Positions 1 through 64,000 of a DNA stretch of 64,000 nucleotides are shown piece after piece. Positions within the stretch are counted from its first letter, which is position 1, and every line of letters begins with the position of its first letter. The stretch is taken from the UHGV virus genome UHGV-0371537, one strand, 5' to 3'. Origin of the DNA: a virus. Under the pieces are notes generated by a model, which saw only the letters and a list, made by a program, of their open reading frames with translations, ran no database searches and was not told the origin of the DNA. A program made the position numbers and the translations under genes.

Positions 1-346
1 GCCCCATGATAGAACCAAACTGGCCGTCGCGGTCAAAGTACGGGATGTTGTTCGTGCCTGGGAACCCCTGAGCCATGTTCACGATAGTGCCGCTCATGTT
101 CTCACCACCAGACTTGTAGTTGGTCCGGGCGGCGGCGAACATACCAAGGCGGTCAACGATCTCCTCCTTGTTGTACTCAAGAGCAGCAAAGAGGATCTTG
201 CGCTGGCTCGGCTTGAGGCTGTCAATCAGCTGAGGGATTTGACGGATGCTGTTGACCACAGAAAACTGCTTATGGTCAGTGTTGACAAAGTCCGTTACAG
301 TAATGCTCTTGGCAACCATCTTACCCACGATAACCTCCCACTTCAT
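1..346 (-). CDS. gp52: DNA topoisomerase II medium subunit (GyrA-like), N-terminal part; gene runs off the window start
   Basis: Hand translation of the minus strand from ATG near 346 gives MKWEVIVGKMVAKSITVTDF...IRQIPQLIDSLKPSQRKILFAAL, matching the conserved N-terminal IP-x-MIDG-x-KP-x-QR region of T4 gp52 / GyrA. Absent from the ORF track because it is truncated by the window edge. Confidence 0.7.
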   Translation of the reverse strand, partial: MKWEVIVGKMVAKSITVTDFVNTDHKQFSVVNSIRQIPQLIDSLKPSQRKILFAALEYNKEEIVDRLGMFAAARTNYKSGGENMSGTIVNMAQGFPGTNNIPYFDRDGQFGSIMG

Positions 347-770
347 ACGGGTCGACAATGTAGTCTACAATCCAAGTTTCAAGTTTTACCGCCAGAGGAG
401 ATTTGTCGTCTTCATCCAGGGTGTAATATCTTTTGCCAGTACCCTTCAGTGGGTCATGTATGACAACTTTGTCGCCTCGGGTATCCATAATGATCTGATG
501 CAATATCCCTGGCGTTGCTGGACTTGGCACGCAAAGAAGGTAGACATAATCATGATAGATGGTGGCAGTTTGGTTGACTCCCTTCCCACACAAGAATGGA
601 ACCCCTTCCATACAAAGAACGTCACCAATCGTGGTTTCCCAATTTGAGAAACTTTCATGCCATGTTTCAGCAACCTCGGCGACCGGGCGATCAAGCAACA
701 TCGCCAGACACGTTGACATACACGTGTCCTTTGTTGGCTGCATCTGATGAGTTAGCGGATATTCCATCAT
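321..770 (-). CDS. small papain-fold (C39-like) cysteine peptidase domain protein
   Basis: 149-aa ORF with Q..DTCMSTCLAMLL (Gln/Cys, C39-like DCG-x-ACLAM) and a downstream HQIIMD...VVIHDP His/Asp-Pro block; start overlaps the gp39 stop and the stop overlaps the gp52 start. Confidence 0.45.
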   Translation of the reverse strand: MMEYPLTHQMQPTKDTCMSTCLAMLLDRPVAEVAETWHESFSNWETTIGDVLCMEGVPFLCGKGVNQTATIYHDYVYLLCVPSPATPGILHQIIMDTRGDKVVIHDPLKGTGKRYYTLDEDDKSPLAVKLETWIVDYIVDPYEVGGYRG

Positions 771-2680
771 TCATCCTCAGTTTCAAACAGACAAACATCG
801 CTGAACCAGGTTTTGCGATAATCGGCGGCCTCATCACCGAAGCCATTCTTCAGTGACTGTTTGTAGCCGTCGTCCAGCGTGACCGTCGTAGTATACGCAT
901 CCAGGTTGTTTAGAATACGTTTGAAGTCTTCAGTGCTGTTACCGCCCAGACCTTTCAGATATTTCTTCTTCGTGATCTTCTTGGCATCAGGAGTCTTCAG
1001 GAATTCCTCATACTCGGCGTTGTTCATGAACTCATGCATCACCTTACCACACCACACACGCATATAAGGGGTGCGCAGGAGTTTCAGCCTGCCCTGACGG
1101 ACGTACTCTGGCCAGTAAGTGCAATACAAGGTGATCAGCAAGCCACGGATGTGAATGCCGTCATCGTCCGCATCGGTAGCCACAACAGTCTGTGGGTAGC
1201 GGCTGATGTCAAGGGGCTGACCGGGTACTGCGCCGCCATGGATGGTGCACAGGTTCTTGAACTCTTCGTTCGCCATCACTTTTGAGCGCGGTGCGTTCAG
1301 GCAGTTGATGAACTTACCACGAAGCGGGAACAACCCGATCTTTTTGGTGTCACGGGCGTTCAGGATAGGGTTGGAGGCGCTATCACCCTCAGTCAGCAAC
1401 AGGGAGCAGCCACTGCGGTCACCACGGGCGGTCGCCGGGTAATACTTCTCAATCTCACGGTAATCGCGCTTGCTGATATCCTTCTTGGCCTTTTCAAACT
1501 CGGCATCATCCTGGTCGTTGCGCAGAGCCGCCAGTTCTTTGCTCAGGCCAGCTGCAACGAACTCCAGCGCCTTGCGGATGAGTTTGTCGCTGGGCTTGTA
1601 GGATGTGCCAAACTGACTAACAGGAGTCGTCATACGCTCCTTGGTCTGGCTATCAAAGCGCGGGTTGTTGATGTCGGCAGCGATAAACAAGGACATGTGG
1701 TTCTTGATCATTGCTGGCTTCAGTTCGGTCTTGAACTTCTTAACCAGCTGAGGACGAATCGCAGCCACGATCTGGTCGGCCACATAATCAACATGAGGAC
1801 CACCGATGTGGGTGGCGATTGAGTTCACGTATGATGCGTGCATGAACGTACCGGATGAAGGGGCTACAGCAACAGACCAGTCCCCGGTTTCATCGACAGC
1901 GGAGCCAGCGTGGAAGTAATCAACAAAATGGCCGAAGCGGTCAATGCGGATCTGCTTACCATTAAGCACAACCTTCAGGCGCGGGTTACACGCCGCGACT
2001 TCGAATGCACGACGGTAGATCATGAGCAGGTTGTTCTGGTCAAGCCCTTTGACGCCCAGGCGAGCATAGTCAGGGATCCAGGCGATGGTGGTGCCGAACT
2101 CTTTCGGTGTATTGCTGATGACCGGATTAGACTTCTTGCTCATGTTGTCTTCAAACAGCTGGGCATAAGACTTCTTGCCGTCACTGGTAGCAACACGGAA
2201 CCACTTTGAGAACACGTTGACGAGGGACGCCCCTTCGCCATTCTGACCGCCGGACTTCTGGTTGTTGTACTCCTCGTCCTCATCGTTGAAGTTACTACCC
2301 GCATAGAGCGAGCCAAACAACATCTCAGGGAGCCACTCATTGGTGACGCCATGCTTGACCACAGGGATACCCCCGTTGTCAGCAACGATGATTTGACCGT
2401 TCATCGGGGAAACCGTGACAGTGATTTCCGTCAGGGATTTACCCTCAGGCGTCTTGCTGTGGTCAACACAGTTGGTGATGATTTCATCAAACTGTTTGAT
2501 CAGCGCCGGGGAATATTCGAAGTTGTCACGAAAGATGACTTGGTCTTTGGTTGGGTCGTACACCCACACCGTACCAACAGACGAACGGATGCTGCCCAGA
2601 TGACGCTCTGGGCGAAGTAGGATATGCTCAACGTGGGTGAGCTTCTTGTACTTGCGTTCAATATCAATTTTATTGGACAT
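767..2680 (-). CDS. gp39: DNA topoisomerase II large subunit (GyrB-like ATPase plus Toprim), single unsplit ORF
   Basis: 637-aa ORF with GHKL ATPase N-terminus (HILLRPERHLGS), and LLLTEGDSA and VATDADDDGIHI Toprim motifs; T2/T6-type unsplit architecture. Confidence 0.9.
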   Translation of the reverse strand: MSNKIDIERKYKKLTHVEHILLRPERHLGSIRSSVGTVWVYDPTKDQVIFRDNFEYSPALIKQFDEIITNCVDHSKTPEGKSLTEITVTVSPMNGQIIVADNGGIPVVKHGVTNEWLPEMLFGSLYAGSNFNDEDEEYNNQKSGGQNGEGASLVNVFSKWFRVATSDGKKSYAQLFEDNMSKKSNPVISNTPKEFGTTIAWIPDYARLGVKGLDQNNLLMIYRRAFEVAACNPRLKVVLNGKQIRIDRFGHFVDYFHAGSAVDETGDWSVAVAPSSGTFMHASYVNSIATHIGGPHVDYVADQIVAAIRPQLVKKFKTELKPAMIKNHMSLFIAADINNPRFDSQTKERMTTPVSQFGTSYKPSDKLIRKALEFVAAGLSKELAALRNDQDDAEFEKAKKDISKRDYREIEKYYPATARGDRSGCSLLLTEGDSASNPILNARDTKKIGLFPLRGKFINCLNAPRSKVMANEEFKNLCTIHGGAVPGQPLDISRYPQTVVATDADDDGIHIRGLLITLYCTYWPEYVRQGRLKLLRTPYMRVWCGKVMHEFMNNAEYEEFLKTPDAKKITKKKYLKGLGGNSTEDFKRILNNLDAYTTTVTLDDGYKQSLKNGFGDEAADYRKTWFSDVCLFETEDE

Positions 2681-2729
2681 CTGCCTATCCCGTCAATGGT
2701 AAACACACAAGATTATGTATGGGGTTGGC

Positions 2730-3314
2730 TTATAGACCAAATTTGCTGCGCCACTTTTCAACTTTGTGGTTGAATGCTTGCTCCACTTTAATGCGCGTGG
2801 CCATCAAGGAGGAACCACGGATCGCCCCTTCCCCACATCCCATGCGTGCAACATGCGTGATCAGATTATTGATGAGTTTATCCAATCTGTCTTGACTGCG
2901 ATAAGGCTGGTTGCACAACCGGATAATCCGGCCATGATAATGATGGATAAGGTTCAGATGCTTTTGAGGATCACGATCAATCAGACGGAACCAGTCTTCT
3001 TCCAACTGTTTAGAAGAAATATCGTTCACCATCGCCATGCGGGTGATGACCGAATCGATCATTTCGGCCTTGTTCAGAGAGCCGCGCATTTGGACGTCGT
3101 CATAATCCATGACATACAGGAGGTCGATAGCAGAGATGATGACGTCGGCAACTTCGCCATTCAGAGGTTCTGATGGCATACCGATACCATGAAACACATC
3201 AGACAGTTCACAAATCTCTTCACCTAATTTATTCAGGACAAACACAGGCGAGCGGTCTGGGGTATGAGCAGTGCAGTCATAGGAAGTGTCGATGACGGTG
3301 TGTAGAAATTTCAT
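2730..3314 (-). CDS. MazG-like nucleotide pyrophosphohydrolase domain protein (putative)
   Basis: 194 aa; N-terminal EEICELSDVFHG ... EVADVIISAIDL resembles the MazG EExxE...ExxD metal-binding helices. Confidence 0.45.
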   Translation of the reverse strand: MKFLHTVIDTSYDCTAHTPDRSPVFVLNKLGEEICELSDVFHGIGMPSEPLNGEVADVIISAIDLLYVMDYDDVQMRGSLNKAEMIDSVITRMAMVNDISSKQLEEDWFRLIDRDPQKHLNLIHHYHGRIIRLCNQPYRSQDRLDKLINNLITHVARMGCGEGAIRGSSLMATRIKVEQAFNHKVEKWRSKFGL

Positions 3315-3814
3315 TTCAAAGTTCCTTGTATGCGGAGACGGTTAATGTGGTCTATGATAAAGTCCATAGAGTTTTGAAAACTATATTTCCCGTTCCGAAC
3401 GTATGCATGGATCAGTGGGAGTCGACTGTATGCCAATCTGATTTTCAACAGGTCAGGCATTGTCTGGAGTTTCACGCTGGTCGCAAACAGAATATCACGC
3501 TTGAATTCTTCGGTAGACGGATCCAGGACAACAATCCGGGTAGCCGCCAACTCCTGACCATACTGCTTGGCTTCGTAGCCGTCGAGCAGACGCAGGTTGT
3601 CATCCCTATACTTCAGCCAATACCAGTAGCCCTCCATGGAGTTAAACACGCCATGCTCATAGGTAGTCACTGGGTGATGGGTAAAATGCGAGAGGAAGCG
3701 CCCGAGTTCCGTCTGGCTCCGGCTGTAGATGTTGAAGTGATTCTTACCCTCTGTTTCAGGGGTCATCTTGTTCTGTGGAACACTCATTAACAGCATCATG
3801 ATGTAGTTTCTCAA
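3311..3814 (-). CDS. hypothetical protein
   Basis: 167-aa ORF, same strand and tightly packed with neighbours; no motif recognised. Confidence 0.5.
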   Translation of the reverse strand: MRNYIMMLLMSVPQNKMTPETEGKNHFNIYSRSQTELGRFLSHFTHHPVTTYEHGVFNSMEGYWYWLKYRDDNLRLLDGYEAKQYGQELAATRIVVLDPSTEEFKRDILFATSVKLQTMPDLLKIRLAYSRLPLIHAYVRNGKYSFQNSMDFIIDHINRLRIQGTLK

Positions 3815-3841
3815 ATCAAAGTATTGCTGTGTGTAGTGAAA

Positions 3842-4039
3842 TTACTTCTTCATACAGCCCATATAACTGCAGGCCAAGCCGATAGCGGCGAATACGATGG
3901 CAAGGACAAATCGGGTGATCTGCATTTGTGATATTGTGAGCAGCCCGATCACGTTTTCGATCGTCAGGAAGAAACACACTCCAGCGACGATACCTAATTT
4001 GAACGAATTCCGTTCTTTGTTGATCTTGAACCTGTACAT
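3842..4039 (-). CDS. small membrane protein (two predicted TM helices)
   Basis: 65-aa ORF with two hydrophobic stretches (LGIVAGVCFFLTIENVIGLL, FVLAIVFAAIGLACSY). Confidence 0.4.
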   Translation of the reverse strand: MYRFKINKERNSFKLGIVAGVCFFLTIENVIGLLTISQMQITRFVLAIVFAAIGLACSYMGCMKK

Positions 4040-4084
4040 ATGTGCCTCCTGGTTGAAGCGGGGAGTTTCCTCCCCTGTAACTAT

Positions 4085-4564
4085 CTAGCCCAGAAACACT
4101 ACTAAAGTCAAACTAGTTTGCAGACCTGGGTTACTTTGGATGATACTCCAGACTTTAGATTGATATGCCGGATCATGCAAAGAGTCTGATACGACCAGGA
4201 CTTTCGGATTTCTGCCGATAAGCACATCACCCTTTTCAAACTGAAATGTGGTGAACGCGTTGTTCATGCCCACTTCTTCACGATTCAAAGTGAGTTTGAT
4301 CGTCTCCTCTTTCGCGAACATAGCTATGACTTCGAGTCCAGTTTCTTCCAAGAATTGTTTTGAAAGAATATGTTTCAGGGCTGTGGAGTGGCCTGTCTGG
4401 CGCAGAAATCGATGATAGATCGCATCGTCACGCCGTAAAAAATCAATTTTTGATTTACCACGACGAAATTCAACAACTTCAAAAGCATCAAGGATCATCT
4501 GAGTGATGAGTTCGATATGTGGGGTGATGGCGATGTTCACATCACGTTTAACCATAGATTTCAT
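4085..4564 (-). CDS. hypothetical protein
   Basis: 159-aa ORF followed by an intergenic hairpin. Confidence 0.5.
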   Translation of the reverse strand: MKSMVKRDVNIAITPHIELITQMILDAFEVVEFRRGKSKIDFLRRDDAIYHRFLRQTGHSTALKHILSKQFLEETGLEVIAMFAKEETIKLTLNREEVGMNNAFTTFQFEKGDVLIGRNPKVLVVSDSLHDPAYQSKVWSIIQSNPGLQTSLTLVVFLG

Positions 4565-4633
4565 TTGGTGTATCCTCAGTTAGGTTCCGCTCATGGGGAA
4601 CGGGTCCATTATACACCGAATGCCGGAAATGAA

Positions 4634-4653
4634 AAAGAGGCCGGAGCCTCTTT
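4634..4653 (-). terminator. terminator hairpin
   Basis: AAAGAGGC-CGGA-GCCTCTTT followed by a T-run on the minus strand. Confidence 0.5.
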
Positions 4654-4681
4654 TAGTCTTCATATTTACCTGTCCTGAAGT

Positions 4682-4882
4682 TCACTTTCGTGCATTCTTC
4701 AGGTCGAGGTCTTTGAAGATATTCCCAAAGATCTTTTGGAATGGGGTCTGCTCTTGTTCTTCCTCAAGATCCTTGGGTTTCTTGACAGGCTCCTTCACCA
4801 TACCACCTTCGGGTTTCCCCACATCGGTGGTAGTGGTGCCAGGGGCTGCCGAGTCTTCAAGAAAGTCCTGGAAGCCCTTCAT
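4682..4882 (-). CDS. hypothetical small acidic protein
   Basis: 66-aa ORF directly downstream of the Ig-like gene (stop/start nearly abutting); a terminator hairpin follows. Confidence 0.35.
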   Translation of the reverse strand: MKGFQDFLEDSAAPGTTTTDVGKPEGGMVKEPVKKPKDLEEEQEQTPFQKIFGNIFKDLDLKNARK

Positions 4883-4884
4883 GA

Positions 4885-5706
4885 TTAGACCACAGCCATT
4901 TCACAACGGGCGGAGGTCACAGAATGGCCATCGGCGTCTTCGACAACACACCAGTATTCACCTTCATCAGCAGCGTCGACTGCAGTGATGACCAGGTTAG
5001 CGGTAGCGGCGGTCGCGTTGGTGCCAGCATCGATAACCACACCTTCACCACCAGGGACATCAGAGAAATACCACACGTAAGTGTAAGGTGTGGTGCCACC
5101 AGAAGCCACAACACTGAAGGTAGCGTCCTGGCCAGCCGTTACGTCTTGGGAAGCCGCGAGGTCTGTAGACAACGCGAGCAGACCAGCCACTGTAATGACA
5201 GTAGAGTCTGTGTGACCGCCTTCGATGGTAACACCGTACACAGTCACAGAACCAGAAGCCAGCAGCTTGAATTTGCCGCCGCCAATGTGAACGGCTTTGG
5301 TCAGATCACCGGAGTACCAGTTCACGCCCTGATATGTGGCATTCTCTGGAGCTACGGTGGCCAACAGTTCAACAATCTGGCCGATTTCGCCGCTTGCTGT
5401 TGCCGGAGTGATGGTCAGTCCAGTGGTCAGTACAGCACTTGGGTCGTGGATTTCGTAAGAGATCTCGAAGCCAACAGGCTTTGTTGGATCCACTTTGGTC
5501 ACACCGTCGGCCTGCAGGTTACTGCGGGTCAGCAGAGCGTCCAGGCCTTTACATTCTGTCAGCACTTCGTCAGGATCTTGGTTCAGGCTGGTCTTCTCCC
5601 AACCCTTGGCAGTGCCTGTAACAACATGCAGGCGTTCAGTTTCCGGTTTGTTGCGAACAACTTCCGGGGCGACTAATACAGTGATCGTTGGCATGGTTTC
5701 CTCCAC
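4885..5706 (-). CDS. Ig-like domain protein (Big_2 / I-set-like), possible capsid or virion decoration protein
   Basis: 273 aa, Thr/Ala/Gly-rich beta-sandwich-like sequence with an I-set-like EGEYWCVVEDADGHSVTS strand motif and TPYTYVWYF. Confidence 0.6.
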   Translation of the reverse strand: MEETMPTITVLVAPEVVRNKPETERLHVVTGTAKGWEKTSLNQDPDEVLTECKGLDALLTRSNLQADGVTKVDPTKPVGFEISYEIHDPSAVLTTGLTITPATASGEIGQIVELLATVAPENATYQGVNWYSGDLTKAVHIGGGKFKLLASGSVTVYGVTIEGGHTDSTVITVAGLLALSTDLAASQDVTAGQDATFSVVASGGTTPYTYVWYFSDVPGGEGVVIDAGTNATAATANLVITAVDAADEGEYWCVVEDADGHSVTSARCEMAVV

Positions 5707-6065
5707 TCATCCAAATCGTTGTTCAGAGCCATCATCAGCTCATTATCTGGTTCATATGAACCGGAACATAAATCATCGCGCCATACGCCGATCGTCAACA
5801 AAGCAGCCTTGAGGCGAGGACGCTGGGTTTCATCTGTTTTCAACACCAACATTCTACAAGCAGCTTCTGCCTCGAACGTGTTGAACACAGTAATCAATTG
5901 ATTAAGAATCAGCCGTGGACTCTTGCCAGGCACAAATCTCTTCAATGATTGATTAATTAGCGAAATCCGCTGTATGTCCACCAACACCTCATCCCATGAG
6001 ACAGAATCAACAATGTAATGCCTCAGAGCATAGTCCATCAGATTGCTTTCGTCAACGATAGCCAT
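5673..6065 (-). CDS. hypothetical protein
   Basis: 130-aa ORF. Confidence 0.4.
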   Translation of the reverse strand: MAIVDESNLMDYALRHYIVDSVSWDEVLVDIQRISLINQSLKRFVPGKSPRLILNQLITVFNTFEAEAACRMLVLKTDETQRPRLKAALLTIGVWRDDLCSGSYEPDNELMMALNNDLDEWRKPCQRSLY

Positions 6066-6095
6066 ATAGAATAAGTTCAGCTGTTGTACACTGGC

Positions 6096-6521
6096 TTATT
6101 TAATCTGCAATTTTTCGATGAGTTGCGCGATCAATGTAATACGGTCTTCAGCAGTGATGCCCAAGGGTGCACCCAACAGCTTCAGATCGTCAACACCCAA
6201 GAGATTCAGAGTCTCTACAGTGATGTTAGTCTCGACCACAGCCCCGGTTTCAAACGGTTTACCGAACTTGTCGCGACCATAACGCTTGAGGGTAGAGGCC
6301 AGCCCCGGAAGCTCCTGAAGGAGTTCCTTCGTACCGTCTTGGTATTTACACACCCATCCGTAGCCGCCAGCGTATACGACGCCTCCGTCTCCCCCCGTAG
6401 GGATGTTGTCGACAGCGCGTTGCAGATACGTTGGAAGAATTCCTTCCTCCTTCGCCTGGATAGCATCAACCGGGGCTTCGGTTTTGGTTTCAACTTTCTT
6501 GACTTCTGGTTTCTTGGCCAT
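6096..6521 (-). CDS. hypothetical protein
   Basis: 141-aa ORF with Lys/Glu-rich N-terminus. Confidence 0.5.
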   Translation of the reverse strand: MAKKPEVKKVETKTEAPVDAIQAKEEGILPTYLQRAVDNIPTGGDGGVVYAGGYGWVCKYQDGTKELLQELPGLASTLKRYGRDKFGKPFETGAVVETNITVETLNLLGVDDLKLLGAPLGITAEDRITLIAQLIEKLQIK

Positions 6522-6795
6522 GTTCGGTTCTCCTATAGACTGTTATGTATTTACCACAGCAATTGCAGCAGTATACATGCATTGCATACCCGTCATCAGT
6601 AAAGTCACAAGCACCACAACGACAAAACAATTTCACGAACTGATCGCCCTGTACTTCGCGTGGTGGAAAGTTCTTGTGGGAGTATTCCCTGGTCTCCCCT
6701 TCGAACTGGAAGGAGTCAACCAGGAACTTGTCTGTCACTCGATGTGGGCCAAATGCTTGTCGGGCATATTTGAAGTAGACGTCGGTGGTTAACAT
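6490..6795 (-). CDS. hypothetical Cys-rich protein (possible zinc-binding)
   Basis: 101 aa with CRCGACDF...CCNCCGKY cysteine clusters. Confidence 0.4.
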   Translation of the reverse strand: MLTTDVYFKYARQAFGPHRVTDKFLVDSFQFEGETREYSHKNFPPREVQGDQFVKLFCRCGACDFTDDGYAMHVYCCNCCGKYITVYRRTEHGQETRSQES

Positions 6796-6846
6796 ATCGA
6801 CCTCAAAGAAAAGGAGGCCGAAGCCCCCTTGTAAGTTTACTGAAGA

Positions 6847-8412
6847 TTACTTGTACAGGCCTGTCACGTCAATCGACTTGTGCTGGCGGTTGTACTCAGC
6901 CGTGTAATCGTCCATCACCATGTATTCACAGCATCGGATTTTGCTGGAGCCATAATCGTTGGTGATAGACACGATGTCACGCGGGTTCAGCTTACAGCGA
7001 ACGACACGCTGTCCCACAGAACCGAAACACTCCTTCAGGTAGGCCAGGGAGCACACATGCAGACCGTATGAACACAGGTCGGAGTTGTTGTCGTTCACGA
7101 ATGAGCGAGCCATCCGCACGATGGTGCCAGGCGCGTTGCTGATCGTGTTGCTGTGCTTGTCCATGTAGTTGCCGCGCACCGATTTGTAGAGGATGATGTC
7201 ACCATCGTCGTCAATTTCGATGTCGGAGTACGCCATGAACTCATAGATGCGCCCGGACTGAACCAGAGCAGCCGACGGGTTCTGGAACATTTTGTCCATA
7301 AACTTCGCCATGCGGTCCAGGTTCTTGAAGTCACCCTTCAGCATCAGCGCCAGTACGCGCTTGGCAATCGAGGTTCCAGTGATGTCATGACCAGACCAAC
7401 GAACGCGATTGTCGGTCACTTCCACCAGACCAGCAGCATACTTCGCGATGGCATCACGAGGCCGCATCAACGAGTAGGCCAGCTTCACGTCTTTGTCTTT
7501 GATCGCCTGTACGATGCGGTCATATGCTGGATGTGAAGTGGTGATCGTTTCCGGCTTGCCATCAATCGCGATTACGACACTGTCCGGCAGAATCAGAATC
7601 TGGTGTTCGTTCAGGAACACGTCCAGGTCTTTCGCGCCGAAGTCCTGCTTGGTCTTCTTGTCATCAGCCACTTCTTCAACGTCTTTGACAGCGACGGTGA
7701 ATTCCACAGAAGACAGAGCCAGGCGCAGGGTGCGACCGAGGATGGCATCGAAGTAACCAACACGGCGACGGGCATCTAAGGATCCACGGATAGGATAGGT
7801 TTCCCCGTCAACCACAACGCCGATTTCAACGTTGCTTGGAACTTTGTCCGCACCTTCCGACAGCGCGACAGAAATTTCTGCCATTTTACCGATAGCTTCA
7901 ACGCCGAAAGCACGGCTGTTGCCTTCCACTGCAGTCAGTTCAGACTTTTCAAAGAAAGCCCCTGTAAAATTGCCGCCGTCGGTGAGACACAGATACTTGT
8001 TGTGGTTCGGTAGATATGCCCCAACATACCATTCTGAGCCATCTTTGTCTTTGGCTGTTCCACCCGGCTGGACTTCGAATACTTCCTGCTCTTCCGGTTT
8101 GATAGGAGAGATCACAGTTACCTTGTTTTCCTCCTCGGTAATGCGGACCAACAGAGCTCGAGCAATGGTCTTGGCGGACACACCGTACACCTTGGCCAGG
8201 AATGCATTGCTGGCATTACCTGTCGCCGAATCCCTTTGGATATTAGCGATCTGGTCTGTTGTCAGAGATTTCAGCGATAACGGGTTGACACCGAGTTCCG
8301 TGTCTGCAACACGTTGTACAGTCGAGCGGGGTATGCCCAACAGAGTAGCAATTGCGCTCTGGCTCATGCCGTCCTTCAAATACTTGAGGATCTTTTCGTC
8401 AATCTTGTTCAT
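6847..8412 (-). CDS. rIIB: rIIB protein
   Basis: C-terminal region (HSNTISNAPGTIVRMARSFVNDNNSDLCSYGLHVCSLAYLKECFGSVGQRVVRCKLNPRDIVSI) aligns with the T4 rIIB C-terminus as I recall it; N-terminal HTH (MSQSAIATLLGIPRSTVQRV). Start moved to the internal ATG (MNKIDEK) 32 nt downstream of the rIIA stop. Confidence 0.85.
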   Translation of the reverse strand: MNKIDEKILKYLKDGMSQSAIATLLGIPRSTVQRVADTELGVNPLSLKSLTTDQIANIQRDSATGNASNAFLAKVYGVSAKTIARALLVRITEEENKVTVISPIKPEEQEVFEVQPGGTAKDKDGSEWYVGAYLPNHNKYLCLTDGGNFTGAFFEKSELTAVEGNSRAFGVEAIGKMAEISVALSEGADKVPSNVEIGVVVDGETYPIRGSLDARRRVGYFDAILGRTLRLALSSVEFTVAVKDVEEVADDKKTKQDFGAKDLDVFLNEHQILILPDSVVIAIDGKPETITTSHPAYDRIVQAIKDKDVKLAYSLMRPRDAIAKYAAGLVEVTDNRVRWSGHDITGTSIAKRVLALMLKGDFKNLDRMAKFMDKMFQNPSAALVQSGRIYEFMAYSDIEIDDDGDIILYKSVRGNYMDKHSNTISNAPGTIVRMARSFVNDNNSDLCSYGLHVCSLAYLKECFGSVGQRVVRCKLNPRDIVSITNDYGSSKIRCCEYMVMDDYTAEYNRQHKSIDVTGLYK

Positions 8413-8443
8413 CTTGTAGTTCCCACGTTGGTTAACAGGGTTA

Positions 8444-11200
8444 TTATGCCCTGATAATGGAATTTGAAATAACGTCCAAGTAATCCGAAGAATTTTCAAT
8501 CGGGTTCAGGGCGCTTGGTTTGTAGTTCTCTTTCAAGAACCGGACAACACGATGTCGCTCAATAGTCATTCGGTTATCTCGTCTTGCTTTCTTCGTTGGC
8601 GTGCGCAGAATATCAAACGGCGTAAATCCGTGAGACCGCAATACATCTGAAGCATAGCCAAAGATCTGCAGCATCTGGTGTTCTGAACGGAAGATCTTTT
8701 CGTCACGCTCGTTCGCGTACAAATTCACGTTAAGAGAACTTATCGTGTCCTGGAAATGGCTGAAGCGGCGCTTGTCATGGACCGACACCGGGGCTTTCGC
8801 CAGGCTTTGGTAATGACGTACAGTCTGCTCATCCAAGATACCGTCTACAACTTTCATTAACTTGTTGTAACGACTGACCAATTTGCCATAACGATCATCT
8901 TCAACATCACCAAACGCCTGATGAACCAGATGGCTCCCGTATTTTAATCGATCCGTCCCAAGGCGCATGCGACGATGTGATTTCAATATGCGCTGGGCGC
9001 TATCACGCTCCATCATCGGCTTCACGTTTTCCAACATGATCTTCAGAATCTCATCAATCGGAATGAAGACCTCTGGGAACTTCTTCATCATTGGCACGGA
9101 TTTACGACGAGCCAAGAAGATTCGGTTGTGAACGTTCAACATATCGCTGATGTACACTGGCTTGCCTTCATCGTCGACACTGACTGCGTGTTCATATAGA
9201 GATTTACGAATACCCCGCGCCGTCGCCGTCGTCAACGTTCTGTCCATCACCTGATGGATACACTCATGGCCAGACACCTCAATGTAGACGATGCGCTCGC
9301 CCTTGTTGATAATATCTGAGATCTGGTCGCCCGTCAGTTCTTCTTGCAGGCAGATATCGAAGTTGCTGGACGTGAACGGAAACAGGCCAGGGTCTTTGGT
9401 GACCGGAGGCGTGACATATGTCAGTTCGTTCATGAACTTAACTTCAGCAGGCTCCAGCACCGCACTCAGCCAATCGACGAACTTGTCAGCGAAGCACAGA
9501 TAATCAACCGTCGTTTCTTCTTTGCCAATCCAAGTTTCAAAGAAATCATAGAGAGCCTGAGCATTCTTGAACGCAGGGTTGTCCTTAGATTGGTTGCGCT
9601 TGGTGACATAGGATGTGTTCGGCTTGGCCACGATGACCATCGTCCCTGTATCTTTCAGCTGTTTGATCTTCAGATTACGGGCACGAACACTGTCTTCGAT
9701 CACCACAGTAACATGCTGTCCGCGATCGATCCACTTCTGGATTTCTGAAATGGTCAAAGTACCGGACTCACCCCAGTCATAGAAGATCTCCATGGAGAAC
9801 GGTGACGACAGTTCATTGAACGGCGCTGTATGGTCATAGTCACGGTCGATCTCAACAGGCAGCGGGTAACGATAATATGAATCGTGGAAGCGCTTGTCCG
9901 CCGGATATTCCTTTTCAACCATCTTACGGAAGCCACTACCGAACATTTCGCTCAGTTTTGCCTTCTCCATATACAGGGCAAGAGGACCACGATTACACGC
10001 CAGCTCCAGGTCGCGCATCTTTTCTGTCAGGATTGCATTGGCGGTTCCCTTAAACTCCTCAGAGAGCGTCTCGCGGGTGAATTCGTCATACGACAGGTCT
10101 TCACGCGACGGCGGTACGTTCAGCGAGCCGAGTTCAAAGAATGTATAGGAGCACGGGAACTTGCTCATGATAGAGGCAGTTTCCGGGTCCAGCTGGTCCA
10201 GGTCAATCGGGTATGACACACCGCCCATCACAGCATAATGGGTGTTACCCTGACCTTTCGGCTGAATGTACGTGTTGTTGACCTTGAAGTCATAGCTGAT
10301 GTCTTCCCAGCCGAAGCGGTATGAAGCGTTCTCAACAATTGGGCGGTGTTCAGGGCGCATGACGCGGCCAAGACGAACCAGCTCGTCAGAGAAAGCAGAG
10401 AAGCGAGCGTTCTTCACCGGGATCTTCACCGTCATGCCGTTGAATTCATCGGTGTCTTCTGGTTTAGGATCACGAGTTTCAAGATCTTTGGTGATCAGGT
10501 CAACCGTTGGGATGCGCTTGGCGTTCAGATACATCAGGAAGCGATGAAGTTTGCCGTCCATGCGACTTTCCACCGTGAACGAATCTGATACCGCAAATGG
10601 TGATTTGGAGCCAAGGCCGAATGCCCCGATCTGGTCATCGTCTTCTTCCTTGGTACTATGGAAGAGTGTCGTGTACAGGCCTGGGGCGCGGATGATCTCG
10701 CCATCTTCACGGCGGAAGACAAGTACCCCATTGTAGAAGCCTGGGACGCCAATGACTTCAGCTGAGTCGGGAATCTCGTCTTCCTTCACGACCATGTTGC
10801 CTTCCAACAGCACTTCATCTTCCTGAGCCGGGATAGCCTCGCCAATGATCTTCTCAAGCGGCAGGCCGATACCATAATCACGGATTTCCAGCCATGGTTC
10901 GAAGTCATCAGGTAGATGTACGACAACCTGCTTACCCTTCGGTGCCAGGTATTTGCTATGGCGGGCAGGAGGCGGAGTGAGAGGCGCGTAGTGGGATGCG
11001 ATCATGCGATGCATACGATCACGCATGCCATGGGAGTCGATGGCGTTACAGACGGTTTCACGCAGGGCTGCAGCCTCTTTATAACGATACAATGATGAGA
11101 ACAGAGTCTCAAACATCTTATCGTTCATCTTCACGTTGAACGCCTGCCCCTGAATGGAAGACGACGAGCGGATAAAGTGCTCGGACTTGCGCATTTTCAT
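8444..11200 (-). CDS. rIIA: rIIA protein (GHKL-type ATPase N-terminal domain)
   Basis: 918 aa; N-terminal LRETVCNAIDSHG resembles the rIIA / histidine-kinase-like N-box; immediately upstream of rIIB as in T4-like phages. Confidence 0.85.
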   Translation of the reverse strand: MKMRKSEHFIRSSSSIQGQAFNVKMNDKMFETLFSSLYRYKEAAALRETVCNAIDSHGMRDRMHRMIASHYAPLTPPPARHSKYLAPKGKQVVVHLPDDFEPWLEIRDYGIGLPLEKIIGEAIPAQEDEVLLEGNMVVKEDEIPDSAEVIGVPGFYNGVLVFRREDGEIIRAPGLYTTLFHSTKEEDDDQIGAFGLGSKSPFAVSDSFTVESRMDGKLHRFLMYLNAKRIPTVDLITKDLETRDPKPEDTDEFNGMTVKIPVKNARFSAFSDELVRLGRVMRPEHRPIVENASYRFGWEDISYDFKVNNTYIQPKGQGNTHYAVMGGVSYPIDLDQLDPETASIMSKFPCSYTFFELGSLNVPPSREDLSYDEFTRETLSEEFKGTANAILTEKMRDLELACNRGPLALYMEKAKLSEMFGSGFRKMVEKEYPADKRFHDSYYRYPLPVEIDRDYDHTAPFNELSSPFSMEIFYDWGESGTLTISEIQKWIDRGQHVTVVIEDSVRARNLKIKQLKDTGTMVIVAKPNTSYVTKRNQSKDNPAFKNAQALYDFFETWIGKEETTVDYLCFADKFVDWLSAVLEPAEVKFMNELTYVTPPVTKDPGLFPFTSSNFDICLQEELTGDQISDIINKGERIVYIEVSGHECIHQVMDRTLTTATARGIRKSLYEHAVSVDDEGKPVYISDMLNVHNRIFLARRKSVPMMKKFPEVFIPIDEILKIMLENVKPMMERDSAQRILKSHRRMRLGTDRLKYGSHLVHQAFGDVEDDRYGKLVSRYNKLMKVVDGILDEQTVRHYQSLAKAPVSVHDKRRFSHFQDTISSLNVNLYANERDEKIFRSEHQMLQIFGYASDVLRSHGFTPFDILRTPTKKARRDNRMTIERHRVVRFLKENYKPSALNPIENSSDYLDVISNSIIRA

Positions 11201-11275
11201 AATATAGAAATCCTATCAATGTCAAAGGGAAACATATTGGTTGAGTGGGTATAATACGGTGGGAGTCTTCAATTG

Positions 11276-11299
11276 AAAAAGCCCTCAGCAGAGGGCTTT
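11276..11299 (-). terminator. terminator hairpin between the ORF at 11307-11651 and rIIA
   Basis: AAAGCCCTCTGCTGAGGGCTTTTT on the minus strand. Confidence 0.55.
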
Positions 11300-11306
11300 G
11301 TTCAGA

Positions 11307-11651
11307 TCAGTCTTCGGTTGCGAATCTGGCCTGGAAGTCGAATGTTGGCCGCTGGGCACCTGGCTCAAGAGTTTCCTCAAGATAACCAACGACCGTACGA
11401 GTCACAGACACTGGCTTCGAGCGGGGGTTCGGCGTTGCCAACGCAATGATAGAAGACTGCTCTTCTTCCATCCGCGTGTAATCTACATTGAAGTGATAAC
11501 GGCTACCGAATGCCGCCACTTCGACTTCGACGATTTGTAGATTGCTCAAAGCAGTGCTGCTCAGGGTTCCCACGTTCAACTGCGAGCGTAGATGCTCAAC
11601 GATGTTGGAGTACACATACTGTGGGGTGATCAGCTGTTCAATAGAACTCAT
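11307..11651 (-). CDS. hypothetical protein
   Basis: 114-aa ORF followed by a strong hairpin with a T-run. Confidence 0.45.
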   Translation of the reverse strand: MSSIEQLITPQYVYSNIVEHLRSQLNVGTLSSTALSNLQIVEVEVAAFGSRYHFNVDYTRMEEEQSSIIALATPNPRSKPVSVTRTVVGYLEETLEPGAQRPTFDFQARFATED

Positions 11652-11806
11652 GACATATCCTCTACTTTTCGGGTTCGGTTTTACTTAATCGAGCGACCTC
11701 TGCTCGAAGGAAGAGGATTTCATCGGCCATCATCTTACCTTCTTCGAACATCACCCATGATCTGGCTAACTTGGGATTGCCAACGGACAAATCCTTCAGG
11801 CGCTCC

Positions 11807-12010
11807 TCACTTACGTTTGCGCTTGTTCTTTCCATTGGTCTTCGCCTTCTTCTTGCGGGTTACAGATGGACGACCATGTCCGGCGGTGCCAGGACCACTG
11901 TTGACGTAGCGACTTTCATCCCAGAAATCACCACGGTGTTGGGCAACCTGAACGCTCTCTGACAACGCCAGAGCCGCAGCCACAACAACTGAAGACATCT
12001 TCGGCTTCAT
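11807..12010 (-). CDS. hypothetical small secreted protein (signal-peptide-like N-terminus, basic C-terminus)
   Basis: 67 aa, MKPKMSSVVVAAALALS hydrophobic N-terminus, KKKAKTNGKNKRKRK tail. Confidence 0.3.
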   Translation of the reverse strand: MKPKMSSVVVAAALALSESVQVAQHRGDFWDESRYVNSGPGTAGHGRPSVTRKKKAKTNGKNKRKRK

Positions 12011-12462
12011 TTCGTTTCCCCCTTGGCGGCATAGGACAGCGCCTGAACAATCATCACAGCCAGATCGATCGGTGAGTAGGTGCTGTTCAGATCTTCGCGA
12101 ACGCTCTGCTCGATTTCATAATCAGACTGAACTTCAGGACAGTTCTTTTCCTGGCGACGGCGTTCTGCGTTGATCATATCGCGCAGGAGCAGGTCGGTGA
12201 AGGAGTACTCATCAAAGTTCTCCAGATAATTCTGAATCCCCGTGGATACAGGGGCTGGCTCCGTCTCTCGCGCTCCTGTATCTTTCAGGGCGGCAACAGT
12301 GGCGTTAGCTGATACCATACAGTTGGGCAGGAACAGAAGATCAACTGTTTCTCCTGACTCTGAAGTCGGGTTCTTGCCCAGCACCTTGTACAGGGTCTTC
12401 AGGGTGCTGTCGAAGGTCAGAACGGTCTGCGCCAGTTCTTCATAAGTTGGTTTGGTGGTCAT
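12007..12462 (-). CDS. hypothetical protein
   Basis: 151-aa ORF; its stop overlaps the start of the preceding ORF. Confidence 0.5.
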   Translation of the reverse strand: MTTKPTYEELAQTVLTFDSTLKTLYKVLGKNPTSESGETVDLLFLPNCMVSANATVAALKDTGARETEPAPVSTGIQNYLENFDEYSFTDLLLRDMINAERRRQEKNCPEVQSDYEIEQSVREDLNSTYSPIDLAVMIVQALSYAAKGETK

Positions 12463-12839
12463 CAGCGTTTGCTCCGGCGTTTGTTCTTCATTTTAGTGGC
12501 CTGACGTTTGTGAGCAGCGGCTCCACGCAGGCGTGTGGGTTCTTGATAGCGGCGGTCGGCGTAAAATTCACGCATGCTGGCCTCGGCTGGTAATTCTCTT
12601 TCATCCAGTCGTTTCAGCTTGGCGATCAATTCCTTGGTGTCTGGCATCTGTTGTAGCTCGTCACAGATGATCATGCGTTCACCCGATTCACTTCGACGCT
12701 TCGGGATATCATCGGGAGTGATGTGCACAACCTCAACTCCTGGCAGCTTCTCTTCCAGTAGAACTTTGATCAACCGAGAGCCCAGTCCGGCTCCAACAAT
12801 CGCAATCTTTCTTGGCTTGTCTGTCATGTTCTTGTCCAT
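12462..12839 (-). CDS. hypothetical protein (Gly-rich IAIVGAGLGS N-terminus, basic C-terminus)
   Basis: 125-aa ORF preceded by a hairpin and a recurring TTATTGAA motif. Confidence 0.5.
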   Translation of the reverse strand: MDKNMTDKPRKIAIVGAGLGSRLIKVLLEEKLPGVEVVHITPDDIPKRRSESGERMIICDELQQMPDTKELIAKLKRLDERELPAEASMREFYADRRYQEPTRLRGAAAHKRQATKMKNKRRSKR

Positions 12840-12845
12840 GAAAAA

Positions 12846-12878
12846 GGGGATAGAGCAATAATACCCTATCCCCTTTTA
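12846..12878 (-). terminator. hairpin with flanking T-runs (terminator or attenuator) inside the early gene run
   Basis: GGGGATAGAGCAATAATACCCTATCCCC with TTTT on both sides; adjacent to the recurring TTATTGAAGAACG motif. Confidence 0.45.
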
Positions 12879-12896
12879 TTGAAGAACGATTAGTCT

Positions 12897-13304
12897 TCAG
12901 ATTCGACCGCCAATTTTTTCGCCGCGCATGTCCAGAACCGGTTTGCCTCCGACCGCCATCACATAGATGGTGTTGATTGTCTCGAACCAAGACAGTGCAT
13001 CAACACCTTCAGTGTACGGCGTCACCGGAATAGAGGTCTTGATCTCTTTACCCTTCGTGTTCGGATGTTCTGTGACTTGTAGGAACGCACAATTGCCACT
13101 TGGGTGGATAATGCCCTCTTCGAACAGCACGATCTTCTTGCGAGGGTGATTGGCTTCACCCAGGCACACCACCAGATGATGGATCATCTCGGGGCGGGTA
13201 ATCAACGTGTCGTCTTTGATGATCCCTTGCTTGATAGCAGAGATCACTATTTCGTCCACCAGAGCCTGCTGTTGACAAATGGACAGCGTATGTTCTAGTT
13301 TCAT
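12897..13304 (-). CDS. hypothetical protein
   Basis: 135-aa ORF. Confidence 0.5.
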   Translation of the reverse strand: MKLEHTLSICQQQALVDEIVISAIKQGIIKDDTLITRPEMIHHLVVCLGEANHPRKKIVLFEEGIIHPSGNCAFLQVTEHPNTKGKEIKTSIPVTPYTEGVDALSWFETINTIYVMAVGGKPVLDMRGEKIGGRI

Positions 13305-13308
13305 GGCA

Positions 13309-13878
13309 TCAGCCTTTGAAGTTGATCGGTTTCTGAACCCCAGCGTCGAACGCGGCCTGGGTACGGGTATCGCTCACAACTTGACAGGTCTTGTCAAGAT
13401 CGATGCGCGGGTAGCCAAACATGCCAGCGATCAACGAACCAGGGAACTGAGCCAGCTTGGTTTCGTACATTGCGCAGATATCCAGCTTCTTGGTCTGGCT
13501 GATGCGGAATTCATCACGCCCAGAACTGATCACCACCTGGATCTCTTTGTACAGGCTGGAATCGAACTGAATGTTCTGCTCCTGGATCCACTGCATAACA
13601 GCCTTGGAACCATCAGCGCCATAACGCCCTTCGAACGTGCCTTTGATCACTTCCTTCAGGCCGTCTTTGTACATGTCAGGAATCTGCGCCGTCTCCTGAA
13701 CTTTGAGCGTGTAGTTGCTCAGGTAGTTCTCTGAGTCTTTGTTGAACTTCTTGACCTGCTGTTCGGTGCGGTTGAAGTCGTTGAAGTAGCTGATGACTGT
13801 GCCGATGCCGACAATCACCATACCCAGCAAAGCCAAACCAACGATCCAACCTGTTGCAATACCCTTAGATTGAGACAT
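13309..13878 (-). CDS. LemA-family membrane protein
   Basis: 189 aa, single N-terminal TM helix (WIVGLALLGMVIVGIGTVISYF) followed by a soluble helical domain; size and topology typical of LemA. Confidence 0.6.
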   Translation of the reverse strand: MSQSKGIATGWIVGLALLGMVIVGIGTVISYFNDFNRTEQQVKKFNKDSENYLSNYTLKVQETAQIPDMYKDGLKEVIKGTFEGRYGADGSKAVMQWIQEQNIQFDSSLYKEIQVVISSGRDEFRISQTKKLDICAMYETKLAQFPGSLIAGMFGYPRIDLDKTCQVVSDTRTQAAFDAGVQKPINFKG

Positions 13879-13896
13879 TCTTACTTCCTCTTTTGA

Positions 13897-15012
13897 TTAA
13901 AAATTAAACGGATAACGACGACGGCCACCATTGTACTCCATTCGCTGCAATATGAAAATTGCGGTGAACGGCAGACAGCCCAGCAGAACAACAACCACAA
14001 CTTCCCAGGTCTTGAGTTCCCGCCACTTCAGGTACTCCATTTCCTTCATCTCAACGCGGTTGTAGCCTTTGGTGATGTTGGCGACAACGTCTGTCATGAC
14101 GCCGATACCCATATCATGCCCAGTCAGGTCCATACCGTTGCGGGAGTGAAGTTCACGGTTGTGCATACCATCGGCGAAGGAGGTGCTCTTGCCCCAATTG
14201 ATCTTCAGATCTTTGCTGATGTCGGTCACGACGATAACGTCGTTCTTTTTACCGCCATCCCAAGCATAGACCAAGCCCTGGAAGTATTCAACTGGCTGGC
14301 CGGAAGTCACAACCCAGACGATGTTCACCTGCTTGGCCGCGCCCAGCTTCTTCAGAACATCATTCAGGTAGTCGTTCCAGTATGTGGTTGGCAAAGCCAG
14401 ACCAGACACGTTCAGGACACGAGTGACGCGATAGTAGTCATAGACCTCAGGGTACTTGGGAATCTTGTCTTTGAAGCGCTCAGCAAACTGCTGGTCTGAG
14501 CGGGAGAACAGAGAGTCCTTGTTGCCCAGAACATAGTTCATATAGGAGTGCTCACGGGCGGCTGGCTCACCAATCTGAACCTGCGCCCAGCGCGGCGGCT
14601 GGCCAAGACCACGGCGGTCAATGCGGTCAATCGTCAGATTACCAACAGTCGTCAGCACATCCCAGTCCACGTCGTATGAATGCTCATAGCAGGTGCTGCA
14701 ATGGCGGGTACGGGTACAGGACTTGCTGCTACCGGAGCCGGAACACGATGTGGTGTAGTAGCAGTTGCACTGATACGAGTGCTCACAGCTCACCTTGTTC
14801 CGCTCTTTGCCAGTGACGTACCCGTTCAAGATCTCAACATCCCCTGAACTGCCGAGGGAGAACGCAGCATAAGCCCCGACCTGAATCAGACAGGACAGCA
14901 CCACCACAATCGCCGTCGCAATCAGAGTCTCTTTCGGCTCATGGGTCTTGCGGTGGTAGACCACAAACAGGACAGCCAGGATCAGTGGTACACCAAACAG
15001 GAGGTAGATCAT
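13897..15012 (-). CDS. membrane protein with Cys-rich extracytoplasmic region, partner of the LemA-like gene
   Basis: 371 aa, two N-terminal TM helices, Cys cluster (CEHSYQCNCYYTTSCSGSGSSKSCTRTRHCSTCYEH) and a C-terminal TM helix; lies 19 nt upstream of the LemA-like gene. Confidence 0.6.
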   Translation of the reverse strand: MIYLLFGVPLILAVLFVVYHRKTHEPKETLIATAIVVVLSCLIQVGAYAAFSLGSSGDVEILNGYVTGKERNKVSCEHSYQCNCYYTTSCSGSGSSKSCTRTRHCSTCYEHSYDVDWDVLTTVGNLTIDRIDRRGLGQPPRWAQVQIGEPAAREHSYMNYVLGNKDSLFSRSDQQFAERFKDKIPKYPEVYDYYRVTRVLNVSGLALPTTYWNDYLNDVLKKLGAAKQVNIVWVVTSGQPVEYFQGLVYAWDGGKKNDVIVVTDISKDLKINWGKSTSFADGMHNRELHSRNGMDLTGHDMGIGVMTDVVANITKGYNRVEMKEMEYLKWRELKTWEVVVVVLLGCLPFTAIFILQRMEYNGGRRRYPFNF

Positions 15013-15395
15013 AACACACCATCCACGAGTTGTGCCTTGGTCATCCCAAGGAGTTGATCTTTGTGCTCAGGCTTGGCACCGTTCTTTAACAACAGATCCC
15101 AACGCTCTTCATGGTACTGTGGGTCCAGCGCTTCATCAAATGTGATGTGATGGCGGAACATAACAGTTGCCACTGAATGGACGCAGTGAGCGATTGCGCG
15201 CTTCAGAGTGCGTTCTGGCGTAATGTGCTTTTTATATTCAATGCCCATCAGATCCAATTCTTTGAAAAGATAGGAGAATGACAGGGCGCCTTGTGAATGC
15301 AGCACGACGATAGTGGCTTTCTTAGGGTGGAGTGTACCATCCGTTTCTTTCATGAACAGATCGTACAGGTACTGTTTGTATTCGGTCTGTGTCAT
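15009..15395 (-). CDS. hypothetical protein
   Basis: 128-aa ORF with overlapping start/stop with neighbours. Confidence 0.5.
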   Translation of the reverse strand: MTQTEYKQYLYDLFMKETDGTLHPKKATIVVLHSQGALSFSYLFKELDLMGIEYKKHITPERTLKRAIAHCVHSVATVMFRHHITFDEALDPQYHEERWDLLLKNGAKPEHKDQLLGMTKAQLVDGVL

Positions 15396-15604
15396 TTAGA
15401 TTCACCCATGACGATAACGGAAGCGCCATTACGGAAGCACCCATATTCAGGTGGAAGACCTTCGCGAACTTTCTGTGCGAACGCTTCAGAAACCACCAGA
15501 CGGCCAACCAGAGGGTCTTTTTGTTTCGGAGTGAACTCAAAGTAATCACCAAAAGTCGCTTCCATATCCAGTAGGGACATATCTTCAATTCGTTGCATTG
15601 CCAT
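15392..15604 (-). CDS. hypothetical protein
   Basis: 70-aa ORF. Confidence 0.4.
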   Translation of the reverse strand: MAMQRIEDMSLLDMEATFGDYFEFTPKQKDPLVGRLVVSEAFAQKVREGLPPEYGCFRNGASVIVMGESK

Positions 15605-15623
15605 GATGTATTTCCTTGCAAAA

Positions 15624-15660
15624 GAAAGGGGAACGGGCTAATATTAACCCATTCCCCTTT
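15624..15660 (-). terminator. hairpin with T-run (terminator or attenuator)
   Basis: GGGGAACGGG-N-CCCATTCCCC followed by TTTATTGAAGAACG. Confidence 0.45.
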
Positions 15661-15685
15661 ATTGAAGAACGCAATCGCAATCAGA

Positions 15686-15853
15686 TTACTTTTTCTTCAG
15701 CTCATCCAGTTTGGCTTCGATTTGTTCCAGGATGTCTTTACCCTTCTGAACAATCACTTCACCGTCTTGCGCGTGTTTGCGGAAGACCAGAGCACCTGCG
15801 ATGAATCCAACAACCACACCCGGAAGTGCGTAGACCAACAGATCTTGTAACAT
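15686..15853 (-). CDS. small single-TM protein (about 56 aa), below the ORF-track length cutoff
   Basis: Hand translation: MLQDLLVYALPGVVVGFIAGALVFRKHAQDGEVIVQKGKDILEQIEAKLDELKKK; GAGGA Shine-Dalgarno-like sequence about 8 nt upstream; a TATAAATA element about 35 nt upstream. Confidence 0.3.
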   Translation of the reverse strand: MLQDLLVYALPGVVVGFIAGALVFRKHAQDGEVIVQKGKDILEQIEAKLDELKKK

Positions 15854-15889
15854 GATAATATCCTCACTTTATAGGCGAGGATATTTATA

Positions 15890-17116
15890 TCAGCGTTTCA
15901 AGAGTGCCATGAGGTTGACGCTGTTGGACTTCGGTTTATCAATCTTCGGTTTACCCAATTCTCGATACACCTGGTCAGGCTCCCAGCGCGTACCCTTTTG
16001 CAGATGCCAGATATGTAGAGGAACGCCAGTCTCAAAGAACACAGGCATCTTCCACTTCTGGACGCCTGGAACGTGCCCTGCAGGAGCCTTTTCGCACAAC
16101 AGGGTATCTGGTAGCCAGAGTGAACGGGCTTCCCAGAGCGCTGCACAGGAGTACTCCGGCCAGATGCGTTCCATGTAGTCGATCTCATCCCAGGTACGCT
16201 CGGCATCCCACCCAATGTAACGGGTATTCTTCTCACGGAAGAACTTCTTCAACCAACAAGCGCCCGAGGTTTCAAAGTTCAGGCGGTTGATGAACGTCAG
16301 GTGCCCAAACTCGGCCACGCAATCCTGGAACGCCTGCTCAAGGTCAGCCTCAAGGATGTCACACTCTTCATCCGTGATAGGGCAGCCATTTATCTTTTTC
16401 TTCCCGTGTTTGGTCACCCAATCGTCGCGGTTGGACAAGAACGCCGCGCCGTTACGGTTGGACTCACTGCCATCACGGTCACGCAACATGAAACCAGGGA
16501 CGTCGATATCCCACATGTTACCGAAGACCATGTTCAGGGCTTCCAGAAAGTTCCAGGCGCTGAGGCGGCCGAAGTATTTCCAGGACATCGCCGTGTCCCA
16601 CAACTTAGTGAACTGGTCGCCTTGGGGCTTGGTCTCCAACATCGGTCGGAATGCTTCCATCTGGGAGCGCCCAGCCAGCCAGTCAATGTAGGACTGAACA
16701 CATGGTATCATCTTCGACTTGCGATAGCGACAGTCAGTATCGAAACGCATGCGATCAAAGTTCAGGTTGTACCAGTCACAAAAGCACTGCATCTCTTCTT
16801 TAGACTGAGGAGGCACAGGGAACTCACTGTAGATCGTCCATGGACCGATGGCGTTATAACAGCAGCCCCAAAGGAACGACATCCAGATCTTGCGCTCGAT
16901 CTTCTCAAGCTGCGTGATGCCTTCAGTGACTTCAATCGCGTAGTCCATCAGGCGCATCTGCTGGTTGTGCTCTTCGGTGTAAGACAGCGCCTCCACCCAA
17001 GCCTTGAGCAGGTACATGCGATTCTCAGGCTTACGATAATCAACAGCCAGGTCAATCGGGTACTTCCATTCAGCCGGAGGCGTATAGCCTGATGGCATTT
17101 TAGAAATATGAATCAT
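15890..17116 (-). CDS. hypothetical Trp/Cys-rich protein; candidate DNA-base-modification enzyme (aGPT-Pplase-like?), assignment uncertain
   Basis: 408-aa ORF in the same operon-like run as a P-loop kinase; no catalytic motif recognised by eye. Confidence 0.55.
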   Translation of the reverse strand: MIHISKMPSGYTPPAEWKYPIDLAVDYRKPENRMYLLKAWVEALSYTEEHNQQMRLMDYAIEVTEGITQLEKIERKIWMSFLWGCCYNAIGPWTIYSEFPVPPQSKEEMQCFCDWYNLNFDRMRFDTDCRYRKSKMIPCVQSYIDWLAGRSQMEAFRPMLETKPQGDQFTKLWDTAMSWKYFGRLSAWNFLEALNMVFGNMWDIDVPGFMLRDRDGSESNRNGAAFLSNRDDWVTKHGKKKINGCPITDEECDILEADLEQAFQDCVAEFGHLTFINRLNFETSGACWLKKFFREKNTRYIGWDAERTWDEIDYMERIWPEYSCAALWEARSLWLPDTLLCEKAPAGHVPGVQKWKMPVFFETGVPLHIWHLQKGTRWEPDQVYRELGKPKIDKPKSNSVNLMALLKR

Positions 17117-17298
17117 TCAATTTTACTCCCGAGTTCGACACGGAACGCCAGATAGAAGAAAGTGGCGATCGATATAGGACAAATCACCAGGAAGGGGCGC
17201 TGCTCAACCCCTTCTGTGACCATGACGCCGACGAGCGATACCGTGAAGATAACGAACATCAGCATCATGAAGATAAAATCAACCGACCTGATCTTCAT
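17113..17298 (-). CDS. small membrane protein
   Basis: 61-aa hydrophobic ORF. Confidence 0.3.
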   Translation of the reverse strand: MKIRSVDFIFMMLMFVIFTVSLVGVMVTEGVEQRPFLVICPISIATFFYLAFRVELGSKIE

Positions 17299-17638
17299 CT
17301 TTCGCTTCCTCTTCAGGAGCCAGCTGAATGTCTTCTGGTTTCACGAACCCCATCGGACGTTCCCACATATCGATAAAGCGACGGTCGGCGGTCACGAACC
17401 ACAGACGGGCTGCGGTGTGTGTCTTACCTGAGATGAACATTTGGGCGTTGGCCTGAGTGCGGAATGGAGCCGCCTGTAGCCACTGGCCGAAGTCTTTGGA
17501 CGACGGGTTGGCATTCAGCTGGAACTGAGGGATCACGCAGTTCTTTTCAGGAATCAGGCGCACAGCAGTAATGTGCTTGGCGTTTCCGGTGTAGTCAATC
17601 GCAACAGCCACAGCATCGCGAGGGATTTGAATTTTCAT
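17279..17638 (-). CDS. hypothetical protein
   Basis: Start moved to the internal ATG (MKIQIPRDAV...) that overlaps the upstream ORF stop. Confidence 0.4.
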   Translation of the reverse strand: MKIQIPRDAVAVAIDYTGNAKHITAVRLIPEKNCVIPQFQLNANPSSKDFGQWLQAAPFRTQANAQMFISGKTHTAARLWFVTADRRFIDMWERPMGFVKPEDIQLAPEEEAKDEDQVG

Positions 17639-17838
17639 TTTGGTTCCTTGAATATTTTGTAACCAGCAGCGCCGATAGACATCACCGCGCCAATACAGTA
17701 CATCACAGTCACGTTCAACTTCTCTGAGGTTGTTAAGTCCAGAGGGGTGAAATGATAGGCTAGGGCAGCGCACATTGAAACGGCTACCATAATCAGGCCG
17801 ATGAACAACAGATAATTAGACAACCGCTTCATGATCAC
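17635..17838 (-). CDS. small membrane protein (two TM helices)
   Basis: 67 aa, LLFIGLIMVAVSMCAALAY and VMYCIGAVMSIGAAGY hydrophobic segments. Confidence 0.4.
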   Translation of the reverse strand: MIMKRLSNYLLFIGLIMVAVSMCAALAYHFTPLDLTTSEKLNVTVMYCIGAVMSIGAAGYKIFKEPK

Positions 17839-18749
17839 CCCTTCTTCATCAGGTCAAGGAGAGAGCGCGACGCTGCCTTCGGTGCTTCTGTCTGGGCACT
17901 CGCCTTGGTTTTAGTTTTGGATGCCTTCTGCGGCTTCTCAGGCACTCTGTGCGCCAAAGGATCCTCACCACCGACCTCACGGGTCATTGGGTCGGTCTCA
18001 CAGAAAGCATAGAAGTCTTTGCTGTAAAACCCATACGCTCGAGTTTCGTCCAATTGATGGTGGATAGCATTACCAACCACCCACAAAGGAGCATCGAACG
18101 GAAGGATAGCCACTTCTGAATTTGTCGGTGATTTGAACTCCTGAGTGTTGGTTTCCGGTGCTTTATACAGAATGTCCTGCCCGCTGTAGTTGTCAACCAC
18201 AGGGGTGAAGCCCAGCGCCAGCATTTCGGCCTTCGACTTCTCAAACTCCTTGGAGTAAGATTCGTTGCGAGACCAGCCGGAGTCCCCTGCTTCTTTACCA
18301 GAGCGACCACGGATGCGGGCATCGTACTGATAGCGGTCGGGGTACGCAAAGTACAGCAGCGCCAATGATTCAATCGGATAGTTCTTGAACATCCACTCAG
18401 GACGCCATTTGTCCGACAGCATGAGGGGTTCGCCCTCACACACCAGGGTGTAACCCTGAGCCAGCCAGCCTTTGACCAGGTCACGAGCGATATCACCCGA
18501 GCCTGTGGCAGCATGAATGGCGTCCATGGAAGTCCAGGAAGCCAGGCCGGATTTGTTGGACACAGTGTACTGGCCGACGAAGATCAACTTCAGCTCTTCG
18601 AATTTCAGGCCAAACGGGCGCGTCTTGTCACCAATGGTGTAGGTGAGTTCGGTAGGCTCCAGCTTAGTGCGCAGCCATTCGATGAACTGAACCACTCTCG
18701 TACCCTTGCCCGTGGCCGAGGTGCCTTTCACTACAATTATTTTAGCCAT
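17835..18749 (-). CDS. P-loop kinase (Walker A GTSATGKGT); candidate nucleotide or DNA kinase
   Basis: 304 aa with N-terminal Walker A motif IIVVKGTSATGKGT; no resemblance to T4 dNMP kinase or Pnk in my recollection. Confidence 0.6.
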   Translation of the reverse strand: MAKIIVVKGTSATGKGTRVVQFIEWLRTKLEPTELTYTIGDKTRPFGLKFEELKLIFVGQYTVSNKSGLASWTSMDAIHAATGSGDIARDLVKGWLAQGYTLVCEGEPLMLSDKWRPEWMFKNYPIESLALLYFAYPDRYQYDARIRGRSGKEAGDSGWSRNESYSKEFEKSKAEMLALGFTPVVDNYSGQDILYKAPETNTQEFKSPTNSEVAILPFDAPLWVVGNAIHHQLDETRAYGFYSKDFYAFCETDPMTREVGGEDPLAHRVPEKPQKASKTKTKASAQTEAPKAASRSLLDLMKKG

Positions 18750-19427
18750 TTAATATTCTCCAACCGAGACATGTTTTAGCCCTACCTTTCAAGAGATTCG
18801 TTATATTACCGGAAGGGAGGCCATATTGAAGTTCCATATCGCATCTTCTTAACTCAACAATGCGACCATCTTTGTGCTGCCATTTGTAAATCGTTTCATC
18901 GCGGCCAGGACCAATGTCTATCAGGCCAAGAGCATGCAGCCTCTTCCTAGTTTCCCCTCCACGCGTTTGAGATTCAGAGGAAGGTCTTGGTGGTTTGGGG
19001 ATCTTCCCTTCTGACATCAATTTGCTTATGATCTTACCCTTTCTGGCTTGTGCTTCAGGGGTGAGTCTTGGTGGAGGTTTAATCTTACCTTCAGCGATCA
19101 AACGTTTGCGGGTTGCGGCGCTCTTTGCGGATGACTCTGGCGTGGCCAATGGAGGCTCCCACCACCGACGACCATATTGTAGCACCACCCAGAGTCAAGG
19201 ATCTCCTGACAGACCAGTTCAGACTCTATCTCAAGGATAACTGATTCCTTCCCTCGGAACAGAACTTCAAACGTGAACTGGTCTTCACCATATTTCTTGA
19301 ACGCTCGTTGTAATGCAATGCTCCCCTGACCACACTTATGCTCAGCCAACCGCCTATCCGGTTCTGAAGTGACACCGATATAGAATTTATGATTGACGAG
19401 ATTCGTGATCAGGTAGAGCGACAGCAT
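18742..19427 (-). pseudogene. GIY-YIG homing endonuclease (Seg-like), disrupted by a frameshift into two ORFs (19098..19427 GIY-YIG domain; 18742..19188 NUMOD3-like repeats plus C-terminal DNA-binding region)
   Basis: ORF 19098..19427 carries LYLITNLVNHKFYIGVT...RRLAEHK (GIY-YIG); ORF 18742..19188 in another frame carries repeated GKI-x-x-PP / GKIISKL NUMOD3-like motifs; the two overlap by about 90 nt. Confidence 0.55.
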
Positions 19428-19732
19428 TACACAGCATCCTCAATACGCCAGCTCACGCCGCCCATCCATGGTGCCCAGAATACAGCAACCTGTGGGCGGC
19501 CATTCTCTTCAAACTTCACTTTATACTGGTCGTCGAAGTTATAGAAGATTTCATCCGCTTCAGAGCGCTGGCCGTTCTCCACCAGTGCTTCATGGAGAGC
19601 CTTGGCTGCGCCGATCGGAGTCGGAGTCTCCTGCTGGCGAATGAAGTTGTTGACATGGATAATCACGCCATCCATATCGCTATCACCGGAACGCTTGTCT
19701 GGGGTTTCCCCGAACTTATTCTGTTCTTGCAC
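19427..19732 (-). CDS. hypothetical protein
   Basis: 101-aa ORF. Confidence 0.45.
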   Translation of the reverse strand: MQEQNKFGETPDKRSGDSDMDGVIIHVNNFIRQQETPTPIGAAKALHEALVENGQRSEADEIFYNFDDQYKVKFEENGRPQVAVFWAPWMGGVSWRIEDAV

Positions 19733-19741
19733 GATGTCCTC

Positions 19742-20521
19742 CTATCGGACGTATTGATAATGACGAATCAGGCGATTTGCCACTTCAACAATATTGTGAT
19801 TCAGAGAGTGGAAGTGGTTCTGGCCTTCTACTGGTTTAATATAAAGCATATCTTCCGAGTTCGAAAGATCCAGTTTTTCATAATTGCCCTGAGGAACAAA
19901 GATGACGAAGATGTTGTTCAGGCCGCACGGCTCGACATACTTCGGATTGTCGTCAATCAGGACATCGCCAGCCAGCAGATGCTTTTCGTCGGTGCTGACG
20001 AACCCGTTGAAGATGCCAGGGAACTTATCGTAGACAAACTGGCGTTTGCTGCGCTCATGCTCCGGCTCACATTTAGACACCGCAACGAATTCAACATTGT
20101 CGAAATCTTCAAGCAGAATCTTCTTCAGATTCACCAGGAATTCAAAAGCGCCAGGAAGCGGGTTCATCTTGGTATACAGATCAGGGCGACGCCACCAGTC
20201 CATAGGATCACGCCCTGTGGGAGCATACATCCATTTCCCAGCGAGGTACACGCGGCGTATCAACCACGCCGGATGTGCACGTTCGCGCATCAGGATAGCC
20301 AGGTCGCCAGCATGAGCCATATAGCACTCTTTGGTGATCGGCTGGAACTGGAAGGACTTTTGGTCGCCAGTTGCGAGAGCCGCCGCAGCGATGTTCTCTT
20401 CGTTGAACCACTGAACCCAAGGGGACAGGCTATCAACCAACGTCAGGTCAACATCCACCAGAACACGATACAGACCGCCGACCTTTGATTTCATATCATA
20501 GATACAAACCAGATTGTTCAT
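19742..20521 (-). CDS. HAD-superfamily phosphatase / nucleotidase (putative)
   Basis: HAD motif I VLVDVDLTLVDS near the N-terminus; start set at the ATG (MNNLV) that overlaps the upstream stop in an ATGA arrangement. Confidence 0.6.
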   Translation of the reverse strand: MNNLVCIYDMKSKVGGLYRVLVDVDLTLVDSLSPWVQWFNEENIAAAALATGDQKSFQFQPITKECYMAHAGDLAILMRERAHPAWLIRRVYLAGKWMYAPTGRDPMDWWRRPDLYTKMNPLPGAFEFLVNLKKILLEDFDNVEFVAVSKCEPEHERSKRQFVYDKFPGIFNGFVSTDEKHLLAGDVLIDDNPKYVEPCGLNNIFVIFVPQGNYEKLDLSNSEDMLYIKPVEGQNHFHSLNHNIVEVANRLIRHYQYVR

Positions 20522-20868
20522 TTGTCTTCCTCCACTTTGTCGTAACCAGTGGCAACACACTGCTCTTCAGTGCAATCAGCGTACAGAACAACAGACGCCT
20601 GCTTCACATAGGTGGTGCAGTGGTAGGTTTCGTCTTCCTGAATGGAATCGTCATAGTTGCAGACCGTCTGCAGAGGTCCAGGGGTGGTGTTGTCCAGCGC
20701 TGCATGAGCCTTGATGGTATCTTCCATCTTGGATACAGCTTGTTCGTTGGTGAACGTCGGCGCGTCAAGGTCTACAGTAGACGCAACGTCCAGAAGGGTA
20801 GAGCATGCGGTGGTAGAGAAAGCCAGAGCGCACACCAGAAGAATCTTATTGAGTTTCATTTCAATCAC
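20518..20868 (-). CDS. small secreted protein or lipoprotein
   Basis: 116 aa with signal-peptide-like N-terminus MKLNKILLVCALAFSTTACS. Confidence 0.5.
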   Translation of the reverse strand: MIEMKLNKILLVCALAFSTTACSTLLDVASTVDLDAPTFTNEQAVSKMEDTIKAHAALDNTTPGPLQTVCNYDDSIQEDETYHCTTYVKQASVVLYADCTEEQCVATGYDKVEEDK

Positions 20869-20921
20869 CTGTTTGTCAAAGGGTTAACAGGGGGAATTAT
20901 ATCCCCCTTTGGTTTATTGAA

Positions 20922-23921
20922 TCAACCTTTCTTCTTTTGCATCATGGCAAGAAGGTTCACACGGCGCTTGTGTGACCAGCCGACCACGTCAAGGATAGAC
21001 TGAATCGGATCAATGAAGGACTTCTCAAAGGCCGCCTGATAATCTACCCATTTGCCCAGACCAAGCTCCTCAGGGAAGAACTCAGGATATGCAAAGTAGT
21101 TCTGCCCAAACGGGTTGCCCGGCTTCAACAACACCATCTGCACCTTATCACCCGACTCAATCATCGGTAGACCCAGTTCTTCGTTCTTCTCGACCAGACG
21201 GTTGTAGCCAACACAAGCCTTGGCAGCGAAGTGAGCACCGGAGATAAACGAGCCGTCGGAGGCCACACACTTCTCTATGTCGGATACGCCGGATGCCTTG
21301 GCGATATCGTCTACGGAGAGTTTCATGTACTCCTCTTTGTAACCACTAATGAGAGTCTGTACTTCCTCTTCGGTGCCGAGTAGGATCTTCTCATAGCACT
21401 TGACAAGACGCTCACGACACCATTCCGGCGTGGTGGACTTACGGGCTTCCAGGCCTTTGAACTTAATCTTCGGCTTCTCGTACTTGATCCCCTCACTGTC
21501 GTACACAGCCATGGCATACATCTTCTTGGCTCGCCAGACAGCGGCTGACGCAATGACCTCTCGCTCCCACACCATGCGTTGTTCGAAGCCGTTCATGGTG
21601 TCACACAGAAGCTGTGCCCACTCATTGGTCTTCGGCTGGTAGTTGTCTTTGATCCATTGGTCGATATTATCAACCATAGCATGATGGTCAGTAACATCAG
21701 GCCACAACTGCTTAACAAGACGCTCAATGCAGATGTAGTTGGAGTCGGTATCACCTGCGATGACGAAGTCCTGGCCTGTTGTACCACACAGCTTGTTCAG
21801 ATAGTCATCAGTGTAACGCTTGTTCCACTTGTTGATCAGCTGACCGGATGTGGTGATGGCTTCGGCAATGTTGAGGTTGAAGTACTCTTTGAACCAGACG
21901 TTTGAGATCGCGCCATAACCTGCGTTCATCAAGATCTTCAGACCTTGCTGAAGGGTATCTTGAGCAACACCCAGGTCTTCCCACTTCTTCATCACTTCGG
22001 TCAGGGCATCAAGATCAATGTTCTTGTGCTCTTCATACCACTCTGGGTCATAGTAGCGAGACTTCATGGCAGACTCAAGATGGAAGTCGCCCTTCGACAT
22101 CTCTTTACACCAACCAGCCCACTGCTCGTATTTCAGACCCTTGGCTTTCTCCACTTTACGGTCGCTGTAGATACCGCGCATGATTTCAGACAGGAACGAC
22201 ATCTTCTCGTTGCTGAAGAACTGTACGTTCGGTGTGAAGGACACGTTGTAGCGGCGCAGGGTTTCAAAGCGGAACTCACCCAGAGCAACCAGTTCGTCAA
22301 CAACCTGCAGGCGTTCGTCAATCGCACGCAACAGCTTGTCGTGAAGGGCTTTCATCAACCGACGTTTGTGCATCGGCGTTGCCATGTTATTCATCTGAGC
22401 AGCCAGCTCTTCACACATCGCCTCAATGATTTCGCGGCGTTTGTGTTTGTCTTCAACGATGGTCTCTGGACCGAGGTTGTACTGCTGAATGATGTGAGGA
22501 TAAAGGGAGTTCAAGTCCTCTGAGAAGACCCAGAAGTAGATCCCTGGCGTGACCTCCATGACGTATGCGCCCTCAAAATCGGTCGGACCATCGTATACAC
22601 GCTGGATCTTAGGCACGATGCCCTTCTCATACAGACGATAGTAGCACATGGCCAGCCAGGGTGCCACTGTGCCAAGGCCGTCTTCATAGTTCGACTTGGT
22701 GCGGTACGCAAGGACGAACATCAGCTGGAGCAGACGCAGCTTCTGTTCGAGACGCCACACCAGCTTGACGTCCTTGATACCATATCGGGTGTGTTTGGCA
22801 TAGTCGTTGAAGTACAGGTCAAAGAGGGACTTGCTCTCACTGTAGTCCATCTTCTTCTCACCCAGCTCACAGTAAGCAATCCAATCAAGAGAGTAACGCT
22901 CACGGGTGGTGTACGTGTGCTTCTTGTAGATCTGCATGTAGTCGAGCATAGGACAGCCCACGAACTGATACGTCGTGATATCGCCCTTCTTATCGCGAAT
23001 GATACGCTTCTTGATGATACCCCAAGGACTGAGGCGCGATGTTTCGGCTTCACCCAGAACCTGGTTCATGCGCTCAACAAGATACGGGCTATCGAACGTT
23101 TCAATGTTCCAGCCTGTCCAGCCATCAAACTGACGCTGTGACCAGAAGTCAAGGAAAGATCGCAGCAGATCCTGCTCGGTGACAAACTCCTTGTACTCCA
23201 CCTCAAGTCCACCGATCTCCGCGTCTTCTGGATCGTATCTGAACTTCGCACGATCCTTCGCGCACGGCATACCCCACACCATGAACTTATTGGTCGCCAT
23301 GTCCTGAAGCTGGATGAGCGTGATGGGGAACGCTGCATTCATGTCCTGGGTGATCTTGCCATTGCTATCAATGATAGGGAACTGGTCGGTCACGTTGTTG
23401 CTGATAAAGGAACTGGGAAAGTGCTCACGGATGAAGTCATGGTTGGCCAGTACCTGCTGATGGAAGCGGCGGATGCGTGCCTCGCTACCTTTGAACGTCT
23501 GCTGCTCAATAGTCGGATGAGGGAATGGACCCTTGGTCATCTCCCCGTCTTTCCACCCAGCGGTGAACACTTCGATATCGAGGTTAGCAATATGGATGTT
23601 GGAGTAATCCGGCTCAATCTTTCCAGGGAAGCTGTGGGCGATGAACTGGTATGCATAATCGGTCTGCCCGTAAATGGCTGCACCCTGGACTTCCTTGTAC
23701 TCTTCAAGGTAGTTGTCAGCAGTGCGCATGTCAGGGAACTTCTTAGAGACCAGGGGTTCGTTGAGCAGGCCGACCTTTTCAACATTTGAATAATCAGCCG
23801 TGGGTAAATAGAGAGTGGGTTCGAATTTCTTTTTCAACAGACGGCGATTACCCATGTCATCTGCGATTCGAATCAACAGGTCATTGCCCCGGCGGGCAAC
23901 GTTCGTATAGAAGACGGTCAT
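20922..23921 (-). CDS. gp43: DNA polymerase, family B (T4 gp43-like), with 3'-5' exonuclease domain
   Basis: 999 aa; exo motif IANLDIEVF, pol motif A DLNSLYPHII, motif B KILMNAGYG, motif C VIAGDTDS. Confidence 0.92.
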   Translation of the reverse strand: MTVFYTNVARRGNDLLIRIADDMGNRRLLKKKFEPTLYLPTADYSNVEKVGLLNEPLVSKKFPDMRTADNYLEEYKEVQGAAIYGQTDYAYQFIAHSFPGKIEPDYSNIHIANLDIEVFTAGWKDGEMTKGPFPHPTIEQQTFKGSEARIRRFHQQVLANHDFIREHFPSSFISNNVTDQFPIIDSNGKITQDMNAAFPITLIQLQDMATNKFMVWGMPCAKDRAKFRYDPEDAEIGGLEVEYKEFVTEQDLLRSFLDFWSQRQFDGWTGWNIETFDSPYLVERMNQVLGEAETSRLSPWGIIKKRIIRDKKGDITTYQFVGCPMLDYMQIYKKHTYTTRERYSLDWIAYCELGEKKMDYSESKSLFDLYFNDYAKHTRYGIKDVKLVWRLEQKLRLLQLMFVLAYRTKSNYEDGLGTVAPWLAMCYYRLYEKGIVPKIQRVYDGPTDFEGAYVMEVTPGIYFWVFSEDLNSLYPHIIQQYNLGPETIVEDKHKRREIIEAMCEELAAQMNNMATPMHKRRLMKALHDKLLRAIDERLQVVDELVALGEFRFETLRRYNVSFTPNVQFFSNEKMSFLSEIMRGIYSDRKVEKAKGLKYEQWAGWCKEMSKGDFHLESAMKSRYYDPEWYEEHKNIDLDALTEVMKKWEDLGVAQDTLQQGLKILMNAGYGAISNVWFKEYFNLNIAEAITTSGQLINKWNKRYTDDYLNKLCGTTGQDFVIAGDTDSNYICIERLVKQLWPDVTDHHAMVDNIDQWIKDNYQPKTNEWAQLLCDTMNGFEQRMVWEREVIASAAVWRAKKMYAMAVYDSEGIKYEKPKIKFKGLEARKSTTPEWCRERLVKCYEKILLGTEEEVQTLISGYKEEYMKLSVDDIAKASGVSDIEKCVASDGSFISGAHFAAKACVGYNRLVEKNEELGLPMIESGDKVQMVLLKPGNPFGQNYFAYPEFFPEELGLGKWVDYQAAFEKSFIDPIQSILDVVGWSHKRRVNLLAMMQKKKG

Positions 23922-23982
23922 GTAATTCTCCAGGTTATCCGTGCCGTTAGCACGTGGGCATATTTAACCATAGAGCCATTCA

Positions 23983-24573
23983 TTGACCAAGGAGTTTATT
24001 ATGGCAATCCCCCTCGTTGGTATGATCCCAGGGGCGCTCAAGCAACTCTGGAACCTTGGGACTGATTTGATTCAATATAAGCGGGAAGTTGTGCAAGCCA
24101 AACACGATGTCAAGCTGGAGGCAATCAAGTCCTCCTCAGATTGGGAGCTGTCTAAGATCACCGAGGTCGGCGGATCTTGGAAAGATGAATTCTGGACTAT
24201 TGTGTTGGCTGTACCCGCTATCCTCGTCATGACTGCTCCGGTCGTGGAACTTATTTTGTTCCCCGGCGAGTATCATAAAGGGGATTTTATCAAAGCAGTA
24301 ATCGGTGGCCTCCAGGCGCTCGATACCGCACCTGAATGGTATACCTATTCATTATTGACAGCAATTAGTGCATCATTCGGTATCAAAGGCTACAACCACT
24401 ACAAAAGCAACGGGCGAAAAGCCCAGGCTGTGGATGCTCTCAAGCAATTTGGGGTCCGGGTCGTACAAAAAGATCCCACTGTTGTTACTCAGTCGGGTTC
24501 TCCCAATCTTGAGTCTGCTCCCCCAGCTGGGTCTACTTCGACCTCTGGCGCGTGGCCTGATCTGAAGAAATAA
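23983..24573 (+). CDS. membrane protein (N-terminal and internal TM helices)
   Basis: 196-aa ORF divergent from the polymerase gene; hydrophobic segments AIPLVGMIPGAL and FWTIVLAVPAILVMTAPVV; terminator hairpin downstream. Confidence 0.5.
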   Translation: MTKEFIMAIPLVGMIPGALKQLWNLGTDLIQYKREVVQAKHDVKLEAIKSSSDWELSKITEVGGSWKDEFWTIVLAVPAILVMTAPVVELILFPGEYHKGDFIKAVIGGLQALDTAPEWYTYSLLTAISASFGIKGYNHYKSNGRKAQAVDALKQFGVRVVQKDPTVVTQSGSPNLESAPPAGSTSTSGAWPDLKK

Positions 24574-24615
24574 GTTCAAGGGGAGGAAACTCCCCTTTCT
24601 TTTGGTGTTTAGGGA

Positions 24616-24828
24616 ATGAAAGTGGTAAACAAGAGATTGCTCGTCACCCAAGGCGGGGCGACGATAGTGCGCGGAAGGATCTATGAACAGACACAATTGG
24701 GCGGACACAAGACGCGCCTGACTGTCAAGGCTCCAGATGGCGGTTGGCCGACAAAGGTAATCGTCCCAGACGGTCTCATAGAACGAGGGTCGGCGACGTA
24801 CAAGGGAGCAGAGTTCAAAATTTATTAA
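24616..24828 (+). CDS. hypothetical small protein
   Basis: 70-aa ORF followed by a bidirectional terminator hairpin. Confidence 0.4.
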   Translation: MKVVNKRLLVTQGGATIVRGRIYEQTQLGGHKTRLTVKAPDGGWPTKVIVPDGLIERGSATYKGAEFKIY

Positions 24829-24865
24829 AATATTTATTGAAGAAAGGGGCTTAACGCCCCCTTTC

Positions 24866-25324
24866 TTATTCTTCCCAGAAGTCGTCATCGTCGCCGACGG
24901 CGGCCAGTTCCGTGTCCAGGTCTTCATCGGTGAACGGTGGCAGCACCCCATTCTGAATCAGATAGTCCATCTCATCGTCTTCCAGCTGCAGGTCAGTGGC
25001 AATATACAGCGCTCCGCTGCCCTCTTCGTCCGTTTCGATGCTGTATGAAGTGTATGACACCCCATTCACTGTAATGATGACAGACGTTGGATCCTCGGGA
25101 TCTACGTGAGCCTCGAACGGCACACCATCAATCGGCGCATCTTCCAGGAAAGTGGCGAGGGCTACTGCAGCACGGACAACATCAGTGCCTTCAACGCCTG
25201 CATAGATCTCTTCCGCGCCCGTCTCTTCACGATCAAACAGTTCAATCGTGATACCGTCTTGAACACCAGTCCATACAGGGATGTCATTGGTGTGTTCTGA
25301 TTCAAACAATTTGGAGGTTGGCAT
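24866..25324 (-). CDS. hypothetical acidic protein
   Basis: 152 aa, highly acidic (DEDLDTELAAVGDDDDFWEE); CTAAATA late-promoter-like element upstream. Confidence 0.5.
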   Translation of the reverse strand: MPTSKLFESEHTNDIPVWTGVQDGITIELFDREETGAEEIYAGVEGTDVVRAAVALATFLEDAPIDGVPFEAHVDPEDPTSVIITVNGVSYTSYSIETDEEGSGALYIATDLQLEDDEMDYLIQNGVLPPFTDEDLDTELAAVGDDDDFWEE

Positions 25325-25347
25325 GTTGGGTTCCTCAGTGGGTTAGC

Positions 25348-25365
25348 CATATGGGGTATTTAGGC
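25348..25365 (-). promoter_or_regulatory. late-promoter-like CTAAATACCCCATATGG upstream of the acidic protein gene
   Basis: Minus-strand reading GCCTAAATACCCCATATGGCTAAC about 30 nt upstream of the ATG at 25324. Confidence 0.45.
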
Positions 25366-25824
25366 TTCCCGCACTGCCAGGCCGGGTTTGTACAGAACGA
25401 TCTCACGAACCATAGGCAGACCAACACGGTCAAGAATGATCGTGGAGTCGTAGCCCTGGGAGATTAGCTCGGCGGCGTTCTCATGGATCTTACCCGGTTC
25501 GATACCAAGTTCACGCATAGCGTCTTCCCAGGCCGAAACATTATTAGAGTCGAGTTCGAGGGGCTTCTTAACACTGACGTTAAACACCAGAACATGGGGT
25601 TCACCGCTCTGGCGATAGCGAACGGCGTTCTCAGCATAGCGCTGCGCCTCTTCTTCGTTGCCTGTCAGATAGAACCCAGGTCCCATCGTACCGCAGTCAG
25701 TCTGGCCGAAGCGCTCAAAGTCGAAGACATCGAATTCTACGTTGGAGCCGTGAAAGAGGCGCATGTTACCGAACTTGGGTTCAGCCTCAGACGCCTCTTT
25801 AAGATATTCAAGAAAGGTTTTCAT
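25360..25824 (-). CDS. capsid-targeted mini protein with PARP-like (H-Y-E type) ADP-ribosyltransferase motifs
   Basis: N-terminus MKTFLEYLKE resembles the T4 internal-protein capsid targeting sequence (MKTYQEFIAE); downstream LFHGS, GPGFYLT and VREIVLY spaced like PARP H-G-S, G-x-G-I-Y-F and N-E-Y-I-V-Y; late-promoter-like CTAAATA plus inverted repeat immediately upstream. Confidence 0.6.
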   Translation of the reverse strand: MKTFLEYLKEASEAEPKFGNMRLFHGSNVEFDVFDFERFGQTDCGTMGPGFYLTGNEEEAQRYAENAVRYRQSGEPHVLVFNVSVKKPLELDSNNVSAWEDAMRELGIEPGKIHENAAELISQGYDSTIILDRVGLPMVREIVLYKPGLAVREA

Positions 25825-25826
25825 AG

Positions 25827-25857
25827 ATACCCCACACTGGTTGTATGGGGTATTTAG
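25827..25857 (-). promoter_or_regulatory. late-promoter-like CTAAATA plus 8-bp inverted repeat (ATACCCCA / TGGGGTAT) abutting the start codon of the PARP-like gene
   Basis: Minus-strand reading CTAAATACCCCATACAACCAGTGTGGGGTATCT-ATG. Confidence 0.5.
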
Positions 25858-25863
25858 GATGGA

Positions 25864-34871: not shown

Positions 34872-36650
34872 ATGGCCACACAAACAGTTCCCTCACTCGA
34901 TGTCAGAACATACGAGTTCCTTCTTAAGAAGCGAATGAAAGCAGACCCGACCTTCAAAGACTATGATTTTGAAGGTTCCGGCCTCAGTGCCATCATTCGC
35001 CTCTTGGCCTCGGATGCCAATGCCGTCGGGTTCATGCAGAACATGCTGAATGGCGAAAGCCATCTTCACTCTGCCCAACAGCGTTCCAACGTCGGTCTTG
35101 CGGCGGGGTTCCTTTCATACACCCCTGACAACTACAAGGCTGCGTTCCTGTATGCCAACGTAACAGTCACACCGTATGATCCAACAACTGCCCCTGAAAC
35201 GATCGTAATCGATCGACGTGCGATGTTTATTGGTGCAAAGGATGGCAAGTCATACAACTTCACTGTCGAAGCCCCGGCGAGTGCTACTTTGGTGGATGGG
35301 TCTTACAAGTTTGAAAACCTGAAACTGATCCAGGGCAACTGGCTGTACAAGTCATATGATGTCGAAGGAAGTGCGATCTCGTCTTATGTGATCCCTTCTT
35401 CAACTGTAGACATCAATCATATGGTGGTACAGGTGGCGGCTTCGGATACAGCCGATGAGACCAGCACGTACTCTCGTTATGTCAGCCCATTTGACCTGAG
35501 TCAATATGCTCAGCTCTACTTTGTGGAACTTGGCCTGGATGGGATGTACACCTTCGAATTTGGAGATGGGTACATCTGCAAACGTGTGGAAGATGGGAAC
35601 GTCATATATCTACAGTACCTGGAAACGTCTGGCGAAGATGGCAACGACATCACCTCTTTGTCTTCAGCTTCTTCCATCGGTGGATTCAACCTCGTGGATG
35701 TTGAACTGGTGTCCGAGCGTTCTTCCGGTGGTGCGCCACCAGAAAGTATCGAAGACACGAAACGCCTTGCTCCTCTGGCCTACCAGGCCGAGGGCGCGGC
35801 TGTAGCTGAGATGGATTACGCTGTTCTAACAGAACGCTTGTTCTCCAATGTGTCACGCGCCAAAGCATATGGCGGAGATACGCTCTCTCCTCCCGACTCC
35901 GGCTATGTCTACATTGCTGTCATCCCTACTACTGGTGAGTCACTTTCGGACGCGGAGAAGGCAGATATCGTGGCGACGTTAGATAAGTACAACGTTGGCA
36001 CCATCACACCAAAGATCGTCAACGCCGACATCACGTATATCGACGTGACAACAACGGTGTTCTGGGATTCAACATCTACAGCATACAACGAAGAGCAATT
36101 GAAAACCGTTGTTGTAAACGGGGTGCAAAACTGGGGCGCATCTAATCTTGAAGGGTTCGAAGAGTTGTTCGACAAAGAGCAACTGCAAGAAGCCATCACC
36201 AAGATGGATCGTTCTATCGCTTCCAACATCGCTTCGGTGAAATACAAACGTCACTTTAAACCAGATTACGGCGTTCTGGATAGTTTCACTTTCGATTTCG
36301 ACAGATCTATCGCTTCTGGTTCGGTGCGCATCAGTGGGTTTAAACCTCTTCCGGCTGAAGTTGATTTCACGTACTACATACGAGACGTCAATGGTGTGTT
36401 GAATATGTACAAGGTGAGCACCGCCGACACGACGAAAGAATATCTTGTACAGGCTGTGGGTACTGTAGACTATGTGAATGGTGTTGTGGAATTACAGCAG
36501 ATCACAGTTTCGAATTACAACGCCGAAGGAGTAACGATTGTGGTGTCTCCTGATGGACTGAACCAGAACCTACAGGCTGTGCAGAACCAGGTGCTCCGCA
36601 TCGGTGCAGTAACTGTCCTGCCGGAGGTGCGCTATGTCCAAAGATCTTAA
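34872..36650 (+). CDS. gp6: baseplate wedge protein (T4 gp6 / P2 gpJ-like)
   Basis: N-terminal FKDYDFEGSGLSAIIRLLA matches the T4 gp6 N-terminal region (FLDYDFEGSRLNVL) as I recall it; start set to the ATG preceded by GGAG (ORF track begins at an in-frame GTG at 34857). Confidence 0.8.
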   Translation: MATQTVPSLDVRTYEFLLKKRMKADPTFKDYDFEGSGLSAIIRLLASDANAVGFMQNMLNGESHLHSAQQRSNVGLAAGFLSYTPDNYKAAFLYANVTVTPYDPTTAPETIVIDRRAMFIGAKDGKSYNFTVEAPASATLVDGSYKFENLKLIQGNWLYKSYDVEGSAISSYVIPSSTVDINHMVVQVAASDTADETSTYSRYVSPFDLSQYAQLYFVELGLDGMYTFEFGDGYICKRVEDGNVIYLQYLETSGEDGNDITSLSSASSIGGFNLVDVELVSERSSGGAPPESIEDTKRLAPLAYQAEGAAVAEMDYAVLTERLFSNVSRAKAYGGDTLSPPDSGYVYIAVIPTTGESLSDAEKADIVATLDKYNVGTITPKIVNADITYIDVTTTVFWDSTSTAYNEEQLKTVVVNGVQNWGASNLEGFEELFDKEQLQEAITKMDRSIASNIASVKYKRHFKPDYGVLDSFTFDFDRSIASGSVRISGFKPLPAEVDFTYYIRDVNGVLNMYKVSTADTTKEYLVQAVGTVDYVNGVVELQQITVSNYNAEGVTIVVSPDGLNQNLQAVQNQVLRIGAVTVLPEVRYVQRS

Positions 36651-37488
36651 TAACGGCCACAACGGGGTAAAGTATGAGACTCCGTTGTTCTACCAGAACG
36701 AGTTCCCGGCGTTCATTGAGTTCATGGACACTTTCTTCAATTGGTTGTACCGCCAGCAGGGGTTCACTGAAGAAGAGATCTTGTCTTATCTTGCGGAGCC
36801 AGATGCTTGGGTGAACCCGAACACCGAAGATTCACCCCTTGAGCAGCTGATTGATATCAAGAAACGAAAGACTCCGGGAACCGAAGCCAAGGATTTCTTG
36901 GAAGACAAGTTCCTGACCCGCACGTTTGAAAACATGATGGCGCTTGATGCAGAAGAACTCTTGGACGCAGATGGTCGACCGCTCATATCTATGGAAGATA
37001 AGAATGAACGTATCGATGATTGGTATAGCGACTTCGGTTTCCAGAGAACGGTTGACAAGAACTTCCTTGAATTCGGACACTTTGTACCAGTGGGTTCAGA
37101 TTCACTTGTGACATCTGATGGAGACACGTTTTCTGTTTTCGTGGCCGGGGTTCGACGCCGAACCCTGGACCATGTTCGTTGGTTGAAGTTGCTGAAACAT
37201 ATCTACCGTATTCGTGGGACGAAGAAAGCTATCGAACTGTTCTTCTGGATTTACTTTGGATGTCCTGTGTCTGTATACTATCCAAAGGAAGAGATCGGCG
37301 GCCTGGATGATAACTTTGAATGTGATGGCGCAACCGGGATGCGTGATGACTATTACTATGATGAATTCACTTATGTGATAAGAGTTCCTGGCGACGTATC
37401 TGATTTTGAAGGCGTATTTGAACGCGTCTTCCGTCAGCATTTCCATCCTGCTGGGTTTACCGTATTCCTGGAAAGTTCAAGGAGTTAA
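36634..37488 (+). CDS. baseplate / tail-fibre-associated protein (P2 gpI-like position)
   Basis: 284-aa ORF overlapping the gp6 stop; assigned by position only. Confidence 0.45.
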   Translation: MSKDLNNGHNGVKYETPLFYQNEFPAFIEFMDTFFNWLYRQQGFTEEEILSYLAEPDAWVNPNTEDSPLEQLIDIKKRKTPGTEAKDFLEDKFLTRTFENMMALDAEELLDADGRPLISMEDKNERIDDWYSDFGFQRTVDKNFLEFGHFVPVGSDSLVTSDGDTFSVFVAGVRRRTLDHVRWLKLLKHIYRIRGTKKAIELFFWIYFGCPVSVYYPKEEIGGLDDNFECDGATGMRDDYYYDEFTYVIRVPGDVSDFEGVFERVFRQHFHPAGFTVFLESSRS

Positions 37489-37490
37489 AA

Positions 37491-38702
37491 ATGGCCGATT
37501 TCCTGAGTCAATATACAGGTCAGCAGATTGATGCAATACTTGGTTCTGTTGACGACAAAGTAAGTAAGAATGATGTTATCAACGATTTCGCCGTTGATGA
37601 CCCGTTGTTTCCTCCGTCAGCTCATTTGACATATGAGCTGAAGCGTTCTGTGGATAATATCTACGACATACTGGAAAACAAAGTGATCCGCACCGACGGT
37701 GGTGAACAAACTATCAACGGGCGGAAGACTTTTGCCGCAGAAATCCGAGCCAATGCTGGTGTCAGTATCCCTACGGGGAAGAAACTTACCATCACAGATG
37801 AGCCAGTTGATTCCACTGATGGCGTCAATCTGTCTATGCTGCGCAAGCACGGCGTGAGTGAAGACACTGCCGGGGTTAACTCTGGTCTGAAAATCGAGTT
37901 GTTACCTGGTGGCTACAACAAACTCACTTTCGATGGCACAAATCTGGCCACTTACTCTGGTACTGGTGTGCCAACTACCATGTTACTGGTGAGTGGAACC
38001 GACACTGTCAAGTACGACACATCTGCGTTTGTGACTTCTATCTTCAATGATACGCGTTTCAACGCTTATCTGAAGGTTGTTGATTATGATGCCGATATGT
38101 TGGATATCCAGTCTCAGTTCAACACTGTCAACACCACTCTGGCTGCGAAGGTCAACACGTCGACTTACAACTCCAAGATGTCTAGCCTGGACACCAGTAT
38201 ACTGGATCTGACGAACAACAAAGTGAACGTCAGTACGTATAACACGAAGATGGCGGCGTTGGACAGTTCCATCAGTGGCATTCAGAGTGATATCGGCACG
38301 ATCAATACCACGTTGTCTGGAAAGGTCAACACATCGACCTACAACGCCAAAATGACAAGCCTGGACGCCGACATTGCTGCCCGTGTGAAGATCGGGAAGA
38401 CCAACCCAAGCGGTATCACTGTCTCTGCTTCTGGGAACTCTGCGTTGCCCGACTTCGATTTGGTGAACCTTTGCCAGGTGTTGATCAGTGCACAATGGGG
38501 TACAGGCAACGTCGTGGATACGTACCGCGTGACGATCACCCGTGACGGGACTATCAAGTCTGAGCTGTTGGTACAGAAGTCCACTTCCGGTACGGTGACA
38601 TTCGCGGGTTCTGTAGTGTCTTCAAAACTTCGTTTGACGATAACAAATGCGAACACGACGACTGCTTGCTCCGTTGACTACAATCTAGTCGCTTCTTTCT
38701 AA
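37491..38702 (+). CDS. tail fibre protein with internal tandem repeats
   Basis: 403 aa; N-terminal tail-fibre-like segment (TDGGEQTINGRKTFAAEIRANAGVSIP); repeated KVNTSTYN-x-KM-x-SLD units. Confidence 0.6.
   Translation: MADFLSQYTGQQIDAILGSVDDKVSKNDVINDFAVDDPLFPPSAHLTYELKRSVDNIYDILENKVIRTDGGEQTINGRKTFAAEIRANAGVSIPTGKKLTITDEPVDSTDGVNLSMLRKHGVSEDTAGVNSGLKIELLPGGYNKLTFDGTNLATYSGTGVPTTMLLVSGTDTVKYDTSAFVTSIFNDTRFNAYLKVVDYDADMLDIQSQFNTVNTTLAAKVNTSTYNSKMSSLDTSILDLTNNKVNVSTYNTKMAALDSSISGIQSDIGTINTTLSGKVNTSTYNAKMTSLDADIAARVKIGKTNPSGITVSASGNSALPDFDLVNLCQVLISAQWGTGNVVDTYRVTITRDGTIKSELLVQKSTSGTVTFAGSVVSSKLRLTITNANTTTACSVDYNLVASF
38136..38361 (+). repeat. in-frame tandem repeats (about 25-aa units) inside the tail fibre gene
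   Basis: Peptide repeats AAKVNTSTYNSKMSSLDTSI / NNKVNVSTYNTKMAALDSSI / SGKVNTSTYNAKMTSLDADI. Confidence 0.5.
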
Positions 38703-38710
38703 AGTGAAAA

Positions 38711-38751
38711 CTAAATACCCCTAGATGAAACGAACACATTTAGGGGTATTT
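38711..38751 (+). promoter_or_regulatory. late-promoter-like CTAAATA followed by an 11-bp inverted repeat (AAATACCCCTA / TAGGGGTATTT) upstream of tailspike 4
   Basis: Read directly in sequence; the same module recurs upstream of other late genes. Confidence 0.5.
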
Positions 38752-38754
38752 GAA

Positions 38755-41736
38755 ATGGCTAATAAACCAACACAGCCTGTTTTCCCTCTCGGTCTGGCGG
38801 CTGAAGAGCAGTCTACTTTGGCTGGTGTCCTCAACACGGGTACGATTGAGCATGGACCAGATGCTGTCCTGACTTTACCAGAGGGTAATGCCAGCGCAGG
38901 ACTCCCGTCTTCCGTTCGCTACAATGCCGACTCCGACGAATTTGAGGGCTTCTATGAAAATGGTGGATGGTTGCCGCTGGGTGGCGGTGGTATCCGCTGG
39001 GAAGTCCTTCCGCATGCCTCTACGGCAACGCTCACTGAAGGGCGAGGCTATCTCATTAATAATACCACAGGGGCATCTACAGTGGTTCTCCCTTCCCCTA
39101 CGCGTATTGGGGATTCCGTTACTATTTGTGATGCTTATGGGAAATTTGCCACTTACCCATTGACCGTGTCTCCTTCTGGAAATAATTTGTATGGCTCCAC
39201 TGAAGACATGGCTATAACAACTGATAACGTATCAGCAACGTTCACTTGGTCTGGACCTGAACAAGGTTGGATTATTACATCCGGCGTCGGTCTTGGCCAA
39301 GGTCGTGTCTACAGTCGTGAAATCTTTACAAAAATTTTGGCGTCTGAAACAAGTTCTGTCGCTCTCAATACTCCACCAACAATTGTGGACGTGTATGCTG
39401 ACGGAAAACGTCTTGCGGAATCCAAATATTCACTAGATGGGAATGTAATCACTTTCAGTCCTTCTTTGCCAGCCAACACAGAACTTCAGGTGATTGAATA
39501 TACTCCTATTCAATTGGGTAATGTCAGTGGTTCTGGTTCTTCTACGATTACCTGGGTCTATAATGGGGGTTCAGCGATTGGTGGTGAAACCGAAATCACG
39601 TTGGACGTCGTTGTTGATGATGTTCCGGCCATTGATATAAACGGAAGTCGCCAGTATAAAAATCTGGGATTCACATTCGATCCATTAACCAGTAAAATCA
39701 CTCTTGCGCAAGAACTGGAACCAGAGGATGAAGTTGTTGTAATTATCAATGGAACACCAAACATCTATAATCAAATTGATTATACTTTGCGGGAAGTTGC
39801 TCGAGCAACCAATGTTAAAGATACAGAGGTCGTTTATTTTAGTGTTGGTGCTGCGTTAAGTGGGTATAAAGTTATTTATGACAAGGAGACGCAAAGGGCT
39901 TATCCCTTGCCTGCTGATATTGTCCCTGGTACTACTGCTGTCAGTCTTAGTTCTTCCGCTATACTTGTGCATTCTGCTGGTAGTGTTGATCTGGGCGCAT
40001 TAGCTGTATCTCGTGAAGAATATGTTACATTGTCTGGGACATTTGATTCTGGTGCTGTCATCAATGTTAAAAATGAATTACTCACCCATACTGATGGAAA
40101 GTATCGTTGGGATGGTACACTTCCTAAAACCGTTGCTCCTGGCTCAACTCTTATGACAACAGGCGGCGTTGGTGTTGGCGCATGGATTAGTGTTGGTGAT
40201 GCTTCATTGAAGTCAGAATTGGCTAAACCTACAGGAGCAGGTTTTTCAGGTTTTGATAAGTCAATTGATTACGAAACTGGTACTGTTGGCAATGCGCTTA
40301 AGAAAATTATAAATGTCAACCCGGATATGTATCCATCATTACAGGATGCGATTGATGCTGCGGCAGCTTTAACAGGTTTAGAACATGCACCAAGTAGTGC
40401 TGCTAACCATCCTGACTGGCTACAACCTAACACTGTAAGCAAAGTTATCAGGCTGAATGGGAAGAAATATCCTATCAGTACGACACTACACATTCACGGA
40501 GATGTTAGCATTGATGCTGGTTTCGGTGGGGTGTACCTCACCGATGACTTCGTTGCAGACTCCTCTGGCTATGCTGTTAAATGCGATAAAGGGACGGGTA
40601 ATCAATACGCTGGGCATATCAGCAACTTATTAATTGATGCCCGTGCAAAAACTGTTAATGGGTTTAAGATATCCGATGGCTATGCTAACAAGTTAGAAGG
40701 CATTTACGTAGCCAACGTTGATGGTCATGGCATCCATATTGCTGGCGGTATGGGTGTGCACCTATTGAAGTTTTATGCTGTTGGTGTATTAAAACCAACT
40801 AATCCGCTCAGCACAGCCCACATTGTTGAAGGTAGCGATCATCAGGTTAGCATGGGTGAAGGTCGTTATTTCCGATTTGGTACCTGGGTTCGTGGTGGTG
40901 GTAATAACAGAATTGGTAAGGTGCACAACTGGGGCATGTATGACGATACAGTCACCGACCAGAACTCAAGGATGAAATGCTGCTTTGTTGTACAGAACTC
41001 AATAAACAATTCCTTCAATCAATGTTTTGCAGATTCTCCATCAAAATGGGACTACACGAAAGCTAATTTAGATCCTGTAGATGGTTATATTAACGGCGGG
41101 ATTGGTTTTTTTATTGATGGTGGAGCCACCGGTAATACGTTCTCTCAATGCCAGACGTTTGTGAATATGAATGCGTTTAATGACGCAGGGTTATCTGCAT
41201 ATGCGGCATCACTAATGCCATTCGCCGTTGGCAGTATCAATTGCTCATTCATTGAGTGTGAAAACTCAAACTCACCAGCATGGGTGGCAAGACTGATAAC
41301 TCATATTTACTCTGTGGATCAGGCATTTACTAACATACTCGCAGCTAAGAATTTTGTTGGTATAGAGTATGATATGGTTTGCAATGGTACAATTTTCAGG
41401 AAAAATGTTGGAGTTCCTGTATTGGTAAGAAATTCAAAGTTCGAGACGCCAACAGCAAGTTATGCGCCTAACTTTTCAGACGCATCTTACATCGCAGCTA
41501 CAGTTACAGGAGATGTAACAATAACACCAGCAGTATTAACAAATACACTAATTGGTTATGTTGAGGTTCTTTTGGCTGTCTATTCAACAACATCTAAAAC
41601 AATAACATTTGGTGCAAATGTTATATTAGCAAGTAGTACCCCATCTTTGACAGCAGCTGGAACACAAGTTTTTAGGTTGTCAACAACTGATGGAGGAACG
41701 ACTTGGTTCTGTAAGTTCGAGAGTGCTTACCCGTAA
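38755..41736 (+). CDS. tailspike / tail fibre protein, paralogue 4 (extended N-terminal anchor region plus shared module plus distinct C-terminal domain)
   Basis: Contains the about 150-aa module shared by all four paralogues (VVYFSVGAALSGYKVIYDKETQRAYPLP...GKYRWDGTLPKTV...GAWISVG); Gly/Asn-rich C-terminal region; start set to the ATG after the inverted repeat (ORF track begins at 38725). Confidence 0.75.
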   Translation: MANKPTQPVFPLGLAAEEQSTLAGVLNTGTIEHGPDAVLTLPEGNASAGLPSSVRYNADSDEFEGFYENGGWLPLGGGGIRWEVLPHASTATLTEGRGYLINNTTGASTVVLPSPTRIGDSVTICDAYGKFATYPLTVSPSGNNLYGSTEDMAITTDNVSATFTWSGPEQGWIITSGVGLGQGRVYSREIFTKILASETSSVALNTPPTIVDVYADGKRLAESKYSLDGNVITFSPSLPANTELQVIEYTPIQLGNVSGSGSSTITWVYNGGSAIGGETEITLDVVVDDVPAIDINGSRQYKNLGFTFDPLTSKITLAQELEPEDEVVVIINGTPNIYNQIDYTLREVARATNVKDTEVVYFSVGAALSGYKVIYDKETQRAYPLPADIVPGTTAVSLSSSAILVHSAGSVDLGALAVSREEYVTLSGTFDSGAVINVKNELLTHTDGKYRWDGTLPKTVAPGSTLMTTGGVGVGAWISVGDASLKSELAKPTGAGFSGFDKSIDYETGTVGNALKKIINVNPDMYPSLQDAIDAAAALTGLEHAPSSAANHPDWLQPNTVSKVIRLNGKKYPISTTLHIHGDVSIDAGFGGVYLTDDFVADSSGYAVKCDKGTGNQYAGHISNLLIDARAKTVNGFKISDGYANKLEGIYVANVDGHGIHIAGGMGVHLLKFYAVGVLKPTNPLSTAHIVEGSDHQVSMGEGRYFRFGTWVRGGGNNRIGKVHNWGMYDDTVTDQNSRMKCCFVVQNSINNSFNQCFADSPSKWDYTKANLDPVDGYINGGIGFFIDGGATGNTFSQCQTFVNMNAFNDAGLSAYAASLMPFAVGSINCSFIECENSNSPAWVARLITHIYSVDQAFTNILAAKNFVGIEYDMVCNGTIFRKNVGVPVLVRNSKFETPTASYAPNFSDASYIAATVTGDVTITPAVLTNTLIGYVEVLLAVYSTTSKTITFGANVILASSTPSLTAAGTQVFRLSTTDGGTTWFCKFESAYP

Positions 41737-41798
41737 AACTAACCCCCTCTTCGGCAGGGTTCTTGTTATACCTTTGTTCATAAATTTATTAGTTCAGC

Positions 41799-41836
41799 CT
41801 AAATACCCCATATTGGTCATCCTTTATGGGGTATTA
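41799..41836 (+). promoter_or_regulatory. late-promoter-like CTAAATA plus inverted repeat (TACCCCATA / TATGGGGTA) upstream of tailspike 3
   Basis: Near-identical to the module at 44337-44373. Confidence 0.5.
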
Positions 41837-41838
41837 TC

Positions 41839-43788
41839 ATGATTTCTCAATTCAATCAACCACGCGGCTCCACTTCCATAGAAGTTAACAAACAATCTAT
41901 CGCTCGAAATTTCGGTGTCAAAGAAGACGAAGTCGTTTATTTCACTGCTGGTATTGATCTCAGTGGATTTAAAGTAATTTATAATGAGTCTACCCAACGG
42001 GCTTATTCTCTTCCTTCAGGTATTGTTTCAGGAACGACTGCTGTTAGTCTTAGTGCTAACGCTGTTCTTATGCACTCAGCTGGTTCTATAGACCTCGGAG
42101 AATTAGCCGTATCTCGTGAAGAATACGTTACATTGCCTGGGTCATTCACCTCGGGTGCTACGCTTAATGTTAAAAATGAATTGCTTACCCATACAACAGG
42201 CAAGTATCGCTGGGACGGGGAATTTCCTAAAACCGTTTCTGCAGGTTCTACCCCTGAATCTGCTGGTGGTGTTGGTCCTAGTGCGTGGGTTAGTGTTGGT
42301 GTTGCTTCTTTAAGAGCAGACCTGGAAAAACCAACAGGGGCAGGATTGATTGGATTTGGCTGTTCTCCATATATAAATAGAAATATTGGAGATGTTCTCC
42401 AGGATATACCAACGAACAAATATTTTGGTGCAAAGTGTGATGGCGTAACTGATGATACTGTAGCTAACCAAACTGCACTTGATTGGTCTGCTGACAATAA
42501 AAGAGATGTTATTTTTGTTGGAAAAAGCTGCATAACAAGCAGACTTGTACACAATTCAGGCTCCAGGGTAACACATCTTGGAGAGATCAAACCTCGTGAT
42601 TTTTCTGATGATGTTGTTATTGAGGTAAAGGACGATGCGTGGCGTGATCCTTACAATGATGGAATAACAGCAATCGATACTGGCGATAGAGTTCATATTG
42701 ATGGTCTATGTATTGCCCCTGACTCTGTAATAGATGCTGTTGGTATTCTTGGCACTGATGGAGTGGATCCGATCATATCAAGATTAAGAACATTCAACAT
42801 GAGAAGGGGAGGAATTAAGATTGTTAAGGGGTATGGATGGAACATATCAAACATTTCAATCATTGCACCTTTTGATCAAAATAACTCTCATGATTATGCA
42901 GGAATTAGGCATGAAACGTCAGATTCATTTTATTCTAGCGTTATAGTTTCAGGATATACTACTGGACTTGATATGCCTGGAAATGCTAATCAAGTATCAA
43001 AGGCCCACTGCTGGGGAATGTCATTACCAGATAGAACCACTCGTAATATGTTATTCGGCCTTAAAATGAGCGGTAGTGGTAATAACGTAGTGCAATTCTA
43101 TTCTGATTCTCCTAAAAAAATTGATAAAACACAAGCTGCAAGCATTACAAATGGTGGGATTGGCTATGTAATTTCTGGTTTTAACAACACATTTTTATCA
43201 CCTAGGAACCTATCTCATCAGGATTGTGGCTTGAAATATGGTAAGGTTTTTCTGATATCTGGTTCTGAGAATACCTTTATTAGCCCCTTAATAGGTGATT
43301 ATGACTACATTGAAGATGATGGATTTTTCACATTTACAGATTCGGCAAGCCCGCTAAACAACTATGTTTATGGTGGCAACATGCAATCTACATATTTGTA
43401 CCCAATTGCAAGTGGTAGCTATAAACCAACTGTAAACATCCCATGCACATACAGCTCTCAAATATATAACCATAATATCATTCAGAAAAATGTTATGGGA
43501 AGAGTTGTTATTACATGCAATATTACAAGTAATTCATCCGACGATCCATTCTATATACAACTGCCACCTTATCTATCAGCTGTATCTGGGATGGCAAGTG
43601 GATCAATAATTAACAACCTTACATCGTCAGTAAGAGCTGATAGCAACCTTTTTGCAGTCGAACCTTATGTTTCAAATGGTAAAATCTACTTCCGTAGATT
43701 ATTTAGATCTGGAGCTGCTGATGATATAAAGCAAAATATGCTTAACACAGGTAATGCTTTCTTTGATATATCAATAAATGCAAGATAA
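41839..43788 (+). CDS. tailspike protein, paralogue 3 (shared module at N-terminus plus distinct C-terminal domain)
   Basis: N-terminal region VVYFTAGIDLSGFKVIYNESTQRAYSLP...GKYRWDGEFPKTV homologous to the other three paralogues. Confidence 0.75.
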   Translation: MISQFNQPRGSTSIEVNKQSIARNFGVKEDEVVYFTAGIDLSGFKVIYNESTQRAYSLPSGIVSGTTAVSLSANAVLMHSAGSIDLGELAVSREEYVTLPGSFTSGATLNVKNELLTHTTGKYRWDGEFPKTVSAGSTPESAGGVGPSAWVSVGVASLRADLEKPTGAGLIGFGCSPYINRNIGDVLQDIPTNKYFGAKCDGVTDDTVANQTALDWSADNKRDVIFVGKSCITSRLVHNSGSRVTHLGEIKPRDFSDDVVIEVKDDAWRDPYNDGITAIDTGDRVHIDGLCIAPDSVIDAVGILGTDGVDPIISRLRTFNMRRGGIKIVKGYGWNISNISIIAPFDQNNSHDYAGIRHETSDSFYSSVIVSGYTTGLDMPGNANQVSKAHCWGMSLPDRTTRNMLFGLKMSGSGNNVVQFYSDSPKKIDKTQAASITNGGIGYVISGFNNTFLSPRNLSHQDCGLKYGKVFLISGSENTFISPLIGDYDYIEDDGFFTFTDSASPLNNYVYGGNMQSTYLYPIASGSYKPTVNIPCTYSSQIYNHNIIQKNVMGRVVITCNITSNSSDDPFYIQLPPYLSAVSGMASGSIINNLTSSVRADSNLFAVEPYVSNGKIYFRRLFRSGAADDIKQNMLNTGNAFFDISINAR

Positions 43789-43792
43789 ATAA

Positions 43793-43821
43793 GTAGAGCA
43801 GCAACATGATTGCTGCTCTAC
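43793..43821 (+). terminator. rho-independent terminator after tailspike 3
   Basis: GTAGAGCAGCAACATGATTGCTGCTCTAC hairpin followed by TTTCTC. Confidence 0.6.
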
Positions 43822-43849
43822 TTTCTCATACAACCTAATTGAAGTTAGT

Positions 43850-43977
43850 GGGTATATTACAGGAGGTAAAATATTCTTTAGAAGGTTATTCAGAAGCGGC
43901 TCTCCTGTTGATGTTCAGATAACAGATCTGATAACAGGTTATGCATCAATAGACTTGAGCTTTACTTGCCAGCTATA
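43850..43977 (+). pseudogene. remnant of a tailspike 3' end (second copy of the C-terminal about 40 codons)
   Basis: Translates to ...GGKIFFRRLFRSGSPVDVQITDLITGYASIDLSFTCQL*, homologous to the C-terminus of the upstream tailspike (...NGKIYFRRLFRSGAADDIKQNMLNTGNAFFDISINAR*). Confidence 0.5.
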
Positions 43978-43982
43978 AACAA

Positions 43983-44002
43983 AAACCCCGCTTCGGCGGG
44001 GT
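43983..44002 (+). terminator. terminator hairpin AACCCCGCTTCGGCGGGGTT (copy 1)
   Basis: Perfect GC-rich hairpin with TTCG loop; a second near-identical copy lies about 295 nt downstream. Confidence 0.55.
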
Positions 44003-44278
44003 TAGTTTTATCATCAGAATGGTATTGAATCACTGTTGGTAATAGTAGGCTCATTGCCTCTTGGTTGGTTTGGATGCTGTTCAGTATAACCGGTTCCAAC
44101 CAAACCAATGAGGCAGTGGGTAAGGGGGGTTTTTGTTGTACCCCAAACAATTCATTAGGTAGACTGTTTTAGTCAATTACGACTTAACTAACCTGAGAAA
44201 ATCCCTATGGGAAATGAACCAGATAACGTAACTCTAGCCAGACTCGAAGAGAGACTGAGAAACATTTTCGAAAACCAA

Positions 44279-44298
44279 AACCCCGCTTCGGCGGGGTT
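44279..44298 (+). terminator. terminator hairpin AACCCCGCTTCGGCGGGGTT (copy 2)
   Basis: Same hairpin as 43983-44002, followed by the conserved late-promoter cassette. Confidence 0.55.
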
Positions 44299-44336
44299 CT
44301 TATTATATCCATGTTCATAAATTTTATTAGTTCAGG

Positions 44337-44373
44337 CTAAATACCCCATATTGGCAAATCCTCTATGGGGTAT
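44337..44373 (+). promoter_or_regulatory. late-promoter-like CTAAATA plus inverted repeat upstream of tailspike 2
   Basis: CTAAATACCCCATATTGG-N-TATGGGGTAT, as upstream of tailspike 3. Confidence 0.5.
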
Positions 44374-44379
44374 CTTCAA

Positions 44380-47022
44380 ATGACCAGAAACGTCGAGAGC
44401 ATCTTTGGAGCGGTCGTAACAGCTCCGCACCAGATTCCATACACTTACACAGCAACGGGCGGAGAGAAGTTTATCTCCCTCCCGTTCTATCCTGTTACGG
44501 GCTTCATCACCATCAATGGGGGTGTTCAGGTTCCGACAGACAATTTCGAAATCGATGGTAACACTGTCAACCTGGGTCGAGCACTTGAGACCGGGGATGT
44601 TGTGTATTGCTTGTTTGACAAGATCCTGTCTCCAGAAGATTATGAAAACGGGATCCGCATCTACAAGTTCCAGACCGTTGGTAACGAGACCTCATTCACC
44701 CCAGACTTCACGACATATGGTGTGCAGTCTCTGTATGTTGACGGGAAGTTCCAGGTGCCGGACGTCAACTACACGTATTCCCCAACCAATGGTGTCGTTA
44801 ATTTCCTGACTGGATCTCCGGCGGCTGGTGTTTGGGTTGTTGCAGAAATGTCTGTGAAGCAGCCAAACATTTCCCCTCTCTTCGATAGAACAATTCAAGA
44901 AGTGGCCAGATCTGCGAAAGTTAAGGACTCGGATGTTGTTATCGCTGTATCCGGTGCTTCACTTTCTTCCAAGAAAGTCATCTTTGATAAAACTGCGCAA
45001 AGATGGTACTCGCTGTCAACCGGGTTGACTTCCACGGTGGTCAGTTTGGTTGATGGAATCCTCACTCACTCTTCAGGTACTGTTGATTTAGGTGCGCTGG
45101 CGGTTACTCGTGGCGAATATTTCACCATGTCTGAAACCTTCACAACCGGGTTCACAATCAGAGTGAAGAATGAGATCGTCAGCGACGGAACATATCTTTA
45201 TCGCTGGGCTGGTAGTTTGCCAAAAGTTGTTTCCGCTGGAACAACCGTGGACAACACCGGGGGTGTGAGTGCGAGTGCCTGGGTGAGATCAGATCAAAGA
45301 ACCATCAGCACCGTCAAGAGACAACTACAGCAATCCTACACGATGGCAGAATTAGTGGCCAAAACTGACATACAGTTGGGCGACTCTTTCCTTTGCTCGG
45401 ACAGGGCATATGGTGTTTATGACGTCGTTTCTTCGGTGGCTTACCCACCAAATGGTTATTCGAACGTAGTCAGCACAGTGAACTCCGGTTTGGTGTTCAG
45501 ACTGCGTGTGGTTGCTAACACAATCGATTTGGAGCAAATTGGTGGTAAGCCTCTCATCTGGGGAACCCAAGAAATCGACTGTAAACAGGCGTTGCAGGAA
45601 GCTTTCTATCTCTTGCTCGACTCCGAGAGCGCGACGGTTGATCTGAAGTCCAACAAATGGTTGCTGTCATCTTATGTGTTCAACGACGTCAAACAGCGCC
45701 GGAAAATTGTTGGTAACAACGCCATTATCTATGGGATGCCAGATGACGGTGTGACCAACTATGATTACCTGGTGAGTACTGCATGGAACTACCAAGACAT
45801 CGAAGGTGTTACGTTCGACTGTCAGTGGAACCCTCGTTATGCATGCTGTCTCCGTATCACTCATGGGTACGGACGATACGATGGCCTGACGATTCGTAAA
45901 GCTCGTTGCGCCATTCAGGTTGGTAAGAGCGAGGAAAGCCGGGTCAGCCTCAGCGAATTCATGTTCACACAACTTCGCACTGAAGAATGTGCGAAAGTCG
46001 CAATTGTTCACGGGCTTTATTCTGTGCTTAACATCAGCGATTCCATCGTGGCTTGCGGCGAGGGCGCTTTCTGGAAAACATATGACTGTACCGGGTTCAC
46101 CATCTATGGTGGTCGCGTATTCCTGATGAAATGTGGGGGCAACAGCAACGTCATCAACTTAGACAACCCTTATGTCTATTGCGCAAATACCACGGTTGCA
46201 GGCGCTCCATATATCGGTTCGTTCAACGCAGTGCAGTGCGACTTTGAATTCAGGACTCGCTTCTGCATCGTGAACGATACGACGACAGTTTATCAAGATT
46301 ACAACCAAGCAGTTGTTCTTGATTCTTGCCGAATTGGTGTATTCGCCAGCCTGGACTCTCGTGCGTTGAATTTCTTTGAAAGTAACGTCGGATACCGTGG
46401 GCAGCTCCGGATTAAGAACACAGATCTTCTGTTCGACACCACCGTGTCTCTGCCGCCGATCAAAGCTGGTGGGCATACCATCGTGGATATTGATTATGAT
46501 TCGATCTACATTCCTAACTTCAGGGGTCCAAAGATGGTCAGCTTCGCTGGTTATCCTCCGGTTCTTCCAGTCGGGATTGTGTTCCAGAACAACGTTGGGG
46601 CTGACACTCCTCTTTCTGGTAACCAGTTTGTGAACTTTTCTAACCCGATCATTGGCTTGGATTCTGATTCCTCTCTGCTTAGCAGCAACTGGAACTCGTC
46701 CACCAAGAAATTCGAATTGCCTCCTGGTGGCTTGAGTGATGTTACCGTCACTGTACGTCTGACATTGAAAGATCCTGCCACCGCCCCGGTGACAGCGTTG
46801 GTGGAATACAACAACGGCACAGCGATTGGACTTGCATTCGGGACAATCCCGGTTGGATCCAAAGATCTTTTGATCACTGGCAGGATCCGGGATCTTCGAG
46901 ATACAGCCCAGATATATTGTATCACGAGTTCTACAGCGGCGTACACCCTCAGCAATACCGGGGCATATGACTCTACTATGACAATTGAGGCCAGCATTCG
47001 GCCTCCGAAGACTAAAAGTTAA
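44380..47022 (+). CDS. tailspike protein, paralogue 2 (N-terminal extension plus shared module plus distinct C-terminal domain)
   Basis: Shared module VVIAVSGASLSSKKVIFDKTAQRWYSLS...GTYLYRWAGSLPKVV; start set to the ATG after the inverted repeat (ORF track begins at 44365). Confidence 0.75.
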   Translation: MTRNVESIFGAVVTAPHQIPYTYTATGGEKFISLPFYPVTGFITINGGVQVPTDNFEIDGNTVNLGRALETGDVVYCLFDKILSPEDYENGIRIYKFQTVGNETSFTPDFTTYGVQSLYVDGKFQVPDVNYTYSPTNGVVNFLTGSPAAGVWVVAEMSVKQPNISPLFDRTIQEVARSAKVKDSDVVIAVSGASLSSKKVIFDKTAQRWYSLSTGLTSTVVSLVDGILTHSSGTVDLGALAVTRGEYFTMSETFTTGFTIRVKNEIVSDGTYLYRWAGSLPKVVSAGTTVDNTGGVSASAWVRSDQRTISTVKRQLQQSYTMAELVAKTDIQLGDSFLCSDRAYGVYDVVSSVAYPPNGYSNVVSTVNSGLVFRLRVVANTIDLEQIGGKPLIWGTQEIDCKQALQEAFYLLLDSESATVDLKSNKWLLSSYVFNDVKQRRKIVGNNAIIYGMPDDGVTNYDYLVSTAWNYQDIEGVTFDCQWNPRYACCLRITHGYGRYDGLTIRKARCAIQVGKSEESRVSLSEFMFTQLRTEECAKVAIVHGLYSVLNISDSIVACGEGAFWKTYDCTGFTIYGGRVFLMKCGGNSNVINLDNPYVYCANTTVAGAPYIGSFNAVQCDFEFRTRFCIVNDTTTVYQDYNQAVVLDSCRIGVFASLDSRALNFFESNVGYRGQLRIKNTDLLFDTTVSLPPIKAGGHTIVDIDYDSIYIPNFRGPKMVSFAGYPPVLPVGIVFQNNVGADTPLSGNQFVNFSNPIIGLDSDSSLLSSNWNSSTKKFELPPGGLSDVTVTVRLTLKDPATAPVTALVEYNNGTAIGLAFGTIPVGSKDLLITGRIRDLRDTAQIYCITSSTAAYTLSNTGAYDSTMTIEASIRPPKTKS

Positions 47023-47079
47023 TTAACACAAGCCCTCTTCGGAGGGCTTTAACATGACTAAAACAACAGGAGATTCGTT

Positions 47080-49347
47080 ATGAATCCGCAATTTTCACAG
47101 CCGAAAGGCGCTGTCTCCAAAGAGACAAACAAAGACTCTATTGCACGCAAATTCGGTTGCAAGAAGTCTGAGGTTCTGTATGCCAAGACGGGCGCTGCCC
47201 TGACCGGTTACAAGGTGATCTATGATAAGGTCACTCAGCGCTCCTATGCTCTGCCTTCTAACCTGCCCGCTGGCGCTACCATCACCAGCTTGGCAGATGG
47301 TGTTCTTGTACATTCTGGCGGCACTGTAGACCTCGGAGCACTCGCTGTACTTCGGGAAGAGTTCGTAACTCTGGTTGAGAATTTCACTTCCGGGTTTACG
47401 ATTCGGGTCAAGAATGAAGTCGTGAGTGATGGAACGTACCTGTATCGTTGGGGTGGTTCGTTACCAAAGACCGTCAATGCTTCATCAACTGTTGCTGGGA
47501 CGGGTGGGATTTCTCCTAGTGCTTGGGTGGGCGTGGGAAACACTTCATTTTTGGGTGTTGACGGCGCAACATTAGTGGGGTATCAAAACCCTCGTTCAAC
47601 TGTGAACGAAACAATAAAATCCGCTCTTGATAAAATAAACATGAAAGTTATCTTTGCGGCGGATTGGGGTGTTAAAACTGATTCGTCTGATAACCAGGAT
47701 TCTTTGTGGTCCTTGGGTCAATATCTCTCTGCGTCTACGGAACCGCTGTACGTTGTATTTCCTAGGGGGATAAGTTTGGTCGGGTCACAGCAGTTTGCCG
47801 GGGCGTCTTCGCAAGGATATTCTTATCGACCCAACTATTTACGCCGCTCATGGGCGGACTTGTCCGCCGCTGGTTGGTTTTCCATCAGTGAGACTAATCA
47901 AAAGATCGTCTTAGACATGACCGGGTGGACTTTAAAACTGAACTCTGGATTCAAGCTCGGTTCATTTGATCCGATAACCGGAAATCCCGCACCCGATTCT
48001 CCATCAGAAGATTTAAATTTTATGGCGTCTTCTGGGTATATGATTAAGCTGTATCTCGCACCAAATGTGGAAATTTTGAATGGAACCACTGATGGTAACT
48101 TAACAGGTGCTATTTGGGGTGGTACTTATGGTCCAGCAGGGTATCAAGTCCCAGCATACAATATGTGGATTAATCAATCTGAAGGCGTTTACATATCTCG
48201 GCATACTTTTAAAAACTCTGCCGTTGACGGATTGTATCTTCAAGCCACAGGGAATAGAAATTTCCTAGACATTATCCCCAAAACCATTATCGACAACTGC
48301 ATCATAACAGACTGCGGTCGTAATTGTTATTCTCTCACTGGGGCTGCAAATGTTGAGATGAGAAACATCATTATAACCCGATCGGGTTCAAAGGCCAATG
48401 GCATTTCTACGCACGCAAGTGATCCGCAAGCAGGGGTGGACATTGAAGCGGAAGGTGGCAACCCATATAACATAACCTTCATTAATCCTAAGATCGTTGA
48501 TTGTGCTAAGAACGCTCTTATGACCGTGTCGGTGCCAGGAACTGTCAACGATGTGACTGTAGATGGAGGGGTTATTCACAGTTATTCAGAATTGGGCGCT
48601 GTGTTTAATTCAGGAAACTCTCGTAACATTAAATTCAAAAACGCCACTATAATTGGTGGGGTAATTGATTCTAAAAGCCCTGCAGAAATGGGTTTGGAAT
48701 GTTATTCATTCGAAAACTGCACGTTTGCAAACAGATATGGTAACACCTATGCAATGAATTATCTACTTTCTTTCCGAGTTAGTAAATTTGTTGGTAATAC
48801 CATTGATTTTAATATCCCCACCACTGGGGTAACAGCTCCGACCATCGTTATCAATGATCAAGATGGGGTTGCTAACGGTTACTCGTTAGAACGCTGTAAA
48901 CAGAATCGTATTATCCTGACCGGAAATGCTGCTAATATCACCTATGCCAACGGATTGGGGGGATTTAACTTTTTCCGCAATGCTGAAGTGTTTGTTGAAG
49001 CAGGGGGCATGACGGGAACAACGAAGATGTTGGTAGACACATGTTCTGCAGCGCCTGGAGGCATGCTTACAAATTCTGCTAACTTCAACTTTGGTGTCAC
49101 CATGACTAAAGATACAAGTCGGAATTTATGGTATGCTGCTAAACAATCTTATGTGGGTAGCGTACTGACAGCGGCTCCCACGGCGGCAGGCTCCCAGAAT
49201 GGAAGCCTGGATTTAGGGAGCGTGAATGGAAGATTTCGGACTGGATATTTCGATTCTGGGGTGATTGTCAGGGACGGAGTAACTGGTACGCATTATAGAG
49301 TGCGAGTTACCAGCGGTTCTCTGAATATTGTGGCGGATGAAAATTAA
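47080..49347 (+). CDS. tailspike protein, paralogue 1 (shared module at N-terminus plus beta-helix-like C-terminal domain)
   Basis: Shared module VLYAKTGAALTGYKVIYDKVTQRSYALP...GTYLYRWGGSLPKTV; Asn/Gly/Thr-rich C-terminal region. Confidence 0.75.
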   Translation: MNPQFSQPKGAVSKETNKDSIARKFGCKKSEVLYAKTGAALTGYKVIYDKVTQRSYALPSNLPAGATITSLADGVLVHSGGTVDLGALAVLREEFVTLVENFTSGFTIRVKNEVVSDGTYLYRWGGSLPKTVNASSTVAGTGGISPSAWVGVGNTSFLGVDGATLVGYQNPRSTVNETIKSALDKINMKVIFAADWGVKTDSSDNQDSLWSLGQYLSASTEPLYVVFPRGISLVGSQQFAGASSQGYSYRPNYLRRSWADLSAAGWFSISETNQKIVLDMTGWTLKLNSGFKLGSFDPITGNPAPDSPSEDLNFMASSGYMIKLYLAPNVEILNGTTDGNLTGAIWGGTYGPAGYQVPAYNMWINQSEGVYISRHTFKNSAVDGLYLQATGNRNFLDIIPKTIIDNCIITDCGRNCYSLTGAANVEMRNIIITRSGSKANGISTHASDPQAGVDIEAEGGNPYNITFINPKIVDCAKNALMTVSVPGTVNDVTVDGGVIHSYSELGAVFNSGNSRNIKFKNATIIGGVIDSKSPAEMGLECYSFENCTFANRYGNTYAMNYLLSFRVSKFVGNTIDFNIPTTGVTAPTIVINDQDGVANGYSLERCKQNRIILTGNAANITYANGLGGFNFFRNAEVFVEAGGMTGTTKMLVDTCSAAPGGMLTNSANFNFGVTMTKDTSRNLWYAAKQSYVGSVLTAAPTAAGSQNGSLDLGSVNGRFRTGYFDSGVIVRDGVTGTHYRVRVTSGSLNIVADEN

Positions 49348-49393
49348 ATGTGCTTAAGTTTTAGTTTAAGCTGATACCGTGACAACTGTAATA

Positions 49394-49416
49394 AAGCCCC
49401 TGAGTATGAGGGGCTT
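49394..49416 (+). terminator. rho-independent terminator after tailspike 1
   Basis: AAGCCCCTGAGTATGAGGGGCTT hairpin followed by ATTTCTTTC. Confidence 0.6.
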
Positions 49417-49445
49417 ATTTCTTTCTAATCCTCGGTTGGCTGTAT

Positions 49446-49454
49446 ACTAAATAT
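49446..49454 (+). promoter_or_regulatory. late-promoter-like ACTAAATAT upstream of the 1612-aa gene
   Basis: About 35 nt upstream of the ATG at 49488. Confidence 0.4.
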
Positions 49455-49487
49455 CTCTATAATGACACCTATCGATGGAGCATCAAA

Positions 49488-52400
49488 ATGCAAGAAATGA
49501 ATCTAAACCGTCGCCCATACTGGGATGACTGGAACCCTGAGAAGCGTTTTTCGCGCATCTTATTCCGTCCGGCTCCGATCAAAGTACAGACGCGCGAACT
49601 GAACCAGATGCAGACCATCTTCCAGGATCAGCTGGAGAAACTCGGGAATCATCTGTTCAAAGATGGCTCAATGGTTATCCCCGGTGGCCTGACGATCACC
49701 AACACAGCCGTATCGATGAAGTTCACTCTGGCTGGTGGCACTGAATTCACCGACCTTGAGAACATCGCAGAACTGTATGTTCTGGGTAAAGACAACAACG
49801 CCAAGGCGCGCGTACTGTCCCTGGAGCGCTATGTTTCGGAACCAGACACGATGTATGCCATCCTGGAGATGACAGAGAGCGGTTCATCTGACGGCTTTGG
49901 TGTCGGAGACAATCTGTACTTCAACACGTACGACGTGAACGATAACTTCATCCGTATCGGTTATGGCGTTGCTGCGACTGTCGGCGGTTCTATTGTCGCA
50001 CGTATGACCAAAGGCGTTTACTTCGTCCGTGGCATGTTCCTGGACGTTGAGCCAGCGACTCTGATCGTCGACAACGCATCCAACTCTACTTCACACCGTG
50101 TGGGGTTCAAAGTAACAGAGACCATCGTTACTGAAGTAGAAGACGAAAGTCTGTTCTCAAATGCTCAGGGGACTCCGAACTCTAAAGCCCCCGGCGCGCA
50201 CCGCTTCCGCGTGGATCTGGTGCTGTCTCGCTTCGGTTATGACGAAGAAGTGTCCGACTTCGTTGAACTGGCGAAAGTCAAAGACGGGCGCATTCAGTCC
50301 ATGGTGACCCAGTCCACTTACAACATCCTCGAAGACAGTATGGCTCAGCGCACCTATGAGACCAACGGGGATTACAACGTCTCCACTCATCAGATCGACC
50401 TGCGCGAACACCTGAAAGAGAACAACAACGGCGGCGTTTACACTCCGGGCGAAGGTGGTGATGCAAGCAAATTCGTGGCTGTCATGAAGCCGGGGATCTC
50501 CTATGTTCGTGGTCGTCGTATCGAGAACCTGGGCGAAGAACTGGTCACCATTGACAAGGCGCGGGACACCGATATCCTGAACAACAACCCTGTGGCTGTG
50601 GCGACGGGCAATTACCTCGTGTCCAAGAACTCCAAAGGGGTTCCAGTTATCTCTCGCACGATCCGTTACAAGTTCCTGAACGCCTCAAGCGCGACTCAGG
50701 CCACAGCACTGCTGATTTCAGCGGAGCGCTCTGGCGCCGAATTCCGTCTGTACATGCGTGATCTGGTTGTGACCGGAGATATGGGTACTGTCACCAAAGT
50801 TGCATACGAAGAAAGCGGTACAACAATGTTCTCTTGCGACCTGGAATCTAACCAGTTCAGCCAGAGTTCGGCGATTGACCTGATCTTCCCTCTGCCTGTG
50901 TTTGGGGTGAAGACCCTGGCACCTACTGGCACCATCGATATCAACTACACTGTCCTGCGTTCTAACAAAATCACGTTGAACGCTGCTGGTGCTGGCTCCA
51001 TCTCTGCTCCTTTGGGTTACAGCTTCAGCCCCGAATTCTCTCTGTATTCGGCGGCGAAGGCAGATGGAACTGCGGCTCAGTTCGATATCTCCTCCGGCCT
51101 GTCCCTGACGGGTACGCCAGTGGGTTCCGCTCTGCAGATCTCGCTGGGTGCTGGCTATGCCAACCAGTCCATCAACCTTCTGGCTCTGATGGTGCGCACC
51201 ACAGCAACGATCAAGACCAAGACTGCCACTGAAGTTACCGAGACTGTGACGTTCACGGCTGCGACCAGTGTGCAGCTTGGGAACCATGATGGGTACAAGC
51301 TGATCAGCGTGAAGAACGCAAGTGGTGCTGACGTCACTTCTAACTTCACTCTGGATGGTGGTCAGCGTGATGCTGCGTACTATCGTTCTAACCTGTTATC
51401 GGGCACTGGAGCCATTTCAGGGACGTTCACGGTGGTGTATCAGTATTTCGCTCACAGCTCTGGTGATTTCTTCACAGCGGATTCCTATTCCTCCATCGAT
51501 TACCCAGACATCCCGAACTATGTTTCATCCAGTTCCGGTACTGTGTATGGTCTGGCCGACAGCCTGGACTTCCGTCCTAAGATCACCGGCGGCGCTTCCG
51601 ACACCGACATGGTTCGCCCGAACACTGCTATCGTTCTGGATGCAGAGTATTATCTTCCGCGCATCGATGCTGTGTATCTGGCCGACAACGGCGTGTTCAA
51701 CGTTGCGCGTGGTGTGAGTTCCAACAACCTGGCTTCGCCTGCGATCCCAGACAACGGCATGCGTCTGTACGAATTGATGATCCCACCTTACACAGCGAAC
51801 ATCGACGACATTCAGATTCGTACCATCGACAACCGCCGTTACACGATGCGCGACATCGGTAAACTGGAGACCCGCATCTCCAACGTTGAGTATTACACCT
51901 CACTGTCTCAGCTGGAATCTTCAGCGATGACTCAGCAGGTGTTCGACCCAATTACTGGCAACCCGCGCTTCAAAAACGGCATCGCCGCTGATCCGTTCAA
52001 AGACTTCCGTCTGATTGACGACCTGTCTGCAGACTGGGTGGGTTCAATTGATACTGACAATGGACGCCTGCGCCCGTTTGTCCAGCAGAACGCGATTGAC
52101 CTGACGCCAGTCGGCTGGAACAATGTCCAGGACGGCATGGTCGTGTGTAACTACACCCGCGAGATCTCTGTACGCCAGGATTATGCGACCACGACTATCA
52201 ACGTGAACCCGTATGCAGTGTTCAACTGGGAAGGTTTCCTGAAACTCAACCCAACTACCGACTACTGGTTCGAGAACTACTATGTTGCTCCACGTGTGAT
52301 CAACGAAACGATCAACACACGCGGCGCGATCAAAGAAGGTTCTGTGTATGGCACATGGCGTACTGTGTCAGTGTCTGAACGTGTGTGGGAACCGCATGGT

Positions 52401-54326
52401 GCAGGCGGCGTTTGGTGGGGCTACCGCTACCGCACGACTGTGTCTACTCGTGACGTCACCACGTACACATACACCGACAAGACGACCACTACCCTGACTG
52501 GTGAGCAGATCGTTGAAACGCAGGTTATCCCTTACATGCGTAAGACGAACATCAACTTCGAAGCCACAGGCCTCCGCCCGTTTACTCGTGTGTATCCGTT
52601 CTTCTCTGGGCGTGATGTCAGTCCGTACTGTACTCCAAATGGCGGGACACTGGGCGGCGCGTTGAATACTGATGCCAACGGTAACATCAAAGGCGTGTTC
52701 GCGGTTCCTCAGAACGAGACTATCAAGTTTAACACGGGTGACAACGTCTTCCGTCTGACTGACAGCCCTGTGGACAGCAAGTCTGCTGATGATACCCTGA
52801 CCAATGCCGAGGCTGTTCATAAGTCCTTCGGTAAGAAACAGGGCATCCAGAAGACTTATGTCAACACTCGCGTCCTGGGATACACTGCGACCAAGTCTAC
52901 GGAAAACAAAACAGAGACGGTTGAAGTCGCGAAGTGGAAAGACCCAATTGCTCAATCCTTCATGGTTGCCACCAACATCGGAGGCGAATACATCGAAGGA
53001 ATTGAGGTGTTCTTCTCTACCAAGTCTCGCGATATTCCAATCACTCTGGAAATCCGTGAGATGAGCAATGGTCTACCAGCGACGACTGTGGTCACTCGTA
53101 AGACTTTGAATCCATCAGAAGTTTCCATCTCCACGGACTCTTCTGTGCCGACGATGTTCAAGTTTGATTACCCTGTGTATCTGCAGGCTCAGACTGAGTT
53201 CGCGATTGTTCTCCTGGCCAACACTCAGGACTACAACGCATACATCGCAGAGATGGGCAAAAAGAACTTACTGTCTAATGAGTTCATCGCCAAGCAGCCG
53301 TACACTGGTGTGTTCTTCACATCTTCCAACGGTACGACCTGGACTCCGAACCAGACTGCGGATATGAAGTTCCGTGTGTATCGCTGCAACTTCAGTGCTG
53401 GCGACAACATCGTAACATTTGATGCCAAAGTCGGTCCAAAAACTCGCCCTCTGGGTCTGAACGCTGTGAATTGCGTAAGTGGTTCTTCAACAGTTACAGT
53501 GTACGCTCCGGGTCATGGTTTGACAGCGGGTGAAAATGTAACGTTGTCCGGTCTGACTGGCGGCTGTGGGTTCACCCCAGAGCAGCTGAACATCCAGCAT
53601 ACTGTGACTGATGCGACTTTCACGACTTTCAAAGTTGTCCTCAGCTCGAATGCGGATTCCAACGGACAGATCGGCGGCGAAGCTGCTTCGTTCCTGGGTA
53701 ACTACCTGGTCGATATGTTCTATGCAAGTGTCACCAACTCAGCTCTGGAAGGTTCTGTGTTGAAACTGGAATACCGCTACCGAGATGCGACCTCCAACTC
53801 ATTCTCTGATTGGGCTGAGTTCGAATCCGATACGGACGCCCCATTACCGACGGAAGGTATCTACCGCCAGGTGGGCGACTTCCAGGTGCGGGCAACCATG
53901 ACGCGCAACGAAAGCAACGTGTACACGGCTCCGATGATCGATGGTGATGACTTCACTATCATCTTCAACACCTACGGTGTGGATCCGTTTGAAGACGTGT
54001 TCAGCTACGTGACCAAGGATATCGGCTTCGATAACCCTTGCACAACACTGAAACAGTACTTCGGTGCAATGCTGCCTTCTCAGTCTTCAATGACTGTGCA
54101 GGTCAAACTGTTGCGTGCAGGTCAGGAGATGGATGATGTGGCATGGGAAACTGTGACACCGACATCTCCTCTGGTCAACGACGGCTCTACGTTCTTTGAA
54201 TATGAGTACGACAAGACCGTGGACAGCACCAACCCGTTTGTTGGCCTGAAGATCCGCCTGCTGGTGAGAGGCAACCGTACAGCGCCGCCATCATTCAAAG
54301 ATTTCCGTTTGATTGCTCTGGCATAA
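49488..54326 (+). CDS. large virion structural protein (1612 aa), putative tail fibre or baseplate-associated
   Basis: Very long ORF between the tailspike block and the neck genes; Thr/Gly/Asn-rich beta-rich composition; no specific motif recognised. Confidence 0.6.
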   Translation: MQEMNLNRRPYWDDWNPEKRFSRILFRPAPIKVQTRELNQMQTIFQDQLEKLGNHLFKDGSMVIPGGLTITNTAVSMKFTLAGGTEFTDLENIAELYVLGKDNNAKARVLSLERYVSEPDTMYAILEMTESGSSDGFGVGDNLYFNTYDVNDNFIRIGYGVAATVGGSIVARMTKGVYFVRGMFLDVEPATLIVDNASNSTSHRVGFKVTETIVTEVEDESLFSNAQGTPNSKAPGAHRFRVDLVLSRFGYDEEVSDFVELAKVKDGRIQSMVTQSTYNILEDSMAQRTYETNGDYNVSTHQIDLREHLKENNNGGVYTPGEGGDASKFVAVMKPGISYVRGRRIENLGEELVTIDKARDTDILNNNPVAVATGNYLVSKNSKGVPVISRTIRYKFLNASSATQATALLISAERSGAEFRLYMRDLVVTGDMGTVTKVAYEESGTTMFSCDLESNQFSQSSAIDLIFPLPVFGVKTLAPTGTIDINYTVLRSNKITLNAAGAGSISAPLGYSFSPEFSLYSAAKADGTAAQFDISSGLSLTGTPVGSALQISLGAGYANQSINLLALMVRTTATIKTKTATEVTETVTFTAATSVQLGNHDGYKLISVKNASGADVTSNFTLDGGQRDAAYYRSNLLSGTGAISGTFTVVYQYFAHSSGDFFTADSYSSIDYPDIPNYVSSSSGTVYGLADSLDFRPKITGGASDTDMVRPNTAIVLDAEYYLPRIDAVYLADNGVFNVARGVSSNNLASPAIPDNGMRLYELMIPPYTANIDDIQIRTIDNRRYTMRDIGKLETRISNVEYYTSLSQLESSAMTQQVFDPITGNPRFKNGIAADPFKDFRLIDDLSADWVGSIDTDNGRLRPFVQQNAIDLTPVGWNNVQDGMVVCNYTREISVRQDYATTTINVNPYAVFNWEGFLKLNPTTDYWFENYYVAPRVINETINTRGAIKEGSVYGTWRTVSVSERVWEPHGAGGVWWGYRYRTTVSTRDVTTYTYTDKTTTTLTGEQIVETQVIPYMRKTNINFEATGLRPFTRVYPFFSGRDVSPYCTPNGGTLGGALNTDANGNIKGVFAVPQNETIKFNTGDNVFRLTDSPVDSKSADDTLTNAEAVHKSFGKKQGIQKTYVNTRVLGYTATKSTENKTETVEVAKWKDPIAQSFMVATNIGGEYIEGIEVFFSTKSRDIPITLEIREMSNGLPATTVVTRKTLNPSEVSISTDSSVPTMFKFDYPVYLQAQTEFAIVLLANTQDYNAYIAEMGKKNLLSNEFIAKQPYTGVFFTSSNGTTWTPNQTADMKFRVYRCNFSAGDNIVTFDAKVGPKTRPLGLNAVNCVSGSSTVTVYAPGHGLTAGENVTLSGLTGGCGFTPEQLNIQHTVTDATFTTFKVVLSSNADSNGQIGGEAASFLGNYLVDMFYASVTNSALEGSVLKLEYRYRDATSNSFSDWAEFESDTDAPLPTEGIYRQVGDFQVRATMTRNESNVYTAPMIDGDDFTIIFNTYGVDPFEDVFSYVTKDIGFDNPCTTLKQYFGAMLPSQSSMTVQVKLLRAGQEMDDVAWETVTPTSPLVNDGSTFFEYEYDKTVDSTNPFVGLKIRLLVRGNRTAPPSFKDFRLIALA

Positions 54327-54377
54327 GTAGTATTACCAAGGCGGGGGCAACCCCGTCCAACAACAGAGGATATTATC

Positions 54378-54629
54378 ATGCGTGGTGTAAAAGTACAGGG
54401 GCATGCATCGATGATGAGAAGTAGCTCTTGCCCTGGGGCTATCATCTGCACAGACAGTGCTGCTGGTTTAGCGGCTCTGAACGCCCGTCGAAATCAGGAA
54501 GAAAAGGACAGAATTATTGCAGCGCAGGCCGCGCAGATCGATCAACTGACGGCGACGGTACAACTCATGGCGGAGCACCTCGGGATTGAAATCCCTACAG
54601 GAGGCCAAGATGTCAACGTCGACGAATAA
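54378..54629 (+). CDS. hypothetical small protein
   Basis: 83-aa ORF overlapping the next gene. Confidence 0.3.
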   Translation: MRGVKVQGHASMMRSSSCPGAIICTDSAAGLAALNARRNQEEKDRIIAAQAAQIDQLTATVQLMAEHLGIEIPTGGQDVNVDE

Positions 54630-54948
54630 TATCATTGATGTCAAGTCCATCCTGACAGGAGTACTGACGGCGGCGATAGTCTCCGTGGGCTCTGTAGTTT
54701 GGATGATGGGTAAATTTGAAAACCGTCTTGACGTGGTTGAGCGAGATTCCACCAAAGTAGACCAAATTTTGACCAAGGTCAACGACATGAGCGAGAAGAT
54801 CGCTGTGCTGAACACAGACGTCAACTACGTCAAGCAGAATGTTGCTGAGCTAAAACTCAATAGCAGCAGTCTGTCCGACGACGTGCGCACTCTGCGGATC
54901 ACAGTCGCCGATCTCCAGAGCAACAAGGGGAACGTCAATGGCCGTTAA
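54610..54948 (+). CDS. small membrane-anchored coiled-coil protein
   Basis: Start set to the ATG preceded by GGAGG; TM helix ILTGVLTAAIVSVGSVVWMM followed by a heptad-like region. Confidence 0.45.
   Translation: MSTSTNNIIDVKSILTGVLTAAIVSVGSVVWMMGKFENRLDVVERDSTKVDQILTKVNDMSEKIAVLNTDVNYVKQNVAELKLNSSSLSDDVRTLRITVADLQSNKGNVNGR

Positions 54949-64000: not shown

Follow-up and report, generated by a model that had tools for sequence, protein, structure and literature searches.

The window, that is the whole stretch of 64,000 nucleotides analysed here, belongs to the Ackermannviridae, its DNA being about 92% identical to that of the Agtrevirus phages AV101, Ag3 and Gloob. The minus strand carries, in this order, a MazG-like gene, a gene for a gp39-like topoisomerase II subunit, a short open reading frame (hereafter the ORF) and a gp52-like gene that runs off the window (Table 1). 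A sequence-only reading had proposed that the ORF encodes a small peptidase of the papain fold, related to the C39 family. The ORF itself is real: its quoted sequence is present in the list of open reading frames, and the motifs cited in favour of a peptidase (HQMQPTKDTCMSTCLAMLL, LHQIIMD and VVIHDP) were all found in its product.

The junction between gp39 and the ORF reads GAG GAT GAA TGA TGG AAT on the coding strand. As had been claimed, the start codon of the ORF (ATG, 770..768) overlaps the stop codon of gp39 (TGA, 769..767) in an ATGA arrangement; the second ATG of the ORF (767..765) has one base in common with the same stop. The corresponding claim for the other end, that the stop of the ORF overlaps the start of gp52, had to be corrected. 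The TAA codon (323..321) is followed by a single G and then by the gp52 ATG (319..317), leaving a 1-nt gap (TAAGATG). Both genes overlap only if gp52 begins at an in-frame GTG (328..326), located 9 nt upstream of the gp52 ATG and 5 nt after a GGAGG (338..334). The sequence TAAGATGGTT at this 3' junction is identical to the junction of phages lacking the ORF. Whichever gp52 start applies, gp39, the ORF and gp52 are tightly packed. The promoter and terminator scans remained at the level of shuffled sequences, with one informative outcome: no terminator-like site was detected on the minus strand in positions 1..4200. The gene architecture (ATGA overlap, TAAGATG spacing and no minus-strand terminator-like site) thus speaks in favour of the proposed co-expression with the topoisomerase II genes.

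Table 1. Features of the gp39/gp52 junction in the window, with predicted roles of the catalytic residues
Feature	Position	Strand	Remarks
Topoisomerase II medium subunit gene, T4 gp52-like, 5' part	1..319	minus	Downstream gene, runs off the window; from annotation of relatives and sequence
3' junction	317..338	minus	GGAGG, alternative GTG, ORF TAA, G, gp52 ATG; coding strand GGG TAA G ATG GTT
C39-like cysteine peptidase gene, stand-alone, PHROG 4049	321..770	minus	149 aa; 148 aa from the second ATG
446-nt block absent from otherwise collinear relatives	323..768	minus	Boundary uncertain by 1 nt; deduced from the junctions of fGh-Ecl02, vB_CECAV_050 and dinky
Asp106-Pro107 codons GAC CCA	450..455	minus	Predicted third triad member, C39-type 'DP'; aligned to LahT D117-P118 and Cpe1 'YDP'
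His91 codon CAT	498..500	minus	Predicted general base, start of strand 90-96; aligned to LahT H101 and Cpe1 His
Cys17 codon TGT	720..722	minus	Predicted nucleophile, N-terminus of helix 17-26; aligned to LahT C27 and Cpe1 catalytic Cys
Gln11 codon CAG	738..740	minus	Predicted oxyanion hole; 6 residues before the nucleophile, as LahT Q21/C27
5' coupling signal	767..778	minus	GAGGA Shine-Dalgarno (778..774) and ATGA/TGATG overlap of gp39 stop and ORF start
Topoisomerase II large subunit gene, T4 gp39-like, GyrB-type ATPase	767..2680	minus	Upstream gene; from the ORF list and annotation of relatives

The ORF protein matched PHROG 4049, a family of unknown function, with an E-value of 3e-53, and a tblastn search with this protein recovered 173 phage records. 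A profile search among 1.84 billion cluster representatives retrieved 540 clusters (50% identity) at E <= 1e-3, of which 227 at E <= 1e-10, and these were of phage type wherever inspected. Nearly all members are stand-alone proteins of 135-160 residues. Fusion partners were seen among ten longer homologues (one YunG-like domain, one zinc ribbon) and were uninformative on function.

Conservation was calculated on an alignment of 155 representatives sharing pairwise less than 50% identity. Cys17 was kept in 151/151 of them, His91 in 155/155, Asp106 and Pro107 each in 154/154 and Gln11 in 150/151. The Gln/Cys...His/Asp pattern is far above chance, and the candidate cysteine and histidine are invariant in distant homologues, a point on which the sequence-only reading had made itself refutable. 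In the His/Asp motifs, H91 (in LHQIIMD) and D106 (in VVIHDP) form the conserved pair, whereas H105 of VVIHDP is variable and mostly replaced by Tyr, Leu or Phe. Other strongly kept positions are Cys21, Ala23, Met24, His38, Tyr77, Val81-Pro82-Ser83-Leu84-Asn85, Gly110 and Tyr116.

Single-sequence searches gave little signal. With the ORF protein alone, Pfam returned the C39_2 family at 13.2 bits for a cutoff of 24 (E 0.14, residues 3-27) and no match to PF03412, the protein staying below every curated threshold. Within the family, 8 of 132 members match PF03412 on their own at E <= 0.01, the best of them at 5.6e-5. The same 132 members found no family model in NCBIfam and no meaningful match in PADLOC, where four isolated single-member matches were obtained (E 0.002-0.006). 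In the PDB, a sequence search with a 7-sequence profile gave no match and one with a 132-sequence profile gave matches that were individually non-significant (E 0.13-1.7). A literature search for a 'P210 CD lyase' structure also returned no match. The close matches in the viral structure database are all named 'uncharacterized'. The GenBank record of Shewanella phage S0112 names its homologue 'peptidase C39 family protein'.

Profile-profile comparison with hhalign, by which the peptidase proposal could have failed, aligned the ORF family with the Cpe1 family at a probability of 91% (E 1e-6) and with the LahT-type C39 domains at 88% (E 2.9e-6). In both alignments the Gln, Cys, His and Asp-Pro residues fall in register with the catalytic residues (Q21, C27, H101 and D117-P118 in LahT). 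PDB entry 9l5u could be assigned to Cpe1, six residue identities fitting at an offset of 323. The spacings are C39-like, with 6 residues from Gln to Cys and 15 from His to Asp, compared with 16-17. An AlphaFold2 model built from a 132-sequence alignment reached a pLDDT of 91.1 and a pTM of 0.88; in this model Cys17 starts the first helix and His91 starts a beta-strand. The predicted fold is of the alpha+beta type of clan CA, with the cysteine at a helix N-terminus and the histidine on a beta-strand of the facing lobe, and the conserved residues come in the order of that clan: Gln, Cys, His, Asp. The fold-comparison list comprised PCAT1 (9.5), ComA (9.4), LahT150 (9.2), the PCAT1 NMR domain (8.9), PeiR (8.7) and the C39-like protein 3erv (8.6). 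Neither NlpC/P60 nor CHAP proteins are among the closest fold or profile relatives, and no secretion signal or wall-binding domain was found in the ORF protein.

Independent sequence, profile and fold evidence agree on a C39-like peptidase, and the product of the ORF is very probably, as judged from its sequence and its predicted structure, a free-standing cysteine protease of the C39 type. We conclude that the ORF family forms a separate clade within the C39 superfamily, phage-borne and uncurated, in which all catalytic residues are intact, and that the ORF protein is not a canonical C39 member. Papain-fold enzymes with the same triad also include acyltransferases, amidases and deamidases, so that the word 'endopeptidase' is taken here from the nearest relatives of the family.

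Compared with the transporter C39 domains (PCAT1, ComA and LahT; MEROPS C39, PF03412), the ORF protein has the same order and spacing of residues, Gln-6-Cys...His-15/16-Asp-Pro (hhalign, HMMER), and a similar size, these domains being of about 140-150 residues. Canonical bacteriocin processing involves an ABC exporter and a double-glycine leader, and neither goes with the 149-residue stand-alone protein: the phage ORF is not fused to or located beside an ABC transporter and has no gene for a leader-peptide substrate nearby. It is phage-encoded and presumably acts in the cytoplasm on a foreign protein; its sequence stays below the Pfam gathering score, and the family has motifs of its own (H38, Y77, V-P-S-L-N 81-85 and Y116). 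Among stand-alone C39-like proteins, Peptidase_C39_2 (PF13529; 3erv of B. anthracis) provided the sole Pfam match, which lies below threshold and covers the Cys helix only. Unlike the ORF protein, PF13529 proteins reach about 200 residues, bear additional decorations and in many cases are secreted or associated with transporters (PMC10318531). Deubiquitinase-type enzymes (Josephin, UfSP, ZUFSP) show a structural similarity below that of C39 domains, with no signal at the sequence level and no ubiquitin-like context.

Two bacterial toxins offer a further comparison. Cpe1, a type VI secretion effector of E. coli with a C39-fold peptidase, cuts GyrB at G101|G102 and ParE at G97|G98 (PMC12136450), and StbD-CT, a CdiA-like toxin of C. 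rodentium belonging to the C39 family (PDB 8SSM/8SSK), makes the same cuts (bioRxiv 10.64898/2026.05.07.723447). Both enter the cytoplasm of the target cell, where cleavage of the LHAGGKF ATP-lid kills gyrase and topoisomerase IV (PMC12136450; bioRxiv 10.64898/2026.05.07.723447). Neither paper discusses phage homologues. The ORF protein shares with them the C39 fold and the triad and, like them, the predicted enzyme would be soluble and act in the bacterial cytoplasm on a protein of host type rather than on an exported peptide. All three have a thematic link to type II topoisomerases, which for the ORF is given by gene position. In contrast to the toxins, the ORF has no PAAR, Rhs or CdiA delivery domain, lacks an entry domain and is not accompanied by a neighbouring immunity gene; its cysteine being at residue 17, there is no N-terminal extension, and the downstream gene is gp52.

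The gene position was then compared among relatives. Whenever Ackermannviridae carry the gene, it lies between gp39 and gp52, and this in two subfamilies (Agtrevirus Gloob, Kuttervirus Maynard). Most Ackermannviridae lack it. The Maynard-type allele was found in 28 of the 232 records matching the Maynard junction and the window-type allele in about 10 records; the other listed records having both flanks either have nothing inserted at the junction or carry a homing endonuclease there. In phages dinky, fGh-Ecl02 and vB_CECAV_050, gp39 is directly followed by gp52 (GAG GAT GAA TAA G ATG GTT). The flanks of dinky are 99% identical to Maynard, and those of fGh-Ecl02 are about 90-92% identical. Relative to these junctions the 446-nt insertion is seamless: the gp39 stop TAA becomes TGA, and TAAGATGGTT is re-created at the far end. 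The codon composition of the ORF is deviant and marks it as compositionally foreign, its GC3 being 0.467 against 0.658 in gp39. The Maynard allele encodes a protein 61% identical to that of the window and has a different register, with the ORF on the old ATGGTT and a new N-terminus for gp52. At the same junction, Dickeya phage LIMEstone1 carries a relative of the HNH/AP2-type homing endonucleases and Salmonella phage KE30 a GIY-YIG homing endonuclease.

Outside the Ackermannviridae, contexts were examined in Nonagvirus 9g, Seuratvirus KS_S4, Vid5 and PMBT14, in Vequintavirinae (BIS47, DU_PP_I and pEa_SNUABM_55) and in Samunavirus FBPa45, phiVC8, Vibrio phage CHI, Halocynthia phage JM-2012, Shewanella phage S0112 and four metagenomic contigs. 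These contexts are varied and of phage type: the homologues lie in runs of small, mostly unannotated genes or near the lysis/terminase end of siphovirus genomes, and none of the 15 contexts has a topoisomerase gene near the homologue. An all-against-all BLASTP of the open reading frames of 18 loci revealed no travelling partner, substrate or immunity gene. All that phage groups have in common in these loci is the peptidase family, its overlapping antisense shadow ORFs and the holin of related siphoviruses; no transporter or leader-peptide gene was found in them. As the gene is missing at otherwise identical junctions and has homologues elsewhere, its position between gp39 and gp52 does not demonstrate a functional tie. 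An obligatory partnership with the topoisomerase is ruled out by the empty junction of most relatives. At this insertion hot spot the ORF is an optional cargo gene, made with the topoisomerase and not required by it.

Taking these elements together, we consider it reasonably probable that the ORF encodes a free-standing cytoplasmic C39 cysteine endopeptidase, carried as optional cargo and likely making one specific cut in a host protein. The ORF is translationally coupled to gp39 and would be transcribed along with the replication-gene operon, and hence be made with the topoisomerase genes; by analogy with T4, the expression of these genes may be early or middle. The 149-residue protein has neither a pro-domain nor a signal peptide and lacks transporter and toxin-delivery domains, so the peptidase would be active in the infected cell once made. 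In the predicted active site, Cys17, with which the first helix begins, would be the nucleophile, activated by His91 and Asp106 from successive beta-strands, and Gln11, six residues upstream of Cys17, would form the oxyanion hole. The enzyme would cut a well-conserved protein specifically and only once, probably at a site of small residues resembling Gly-Gly, as do other C39 enzymes.

Its target would probably be a conserved protein of the host, cut for take-over or counter-defence. We favour a host substrate because no conserved phage partner was found and because the non-catalytic motifs are kept across phages of many Gammaproteobacteria. Indeed, the residues around the predicted substrate groove (H38, Y77, VPSLN and Y116) are conserved in phages that infect Enterobacterales, Vibrio, Pseudomonas and Shewanella. 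The patchy distribution of the gene fits a host-specific benefit, be it take-over or counter-defence.

Several other functions were weighed against this host-directed endopeptidase. The most specific of them starts from the toxins: the peptidase would cleave host GyrB and ParE at the Gly-Gly within their LHAGGKF ATP-lid, irreversibly shutting down gyrase and topoisomerase IV, while the phage topoisomerase II, which has LYAGSNF, would be spared. Cpe1 and StbD-CT already make precisely these cuts, in two subfamilies of the Ackermannviridae the gene lies exactly between the GyrB-like gene of the phage and its GyrA-like gene, and the alignment of gp39 with E. coli GyrB places a Gly-Ser at the Gly-Gly site. 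Phage inhibitors of host gyrase are moreover known (Igy and Gip), also in phages without a topoisomerase of their own (PMC10886550). Yet the hhalign E-values bring the ORF family no closer to Cpe1 than to the transporter C39 domains, and its fold is nearer to the latter. The Gly-Ser of gp39 is the same with and without the ORF. When co-variation of the ATP-lid with the ORF was looked for, none was found, 5/5 gp39 proteins compared having LYAGSNF or LFAGSNF and hence Gly-Ser. Single G101S or G102S substitutions do not block StbD-CT (bioRxiv 10.64898/2026.05.07.723447), so that protection by Gly-Ser is not proven. The position of the gene, for its part, is explained without a functional link by the insertion hot spot, which also hosts homing endonucleases, and the 15 contexts outside the Ackermannviridae lack a neighbouring topoisomerase gene. 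We therefore regard such a cleavage of host GyrB and ParE as unlikely. The same doubt applies to the 'topoisomerase swap' built on it, whereby the protease would destroy host gyrase and topoisomerase IV and the co-expressed Gly-Ser phage enzyme would take over DNA topology; we give it only a small chance. If true, it would be the first proteolytic killer of host gyrase in a virus and would tie interbacterial toxins to phage take-over genes.

Maturation of the phage's own topoisomerase subunits by a dedicated protease, needed for their function, would account for the translational coupling between gp39 and gp52. It is contradicted by the many Ackermannviridae, such as dinky and fGh-Ecl02, in which near-identical gp39 and gp52 do without the gene, and by the lack of a nearby topoisomerase gene for most of the examined homologues outside this family; the presence/absence data bring this idea close to refutation, and we attach next to no credence to it. 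A counter-defence isopeptidase removing ubiquitin-like or C-terminal-glycine conjugates, directed against Bil-type systems or CBASS Cap2, would agree with the cleavage of C39 enzymes after Gly-Gly and with the patchy presence among close relatives, typical of anti-defence genes. It is made rather improbable by the ranking of deubiquitinase folds below all C39 domains, by the PADLOC result and by the 18 loci, in which no association with defence or anti-defence genes was seen. We hold about equally improbable an amidase, acyltransferase or deamidase acting on a small molecule or a side chain (phytochelatin-synthase-like, BtrH-like or glutamine-deamidase). The same Cys-His-Asp fold does serve these chemistries, and many carrier phages belong to groups known for modified DNA, but the relatives that come closest in structure and in profile comparison are true endopeptidases and no modification-pathway gene is consistently adjacent in the 18 loci. 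Finally, homologues in Queuovirinae-like siphoviruses lie within 1-2 kb of holin and endolysin genes, which could suggest a cell-wall peptide hydrolase or a lysis accessory factor. These lysis-proximal cases form one related syntenic set of phages, however; no lysis genes are nearby in Ackermannviridae, Vequintavirinae, Samunavirus or phiVC8, and the sequence contains neither a signal peptide nor a transmembrane segment nor a domain for wall binding, so that we judge a lysis function highly improbable.

To our knowledge, few phage proteases act outside capsid maturation and lysis. Our literature search returned no study of the ORF family and none linking C39 to these phage genera. The family is large, with its 540 clusters, and extends over Ackermannviridae, Vequintavirinae, Queuovirinae, Samunavirus, phiVC8-like and other phages. 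The locus itself is a clean case of a cargo gene at a hot spot of the homing-endonuclease type between two essential genes, and it is relevant to the annotation of Ackermannviridae for phage therapy and biocontrol. The intact catalytic apparatus, together with the conserved non-catalytic motifs, implies one conserved substrate, whose identity would reveal a new step of host take-over or a new counter-defence.

The junction between gp39 and gp52, which encode the large and medium subunits of topoisomerase II, is an insertion hot spot in Ackermannviridae, where at least four states were observed. They are listed below together with the gene preceding gp39.

States of the gp39/gp52 junction and the gene upstream of gp39
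Feature	Location	Strand	Remarks
Empty junction, TAAGATG	Junctions of three relatives (L005, L006, L022)		
C39-like ORF	Window, ends 317-323 and 767-770		Two alleles; registers of joining differ
HNH/AP2-type homing-endonuclease relative	Dickeya phage LIMEstone1 ORF014, L007:708-1280		PHROG 953, E 5e-84
GIY-YIG homing endonuclease	Salmonella phage KE30, L023:447-1148		
MazG-like pyrophosphatase gene	Window 2730-3314	Minus	Upstream of gp39

The start of gp52 is ambiguous, two candidates being present at window positions 317-338: an ATG (319..317) located 14 nt downstream of GGAGG and an in-frame GTG (328..326) located 5 nt downstream of it. GenBank annotations of the relatives also differ, placing the start 38 nt inside the ORF in the Agtrevirus relative Gloob and at the ATG in phages devoid of the ORF.

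Upstream of gp39, only a short intergenic gap (about 2681-2729) separates it from the MazG-like gene in the window. Some close relatives (Salmonella phage vB_CECAV_050, L006:2712-3542; PH4; PC3; RPN242) encode an HNH homing endonuclease at this position. In some relatives the MazG-like gene is labelled "putative viral tegument-like protein", which looks like an annotation inconsistency with no relation to the peptidase.

A few members of the peptidase family exceed the usual length. P0033 (L019:5001-5852), encoded on a 212-kb phage-like contig from a coral metagenome, carries a C-terminal Phage_YunG-like domain (PF24591, E 3.5e-9), and a weak zinc-ribbon match was obtained in another longer member (P0056 is listed beside P0033). 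The carrier records considered were Ackermannviridae, the Queuovirinae 9g, JenP2, KS_S4 and EC151, Vid5 and phiVC8-like phages. Many carriers belong to groups known for non-canonical DNA bases (hypermodified thymidine, 7-deazaguanines and 2-aminoadenine), a trend that may reflect sampling bias. Among the ORFs neighbouring the peptidase homologues in 18 loci, no DNA-modification gene was consistently found.

Finally, the GC content at third codon positions is much lower in the ORF (321-770; 0.467) than in the flanking gp39 (767-2680; 0.658), a compositional difference consistent with horizontal acquisition of the ORF.

Follow-up and report, generated by a model that had tools for sequence, protein, structure and literature searches.

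A TTCAAT-type box at fixed distance from -10 hexamers as a putative promoter element, with overlapping hairpins, in an Agtrevirus-like phage genome

The 8-mer TTCAATAA, recurrent in the 64,000-nt viral DNA analysed (UHGV-0371537; hereafter the window), was most probably the upstream recognition element of Ackermannviridae promoters, with a sigma-70-type -10 hexamer 14 bp after TTCAAT and with overlapping hairpin cassettes (probability about 0.8). Judged by its sequence, it is the upstream half of the known Ackermannviridae ('ViI-like') promoter motif, and is not novel. The case for promoters came from the -10 element and its fixed spacing, both of which were absent from the initial annotation.

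Results

Genomic context

The 12-kb stretch around the motif had 93.4% nucleotide identity to Salmonella phage P46FS4 and 92.6% to Shigella phage Ag3, with the same gene order in both, and by this likeness the window is from an Agtrevirus-like phage of the Ackermannviridae. Positions 1-34,600 were occupied by genes on the minus strand, namely those for topoisomerase, rIIB, rIIA and DNA polymerase, five tRNA genes and numerous small genes without a known function. Late structural genes followed on the plus strand from 34,870 onward. Intergenic gaps between the promoter-bearing minus-strand genes were only 40-80 nt long.

The second published motif of the family, the putative late promoter CTAAATAcCcc, was also found in the window. 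CTAAATAYC occurred 9 times (0.35 expected), each time pointing towards the gene that followed it, at 25355 and 25849 on the minus strand and at 34825, 38711, 41799, 44337, 49447, 55960 and 60978 on the plus strand.

Number, position and orientation of the box

The box, written TTATTGAA where TTCAATAA lies on the gene-sense minus strand, was present in 10 copies in the window (2.18 expected); none of 100 shuffled sequences had as many, in agreement with the initial claim of a recurring motif. In nine copies, TTCAATAA lay on the minus strand and so had the sense of the local genes (exact plus-strand TTATTGAA starting at 12876, 15659, 20914, 24834, 29335, 32714, 33941, 34580 and 60616), and a single copy had the opposite sense (30857-30864), as had been described. 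Nine of the 10 copies fell in the 13.7% of the window outside CDS and tRNA genes (binomial P = 1.5e-7). In the whole rebuilt P46FS4 genome, 23 of 27 copies were intergenic (intergenic DNA, 11%), so the motif was not equally frequent inside coding regions. The box extended beyond the published TTCAAT to TTCAATAA, and often to TTCTTCAATAA.

Coordinates given in the initial annotation were right to within 1-14 nt; 32711 became 32714, 33934 became 33941, and 30871 became 30857. A motif-like site was present where a copy had been placed at 27837, but as the variant TTCAATGA (27839-27846) and not as an exact match. The long form TTATTGAAGAACG, to which the motif was said often to extend, was exact at 12876 and 15659 only, and had 1 mismatch at 24834 and 30852. 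Absent from the earlier list were the copy at 34580, which belongs to a perfect putative promoter, the rIIA site TTCAATTG at 11272-11277, and the intragenic copy at 60616.

Spacing to the -10 hexamer

On the gene-sense strand, TTCAAT was followed by a -10 hexamer of the sigma-70 type (TAnnnT) at a fixed 14 bp (range 13-15). Matches to TTCAAT-N14-TAnnnT numbered 6 in the window (0.51 expected). An N14 spacer with TAnnnT was found at five minus-strand sites, with exact TATAAT in two of them (20896-20921 and 34562-34587), and N13 and N15 variants occurred besides. The distance from TTCAAT to TAnnnT peaked sharply at N = 14 in intergenic DNA only (6 of 21 in the window), and a peak at N = 14 was also seen in P46FS4 (11 of 48 intergenic; background 0.017 per position). 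Spacing variants from N13 to N16 exist, and the -10 hexamer was often TATTAT or TAATAT.

The box occupied approximately -32 to -25; the 8-mer ended 12 bp from the -10 hexamer and was centred near -29. The distance from 8-mer to -10 was 12 bp at six intergenic sites of P46FS4 (range 11-13), and likewise in the window. At every putative promoter a gene or tRNA started 36-50 nt downstream of the -10, in the same orientation. Minus-strand transcription starts, predicted 7 nt after the -10, fell near 11244, 12851, 15634, 20889, 27814, 29311 and 34555.

A scan of 10501-30500 for canonical sigma-70 promoters (TTGACA, 16-18 bp, TATAAT) showed no enrichment (15 found, 16.2 expected) and recovered only 2 of the box promoter sites, and on these grounds the class A sites detailed below were rejected as consensus sigma-70 promoters. 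TTCAAT shares only 3 of its 6 positions with TTGACA, and its distance from the -10 is 14 bp instead of 17 bp; the -10 hexamers were near consensus. At class A sites, neither a -35 match 17 bp away nor a TGn extension was present. Given the 3-of-6 match to the -35, the 14-bp spacing and the absence of TGn, unmodified sigma-70 holoenzyme cannot be assumed to recognise them. Tested as an element working in either orientation at an equal distance, the inverted box (TTATTGAA) gave no spacing peak (1-2 cases). Among the matches listed in a scan of IMG/VR for TTCAATAA-N12-TATAAT, only scattered single occurrences in unrelated contigs were seen; they were chance-like and had no bearing on taxonomic range.

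Individual putative promoters

The class A promoter at 12858-12883 (minus strand) had TTCAAT at 12883-12878, the 14-bp spacer AAAAGGGGATAGGG and TATTAT at 12863-12858, with a predicted start at approximately 12851, upstream of a DUF7231 gene (12462-12839); box and -10 were invariant across Ag3, P46FS4, S118 and KpS110. At 15641-15666 (minus strand), class A TTCAAT and an N14 spacer preceded TAATAT, with a predicted start at approximately 15634 and a downstream gene at 15392-15604. The class A promoter at 20896-20921 (minus strand; TTCAAT, N14, TATAAT) lay directly after the DNA polymerase stop codon and preceded a DUF7292 gene (20518-20859). It was conserved in S118 and KpS110, and its counterpart in Serratia phage 2050H1 had a different sequence, with a TATACT -10 again in the loop of a G+C hairpin.

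A class A promoter with a variant box was found at 27821-27846 (minus strand; TTCAATGA, N14, TAAAAT), upstream of the gene at 27127-27780. The class A promoter at 34562-34587 (minus strand; TTCAATAA, then TATAAT) was free of a hairpin, preceded the gene at 33956-34525 and sat between divergent genes, facing the late gp6 baseplate gene; base for base, it was the same as the published EspM4VN instance at 61226-61251. This site and the next were further putative promoters beyond the earlier list. The rIIA promoter at 11251-11277 (minus strand) had TTCAATTG, N15 and TATTAT, or in an alternative reading TTTTCA, 17 bp and TATTAT. It was kept in Ag3, P46FS4, KpS110 and Serratia 2050H1, and Kuttervirus S118 had the box variant TTCTAT.

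Upstream of tRNA-Asn (29199-29273), TTCAATAA was followed by N13 and TATAGT at 29318-29342 (minus strand); this element had no orthologue among the compared relatives and was window-specific. The site at 33925-33948 (minus strand) was promoter-like in another layout, with GCTTTA, TTCAATAA, 10 nt and TAAAGT, and a small ORF downstream starting at approximately 33905; box and TAAAGT were conserved, and Serratia had ATCAATAA and TATAGT. Downstream of the putative promoters lay rIIA, genes after that for DNA polymerase, tRNAs, and small genes without a known function. A Pfam search of these genes and of the annotated 'regulators' of P46FS4 returned DUFs and one HU-family protein, and no activator candidate.

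The initial proposal that the motif marks promoter/terminator junctions was supported for most sites: 6 of the 9 listed sites were promoter-like, 4 of them with an overlapping hairpin, and the copies at 24834, 32714 and 30857 had no correctly spaced -10.

In the tRNA region, the stretch 28494-28521 (ATTTGGCACGAGTTAGGGGATTCGAACC) looked like the 3' terminus of the adjacent tRNA genes, and ARAGORN called no tRNA there; a degenerate tRNA of the kind noted in CBA120 is one possibility. An ORF of 220 aa abutting tRNA-Met (31117-31779, minus strand) had weak Pfam matches to Phage_endo_I and NUMOD3, below the curated thresholds, and may encode a homing endonuclease.

Hairpins in the same gaps

The hairpin at 12837-12877 (minus strand), a putative terminator of the upstream gene 12897-13304, had a 16-bp stem (12842-12877) and a U-run to 12837 (-29.4 kcal/mol, z -6.4). 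That at 15617-15660 (minus strand), also a putative terminator, had its stem at 15625-15660 followed by a U-run (-30.6 kcal/mol, z -5.9) and lay over the promoter spacer and -10. Both 16-bp stems were flanked by A and U tracts, and the 47-nt cassettes 12842-12888 and 15625-15671 formed a paralogous repeat (74% identity). With the orthologues and both paralogues aligned, compensatory changes were found in 7 of the 16 pairs.

A G+C stem of 7 bp at 20889-20908 (minus strand) held the -10 in its loop and was without a U-run. The hairpin at 27804-27833 (minus strand; 10-bp stem, z -4.2) covered the spacer and -10, and was weak as an intrinsic terminator. At these four sites (12876, 15659, 20914 and 27837), the promoter spacer formed the 5' arm, the -10 was at the apex and the predicted start was in the 3' arm. 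A putative terminator of the gene upstream of the rIIA promoter (11278-11299, minus strand) immediately preceded the box at 11272, which its U-tract entered; likewise, the U-tract of 24846-24860, just upstream of the box at 24834, ran into that box. A G+C-rich stem with a U-run, as expected of an intrinsic terminator, was found at 12842-12877, 15625-15660, 11278-11299 and 24846-24860.

The hairpin at 32714 was not significant (z = -0.24), and there was none at 33941 or 34580. The initial annotation had set GC-rich hairpins beside all its copies; this was borne out at 12876, 15659 and 27837, by the short stem at 20914 and by the terminator-like hairpin upstream of 24834, but not at 32714 or 33941. 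In P46FS4, a stem of at least 5 bp enclosed 7 of the 12 box promoters; for the remaining intergenic -10-like hexamers, a control set made impure by box variants and terminator loops, the figure was 32 of 63 (Fisher P = 0.44). A specific coupling of the hairpin to the box was rejected on this comparison and because some box promoters were hairpin-free. Box and hairpin are best regarded as distinct elements placed together in a very short gap.

Copies outside the promoter layout

The orphan box at 24834-24841 (minus strand) was followed by no -10 and adjoined the bidirectional terminator-like hairpin at 24846-24860. The corresponding box in Ag3, P46FS4 and S118 belonged, as the distal inverted copy, to a TTTACT-N16-TATACT promoter. 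Compared with P46FS4 (144570-146343), the window lacked at junction 24841/24842 a 1.8-kb cassette present in Ag3, P46FS4 and S118, consisting of a TTTACT-type promoter and four small plus-strand genes. Microhomology at the deletion junction was only 2-5 nt, and an orphan TTATTGAA was left against the terminator.

The TTCAATAA copy at 32714-32721 (minus strand) was conserved, lay inside an unusually conserved non-coding block (32602-32778) and had no -10 at promoter distance; an Rfam search of 27700-34900 returned five tRNAs and otherwise sub-threshold matches only, and did not explain it. The plus-sense TTCAATAA at 30857-30864, between the YadA-anchor gene and tRNA-Arg, was not followed by a -10 and was not conserved; it is possibly a chance occurrence. 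The intragenic copy at 60616-60623 (minus strand), inside and antisense to the late gene 58764-60974, is best read as a chance occurrence.

Approximately 2.8 kb beside the tRNAs (31127-33955) held no convincing ORF. Blocks 31825-32050, 32300-32478 and 32602-32778 of this region were 91-94% identical to Kuttervirus S118, versus approximately 79% for coding DNA, and the last of them folded better than its shuffles (z = -3.6). In this region Rfam gave only a sub-threshold STnc100-like match, at 32190-32300. The conserved blocks possibly encode non-coding RNAs or form a DNA element.

Inside the phage tRNA cluster, an ORF of 449 aa (29403-30752, minus strand) matched the YadA-like membrane-anchor domain (PF03895, E = 1e-13), which is typical of trimeric autotransporter adhesins. 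The DNA flanking this ORF had no counterpart at that place in Ag3, P46FS4, S118 or KpS110.

Conservation across relatives

Orthologous gaps were compared in Ag3, P46FS4, Kuttervirus S118 (approximately 79% identity), Taipeivirus KpS110 (approximately 76%) and Miltonvirus 2050H1 (approximately 70%). Box and -10 were kept in Agtrevirus, Kuttervirus, Taipeivirus and Miltonvirus, and the spacer varied in sequence and was constant in length. The footprint was clearest at 34562-34587, where the spacer was CACCTTCACCAA, CACTTGTACGAA or CATTCGTTCTAT and box and -10 were invariant in four genomes. The motif was absent from the distant Vibrio relative D508, in which the rIIA promoter was canonical (TTGTCA-17-TATAAT). 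A gene for a 600-aa 'RNA polymerase sigma factor' adjoined the DNA polymerase gene of D508 (L011 23009-24811), and TTCAAT-N14 was absent from that phage.

A second promoter layout was found outside the window, with TTTACTTC, TTCAATAA, N6 and TATACT or TATAAT (P46FS4 30065, 67434 and 144583; L010 14986 and 16553; L009 12990; L012 21352). These TTTACT-type promoters of the relatives had a T4-early-like -35 (TTTACT), a 16-17 bp spacer holding the box TTCAATAA, a TATACT or TATAAT hexamer and a conserved leader ending in GAAGGAAATACATCATG. They often had a second box, in either orientation, approximately 21 bp upstream. The presence of the box in other positions around TTTACT-type promoters may point to a protein-binding module and not simply to a -35 substitute; these sites lie outside the window and are anecdotal.

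Discussion

Proposed mechanism

Host RNA polymerase with sigma-70 would most likely read the -10 hexamer, and the box would replace the normal -35 element. Eight such box promoters would serve the minus-strand block of early or middle genes. Because the gaps measure only 40-80 nt, the terminator-like hairpin of the upstream gene overlaps the promoter at four sites. With the predicted start in the 3' arm and the spacer as 5' arm, RNA reading through from upstream would fold the hairpin and stop, and RNA started at the promoter, being without the 5' arm, would not form the terminator and would continue. Each cassette would in this way end one transcription unit and start the next.

Alternative explanations

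The box may instead be bound by a phage-encoded activator that replaces the contact of sigma-70 region 4 with the -35, as a functional analogue of the T4 MotA box and of sigma appropriation by AsiA/MotA, and the sites would then be middle promoters needing prior phage protein synthesis. This reading is possible, at odds well below even. It agrees with T4 middle-promoter geometry (8-mer ending 12 bp from the -10 and centred at approximately -29), with the lack of a usable -35 at 17 bp and of TGn although the -10 hexamers are near consensus, with conservation over 8 or more bp, with downstream genes that include rIIA, nrdA and other nucleotide-metabolism genes, and with the operator-like 8-mer in varied positions and both orientations around the TTTACT-type promoters of relatives. 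On the other side, MotA, AsiA, Alt and ModA are reported absent from the family (PMC3184105) and no candidate factor emerged from the searches, and the class A sites could alternatively be weak sigma-70 promoters peculiar to these phages (TnTTCA, spacer of 16 bp; at rIIA, TTTTCA-17-TATTAT). A broader form, in which TTCAATAA would be the operator of a phage-encoded DNA-binding factor for an early-to-middle switch, standing in for -35 recognition at -32 to -25 to activate class A promoters and, from sites inside or next to them, shutting off TTTACT-type early promoters, is rather unlikely. If true, these phages would have evolved independently a counterpart to T4 sigma appropriation, possibly acting on hypermodified-thymidine DNA. 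SPO1 TF1 binds hmU-containing DNA. The product of P46FS4 ORF68 (L006 17372-17650), just downstream of a GCTTTA-TTCAATAA element, is an HU/IHF-family DNA-binding protein (PF00216, E = 2e-29) and, by likeness to TF1, a candidate box-binding protein.

It is improbable that the motif recurs through copying of a mobile or recombining regulatory cassette, by shuffling like that of PeSLs, and not through selection at each site. The 74% identity of the two 47-nt cassettes, the recombination driven by PeSLs in RB49 and phi1 (PMC2839356) and the loss of the 1.8-kb promoter-plus-gene cassette beside the 24834 box would suit it, but the sites are orthologous and fixed in place across four genera, the cassettes beyond the one paralogous pair have only box and -10 in common, and the short microhomology at the 24841 junction does not indicate box-to-box recombination. 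Still less probable is an action of the motif (TTCAAUAA) on RNA, either as a site for RNase processing or stability, or within the terminator itself, where it would supply the A-tract of a bidirectional signal. The AAA after TTCAAT does pair with the hairpin U-tract at 12876 and 15659, and terminator U-tracts enter the box at 11272 and 24834; TTCAAT itself, however, lies outside the stems, and such a reading leaves the conserved TATAAT 14 bp downstream unexplained. Both RNA-level readings were rejected because the 14-bp distance to the -10 was constant for stems of 7 to 16 bp and also where there was no hairpin (34562-34587 and orthologues). The RNA-processing site offered as an option in the initial annotation found nothing in its support. 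An upstream promoter element remains the preferred reading of the box.

Comparison with known systems

The motif TTCAAT[N14]TATAAT was reportedly first described by Adriaenssens et al. in 2012, in the proposal of the genus 'Viunalikevirus'. It is given as a regulatory motif of Ackermannviridae for Agtrevirus EspM4VN (PMC7283392). The window agrees with it in sequence, 14-bp spacing, phage family and intergenic placement, and adds a longer box, spacers of N13-N16, TATTAT and TAATAT as -10 hexamers and many hairpin overlaps, with no essential difference. ViI-like phages were reported to lack MotA, AsiA, Alt and ModA, and early promoters were not found in the 2011 CBA120 paper (PMC3184105). A literature search for transcriptomes or start-site maps of Ackermannviridae found none. 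How ViI-like phages control host RNA polymerase before late transcription is an acknowledged gap, for which TTCAAT-N14-TATAAT is the main candidate signal. The window supplies eight orthologous, footprinted sites with predicted starts, which are useful for annotation and leave the known picture of the motif unchanged.

The MotA box of T4 is centred at -30, 12 +/- 1 bp from the -10 (PMC2988021). The box of the window resembles it in lying near -30 in place of a -35, approximately 12 bp from a near-consensus -10, and both kinds of promoter precede rIIA-type and nucleotide-metabolism genes. The MotA box consensus, (a/t)(a/t)(a/t)TGCTTtA, differs from TTCAATAA, which has no TGCTT core. T4 early or TTTACT-type promoters have a layout unlike that of class A, and none was intact in the window, where the 24834 copy is a leftover distal box.

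PeSL cassettes of the T4-type phages RB49 and phi1 have a functional promoter/stem-loop layout, with a G+C stem-loop that stops transcription from upstream and whose stem is between -35 and -10 or over the -10; they mediate recombination, recur ahead of small genes whose function is not known and lie on either side of the DNA polymerase gene (PMC2839356). Unlike the putative promoters of the window, PeSL promoters fit the sigma-70 consensus including the -35, and the window gave no clear evidence of cassette-mediated recombination or mini-circles. The likeness lies in the arrangement, with the stem of the window over the spacer and -10 at 12876, 15659, 20914 and 27837, and just upstream at 11272.

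Follow-up and report, generated by a model that had tools for sequence, protein, structure and literature searches.

Two adjacent genes for membrane proteins, here designated A and B, are located in the replication/rII block of UHGV virus genome UHGV-0371537, that of a large virulent phage, and the question raised by this locus is what such a pair represents and what it does for the phage. The window (64,000 nt, the whole stretch of DNA that was analysed) had been described, from its letters, as encoding a LemA-family protein preceded on the same strand by a cysteine-rich, multi-pass membrane partner, and the pair had been proposed to act in membrane remodelling, lysis timing or superinfection exclusion. 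Reanalysis placed two adjacent ORFs on the minus strand with exactly the coordinates and lengths of that preliminary description, and matches to phrog_1383 (A, E 1e-86) and phrog_2087 (B, E 9e-164) showed both to be real genes rather than chance ORFs. In order of transcription, the locus was found to consist of the following elements.

15615..15671, minus strand: upstream boundary of the unit, a terminator-like site and repeated element with a GTTCTTCAATAAA box, a GC hairpin and a T-tract
13897..15012, minus strand: gene B, an ORF of 371 aa with an ATG start, transcribed before gene A
13879..13896, minus strand: B–A spacer of 18 nt containing AGAGGAAG, the Shine-Dalgarno sequence of gene A, as read from the sequence
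13309..13878, minus strand: gene A, an ORF of 189 aa with an ATG start, second of the pair
12840..12887, minus strand: downstream boundary of the unit, where an exact copy of the GTTCTTCAATAAA box recurs together with a hairpin and a T-tract

The start of gene B and the stop of the ORF upstream overlap by 4 nt, while the Shine-Dalgarno sequence inside the 18 nt gap ahead of gene A is a strong one (AAAGAGGAAGTAAGA-ATG). The upstream GTTCTTCAATAAA element stops ~12 nt ahead of the first gene of the unit (15604..12897), and a pattern search for this element returned four matches, compared with 0.08 expected. In the LIMEstone1 record, a terminator is annotated at the place equivalent to this upstream boundary, a terminator and an overlapping putative -10 at the downstream boundary, and a putative late promoter just upstream of the pair. 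A sigma-70 promoter scan identified three sites (5.2 expected by chance), none of them upstream of the unit. The earlier assignment of the pair to an early region is plausible from position only, i.e. from its location in the replication/rII block and from ICP1, where the block that contains the pair holds genes peaking at 4-8 min (the reference isolate of that transcriptome itself being without the pair). Transcriptomes of Ackermannviridae phages were also looked for in the literature, with no relevant result.

For protein A, two regions were delineated.

13780..13869, minus strand: N-terminal transmembrane (TM) anchor of A, residues ~4-33 (hydropathy; continuous AlphaFold2 helix over residues 5-63)
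13387..13782, minus strand: LemA-like helical domain of A, residues ~33-164 (hhalign over residues 24-163; all-helical AlphaFold2 model)

The single N-terminal TM helix ascribed to A was corroborated by both hydropathy and AlphaFold2, and the predicted model is all-helical (pLDDT 81.5). With 189 aa, one N-terminal TM helix and helices thereafter, A fits the plan of bacterial LemA proteins (186-208 aa, one TM helix). Its designation as a LemA-family protein did not hold at the Pfam threshold, the match to PF04011 scoring 13.8 bits (E 0.053, residues 125-158 only) against a gathering score of 26.2 bits, but it stood in profile-profile comparison, in which hhalign alignment of the A family with 30 bona fide PF04011 proteins gave 96.3% (E 1.7e-9, 138 columns). 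PF04011 was matched weakly by 8 of 42 A-family members (best E 0.0016), a precomputed Pfam domain was present on no A homologue, and an NCBIfam search of the window proteins returned noise only. When the A-family profile was compared with the PDB, the top match was LemA TM0961 (2etd, E 0.0025), which covered the whole soluble domain and was colinear over residues 32-160; this pairing was also obtained by single-sequence hhalign (P 3.6e-4). In a Foldseek search with the full-length A model, however, 2etd ranked only seventh (E 0.7, TM-score 0.28-0.35) and was unseparated from other helical bundles. A phage A HMM applied to bacterial loci selected the LemA ORF, and no other, in all 80 (best E 2.9e-11).

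At the residue level, the C-terminal LemA motif (YN...FP....FGF) is retained in A in the form Y..x..FP....FG(Y/F) (YETKLAQFPGSLIAGMFGYP), and some LemA-invariant positions align (N51, R85 and E100/N102), while the N-terminal hallmark LQRRxDLIPN is missing, with LSNYTLKVQE aligned in its place. Judged by these profile and motif comparisons, A is a divergent, predicted membrane-anchored helical protein of the LemA superfamily. Its homologues form 97 clusters and were detected by tblastn in 502 phage records; an exhaustive profile search yielded 1398 representatives, with a listing of the 150 best.

Protein B was divided into six regions.

14953..15009, minus strand: TM helix 1 of B, residues ~2-20 (hydropathy, 1-22; AlphaFold2 helix, 2-20)
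14845..14937, minus strand: TM helix 2 of B, residues ~26-56 (hydropathy, 27-55; AlphaFold2 helix, 26-56)
14539..14844, minus strand: phage-specific beta-rich domain of B, residues ~57-158
14680-14787, minus strand: Cys/His cluster of B within the beta-rich domain, residues 76-111
14023..14418, minus strand: TPM-fold domain of B, residues ~199-330, with a GGKKND motif at residues 253-258
13930..14010, minus strand: C-terminal TM helix of B, residues ~335-361 (hydropathy, 333-358; AlphaFold2 helices, 335-345 and 347-361)

Hydropathy and the AlphaFold2 model of B (pLDDT 87.9, pTM 0.77) agree on the two N-terminal and one C-terminal TM helices noted previously. The dense cysteine cluster is likewise real, consisting of seven cysteines (C76, C82, C84, C90, C99, C105 and C108) together with H78 and H111, and is conserved across the family: in an alignment of 196 sequences (the window protein plus 195 unique homologues), all seven cysteines are kept in 145, with C76/C82 conserved at 99% and H78/H111 at 93%. 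Scarcely any further cysteine occurs in the loop, and a search for structural relatives of the Cys-rich domain found none.

The second half of the loop was shown to have an alpha/beta fold, with amphipathic helices alongside a central four-stranded sheet. Its top Foldseek match was LMTP1 (probability 0.99), and hhalign comparison of the B family with 53 bacterial LemA-neighbour TPM proteins gave 84.4% (E 7e-6), an alignment that spans 57 columns only, around the W-G-x-G...N-x-V core. Within the GGKKND motif, G253 and N257 are invariant in the family, and K255, K256 and D258 are 97-99% conserved. The window protein produced no match to PF04536 at E<=1 (gathering score 22.1 bits), and 9 of 42 B-family members matched this model weakly (best E 1.8e-4). 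A TPM-fold domain, one of two suggested for the partner protein, is therefore present according to Foldseek and hhalign, whereas the other, DUF2207, had no match in B and did not recur across the 42 B-family members. B is a three-pass inner-membrane protein, in the large loop of which a Cys/His-rich beta domain specific to phages precedes the TPM-fold domain. Homologues of B form at least 456 clusters at 90% identity (487 phage records by tblastn), a family previously without domain annotation to which a fold can now be assigned.

Conservation of the gene pair, which had been expected of related phages, was found to extend far beyond them. In 78 of 80 viral loci, which span 30 lineages, gene A comes after gene B in the same orientation, the remaining two contigs ending just past B, and the two genes are directly adjacent in 73 of the 80, many with 4 nt overlaps. 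Throughout the Ackermannviridae, the B–A spacing is 15-19 nt, while the 4 nt overlaps occur in many other lineages. Across 30 lineage groups, A and B are the sole shared genes, with no third conserved gene, and the host-by-host counts of phage records agree between them. The two proteins also co-diverge (r 0.94 overall and 0.75 among divergent pairs, compared with a shuffled maximum of 0.12), and on one metagenomic contig they are encoded by a continuous B-A fusion ORF. Seen only once, in metagenomic data, this fusion could reflect an artefact of assembly or of a stop codon.

The same association is seen in bacteria, where the gene immediately downstream of lemA encodes a PF04536 protein in 51 of 53 cases tested. 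In both settings, a protein with a single N-terminal TM helix and a helical domain of ~150 aa is combined with a TPM-fold protein that has a C-terminal TM helix, the genes are adjacent and co-oriented, and the bacterial proteins are both detectably homologous to those of the phages. The two arrangements differ in gene order, with lemA preceding the TPM gene in bacteria and the TPM-like gene preceding the LemA-like gene in phages. Furthermore, the phage proteins fall below Pfam thresholds, LQRRxDLIPN is replaced in phage A, a signal peptide in bacterial TPM proteins corresponds to two N-terminal TM helices and the Cys/His-rich beta domain in phage B, and the Gly-rich C-terminal tail of the bacterial TPM proteins is missing in B. 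A phage B HMM had no match across the 80 bacterial lemA loci, so that these yielded no direct orthologue with the Cys-rich architecture in cells. A and B together are a viral, highly diverged form of the cellular LemA–TPM module, self-contained, tightly coupled and reversed in gene order, and we consider the identity and architecture given here for the two proteins to be highly probable. Few bacterial membrane proteins without known function are as common as LemA and TPM proteins, and a viral offshoot of this pair has now been found.

The membrane face on which the soluble domains reside was addressed using cysteines, charges and variant architectures. Cys135 of A (nt 13474-13476) lies within the helical domain and Cys165 (nt 13384-13386) just beyond its end; among A homologues, 93 have both, 149 have neither and none has a single one. 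This co-varying pair was gained in phage A, in contrast to bacterial LemA, which has no cysteine. In ~5 of 254 homologues of A, the TM anchor is replaced by a lipobox-type signal peptide, and in the B-A fusion, two TM helices separate the two soluble parts. The co-varying cysteines, the lipobox variants and the fusion are indicative of a common membrane face for the soluble domains of A and B, most probably the periplasmic one. Lysine and arginine are more abundant in the N-tail of A than past its TM helix, a bias also present in cellular LemA, and cellular TPM partners bear signal peptides. For the third TM helix of B, the positive-inside rule was ambiguous (3.8 K+R before the helix versus a mean of 3.7 in the short basic tail of ~16 residues after it). 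From these several independent lines, we infer that A and B quite likely form a same-side periplasmic complex, in which a disulfide probably stabilises A, and disulfides, a metal site or both are probable in B. The odd number of cysteines and the two conserved histidines of B fit a metal site, which would be possible in the cytoplasm too.

A metal site raises the possibility of a periplasmic enzyme, in which the TPM domain ('TPM_phosphatase') and the Cys/His site would catalyse a reaction such as dephosphorylation, with a surface component or envelope precursor as substrate and the LemA protein as scaffold or regulator. The invariant G253 and N257 of GGKKND, the 93% conservation of H78/H111 and the odd cysteine count would suit such an activity, as would the very low dN/dS values reported below, which are compatible with a constrained active site; divalent metals are bound by several TPM proteins according to the TPM literature. 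That literature, however, gives no single agreed activity for the fold, for which the relation between structure and function is unclear, and the Cys-rich domain is without a structural relative. An enzymatic role is consequently regarded as improbable.

The A–B cassette, always transmitted as one unit, was detected in ~1% of sequenced phage genomes (~500 of 50,697 records), including those of Ackermannviridae, T4-like, T5-like and jumbo phages. In ICP1, it is present in 8 of 82 genomes and missing from the reference isolate, with conserved flanks, and adjoins a serine recombinase gene; its presence in 8 of the 82 implies that the cassette is accessory and mobile. We infer more generally that it is dispensable and horizontally mobile in virulent phages of ~100 kb or more. 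Where present, both genes are subject to purifying selection of extreme strength. Comparison of phages whose hosts belong to different genera gave dN/dS values of 0.007 for A and 0.023 for B, compared with 0.09-0.31 for neighbouring genes, and protein identity between Shigella/Salmonella phages and Dickeya phages was 98-99.5%, A and B being more constrained than the neighbouring DNA-modification enzyme. Such extreme values would point to a conserved target or activity.

These distribution data bear directly on superinfection exclusion or phage-phage competition, in which a periplasm-facing A–B complex would stop secondary genome entry or envelope penetration. T4 offers functional analogues in Imm and Sp (exclusion) and in rI and rIII (lysis inhibition). 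These small phage proteins of the inner membrane or periplasm target the envelope of the cell under infection and can be dispensed with under laboratory conditions; Imm and Sp, membrane proteins unrelated to A and B, keep secondary phages from penetrating the envelope or delivering their genomes. A and B are membrane proteins that probably face the periplasm, they form a self-contained cassette with no other conserved partner in early/middle-type gene surroundings both here and in ICP1, and their patchy, mobile presence beside a recombinase among near-identical ICP1 genomes is also typical of competition genes. Yet exclusion and competition genes usually diversify fast, whereas A and B are held at 98-99.5% identity, and the family is clearly derived from a cellular operon of housekeeping type. 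Searches of Pfam, PHROGs and NCBIfam revealed no homology to known exclusion proteins and no similarity to the T4 proteins named above, and PADLOC returned nothing meaningful; the A–B pair is, moreover, far more widespread and conserved than the T4 proteins, and of clear cellular ancestry. Exclusion was accordingly considered rather unlikely but a serious rival, more probable than an enzymatic role. Membrane remodelling, also proposed in the preliminary description, is a further candidate role. A PADLOC match of A to LeoBC (18 bits, covering the TM helix and first helix only) was disregarded; B had no match.

A role in the upkeep of the host envelope was weighed by analogy with TLP18.3, Psb32 and LMTP1, TPM proteins of photosystem II repair and maturation. 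These are membrane-tethered or lumenal, on a non-cytoplasmic face, and are non-essential accessory factors. Some TPM members bind metal or hold a redox-active cysteine pair, according to the TPM literature. They differ from phage B in that sequence identity is 14-15%, their client, photosystem II, is absent from enterobacterial hosts, and the cysteines of phage B reside in a separate N-terminal domain and not in the TPM domain. Like such non-essential helpers of membrane complexes, the cassette may act on a conserved component of the host inner membrane or envelope, and the action of A and B could keep or reset envelope function through a long infection cycle. By this analogy, a host-envelope accessory or maintenance role is put forward tentatively as the most likely of the roles considered, a proposal that could well prove wrong. 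The LemA–TPM relationship adds little mechanism to it, since the cellular pair itself has no known function. In the literature on LemA in connection with TPM proteins, phages or Psp, no functional work was found, nor any experiment on either phage family.

Taken as a whole, the best explanation of the locus is a diverged LemA–TPM module that forms a periplasmic complex and serves as an envelope accessory, to which we assign a probability of roughly 0.55. A more specific version, in which large virulent phages of Gram-negative hosts share a hitherto unrecognised periplasmic machine of two proteins, with a LemA-like bundle as one part and, as the other, a TPM domain joined to a new metal-binding Cys/His domain, and use it to manipulate a conserved envelope or energy-transducing complex of the host during infection, is rather doubtful. 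If the cassette does act on a conserved envelope complex of the host, the role of the cellular module could emerge from it. A ready genetic test system is offered by ICP1, since some isolates carry the cassette and others lack it; if the periplasmic-machine reading is true, these isolates would provide the first experimental handle on the ubiquitous bacterial LemA–TPM operon.

Participation of the cassette in the virion or in the lysis machinery is unlikely. Lysis timing, through an antiholin, a lysis-inhibition component or a spanin-like pair, was suggested by rIIA and rIIB, which share the strand of the pair and lie ~2-6 kb downstream of it, and by the outline of A, which resembles an i-spanin in its N-terminal TM helix, helical domain and two cysteines. 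The lysis-timing proposal of the preliminary description gained no support, as linkage of the pair to a lysis gene was seen in none of the 30 lineages. A spanin pair was rejected on the same ground and because the homology of A is to LemA rather than to spanins, and B is no small o-spanin lipoprotein, leaving A with no lipoprotein partner. In ICP1, the cassette lies in an early/middle-early block, whereas the ICP1 paper places the lysis genes in the late class, and 74 of 82 genomes are without it. Lysis timing is therefore judged very improbable.

Existing annotation presents A as a virion structural protein, the label of PHROG 1383 and of many RefSeq records (Ag3, CBA120, fHe-Yen9-04, phiAS5 and others), while a few records name it 'major capsid protein'. 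The label is confined to the RefSeq copies; in the submitters' GenBank records, the protein is hypothetical or a membrane protein, with no supporting note. The 39 virion proteins of LIMEstone1 identified by mass spectrometry do not include the orthologues ORF194 and ORF195, A is TM-anchored, LemA-homologous and always paired with a three-TM protein, and its gene is located outside the structural module and is missing from the same 74 ICP1 genomes. A structural role is extremely unlikely, and the widely propagated labels 'virion structural protein' and 'major capsid protein' are hereby corrected.

A link between the pair and the adjacent thymidine-hypermodification genes (ADDT and kinase) was also considered and rejected, as this linkage is restricted to the Ackermannviridae and as A and B are both embedded in the membrane, with domains that probably face the periplasm. 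A plus-strand ORF at 13279..13734 and its counterparts at other loci were identified as antisense shadows of gene A.

The pair consists of two adjacent minus-strand genes, the positions, orientation and lengths of which are exactly those given in the preliminary description:

15012..13897, minus strand: gene B, the first gene of the pair, an ORF encoding a 371-aa membrane protein with a cysteine cluster and a TPM-fold domain
13878..13309, minus strand: gene A, the second gene, an ORF encoding a 189-aa LemA-like protein

The start codon of gene B overlaps the stop codon of the upstream ORF (4 nt), and 18 nt containing a strong Shine-Dalgarno sequence separate gene A from gene B. Hydropathy analysis and AlphaFold2 models agreed on a single N-terminal transmembrane (TM) helix in A and on three TM helices in B (two N-terminal and one C-terminal), as had been described, and the cysteine cluster reported for B (C76, C82, C84, C90, C99, C105 and C108, together with H78 and H111) was confirmed and is conserved. 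The window phage belongs to the Ackermannviridae and is Agtrevirus-like, with ~95% identity to Shigella phages MK-13 and Ag3 in the pair region. A 151-aa ORF at 13279-13734 on the plus strand runs antisense to gene A, and similar antisense ORFs were observed in 12 loci of eight lineages; the most likely explanation is that it shadows the conserved coding strand of gene A and is not a gene.

Genes B and A were found to form a conserved two-gene cassette. Among 50,697 phage records searched with tblastn, A was detected in 502 and B in 487, with counts that agreed host by host. Among the carriers are Ackermannviridae, T4-like Aeromonas phages, T5-like Vibrio, Providencia and Aeromonas phages, ~100-kb Acinetobacter phages and jumbo phages such as 121Q, RaK2, XbC2, Deimos-Minion and Moabite, and weaker matches were obtained for Lak megaphages and Bacillus phage G; all matches listed were located in records of at least 100 kb, except for one 14-kb partial record. 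The preliminary description had let its proposal depend in part on conservation of the pair in related phages; the pair was observed across 30 lineage groups and in 78 of 80 B-centred IMG/VR loci, where A lies downstream on the same strand, the other two being contigs that end just past B. The two genes are adjacent in 73 of these 80 loci, in many cases with a 4-nt overlap. When neighbouring ORFs were clustered over the 30 lineage groups, A and B were the only common families, each other family being confined to a single lineage. Furthermore, the pairwise identities of A and B were shown to correlate (r=0.94 over all pairs and 0.75 for the divergent ones; 200 label shuffles gave at most 0.12). 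A continuous B-A fusion ORF of 553 aa was identified in one sample only (positions 1012-2673 of a 9.5-kb contig, JGI metagenome 3300014198); among its neighbours are CTP_transf_like, Metallophos and Gad2-domain genes. Weak tblastn matches to A (29-36% identity) were obtained for Prevotella Lak megaphages (MK250024 and MK250019) and Tenacibaculum phage PTm5. The 15 Prevotella records are not among the counts for B, the partner being either absent from these phages or too divergent to be detected.

The assignment of gene A to the LemA family did not stand by the Pfam cut-off, as A scored 13.8 bits against LemA (PF04011; cut-off of 26.2) over residues 125-158 only, and a precomputed Pfam domain was present in none of the 97 gene A homologue clusters. 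A relationship to LemA was, however, supported by more sensitive, profile-based comparisons. A PDB search with a 42-member family profile returned the Thermotoga LemA crystal structure 2etd (TM0961) as the top match (E=0.0025), in an alignment colinear over the entire soluble domain, and LemA was the most recurrent Pfam family among the members (8/42). Alignment of the gene A family with 30 bona fide PF04011 proteins by hhalign gave a probability of 96.3% (E=1.7e-9, 138 columns), and in the reverse search, over 80 bacterial lemA loci, the phage family HMM matched the LemA ORF and no other in every locus. Gene A keeps the C-terminal motif Y...FP....FG[YF] and several of the positions invariant in LemA, and has lost the N-terminal hallmark LQRRxDLIPN. 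A Foldseek search with the full-length helical model was uninformative. Judged from these sequence profiles, gene A is a divergent LemA-superfamily protein rather than a canonical family member, and a few database entries already name it 'LemA' (RPN242 and one UniRef name).

The statement that bacterial LemA is typically paired with a membrane partner was borne out by the same 80 loci. A same-strand ORF begins within 250 nt downstream of lemA in 67 of these, and 51 of the 53 ORFs tested encode TPM (PF04536) proteins (best E=1e-45), with a signal peptide, TPM domain, C-terminal TM helix and Gly-rich tail. Since the downstream ORFs are PF04536 proteins, the phage pair, composed of a LemA-superfamily and a TPM-fold protein, is a viral form of the bacterial lemA-TPM pair, from which the cassette descends. 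Compared with its cellular counterpart, the phage pair shows a reversed gene order, B carries two TM helices and a new domain instead of the signal peptide and lacks the Gly-rich tail, and divergence is strong, with the B-family HMM matching nothing in the 80 bacterial loci. No annotation or paper was found that names gene B as a TPM-domain protein or relates the phage pair to the cellular operon as its viral counterpart.

Because two TM helices separate the large loop of B from the helical domain of A in the fusion, both domains are predicted to occupy the same membrane face. Several features point to the periplasmic face. Cys135 and Cys165 of A occur together in 93 homologues, are both missing from 149 and never occur singly, a pattern suggestive of a disulfide bond, and 30 bacterial LemA proteins contain no cysteine. 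The B loop holds seven cysteines in its cluster and almost none elsewhere, and about five A homologues have exchanged the TM anchor for a lipobox-type signal peptide. In both A and cellular LemA, Lys and Arg are richer in the N-terminal tail than after the TM helix; cellular TPM partners carry signal peptides, and characterized TPM proteins face the lumen or periplasm. The Lys and Arg counts flanking the third TM helix of B were ambiguous. The odd number of cysteines and two conserved histidines in B may point to a metal site.

In Vibrio phage ICP1, the pair is restricted to the DRC lineage (8 of 82 genomes), with flanking DNA at least 95% identical in all 82. The reference isolate ICP1_2006_E carries unrelated small genes at this position, the nearest DNA relative of the ICP1 cassette is from an Aeromonas phage (71% identity), and a serine recombinase gene (Resolvase domain, E=7e-10) lies directly downstream. 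This patchy presence, the Aeromonas phage relative and the adjoining recombinase indicate that the cassette is dispensable for the lytic cycle and horizontally exchanged. In DRC-lineage ICP1 MW794146, the gene set between GP30 and GP40/41 (2450-5978), which holds the pair and recombinase, differs from that of the reference isolate and resembles a mobile insertion into, or replacement within, the early/middle-early block. Between the window phage and Dickeya phage LIMEstone1, representing genomes with only ~69% overall DNA homology (PMC3296691), dN/dS was 0.007 for A and 0.023 for B, compared with 0.09 for the adjacent DNA-modification enzyme and 0.13-0.31 for small flanking genes; the cassette is under extreme purifying selection. 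It is accessory and mobile, and strongly constrained. Superinfection exclusion by the pair, the main alternative for its function, is consistent with the mobility and patchy presence of the cassette, but fits poorly with its extreme conservation across host genera. As the preferred reading, A and B would form a periplasm-facing heteromeric complex, which by analogy might assist a conserved component of the host inner membrane or envelope, because TPM proteins are described as non-essential helpers in the assembly and repair of membrane complexes; several are metal-binding, and there is no consensus on a single biochemical activity. A periplasmic enzymatic role is possible, and control of lysis timing is poorly supported. 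The natural ICP1 polymorphism for the cassette offers a clear experimental route.

Gene A is labelled 'virion structural protein' in PHROG 1383 and many RefSeq records. This label is restricted to RefSeq copies and lacks a supporting note, submitters' records mostly stating a hypothetical or membrane protein, and the LIMEstone1 orthologues of the pair (ORF194 and ORF195) are not among 39 virion proteins identified by mass spectrometry (PMC3296691). In view of this, and of the TM anchor, LemA homology, obligatory membrane partner, position beyond the structural module and absence from most ICP1 genomes, a virion role is poorly supported and the label is regarded as a propagated misannotation. 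A few GenBank records (Pectobacterium phage DU_PP_V and Shigella phage Gloob) name gene A 'major capsid protein', and one UniRef entry 'Lipoprotein'.

In the window, the pair sits within a long minus-strand block, transcribed in the order DNA polymerase, kinase, amino-acid:DNA transferase, pair, DUF7231, DUF7181, rIIA, rIIB, Hoc-like and topoisomerase II. Features of its surroundings are:

17835-18749, minus strand: P-loop kinase-like gene (PHROG 'guanylate kinase'), just upstream of the pair
15890-17116, minus strand: amino-acid:DNA transferase (Pfam ADDT, E=4.7e-60), just upstream of the pair
12462-12839, minus strand: DUF7231 gene (Pfam, E=5e-63), between the pair and rIIA
12007-12462, minus strand: DUF7181 gene (Pfam, E=8e-60), between the pair and rIIA
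12875-12887, 15658-15670 and 24833-24845, minus strand, and 30853-30865, plus strand: repeated element GTTCTTCAATAAA, from a pattern search

The transferase and kinase belong to the thymidine-hypermodification pathway characteristic of ViI-like phages, and no link of their genes to the pair was found outside the Ackermannviridae. In ICP1_2006_E, expression of the block occupied by the cassette in DRC-lineage genomes is highest at 4-8 min, which makes the proposed 'early' status of the pair plausible by analogy. A five-gene unit (15604..12897) that includes the pair lies between two exact copies of GTTCTTCAATAAA, and a GC hairpin and T-tract follow each copy. Two exact and two one-mismatch copies occur, compared with 0.08 expected by chance, and the element probably serves as a terminator specific to this genome, or as terminator and promoter signal in one. 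The LIMEstone1 record has terminators annotated at both equivalent unit boundaries, a putative -10 within the downstream element and a putative late promoter upstream of the preceding small gene, at the matching place of which the window carries a TATAAATA box. DUF7181 and DUF7231 are recently defined Pfam families.

Follow-up and report, generated by a model that had tools for sequence, protein, structure and literature searches.

The closest described system is the pathway by which Salmonella phage ViI makes 5-(2-aminoethoxy)methyl-2'-deoxyuridine (5-NeOmdU), all three enzymes of which (gp243, gp247 and gp226) have been reconstituted in vitro (Lee et al. 2018 PNAS, 2021 NAR). Purified gp243 phosphorylates 5-hmdU DNA, purified gp247 carries out serine transfer, an activity that is lost on mutation of its Cys or Glu, and gp226 is a PLP decarboxylase with K92 (PMC8989533). 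A nucleoside of 301 Da is present in the virion DNA of ViI, CBA6, CBA120 and 1.255.O, and also in that of the Ackermannviridae phage phiHS2. Ag3 and SKML-39 appear in a list of ViI-like phages that encode 5-HMUDK and are predicted to have 5-NeOmdU (PMC5889632), and reviews describe the pathway genes as conserved across the Ackermannviridae.

The window analysed here, a stretch of 64,000 nucleotides from the virus genome UHGV-0371537, is colinear with ViI from 106 kb to 157 kb and from 1 to 10.7 kb. The gene order around the DNA polymerase is identical in the two, although the window phage belongs to another genus (Agtrevirus-like) and shares ~80% DNA identity with ViI. At a probability of roughly 0.93, we consider that the region encodes the DNA-level steps of ViI-type thymidine hypermodification, leading to 5-NeOmdU. 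A preliminary description had proposed thymidine-hypermodification genes of this type from a P-loop kinase, a Trp/Cys-rich protein in the same minus-strand run, a HAD phosphatase nearby, a PLP enzyme 7 kb off and four tailspikes. All of these features are present, and the proposal gains considerable weight from the identity of the predicted kinase, transferase and decarboxylase to gp243, gp247 and gp226 (85%, 90% and 93%, respectively). The features are as follows.

~20868 down to 15686, minus strand: gene run in which stops and starts overlap, with the kinase and transferase genes
15686..15853, minus strand: 55-aa protein, homologue of ViI orf00248 by sequence comparison, last gene of the run
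15890..17116, minus strand: 408-aa predicted amino acid:DNA transferase (ADDT / aGPT-Pplase clade 2), ViI gp247 orthologue by Pfam, identity and fold
16256..16273, minus strand: predicted transferase catalytic motif E282-T283-S-G-A-C287, from homologue alignment and Pfam coordinates
17113..17298, minus strand: 61-aa predicted membrane protein, found in P46FS4 (gp186) and not in ViI
17279..17638, minus strand: 119-aa protein, ViI orf00245 homologue (PHROG 4163), by comparison with ViI orf00245 and P46FS4 gp187
17635..17838, minus strand: 67-aa predicted membrane protein, ViI orf00244 homologue, by comparison with ViI and P46FS4
17835..18749, minus strand: 304-aa predicted 5-hmdU DNA kinase clade 2 (HMUD2), ViI gp243 orthologue by Pfam, identity and gene position
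18699..18725, minus strand: kinase Walker A P-loop GTSATGKGT, residues 9-17, read from the sequence
18742..19427, minus strand: SegD-like GIY-YIG homing endonuclease gene, frameshifted, with a GIY-YIG Pfam match on its N-terminal ORF
19742..20521/20560, minus strand: HAD NT5C-type 5'(3')-deoxyribonucleotidase homologue (ViI orf00239; Pfam NT5C, E 4.5e-8)
20922..23921, minus strand: family-B (T4 gp43-type) DNA polymerase (Pfam DNA_pol_B, DNA_pol_B_exo1)
25864..27057, minus strand: 397-aa predicted PLP-dependent decarboxylase, ViI gp226 orthologue by 93% identity
38725-41736, 41839-43788, 44365-47022 and 47080-49347: four consecutive large tailspike ORFs, with a Tail_spike_N domain in each

The pathway would begin outside the window where, judging from relatives, a thymidylate-synthase-like dUMP hydroxymethylase and nucleotide kinases would supply 5-hmdUTP, which the phage family-B polymerase would put into DNA instead of T. 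The HMUD2 kinase would then phosphorylate the 5-hydroxymethyl group of 5-hmdU in DNA, with ATP donating its gamma-phosphate and 5-phosphomethyl-dU as the product. For the transferase, the base is expected to be flipped out and Cys287 to add to C6, with loss of the phosphate leaving an exocyclic C5 methylene; attack on this methylene by the side-chain hydroxyl of free L-serine would produce 5-O-serinyl-thymidine. Decarboxylation of the serine moiety by the PLP enzyme would finally yield 5-NeOmdU and render the DNA refractory to many restriction endonucleases. We infer the kinase, transferase and decarboxylase steps because the three proteins have 85-93% identity to the ViI orthologues, conserved catalytic residues and a syntenic arrangement. 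Restriction-resistant DNA could affect cloning, and 5-NeOmdU may also change how sensitive the phage is to restriction-modification and BREX-type defences.

The preliminary description had suggested looking in the rest of the genome for a dUMP hydroxymethylase. Searches of the window with ViI proteins (tblastn) gave neither this ThyA-like enzyme nor the HMUD1 kinase (gp67) nor gp160/HMUDK_hel, but the nearest relative, P46FS4, has homologues of gp67, the ThyA-like enzyme and gp160 that are 88%, 78% and 84% identical, respectively, to those of ViI. We place all three genes outside the window because synteny predicts it, and these relatives suggest that the pathway is complete in the genome of the window phage.

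The two enzymes that would act first within the window share a second property, in that their C-terminal peptides resemble that of the DNA polymerase.

20925-20963, minus strand: polymerase C-terminal tail, residues 987-999, RVNLLAMMQKKKG, with which the other tails are compared
17838..17864, minus strand: kinase tail SLLDLMKKG, residues 296-304, resembling the polymerase tail, a candidate clamp-binding motif
15893..15922, minus strand: transferase tail SVNLMALLKR, residues 399-408, resembling the polymerase tail, a candidate clamp-binding motif

When the polymerase tail was used as query against 386 six-frame segments, the transferase tail ranked first and the kinase tail tied for second. The kinase tail is preceded by a linker rich in Lys, Ala, Pro and Thr. 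In the transferase, an alignment of 29 homologues shows a conserved tail after a variable linker, and the last ~28 residues of the AlphaFold model have pLDDT values of ~50-70, with residues 395-399 below 50 (block means of 68 for residues 381-390, 51 for 391-400 and 50 for 401-408). ViI gp243 and gp247 have the same C-terminal tails as the window kinase and transferase, and ViI gp160 ends in the same peptide as the polymerase, kinase and transferase. When all six frames of ViI were searched with a strict form of the motif, five of the six occurrences were at the C-termini of real genes. The possibility that the shared tails represent a DNA repeat was rejected, since their codons differ and the sequences downstream are unrelated.

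These tails point to a candidate sliding-clamp-binding motif. In T4, gp45-binding motifs are found at the C-termini of gp43, gp33 and gp55 and in an internal loop of the DNA ligase; residues 889-EKASLDFLFG-898 of gp43 bind gp45, and the C-terminus of gp33 is a proven clamp-binding motif. The tails described here are likewise short hydrophobic peptides at the extreme C-terminus, following a variable flexible linker, and are common to the polymerase and to proteins that track on DNA. They differ in that the would-be clients modify DNA bases, and enzymes of this kind are not among the clamp clients known from phages. Since the kinase and transferase tails are like that of the polymerase itself, the phage sliding clamp probably recruits both enzymes on newly replicated DNA. 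It seems fairly likely, more generally, that the enzymes acting first on new DNA are clamp clients, namely the kinase (HMUD2, or the single kinase of PhiW-14), the ADDT and the uncharacterised gp160/HMUDK_hel. This would tie modification to the replication fork and leave HMUD1, the nucleotide-pool enzymes and the late-acting PLP decarboxylase untethered.

It is conceivable that the tails have another role in common, for example as binding sites for some other hub protein, as degradation signals or in localisation. The enterobacterial motif is hydrophobic and basic (…NLLxxLKK), whereas the T4 motifs are hydrophobic and acidic; the tails of the ViI gp33 and gp55 homologues show no clear match to it; and clamp binding is itself a deduction from the sequences. 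We nevertheless regard such a role as unlikely, though not to be neglected, because in six lineages (window/ViI, Vibrio D528-like, scaffold L013, contig L014, Cygsa01 and PhiW-14) the tail agrees with the very end of the cognate gp43-type polymerase and changes with it. The polymerase tail of Cygsa01, ERKASVMDFFS, moreover resembles the gp45-binding residues of T4 gp43, and in PhiW-14 the shared tail is also carried by the homologue of gp33. Phages that encode no clamp of their own (M6, PaMx11 and contig L016) lack the tails. In a crude ungapped ranking for Cygsa01, the kinase and ADDT did not come near the top; gp160 and a small ORF alone did.

The clamp-client idea was not found stated in the primary papers or in a full-text literature search of incomplete coverage. 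In eukaryotes, DNA methylation is coupled to replication by the binding of DNMT1 to PCNA through a PIP-box, such that a base-modifying enzyme is tethered to the clamp and new DNA is modified promptly. The parallel with the phage enzymes is one of analogy only, the proteins and chemistry being unrelated, with no evidence of homology. If recruitment to the clamp does occur, it would provide a concrete and testable mechanism for aiming post-replicative hypermodification at nascent phage DNA, and could help to account for the incomplete modification of T (~16-40%). It would, in addition, offer a first lead on the function of gp160, and the phage sliding-clamp toolbelt would come to include enzymes that modify bases. 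The observation of the tails may matter more than the confirmation of the pathway.

The 408-aa protein, which the preliminary description had called Trp/Cys-rich (21 Trp, 5.1%; 12 Cys, 2.9%), matches the Pfam family ADDT (PF18724; formerly aGPT-Pplase clade 2) with an E value of 4.7e-60 and 203.6 bits, against a curated cut-off of 26.2 bits; residues 49-296 align with positions 2-231 of the 232 in the model. Its E282, T283 and C287 are invariant in the 29 homologues (39-89% identity), are identical in ViI gp247, and correspond by Pfam model coordinates to E243, T244 and C247 of PUGT. A four-sequence MAFFT alignment (the 408-aa protein, ViI gp247, M6 gp51 and PaMx11 gp46) had given C341 as the catalytic Cys; this was ruled out, since the Pfam coordinates and the 29-homologue alignment both give C287 and neither C341 nor C266 is conserved.

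The AlphaFold model of the transferase (pLDDT 90.4) consists entirely of helices, and its predicted fold is DNA-glycosylase-like, as in PUGT. The top PDB match in Foldseek is 8z2n (PaMx11 gp46/PUGT), with a probability of 1.00, a weak E value of 0.11 and a TM score of 0.59 normalised by the target, followed at low probability by the OGG and EndoIII glycosylases. PUGT was recovered by this fold search only: a PDB sequence search with the transferase gave no match, and pairwise BLASTP against PaMx11 and M6 proteins gave no significant match. PaMx11 gp46 and M6 gp51 share with the window transferase the ADDT family, the E-T-x-x-C motif and the all-helical fold, with 22-27% column identity in a multiple alignment. 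Both are, however, smaller by ~120 aa, having neither the extensions at the N- and C-termini nor the C-terminal tail, and both use glycine as donor where the ViI-type enzymes use serine.

This variation in donors, which extends to putrescine in PhiW-14, and the 10% of positions at which the window transferase differs from gp247, raise the question of whether the same enzyme families might here make a different final base, with another amino acid as donor or with O-serinyl-T as the end point. We think this improbable. At 90% identity to gp247, every column that is invariant in the 29-homologue alignment is unchanged, and more distant ViI-like phages, including vibriophage 1.255.O, make the same 301-Da nucleoside. 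The cognate decarboxylase, moreover, is present 7.1 kb from the kinase gene, and its predicted Schiff-base lysine is kept, with ViI K92 aligning with K65 in the window sequence GINGSKLRQ (nt 26863-26865). The annotated N-terminus of this decarboxylase is 27 aa shorter than that of ViI gp226, and its match to Pfam PALP (E 1.5e-7, 31.5 bits) falls short of the gathering cut-off, which is 35. For 5-NeOmdU as the product, it is the 90% identity to gp247, and this only, that suggests L-serine as the donor, acting through its hydroxyl.

The assignment of the 304-aa protein as a 5-hmdU DNA kinase orthologous to ViI gp243 is supported by a match to Pfam PF18747 (HMUD2, "5-hmdU DNA kinase 2") with an E value of 8.6e-158 and 524.6 bits, against a curated cut-off of 25 bits. 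The match is full-length (residues 1-303 on model positions 1-298 of 298), the identity to gp243 extends over 304 aa, and the gene occupies the same position among its neighbours as gp243 does in ViI. G9, G14, K15 and T17 of the Walker A motif are invariant in an alignment with ViI gp243, ViI gp67, M6 gp54 and PaMx11 gp49, and a PDB sequence search with the kinase gave no match. The protein had been described earlier as unlike T4 dNMP kinase or polynucleotide kinase, and indeed no dNMP-kinase, guanylate-kinase or PNK Pfam family matched it. That it is a nucleotide-pool kinase, as the name 'guanylate kinase' in the PHROG 4409 label and the RefSeq records of relatives would have it, with the 408-aa protein unrelated to base modification, can be discounted almost entirely, given that HMUD2 alone was matched, that gp243, 85% identical, phosphorylates 5-hmdU in DNA in vitro, that the catalytic Cys and Glu of the 408-aa protein, an ADDT, are intact, and that the name is an automated one, the paralogue gp67 being likewise mislabelled 'terminase small subunit'.

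Chance is not a plausible origin for the kinase and transferase ORFs, because of these profile scores and because DNA of the region is matched in 275 phage records. The window DNA is ~93-94% identical to that of P46FS4 and Ag3, placing this Agtrevirus-like phage in an Ackermannviridae lineage in which 5-NeOmdU is expected in the DNA. The Agtrevirus phages P46FS4, Ag3, SKML-39, EspM4VN, ChubbyThor and MK-13 have the same genes, with 90-94.5% DNA identity across the region; the kinase, intact in the window, has lost one nucleotide from its Walker A codons in the P46FS4 record. No record in the phage collection reached at least 95% DNA identity over the regions compared, and the window phage is therefore probably a separate species or isolate.

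The minus-strand run is bounded by a promoter-like site (20925-20896) and, after its last gene, by a terminator-like hairpin (15671-15650). These operon boundaries are no more than suggestive, because a promoter and terminator scan found no enrichment of promoter-like sites over shuffled sequence. A T4 late promoter, TATAAATA, directly 3' of the transferase stop was considered and rejected, its two copies in the window being not above chance. Within the run, orf00245 directly overlaps gp247 in ViI, whereas the window has the extra 61-aa membrane ORF upstream of the transferase. The 67-aa membrane protein has no Pfam match. The start of the 119-aa protein is M46 of a predicted 164-aa ORF, the PHROG match spanning residues 46-160. 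The RPN242 counterpart of the NT5C-type protein is annotated as a deoxyribonucleotidase, and any pathway role of the window protein is unproven. The SegD-like gene, which is absent from ViI, is an insertion directly upstream of the kinase in the window and is outside the hypermodification pathway; alignment with P46FS4 and RPN242, in both of which the gene is intact (687 nt), shows that one nucleotide is missing near 19157.

The preliminary description had placed a kinase and a Trp/Cys-rich protein in one minus-strand gene run, with a HAD phosphatase nearby, a PLP-dependent enzyme about 7 kb away and a four-tailspike architecture. All of these are found, the two reading frames with exactly the coordinates, strand and lengths (304 and 408 residues) reported:

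6847-11200, minus: rIIA (918 aa, PHROG 3661) and rIIB homologues
15890..17116, minus: 408-aa protein (5.1% Trp, 2.9% Cys)
17113-17298, minus: 61-aa predicted membrane ORF
17835..18749, minus: kinase, 304 aa, beginning MAKIIVVKGTSATGKGT, with Walker A at residues 9-17
18742-19427, minus: SegD-like GIY-YIG homing endonuclease gene, with a 1-nt deletion near 19157
19742-20560, minus: NT5C/HAD deoxyribonucleotidase homologue
20922..23921, minus: family B DNA polymerase
25360-25824, minus: ART-PolyVal gene, 154 aa
25864..27057, minus: PLP-type enzyme, 7.1 kb from the kinase
38.7-49.3 kb: four tailspike genes with Tail_spike_N domains

Stops and starts overlap in the gene run that holds the kinase and the 408-residue protein. 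On the 3' side of the polymerase it comprises a DUF7292 protein, the NT5C/HAD homologue, a DUF7254 protein, the homing endonuclease and the kinase, followed by ORFs of 67, 119 and 61 residues, the 408-residue protein and a 55-residue ORF.

The kinase is matched end to end by the Pfam family PF18747 (HMUD2, "5-hmdU DNA kinase 2"; E 8.6e-158), has no match to any other Pfam family, and shares 85% identity with gp243 (Vi01_196, YP_004327565) of Salmonella phage ViI. It is thus a member of the 5-HMUDK family, unlike dNMP and polynucleotide kinases, as had been proposed. The suggestion that the 408-residue protein is an aGPT-Pplase-type transferase is similarly borne out by a match to PF18724 (ADDT, "amino acid:DNA transferase") over residues 49-296 (E 4.7e-60) and by 90% identity to ViI gp247 (YP_004327568). 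The PLP enzyme is 93% identical to ViI gp226 (YP_004327553), and its K65 aligns with ViI K92, the proposed internal-aldimine lysine of gp226 (PMC8989533). Public annotation of these genes is poor, the kinase being listed as "guanylate kinase", the second pathway kinase (kinase 1, gp67 in ViI) as "terminase small subunit" and the transferase as "hypothetical".

The activities of the purified ViI enzymes are established (Lee et al., PMC8989533). Both gp243 and gp67 phosphorylate 5-hmdU in DNA; gp247 then attaches L-serine to the phosphorylated base by way of the serine hydroxyl, yielding O-serinyl-T, and loses this activity when a conserved Cys or a nearby Glu is mutated; and gp226 decarboxylates O-serinyl-T to 5-(2-aminoethoxy)methyl-2'-deoxyuridine (5-NeOmdU).

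In the window transferase, E282, T283 and C287 (ETSGAC) are invariant in an alignment of 29 homologues (39-89% identity, taken from a large protein database) and identical in ViI gp247. They correspond to three residues of PUGT, the PaMx11 enzyme with a crystal structure: E243 and T244, which bind the metal there, and C247, the residue that attacks the base. An initial alignment that included the distantly related enzymes of M6 and PaMx11 pointed to a different catalytic Cys; this was misplaced, as it disagrees both with the 29-homologue alignment and with the Pfam coordinates (model position 231 equals residue 255 of PaMx11 gp46 and residue 296 of the window transferase). An AlphaFold model built from the 29-homologue alignment is all-helical (pLDDT 90.4), and its top PDB match is PUGT (8z2n; probability 1.00, TM 0.59 on the target, with a weak E-value of 0.11); DNA glycosylases rank far below.

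Among 275 phage records that match the region, all but a handful are Ackermannviridae of enterobacteria. The closest is the Agtrevirus Salmonella phage P46FS4 (93.7%), followed by EspM4VN, Ag3 and SKML-39. The stretch from the polymerase to the PLP enzyme is 93-94.5% identical to Ag3, ChubbyThor, MK-13 and P46FS4, and no phage record reaches 95% across this stretch or the modification region; the tailspike block has a close relative for only 38% of its length, at 95-96%. The window is colinear, in inverted orientation, with the part of ViI that starts at ~106 kb, crosses the genome ends and stops at ~10.7 kb. It holds the rIIA and rIIB homologues, at which Ackermannviridae genome maps conventionally begin, and so covers the conventional genome ends.

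Within the 64 kb there is no homologue of the ViI ThyA-like dUMP hydroxymethylase, of gp67 (Pfam HMUDK_HMUD1) or of gp160 (HMUDK_hel), whose genes lie in ViI at 37-39 kb and 87-88 kb, beyond the stretch covered by the window. In P46FS4, homologues of gp67, the ThyA-like enzyme and gp160 occupy syntenic places (88%, 78% and 84% identity to ViI). The 301-Da nucleoside replaces ~40% of T in ViI, CBA6, CBA120 and a vibriophage (PMC5889632) and ~16% in the Ackermannviridae phage phiHS2. A 2018 list of phages predicted to have the base included Ag3 and SKML-39 (PMC5889632), and a 2024 review describes the pathway genes as conserved throughout Ackermannviridae. We conclude that the thymidine-hypermodification interpretation is correct, the kinase, transferase and decarboxylase being orthologues, as judged from sequence, of the ViI pathway enzymes, and that the system is one already known. 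The finding is not new, because these enzymes are orthologues of characterised ones and the genus was already predicted to carry the modification.

Comparison of C-termini adds a short terminal peptide that the polymerase shares with some of the modification enzymes:

20925-20963, minus: window polymerase, ending …HKRRVNLLAMMQKKKG
15893-15922, minus: window transferase, ending …KSNSVNLMALLKR
17838-17864, minus: window kinase, ending …AASRSLLDLMKKG
ViI DNA polymerase, ending …RRVNLLSMMGKKG
ViI gp247 (transferase), ending …TSVNLMSLLKR
ViI gp243 (kinase 2), ending …SSVSLLGLMRKA
ViI gp160, ending …GSVNLLDRLKKPE
ViI 30355-30567, minus: orf00053 (Vi01_049c), 70 aa, ending …DKVNLLSLMRK

When 386 segments of the window are ranked against the polymerase tail alone, the transferase comes out on top and the kinase shares second place. 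Across the complete set of ViI six-frame segments (110,524 aa), the strict pattern V[NS]L[LM]..[LM] has six matches, and five of these lie in the final 16 residues of a genuine gene product; among the ViI C-termini compared, the tail is absent from gp67, gp226, the ThyA-like enzyme and ~20 other replication proteins. A DNA repeat as the source of the shared tails is ruled out by their differing codons and the unrelated DNA downstream, implying conservation at the protein level.

The peptide differs among six lineages, always matching the cognate polymerase:

Vibrio D528-like contig: polymerase …ARKLW; HMUD2 …TKKLW; ADDT …TRKLW; gp160/HMUDK_hel …TKRLW
Metagenomic scaffold L013: polymerase …TSALW; two HMUD2 …NDLW, …SSLW; ADDT …NALW; HMUDK_hel …NSLW
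Contig L014: polymerase …VSLEDFFS; kinase …ILEFFDIFH; ADDT …LSLFDF; Tet_JBP replaces the ThyA-like enzyme
Pseudomonas phage Cygsa01: polymerase …ERKASVMDFFS; HMUD2 …KNVFDLF; ADDT …NDLMGFFQ; HMUDK_hel …KSVLDLF
PhiW-14, the classic putrescinyl-thymine phage: polymerase …VAKLGAFFV; kinase gp37 …HGLGGFFKG; ADDT gp109 …TTGLGSFFR; gp160/HMUDK_hel gp72 …TTLAQFAP; gp33 homologue …TTSLGGFAAT

The C-termini of T4 gp43, gp33 and gp55 are closely alike and are the sliding-clamp-binding motifs of these proteins; that of gp43 (889-EKASLDFLFG-898) is visibly similar to the tail of the Cygsa01 polymerase. The pathway genes of Cygsa01 adjoin clamp and clamp-loader genes, and tails are absent in phages without their own clamp (M6, PaMx11 and L016, a small TARA contig encoding ParB, Tet_JBP and ADDT). 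The shared tail is therefore likely to be a sliding-clamp-binding motif, and its simplest reading is that the kinase, transferase and gp160 would bind the phage clamp, which is directly testable. The clamp is not mentioned in this sense in the primary pathway papers or the PUGT structure paper, and a full-text search of part of the literature, pairing clamp terms with hypermodification, aGPT-Pplase or 5-HMUDK, gave no relevant hit. Cygsa01 also encodes a small protein of up to 111 aa (109399-109734, minus) whose tail, …STNSLLDFF, matches that of its polymerase; this protein and ViI orf00053, both outside the window, are candidates for further clamp-binding factors.

In two contigs from distant relatives, L014 (8616-11734) and L016 (7860-11077), the transferase adjoins a Tet_JBP dioxygenase in place of the ThyA-like hydroxymethylase, with a Ploopntkinase3-type kinase (L014) or ParB (L016) at the same locus. 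Such an arrangement fits a published proposal in which T-dioxygenases can generate 5-hmU directly on DNA.

The NT5C/HAD homologue, which also adjoins modification genes in ViI, RPN242 and contigs L012 and L014, probably starts at M14 (20521) rather than at the GTG at 20560. Other 5-hmU and uracil-DNA phages lower the dTTP pool with a dTMP phosphatase, and by analogy this protein could do the same. Directly 3' of the decarboxylase, the 154-residue gene product matches Pfam ART-PolyVal (E 2.2e-10, above cut-off), an ADP-ribosyltransferase family of polyvalent proteins. The 67- and 61-residue ORFs between kinase and transferase are both predicted membrane proteins, which puts small proteins of this predicted type inside the modification operon. 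The 61-residue ORF, flanked by the orf00245 homologue and the transferase gene, has a counterpart in P46FS4 (gp186) and none in ViI, whose two flanking genes overlap directly. A T4-type late-promoter consensus, TATAAATA, lies directly past the transferase stop (15882-15889, minus), upstream of the 55-residue ORF; its two copies in the window are not above chance.

The homing endonuclease gene is inserted precisely at the junction of the orf00240 homologue and the kinase gene, and its stop codon overlaps the start of the latter. ViI lacks this insertion. It is intact (687 nt) in P46FS4 and RPN242; the window copy, 1 nt short, is split into ORFs of 109 and 148 residues, which makes it a pseudogene unless the deletion is a sequencing error. 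The P46FS4 record has a 1-nt deletion of its own at ~12,930, inside the Walker A codons (GGG-AAA) of kinase 2, which RefSeq annotates as an N-terminally truncated product of 231 aa. Either this is a sequencing error or it hints that kinase 2 is dispensable beside kinase 1 (gp67 type); in the window, by contrast, the kinase is intact at this position (18700-18725).

Follow-up and report, generated by a model that had tools for sequence, protein, structure and literature searches.

The seg genes of phage T4 spread by intronless homing with co-conversion and are carried as promoter-less cassettes (PMC2988022). T4 also contains I-TevIII, a defunct endonuclease that represents the degeneration stage of the homing cycle (PMC2988022). 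A free-standing GIY-YIG endonuclease, F-LimXI, has been described in phage LIMEstone1 (PMC3296691). The locus considered here belongs to this group of elements. It lies in a 64-kb stretch of viral DNA (the window), which is part of an Ackermannviridae (ViI-like) phage genome that is closest to Agtrevirus and ~90-95% identical to the Shigella phages Ag3 and ChubbyThor, Salmonella phage P46FS4 and Escherichia phage AV101. Judged by its similarity and position, the gene is the orthologue of the "SegD-like"/F-LimXI gene of Agtrevirus, Kuttervirus and Limestonevirus phages, and in Dickeya phage XF4 the gene beneath the match bears the annotation F-LimXI. The corresponding protein family, phrog_19446, includes F-LimXI of Dickeya phage LIMEstone1, Shigella phage Ag3 gp199 and ChubbyThor gp25, as well as proteins of Escherichia phage AV101, the Salmonella phages P46FS4, allotria and maane, and others. 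These relatives have the same locus and junctions and share 84-97.5% nucleotide identity over the whole gene, and the window protein, once repaired, is 98-99% identical to the nearest of them. The relatives encode it as single ORFs of 228 aa, whereas the window contains two ORFs, of 109 and 148 aa.

The resemblance to the T4 Seg proteins (SegA-G) consists of an N-terminal GIY-YIG domain, with 30-43% identity to SegB/SegD-type enzymes over ~90-170 aa (mostly the catalytic domain), and of the two-domain architecture. It extends to the genomic setting, a promoter-less cassette placed between conserved genes and oriented as its neighbours are, with homogenised flanks like those left by co-conversion (PMC2988022). 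In contrast to this shared organisation, the C-terminal half of the present protein has no detectable similarity to the Seg proteins past the linker, and the window's copy is frameshifted. I-TevI, encoded in the T4 td intron (PDB 1MK0/1LN0), has the same catalytic fold, in which the Tyr/Arg/His/Glu/Asn positions are kept, and a flexible linker that likewise begins at about residue 91-92. It differs in being intron-encoded, whereas the present gene is free-standing; the linker here has no evident zinc finger, and the likeness of the C-terminal module to I-HmuI-type NUMOD-like elements is only weak. The inactivation of a selfish gene in single lineages, with intact copies in relatives, is shared with the "truncated SegB-like protein" of RB51 and the T4 I-TevIII remnant. 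Unlike in these two, the lesion here is a single base without further decay, and it is therefore either much younger or an artefact.

Organisation of the split gene

Every gene around the endonuclease locus is carried on the minus strand, in the order DNA polymerase, DUF7292, NT5C, DUF7254, endonuclease and 5-hmdU DNA kinase (HMUD2) (Table 1). The DUF7254 product is labelled as a "putative thioredoxin" in relatives. A scan of 17800-21000 for promoters and terminators yielded promoter-like sites no more often than expected by chance, none of them informative for the endonuclease gene.

Table 1. Position of the endonuclease gene, its parts and its neighbours in the window (all on the minus strand).
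Feature	Position	Strand	Details
DNA polymerase	20922-23921	minus	
DUF7292 gene	between DNA polymerase and NT5C	minus	
NT5C-type deoxyribonucleotidase	between DUF7292 and DUF7254	minus	
DUF7254 gene (upstream host gene)	19427-19732	minus	Pfam E=2.2e-53
Upstream junction, TAATG	19425-19429	minus	DUF7254 TAA (19429-19427) overlaps endonuclease ATG (19427-19425)
Homing endonuclease gene, whole, defective allele	18742-19427	minus	686 nt here
ORF1, 109 aa	19098-19427	minus	ATG start; TGA 19100-19098; from the open-reading-frame list
ORF2, 148 aa	18742-19188	minus	mechanical ORF from GTG 19188; from the open-reading-frame list
Site of the 1-nt deletion	19156-19160	minus	GGG 19160-19158, single A 19157, G 19156
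TTG (Leu94 of the intact protein), conceivable internal start	19147-19149	minus	ORF2 frame; 6 nt downstream of GGGAG
Downstream junction, ATGGCTAA	18742-18749	minus	kinase start (18749-18747) overlaps endonuclease stop TAA (18744-18742)
5-hmdU DNA kinase (downstream host gene)	17835-18749	minus	Pfam HMUD2, E=8.6e-158

The original prediction for this locus was a GIY-YIG homing endonuclease whose catalytic and DNA-binding parts had been separated by a frameshift, with ORFs of 109 and 148 aa lying in different frames and overlapping by about 90 nt. Both statements hold, the shared stretch being 91 nt long (19098-19188). The orthologous gene is a single ORF of 687 nt (228 codons and a stop) in 22/22 phage records that carry it. 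The interval is annotated as one such ORF in ChubbyThor, P46FS4, Ag3 and AV101, under the labels "putative endonuclease", "homing endonuclease" or "SegD-like protein". Alignment to intact homologues, which had been proposed as the way to place the frameshift, revealed one gap, at column 271 in codon 91, where the window reads GGTGGG-AGCC and 10/10 comparators read GGTGGGAAGCC. These ten nucleotide comparators were ChubbyThor, P46FS4, Ag3 and AV101 together with six copies from metagenome and read-archive assemblies. One A is missing, turning the GGTGGGAAGCC of the relatives into GGTGGGAGCC in the window. In all relatives codon 91 is AAG (Lys) in a GGGAAG context, and the surviving A of the window, at 19157, is a T on the plus strand. 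A tblastn search with the Ag3 protein locates the same break, matching query residues 1-90 in frame -3 with 100% identity up to position 19158 and residues 91-228 in frame -2. It is because of this 1-nt deletion that the catalytic and DNA-binding parts stand in different frames, and a copy whose parts are so divided is a defective allele and not a functional member of the family.

When the A is restored, the encoded protein is 228 aa long and matches phrog_19446 (homing endonuclease) from end to end (E=3e-105), with residues 1-228 aligned to profile positions 1-236 of 254. As the sequence stands, ORF1 continues after residue 90 into an out-of-frame tail of 19 aa, SLHWPRQSHPQRAPQPANV. ORF2 is homologous to the intact proteins only from about 19157 downwards, corresponding to residues 92-228; this downstream frame is fully open and 98-99% identical to them. 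Besides the deletion, every nucleotide of the window's copy is also present in some intact relative. The catalytic half is identical to that of Ag3 at 270/270 nt, and the DNA-binding half is like those of ChubbyThor and AV101. The possibility that the deletion arose at a recombination breakpoint was rejected, as no breakpoint is found near column 271 in comparison with the closest copy (L011).

The base is kept and the ORF is single in relatives from 22 phage records, 6 metagenome or read-assembly loci, 3 IMG/VR contigs and 24 protein clusters. ORF length across the relatives is 226-245 aa, and 24/24 homologue clusters from a 5.8-billion-protein database are full length. A pattern scan for either allele in IMG/VR gave 3 matches, all to the intact allele, and the same scan of JGI metagenomes and GTDB genomes gave none. 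When ORF1, ORF2 and seven further proteins of the window were looked up by exact sequence, no second copy of the deletion was returned; the sole exact match was to the 101-aa DUF7254 protein, on a different, endonuclease-free contig. The original reading is sharpened by these comparisons to a single 1-nt deletion that is unique to this genome among the copies compared. The dN/dS ratio of the intact family is ~0.1-0.2, and the intact copies are therefore under purifying selection for function.

From its domains, the gene product is predicted to be a free-standing GIY-YIG homing endonuclease that is Seg-like and of the I-TevI type. ORF1 matches the Pfam GIY-YIG family (PF01541) with E=1.1e-8 and 35.7 bits (cutoff 22.6), and its residues 1-90 make up a complete catalytic domain. 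Y5, Y16, G18, R26, H30, E68 and N84 are all present in ORF1 and are invariant among 16 homologues, R26 and H30 aligning to R27 and H31 of I-TevI, and all of the catalytic residues lie upstream of the break. In an AlphaFold model of a 99%-identical intact relative (P0014, mean pLDDT 83), the top Foldseek match is the I-TevI catalytic domain, 1mk0 (1mk0/1ln0: probability 1.00, target-normalised TM 0.69-0.71). The break falls at codon 91, directly after the invariant G88-G89-G90, where the I-TevI-like catalytic fold comes to its end, and confidence in the model dips at residues 91-100 (pLDDT 59). The frameshift is thus located exactly at the junction of the catalytic domain and the linker, and each fragment is therefore a complete folding unit.

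The homologous part of ORF2 comprises the whole linker and the DNA-binding part. The predicted secondary structure past the break is H97-112, H124-139, H151-166, E180-194 and H195-213, in which the linker appears as three helical repeats of ~25 aa with helices of ~16 residues. The original prediction had called these NUMOD3 repeats, an assignment that falls, as Pfam NUMOD3 (PF07460) gave no match at E<=10 in either ORF2 or the repaired protein; the three repeats are present, and they are unassignable to NUMOD3. The C-terminal end forms a small beta/helix module that is predicted to bind DNA and weakly resembles I-HmuI (Foldseek probability 0.87), with a sub-threshold match to an I-HmuI NUMOD-like profile at the extreme C-terminus (E=0.03-0.06).

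Deletion, sequencing error or recoding

The comparisons point to a genuine and very recent inactivation of the gene by loss of an A in codon 91, a reading that is given a probability of about 0.65. All 63 of the Ag3 proteins with a match in the window were checked over its 64 kb, and the endonuclease alone was split across frames. The other shared genes, including those with ORFs of 1612, 999, 918 and 736 aa, align in a single frame. With only one of the 63 shared genes broken, the assembly is not indel-prone, and in so clean an assembly a lone random error would strike this 686-nt gene with a probability of ~1%. The gene has not decayed after the deletion, indicating that the event was very recent. 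By analogy with known homing elements, a selfish gene that has become fixed in a lineage would be exactly the place where a frameshift is tolerated, in the degeneration phase of the homing cycle. The ranking first proposed for this locus, with a decaying selfish element or an error foremost and a programmed frameshift as the least likely reading, has been upheld.

A sequencing or assembly error is unlikely but a serious competitor. In this case, the phage would truly carry GGGAAG (GGGAAGCC) and encode an intact 228-aa endonuclease, with one base dropped from the consensus. An artefact would look identical to what is observed: the deletion is the sole private change in the gene, it is followed by a wholly open frame that retains near-identity (98-99%) to intact proteins, and it occurs in no other public contig searched. 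The missing base is, furthermore, a thymidine on the plus strand, in a phage that carries 5-hmdU-modifying enzymes. Thymidine hypermodification is able to disturb some sequencing chemistries, and it could have provoked base-calling errors here. An error in a homopolymer was what had originally been suggested; the error survives as a reading, and the homopolymer does not, as the deletion affects an AA dinucleotide after GGG and there is no homopolymer run of the kind typical of errors. No other gene shared with Ag3 is disrupted in its frame, which limits the error rate to at most ~1 per 50-60 kb. A single error would have had to fall, at odds of ~1%, in the one obviously dispensable selfish gene, whereas real frameshifts are expected to persist in just such genes.

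The locus is an ordinary knockout or a sequencing error of an already annotated endonuclease, with no new mechanism. Its significance is mostly one of annotation: it should be marked as a frameshifted (pseudo) homing endonuclease gene, or corrected to the intact gene should the reads reveal an error, and not as two hypothetical proteins.

There is little to recommend the notion that the deletion is real and the locus nevertheless remains active, either as a two-piece nuclease or as a DNA-binding fragment that starts at TTG 19149 or GTG 19188, binds the target or an operator and acts as a protector or repressor. The break lies precisely at the domain boundary and leaves two complete folding units. 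As a by-product of the deletion, GGGAAG has become a Shine-Dalgarno-like GGGAG string, 6 nt upstream of the in-frame TTG, and a DNA-binding fragment made on its own could thus conceivably start at TTG 19149. In I-TevI, DNA is bound by the DNA-binding domain even in isolation, and the full I-TevI protein is an autorepressor. Against these points, the split version is a single occurrence, found in no other genome, and thus gives no sign of selection. TTG starts are weak, and the isolated GIY-YIG domain of I-TevI has no affinity for the target. The position of the break at the boundary was noted post hoc, moreover, and a break within 5 codons of it has a chance of ~4-5%. The specific version in which the deletion creates two separately made parts, most plausibly with a DNA-binding fragment from TTG 19149 that occupies the recognition site, is marginally more doubtful again. 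If it were true, the fragment could shield co-infecting genomes from intact relatives or repress local expression, and the locus would show a selfish nuclease in the first stages of domestication.

A programmed -1 ribosomal frameshift, or transcriptional slippage, that restores low-level full-length endonuclease as a form of regulation is highly implausible, and comparison with the relatives already all but refutes it. The frame would be regained by a -1 shift at any point of the 91-nt overlap, and homing endonucleases are often expressed at a very low level. A shift away from the deletion site would, however, add non-homologous residues, and frameshifting is not a conserved feature, since the protein is encoded in a single frame in every relative. 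A search for slippery heptamers had been recommended, and an exhaustive reading of the codon pairs in the overlap, in the ORF1 frame, found no X_XXY_YYZ heptamer. Nor does any run of A or T in the overlap exceed 3-4 nt, which leaves no site for transcriptional slippage, and the predicted RNA fold of 19040-19175 (minus strand) is no more stable than that of shuffled sequence (-34.1 kcal/mol; shuffle mean -34.7, z=0.16). With neither a slippery heptamer nor a homopolymer nor an unusual RNA structure in this region, a programmed frameshift is unsupported.

Insertion site, flanking tract and homing

The gene is carried by 22/236 phage records that match the neighbourhood, and its presence or absence is polymorphic at one precise site with identical junctions. 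The cassette is inserted exactly at the boundary of the DUF7254 and 5-hmdU DNA kinase genes, with a stop/start overlap at both junctions (Table 1). Four loci represent the empty site (SKML-39, EspM4VN, PhiSH19 and a Logan contig from run ERR11525716; loci L005-L008), and in these TAATG joins DUF7254 straight to the kinase. As the same TAATG makes this connection, GAGGA at 19441-19437 is therefore the ribosome-binding site of the kinase at empty sites. The cassette ends in ...GGAGAATATTAAATGGCTAA, with the kinase ATG overlapping the endonuclease TAA, and it carries a GGAG (18761-18758) that lies 8 nt upstream of the kinase ATG and, from its position and spacing, can serve as a ribosome-binding site for the kinase.

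The flanks of the cassette differ from the more distant genes in the number of changes that are private to the window, counted per kb against eight endonuclease-carrying relatives. Private changes amount to 36.6 per kb in NT5C, 25.6 in DUF7292 and 18.7 in an ADDT-like gene. The values are 3.3 in DUF7254 (1 in 306 nt), 2.2 in the HMUD2 kinase (2 in 915 nt) and 1.5 in the endonuclease gene, where the one change is the deletion itself. This tract of low divergence from DUF7254 through the endonuclease to the kinase is co-conversion-like, a pattern that homing would be expected to yield, and the cassette and ~1.2 kb of its flanks look as if they had recently been acquired by homing.

The first ~60 nt of the kinase gene fall into two synonymous allele classes. 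The start of the kinase reads ATGGCTAAAATAATTGTAGTG in all endonuclease-carrying genomes examined, and ATGGCAAAGATCATCGTAATC in 3/4 endonuclease-free loci. A synonymously recoded P-loop region is common to most endonuclease-carrying genomes, with Ag3 and P46FS4 differing. The 5' end of the kinase gene is thus the best candidate for the region of target, immunity and co-conversion. It goes no further than a candidate, as the allele of the occupied type is also carried by about a dozen Kuttervirus and Agtrevirus phages that lack the endonuclease, among them CBA120, Det7, SJ3 and SKML-39. These phages could be resistant variants, or lineages from which the element has been lost. A clean "immune allele" signature at the 5' end of the kinase was accordingly rejected, given the presence of the allele in endonuclease-free phages, and the signature is suggestive at most.

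Taken with the T4 Seg enzymes as a guide, these features fit a model in which the intact gene would act as a promoter-less cassette that appropriates the ribosome-binding site and TAATG start originally belonging to the kinase and would supply the kinase with a replacement GGAG...ATG. In a mixed infection, the two-domain protein would cut the endonuclease-free allele, probably within the 5' end of the kinase gene, and the cut genome would then gain the endonuclease gene, flanks included, through recombinational repair. The phage studied here may have acquired the cassette recently and lost one base afterwards. If the deletion is genuine, as preferred above, the defective allele would yield a complete nuclease domain followed by 19 junk residues. 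Such a product lacks the DNA-binding part and should therefore miss its target, so that the element can no longer home. The insertion, together with the kinase 5' allele, should still shield this genome from intact copies in other phages, because its target region would already be of the occupied type. Expression of the kinase need not be impaired, because its own GGAG and ATG are retained. On this model, the locus would cleanly illustrate intronless homing in Ackermannviridae in textbook fashion, with translational coupling kept on both sides, and the precise insertion, the low-divergence tract and the alternative kinase 5' alleles could guide a search for the target site.

Synteny upstream of the HMUD2 kinase is kept in all of the loci examined, including those of Vibrio phages. 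Orthologues of the endonuclease in Vibrio phages, with 62% identity, adjoin the same kinase, indicating that the association between the two genes is old.

Allele classes of the kinase 5' end and linker haplotypes of the endonuclease

The 5-hmdU DNA kinase gene lies directly downstream of the endonuclease, and its first ~60 nt fall into two allele classes among the loci compared (L001-L016), with mostly synonymous differences between the classes. The ATGGCTAAAATAATTGTAGTG class is present in all of the endonuclease-carrying genomes, and the kinase start of this class also provides the stop codon of the endonuclease. The same class is found in about a dozen phages that lack the endonuclease (CBA120, Det7, SJ3, S8, SKML-39 and others), where it may represent resistant alleles or the footprints of a precise loss of the element.

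Within the endonuclease gene, the linker repeats occur as two highly divergent haplotypes, one shared by the window, ChubbyThor and AV101, and the other by Ag3 and P46FS4. These linker types could differ in target spacing or specificity. The entire DNA-binding half (codons 91-228) is characterized by a dS of about 0.5-0.6 and a dN of about 0.1, and in the catalytic half the window is identical to Ag3 at 270/270 nt. The catalytic half recombines independently of the DNA-binding half.

Interrupted and frameshifted genes in relatives

Salmonella phage P46FS4 (L002, NC_049509.1), which carries an intact endonuclease, has a separate deletion of 1 nt where the adjacent 5-hmdU kinase gene encodes the P-loop, reading GGGAAAGGTACG where others have GGGTAAGGGTAC or GGGCAAGGGTAC. 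Because of this deletion, the "guanylate kinase" annotated in the P46FS4 record is shortened to 693 nt, compared with about 915 nt. The lesion falls inside the region that is a candidate for endonuclease targeting and co-conversion.

In Enterobacter phage EspM4VN, the NT5C deoxyribonucleotidase gene is annotated as two overlapping "parts", and is another frameshifted gene of the endonuclease neighbourhood, in a different phage. The NT5C gene of the window has the densest private substitutions, at 36.6 per kb.

The DNA polymerase gene of a Logan contig (SRR10902857, L015) is called in pieces of 477 and 542 aa with a 292-aa ORF between them, whereas that of the window is uninterrupted at 999 aa. 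The interruption has the appearance of an inserted intron or endonuclease gene, resembling the I-LimII and I-LimIII insertions reported in LIMEstone1 (PMC3296691).

Positions of the features compared in the window and its relatives
Feature	Position	Strand	Remark
Kinase 5' end	window 18690-18749	-	two allele classes
Endonuclease linker repeats	window 18940-19090	-	columns about 340-490 of nucleotide alignment A1
P46FS4 kinase lesion	L002 about 2028-2242		homologous to window about 18690-18749
EspM4VN NT5C gene	L007 2565-3340		homologous to window 19742-20560; two genes upstream
Split DNA polymerase gene	L015 4324-8506
154-aa ORF	window 25360-25824	-	ART-PolyVal ADP-ribosyltransferase domain, PF18760, E=2.2e-10
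449-aa ORF, tRNA region	window 29403-30752	-	C-terminal YadA-like membrane anchor domain
220-aa ORF among tRNA genes	window 31117-31779	-	weak sub-threshold Pfam matches
Tailspike region	window 39800-47800	+
Tailspike N-terminal modules	window about 39793, 41839, 44860, 47080	+	four, paralogous

Additional ORFs and the tailspike region

The 220-aa ORF matches Phage_endo_I (E=3e-5), DUF7487 and NUMOD3 (E=2e-3), and is probably a further free-standing homing-endonuclease-like gene; no copy is present in the corresponding Ag3 region. The 449-aa ORF carries PF03895 at its C-terminus (E=1.1e-13) together with an alanine-zipper-like segment. Proteins of the trimeric-autotransporter type are unusual for a lytic phage, and a tblastn search of Ag3 proteins against the window found no Ag3 counterpart. 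The ART-PolyVal ORF is missing from Ag3 and is found in some relatives (L012).

The distal parts of the four tailspike-region modules are unrelated to those of Ag3, a pattern of host-range cassette exchange that is usual for Ackermannviridae.

Follow-up and report, generated by a model that had tools for sequence, protein, structure and literature searches.

A small ART-PolyVal family protein with a T4-like N-terminal leader is a candidate injected ADP-ribosyltransferase of a ViI-like phage

A gene for a small protein with an ADP-ribosyltransferase (ART) fold, belonging to the ART-PolyVal family and to the H-Y-E (diphtheria toxin/PARP) clade, was confirmed in the stretch of DNA analyzed here, 64,000 nucleotides of the virus genome UHGV-0371537 (hereafter the window). 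The source phage is an Agtrevirus-like member of the Ackermannviridae (ViI-like phages). The coding sequence (25360..25824, minus strand, stop codon included) begins with ATG and specifies a product of 154 aa, 17.4 kDa and pI 4.8. The best explanation for this gene, to which a probability of about 55% was assigned as a whole, is that its product is an ART made late in infection, packaged by means of its leader, cleaved and injected, and that it would then modify the host.

The 154-aa ORF is a genuine conserved gene. Orthologs with 62–98% identity were found by tblastn in 222 phage records, and the product matched phrog_4700 with an E-value of 1e-78. Named orthologs are LIMEstone1 ORF173, Sajous1 gp116, CBA120 orf229 and pSal-SNUABM-02 gene 094. 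The name given to orthologs in UniProt is already "ART-PolyVal-like domain-containing protein", and PF18760 and PF13151 are listed for them in precomputed tables. The gene was not found in Serratia phage 3M, and the 222 records that carry it compare with 278 for the gene of an acidic protein located downstream; it is an accessory gene, dispensable in part of the phage family. Among cultured phages, no close stand-alone relative was found outside the Ackermannviridae.

The Pfam model ART-PolyVal (PF18760) matched residues 21–130 with 41.9 bits (E = 2.2e-10), its curated gathering threshold being 31.2 bits. An AlphaFold (AF2) model of the protein reached a pLDDT of 89.6 and a pTM of 0.80, and when compared by Foldseek it matched diphtheria toxin, PARPs and tankyrase, which is the fold that a preliminary description of this DNA had expected. 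Only noise, such as TPR designs, was obtained when PDB sequences were searched with the single sequence, so that a profile search and a fold search were needed. The NCBIfam search returned no match, and the Pfam scan returned none to the PARP or diphtheria-toxin family models; the protein is not a member of the PARP, Diphtheria_C or Exotox-A_cataly families, the similarity to them being at profile level only (E from 4e-4 to 0.05). PADLOC gave weak half-domain matches to the candidate systems PDC-M13, M10 and M42, which are uninformative on function. The relatives found, 445 in number, were mostly domains of polyvalent proteins of 1000–7000 aa, with a few forms of about 150 aa.

The four sequence strings quoted in the preliminary description were all present in the product, namely MKTFLEYLKE at residues 1–10 and three motifs in the catalytic domain. 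LFHGS (residues 23–27; 25744..25758, minus strand) is the strand-1 H-G-[ST] NAD-binding motif with the predicted catalytic His25 and aligns with YHGT of exotoxin A. GPGFYLT (residues 48–54; 25663..25683, minus strand) is the strand-2 motif with Tyr52 and aligns with GFY of exotoxin A and PARP4, and VREIVLY (residues 139–145; 25390..25410, minus strand) forms the strand with Glu141, at the position of the catalytic Glu of PARPs and diphtheria toxin. In profile alignments, H25 and Y52 fell on the catalytic His and Tyr of exotoxin A and E141 on the Glu of "DEFVVY" in PARP4, "GYDS...kEvvaF" being aligned with "GYDSV...DEFVVYK" of the latter; a near-invariant G124-Y-D126-S precedes the VREIVLY strand. 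The three residues are located in the model on strands 18–27 (H25), 51–54 (Y52) and 138–144 (E141), with 27 residues from H to Y and 89 from Y to E. They were invariant in 18 of 18 clade members, and among the wider relatives (n = 82) H25 and G26 were present in all 82, D126 in 80, Y52 in 77 and E141 in 61. With a PF18760 score above the cut-off, a confident model and a triad that falls on the catalytic positions of exotoxin A and PARP4, the earlier report of PARP-like H-Y-E motifs in this product was borne out. No experiments on any ART-PolyVal domain were found in the searchable literature, so that we infer the activity of the 154-aa protein, which is probably an active NAD+-dependent ADP-ribosyltransferase as judged from its sequence.

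The family itself is already on record. An H-Y-[E/D] ART family of polyvalent proteins, related to Tox-ART-HYD2 and present in phages and plasmids, was described in 2017, with the prediction that its members are packaged, delivered with the DNA and modify host macromolecules (Iyer et al., 2017; PMC5512222). The 154-aa protein belongs to the same sequence family, is likewise of phage origin and has its His in strand 1, its Tyr in strand 2 and its acidic residue in a later strand. It differs from the usual form, a module of a 1000–7000-aa polyvalent protein or a fusion with MuF, vRNAP or portal proteins, in being stand-alone with a short T4-like leader; residence in a large polyvalent protein is typical of ART-PolyVal but not defining, and stand-alone forms exist. 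The third catalytic residue is Glu in the clade of the window phage, whereas it is Asp in the prototype of PMC5512222. Diphtheria toxin, exotoxin A and PARP/tankyrase have a similar H-Y-E spacing and the motifs Y-H-G-[ST], G-F-Y and E-h-V-h-Y in common with the protein, but at 17–23% identity, and the protein is much smaller, without translocation, receptor or regulatory domains.

The features of R-S-E enzymes (Arg, Ser-x-Ser and Glu-x-Glu, within an Alt/VIP2-type sequence family) were absent from the 154-aa protein, in agreement with the earlier statement that it is unlike Alt, ModA and ModB. T4 Alt resembles it in being the product of a late gene that is carried in the particle, and Alt, injected with the DNA, modifies proteins of the host at the expense of host NAD+, which is the working model here. 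Nevertheless, Alt (about 75 kDa) belongs to the R-S-E (Alt/VIP2) clade and has no sequence relationship with the H-Y-E domain beyond the superfamily fold. Arr and AcrIF11, both ARTs of about 140 aa, were among the structural matches, although the match was weaker, they come from other sequence families and both lack a leader; neither is known to be packaged in virions. AcrIF11 is a phage-encoded anti-defence ART, so a mini ART can serve as an anti-defence effector. The preliminary description had presented an injected H-Y-E enzyme this small as distinct, which was overstated, since the family was described in 2017, UniProt names the orthologs and ARTs of about 140 aa are known. The pre-ejectosome protein of cyanophage A4 (PDB 9k3a chain B) is comparable in having been resolved inside the capsid and in being destined for ejection, but it is a multidomain podovirus ejection protein of 1071 aa and gave no significant match to the family profile.

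The leader MKTFLEYLKE (codons 1–10; 25795..25824, minus strand) resembles the capsid-targeting sequence of T4 and is followed by A-S, so that L-K-E and these residues conform to a cleavage site of the T4 gp21 type. The parallel with T4 internal proteins drawn in the preliminary description held when it was read from the T4 genome (NC_000866), in which IPII and IPIII begin with MKTYQEFIAE followed by A(S/R). Compared with MKTYQEFIAE/AS of IPIII, the leader and its A-S have 7 of 12 residues identical, with conservative changes Y/F, F/Y and I/L at positions 4, 7 and 8. The pattern common with IPI, IPII and IPIII is the decapeptide M-K-T-[YF]-x-E-[FY]-[IL]-x-E followed by Ala-Ser, positions 4 and 7 being aromatic. 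In T4, mutagenesis has shown that positions 4, 7, 8 and 10 of the leader are important in targeting and processing, and Alt loses its terminal propeptides to the gp21 prohead protease (PMC9026906). All members of the ART clade have MKTF, and some Kuttervirus-type orthologs carry the leader MKTFLEFYYGEK, which is without L-x-E at positions 8–10. The mature parts show no similarity with the T4 internal proteins, and the phages differ too, being Ackermannviridae and not Straboviridae; cleavage and location in the head are predicted here. The window cargo is an acidic enzyme whereas IPII and IPIII of T4 are basic, and this was counted against the capsid-targeting reading. MKTFLEYLKE as a T4-style head-targeting leader is supported but not proven.

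Furthermore, the same type of leader was observed on unrelated small proteins, as is also the case in T4, where several internal proteins of one genome have it in common. The strict leader motif occurred twice in the window and in none of 200 shuffles. Its second occurrence is in an unrelated ORF of 101 aa (62967..63272, plus strand) in the interval between the tail sheath and tail tube genes, which starts with MKTFLDFLNE and, on the evidence of this start, may be a second protein loaded by that targeting system. Unrelated small ORFs with the leader were also found in relatives (pSal-SNUABM-02 gene 099, with MKTFGDFIAE, and LIMEstone1 ORF167), and in one metagenomic contig two adjacent ORFs carry it, one of them an ART. 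A recent recombination of 5′ cassettes at the DNA level was rejected as the origin of the common leader; the DNA likeness is limited to ATGAAAAC.T.T and scattered bases, and the leader is therefore conserved at the peptide level. Homologs of gp21, gp22 and gp23 are predicted in the phage, those of the gp21 protease and gp22 scaffold being annotated in relatives (LIMEstone1) and encoded outside the window. The scaffold of these relatives contains 12 putative cleavage sites of the form [LIV]-x-E/[AGSK], including LKE/A and LKE/S.

A late promoter was also observed in front of the gene. The late-promoter-like element CTAAATACCCC (25847–25857, minus strand) lies 22 nt upstream of the ART start codon and occurs in five exact copies in the window, against 0.46 expected. 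Nine of the 11 CTAAATA sites stand just upstream of start codons, mostly those of structural genes, and in the LIMEstone1 record a putative late promoter is annotated at the same place before ORF173. A hairpin with the arms ATACCCCAyAC and GTGTGGGGTAT (25827..25853, minus strand; −17.2 kcal/mol, z = −4.3) overlaps the 3′ end of the promoter and abuts the ART start codon, its 3′ arm sitting at the Shine-Dalgarno position. The module of promoter and hairpin was found again at 38711, 41799 and 44337 (plus strand) and is conserved in Sajous1 and pSal-SNUABM-02; the earlier claim of a late CTAAATA and inverted-repeat module was thus correct. Another CTAAATACCCC element (25353..25363, minus strand), which has no hairpin, overlaps the stop codon of the ART gene (GCC TAA) and serves as promoter of the next gene.

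The evidence from virions comes from published mass spectrometry of orthologs in phages other than the window phage. LIMEstone1 ORF173 was listed with one peptide, a coverage of 11.84% and a mass of 17.33 kDa (PMC3296691), and the LIMEstone1 record gives it as "confirmed structural protein". This single peptide was taken to be the internal 18-mer LNNPIVLDSNNASAWEDR, since 18/152 equals 11.84%. Sajous1 gp116 was detected with 10 spectra in CsCl-purified virions (PMC10892097, Table 6). The presence in purified virions foreseen in the preliminary description was accordingly found for these two orthologs. RegB, DNA ligase, PhoH and clamp-loader proteins were recorded in the same datasets, so the ART protein may have been carried over, and the virion evidence for the orthologs is modest.

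The genes on both sides were also considered. Downstream of the ART gene lies that of a very acidic protein (24866..25324, minus strand; 152 aa, pI 4.05, phrog_3852), the counterpart of LIMEstone1 ORF174 and Sajous1 gp115. Its N-terminus, MPTSKLFE/SE, has an L-x-E site, and it is a virion protein in relatives, 31 spectra having been recorded for Sajous1 gp115. A role as obligate immunity or partner protein of the ART was rejected, because the acidic protein also occurs in phages without the ART gene (278 against 222 records) and was not seen beside the distant stand-alone ART relatives, which are on short metagenomic contigs. Upstream lies the gene of a PLP-dependent enzyme of 397 aa (25864..27057, minus strand), the counterpart of ViI gp226, an O-serinyl-thymidine decarboxylase of the 5-NeOmdU DNA hypermodification pathway. 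No terminator was found between this gene and the ART gene, and the ART may therefore also be produced earlier by read-through and act in the producing cell. The hypermodification of ViI was rebuilt in vitro from gp67/gp243, gp247 and gp226, the ART protein not being included (PMC8989533); membership of the ART in this pathway was hence rejected as the main reading.

According to the preferred explanation, the late promoter of the gene would have it transcribed alongside the structural genes, and the decapeptide, acting like the T4 capsid-targeting sequence, would bring the ART into the scaffolding core of the prohead. There the gp21-type prohead protease would cleave after Glu10 (L-K-E/A-S), the predicted mature N-terminus from residue 11 being ASEAEPK... 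in the window phage and STLPDFTDIVLYHGSNVEFDVFDFEK in Sajous1. The resulting enzyme of 144 aa and about 16 kDa would stay in the head at low copy number. At infection it would exit with the DNA and ADP-ribosylate a host macromolecule, and this may commandeer a host function or inactivate a defence, in the manner of T4 Alt from its different ART clade. Unless the particle carries the enzyme, a late-only promoter makes no sense for one that acts early.

An active, virion-carried ART that does not have a T4-type targeting sequence is an unlikely alternative. The N-terminal helix would then belong to the structure of the ART-PolyVal domain, its resemblance to the T4 leader would be coincidental or convergent, and the protein would travel, without being cleaved, in the tail, the baseplate or the portal region. 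In a MAFFT alignment, F4, Y7 and L8 of the leader coincided with a conserved F-x-x-W-F motif found ahead of the ART domain in polyvalent proteins (as F-x-x-[WFY]-[FL] before H-G-[ST], in 56–70 of the 82 relatives), and residues 4–14 were modelled as a helix with a pLDDT of 73–84, so that the N-terminus could belong to the domain itself and stay uncleaved. A tail completion protein is annotated for a gene near the ART gene in relatives, and the best structural match was part of a podovirus ejection protein located on the portal. Nevertheless, in the relative P0055 the leader MKGLDEYLNE is followed by a separate FFEWFKDSKV motif, which indicates that the leader is an add-on. The non-ART ORFs of the same genomes that are headed by the decapeptide also speak against this alternative, as does the extension of the T4 match to E10 and the following A-S.

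The kind of activity was also weighed. The protein could be an enzyme that consumes or processes NAD+ (an NADase or a phosphorylase, as the RES/MbcT toxins) or an ART of nucleic acids, acting in the infected cell and possibly tied to the thymidine-hypermodification gene, instead of an injected modifier of macromolecules. The position directly behind the decarboxylase gene with no terminator in between, and the matching of the candidate defence families PDC-M13A/B to the N-terminal half of the ART, are compatible with this. It was nonetheless judged improbable, as the triad and the G-Y-D-S...E-h-V-h-[YF] pattern fit transferases of the diphtheria toxin/PARP type and not the active sites of RES or Tpt1, the ViI pathway works in vitro without the protein, the gene has a late promoter of its own and the products of its orthologs are in virions. 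Very improbable, in turn, is that the ART fold is catalytically dead and has been reused for a minor function in virion structure or assembly, or that the protein contaminates virion preparations and plays no part in infection. The sole annotation is "unknown structural protein", the peptide counts in the virion datasets are low, and pseudo-PARP domains exist, TASOR, RCD1 and SRO1 being among the structural matches. Against a dead enzyme, H25, G26, S27, Y52, E141, G-x-G and G-Y-D are invariant across genera at an overall identity of only 62%, and the gene, unlike that of a core structural part, is dispensable in part of the family.

A T4-like leader on a stand-alone ART-PolyVal protein looks undescribed so far in the ViI-like phage family, whereas the ART family and the presence of the orthologs in virions are already on record. 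ADP-ribosylation, internal proteins and anti-defence are all absent from a 2024 review of this phage family. Therapy and biocontrol make wide use of ViI-like phages, among them CBA120, Vi01 and LIMEstone. If about four fifths of them inject an NAD+-dependent enzyme, this would bear on their host range, on how they fare against defences, NAD+-based or other, and on safety assessments in which "no toxin genes" is stated. Additionally, the soluble 154-aa version of ART-PolyVal is a far easier object of study than the giant polyvalent proteins, and the ten-residue leader, if functional in the Ackermannviridae, may allow proteins to be packaged into such phages, for which there is a precedent in T4. 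It can be proposed tentatively, at somewhat less than even odds, that the Ackermannviridae use the T4-like leader as a general address label, by which exchangeable small cargoes would be brought into the head and co-injected with the DNA. The candidate cargoes are the ART, the 101-aa ORF at 62967, the family of ORF167 and gene 099 and, possibly, the acidic neighbor at 24866..25324. If this is true, the ART would be the first ART-PolyVal enzyme of the stand-alone kind whose route of delivery is defined, an injected effector of anti-defence or takeover, and the capsid-targeting system would be older than the split between T4-like and ViI-like phages and readable from the sequence.

The minus-strand region 25360..25824 was occupied by an ATG-started ORF of 154 codons, whose exact translation is the product quoted in the preliminary description, with the motifs MKTFLEYLKE (residues 1-10), LFHGS (23-27), GPGFYLT (48-54) and VREIVLY (139-145). 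The surrounding DNA showed 87-95% identity to Ackermannviridae phages, the top match being Salmonella phage pSal-SNUABM-02 (Agtrevirus), and was likewise matched by LIMEstone-type Dickeya phages. The gene was detected by tblastn in 222 phage genomes (62-98% identity), nearly all of them ViI-like phages with Salmonella, Escherichia, Klebsiella or Dickeya as hosts. Its product matched phrog_4700, a family without assigned function, over the full length. In Pfam it was assigned to ART-PolyVal (PF18760; 41.9 bits, curated cut-off 31.2), and DUF3990, of the same clan, fell slightly under its threshold. When 1.84 billion representatives were scanned exhaustively with HMMER, 445 relatives were retrieved, most of them single domains within "polyvalent proteins" of 1000-7000 aa and a handful stand-alone, of about 150 aa.

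An AlphaFold2 model built from a 45-sequence alignment (A2) was confident (mean pLDDT 89.6, pTM 0.80). Its structural matches were a protein of the cyanophage A4 pre-ejectosome (score 9.7), a Streptomyces ADP-ribosylating toxin (9.4), diphtheria toxin (8.5), PARP15 (8.4), tankyrase-2 (8.3), MbcT (8.3), PARP4 (8.2), Arr (5.8) and AcrIF11 (5.8); the R-S-E toxins reached only about 4, and Foldseek returned the same families. The protein is not an R-S-E enzyme; a PARP/DT-like fold had been anticipated. Residue-level correspondences were obtained by comparing the A2 profile with PDB sequences: "YHGt" fell on YHGT of exotoxin A, the site of the catalytic His, "GfY" on its GFY, the site of the Tyr, and "GYDgv...kEvvaF" on "GYDSV...DEFVVYK" of PARP4, the site of the PARP catalytic Glu. 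H25, Y52 and E141 were invariant in all 18 phage-clade members and were kept in 82, 77 and 61, respectively, of 82 wider relatives, with D126 of the G-Y-D motif in 80. Hence, the proposed mapping of the three motifs onto an H-Y-E triad was correct. The ART-PolyVal prototype was described as H-Y-D in the paper defining the family (PMC5512222), whereas the phage clade has Glu at the Asp position. As judged from profile and model, the 154-aa protein is an ART domain and its assignment as a putative ADP-ribosyltransferase is correct.

The minus-strand gene order was a 217-aa protein (27127..27780), a PLP-dependent enzyme (25864..27057), the ART gene, a very acidic 152-aa protein (24866..25324) and, after 24866, a hairpin at the convergent junction. 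The PLP enzyme corresponds to ViI gp226, which acts as decarboxylase in the 5-NeOmdU pathway of thymidine hypermodification; a role of the ART in DNA modification is unlikely, because this pathway was rebuilt in vitro without the ART ortholog (PMC8989533). An NAD+-processing or nucleic-acid-directed activity is left open by the fold, which also resembles the RES/MbcT NAD+ phosphorylases and Tpt1, although the active-site motifs are those of the DT/PARP type. The acidic neighbour was found in 278 genomes versus 222 with the ART, and Serratia phage 3M carries it without the ART; hence, the ART gene is accessory and does not form an obligate pair with this neighbour. The acidic protein (phrog_3852) has a pI of 4.05, an N-terminal L-x-E site and the C-terminus DDDDFWEE, a composition that, speculatively, is DNA-mimic-like. 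Further along, no ORF of at least 40 aa was found in 27781..28340, which is followed by a tRNA region (28341..31126) with five tRNA genes (Ser, Tyr, Asn, Arg and Met). Within it, 29403..30752 (-) encodes a trimeric-autotransporter-like protein of 449 aa, which has an N-terminus like a signal peptide, long repetitive stretches that resemble coiled coils and, at the C-terminus, a YadA-like membrane anchor (PF03895; 51.4 bits, cut-off 22.7). A 220-aa ORF next to the tRNA genes, 31117..31779 (-), matched phage endonuclease I, NUMOD3 and PvuRts1I-like domains below threshold and is probably a gene of the homing-endonuclease type.

The parallel drawn between the ART leader and the T4 internal proteins was borne out. 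The ART N-terminus (MKTFLEYLKEAS) was compared with those of T4 IPII (MKTYQEFIAEAR) and IPIII (MKTYQEFIAEAS) in NC_000866; it has 7 of 12 residues in common with IPIII, including Glu10 and the following Ala-Ser, and the changed positions 4, 7 and 8 are Y/F, F/Y and I/L. Positions 4 and 7 of the T4 capsid-targeting sequence (CTS) serve targeting, and 8 and 10 processing (review of Black's work, PMC9026906). The strict pattern MK[TS][FY]x[ED][FY][LIV]xE had two matches when the window was translated in six frames, each at the start of an ORF, and none in 200 shuffles. The second case, MKTFLDFLNE, opens a 101-aa ORF (62967..63272, +) unrelated to the ART, located between the tail sheath (60994..62925) and tail tube (63301..63864) genes and preceded by a GCCCCCGAAAGGGGGC hairpin. 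This product had no match in Pfam, PHROG, NCBIfam or PADLOC; the ORF was present in only seven phage records, including SKML-39, CAU_YEP3, ZQ1, LHE287 and Magnus, and in LIMEstone1 a homing endonuclease occupies its slot. Another small gene of the relatives starts with MKTFGDFIAE in pSal-SNUABM-02 (gene 099) and MKSFSDYLNE in LIMEstone1 (ORF167). For genes 097, 098 and 099 of pSal-SNUABM-02, tblastn found no homologs in the whole window; in LIMEstone1 these genes correspond to ORF169, which is a confirmed structural protein, ORF168 and ORF167, the one with the leader.

Two adjacent ORFs with T4-CTS-like leaders were also found in metagenome contig SRR18164388_132097 (L008; 696..1282): a stand-alone ART-PolyVal relative (MKGLDEYLNE), directly followed by an ORF starting MKSYLDILNE and cut by the contig end, a pair that recalls the variable cassettes of internal proteins in T4-like phages. 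In the former, FFEWFKDSKV, a motif typical of polyvalent-protein ARTs, stands after the leader, so the leader is an addition distinct from that element. LIMEstone1 encodes homologs of the gp21 protease and the gp22 scaffold, the latter with twelve [LIV]-x-E/[AGSK] sites, including LKE/A and LKE/S; the acidic neighbour starts with MPTSKLFE/SE, and with MLESKLFLKE/AD in phage 3M. The shuffle result, the unrelated leader-bearing ORFs, the metagenomic pair, the added-on leader of its ART relative and the gp21/gp22 homologs together argue for a likeness beyond chance. Some caveats apply: F4, Y7 and L8 fall under the F-x-x-W-F motif of polyvalent proteins in MAFFT alignments, residues 4-14 form a helix in the model, and some Kuttervirus-type orthologs have the leader MKTFLEFYYGEK. 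Moreover, the leaders are alike in peptide with little in common in DNA, and conservation is therefore at the peptide level.

The predicted presence in virions was matched by published mass spectrometry of orthologs. The genome record of LIMEstone1 labels ORF173 "unknown structural protein; confirmed structural protein" and annotates a putative late promoter directly upstream; in the corresponding table it has 17.33 kDa, 11.84% coverage and one peptide (PMC3296691). Since 11.84% of 152 residues is 18, this peptide would be LNNPIVLDSNNASAWEDR, the sole 18-residue tryptic peptide, which is uninformative on the N-terminus. All twelve unknown structural proteins of LIMEstone1 have structural counterparts in ViI (PMC3296691). 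In the Kuttervirus Sajous1, gp116 adjoins the PLP enzyme gene and its translation is the ART ortholog; CsCl-purified virions gave 10 spectra for gp116, 31 for the acidic neighbour gp115 and 89 for the 63-kDa portal (PMC10892097 Table 6). The window's acidic protein is the counterpart of virion proteins confirmed by mass spectrometry (LIMEstone1 ORF174 and Sajous1 gp115). Scaled crudely by size against the portal, present in 12 copies per particle, the spectra suggest a few copies of gp116 per particle. Carry-over into the preparations is possible, since both datasets include a few replication or RNA-processing proteins (PMC3296691; PMC10892097).

The late CTAAATA promoter with inverted repeat was also located at the ART gene. 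CTAAATACCCC occurred in five exact copies in the window versus 0.46 expected, and 9 of 11 CTAAATA sites lay a short way upstream of a start codon, in most cases that of a tailspike, baseplate, neck or sheath gene. The ART copy (25847-25857, -) overlaps a hairpin (-17.2 kcal/mol, z -4.3) whose 3' arm, GGGGTAT, abuts the ATG, an arrangement also standing upstream of three tailspike genes. The module, CTAAATACCCC followed by ATACCCC...GGGGTAT, recurs at 38711-38760, 41799-41840 and 44337-44375 (+) and at 25827-25857 (-); its hairpins (-17 to -24 kcal/mol, z -3 to -5) overlap the promoter and cover the ribosome-binding position, and the 3' arm stops a few bases short of the start codon. Sajous1 and pSal-SNUABM-02 keep the arrangement upstream of their orthologs. 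The acidic gene is served by a second CTAAATACCCC copy, which overlaps the stop codon of the ART gene. Earlier expression by read-through is possible, as no terminator was found between the ART gene and the upstream PLP gene.

The novelty of the suggested distinct effector was overstated. The ART-PolyVal family goes back to a computational study of 2017, which described it as more common in polyvalent proteins than any other protein-modifying domain and, with T4 Alt as the model, predicted its entry into the host together with the DNA (PMC5512222). Frequent packaging of ARTs in the virions of myoviruses was argued for in a survey of 2022 (PMC9503650). The orthologs are named "ART-PolyVal-like domain-containing protein" in UniProt, and small ARTs have precedents in Arr and AcrIF11. 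In the searchable part of the literature, neither an experiment on any ART-PolyVal enzyme nor "capsid targeting sequence" with any Ackermannviridae term was found, and ADP-ribosylation, internal proteins and anti-defence go unmentioned in a 2024 review of Ackermannviridae. The enzyme assignment is correct and already in databases; the association with virions has likewise been published, with the protein labelled "unknown structural protein". The T4-like leader, common to other small ORFs, is a well-supported lead and apparently undescribed.
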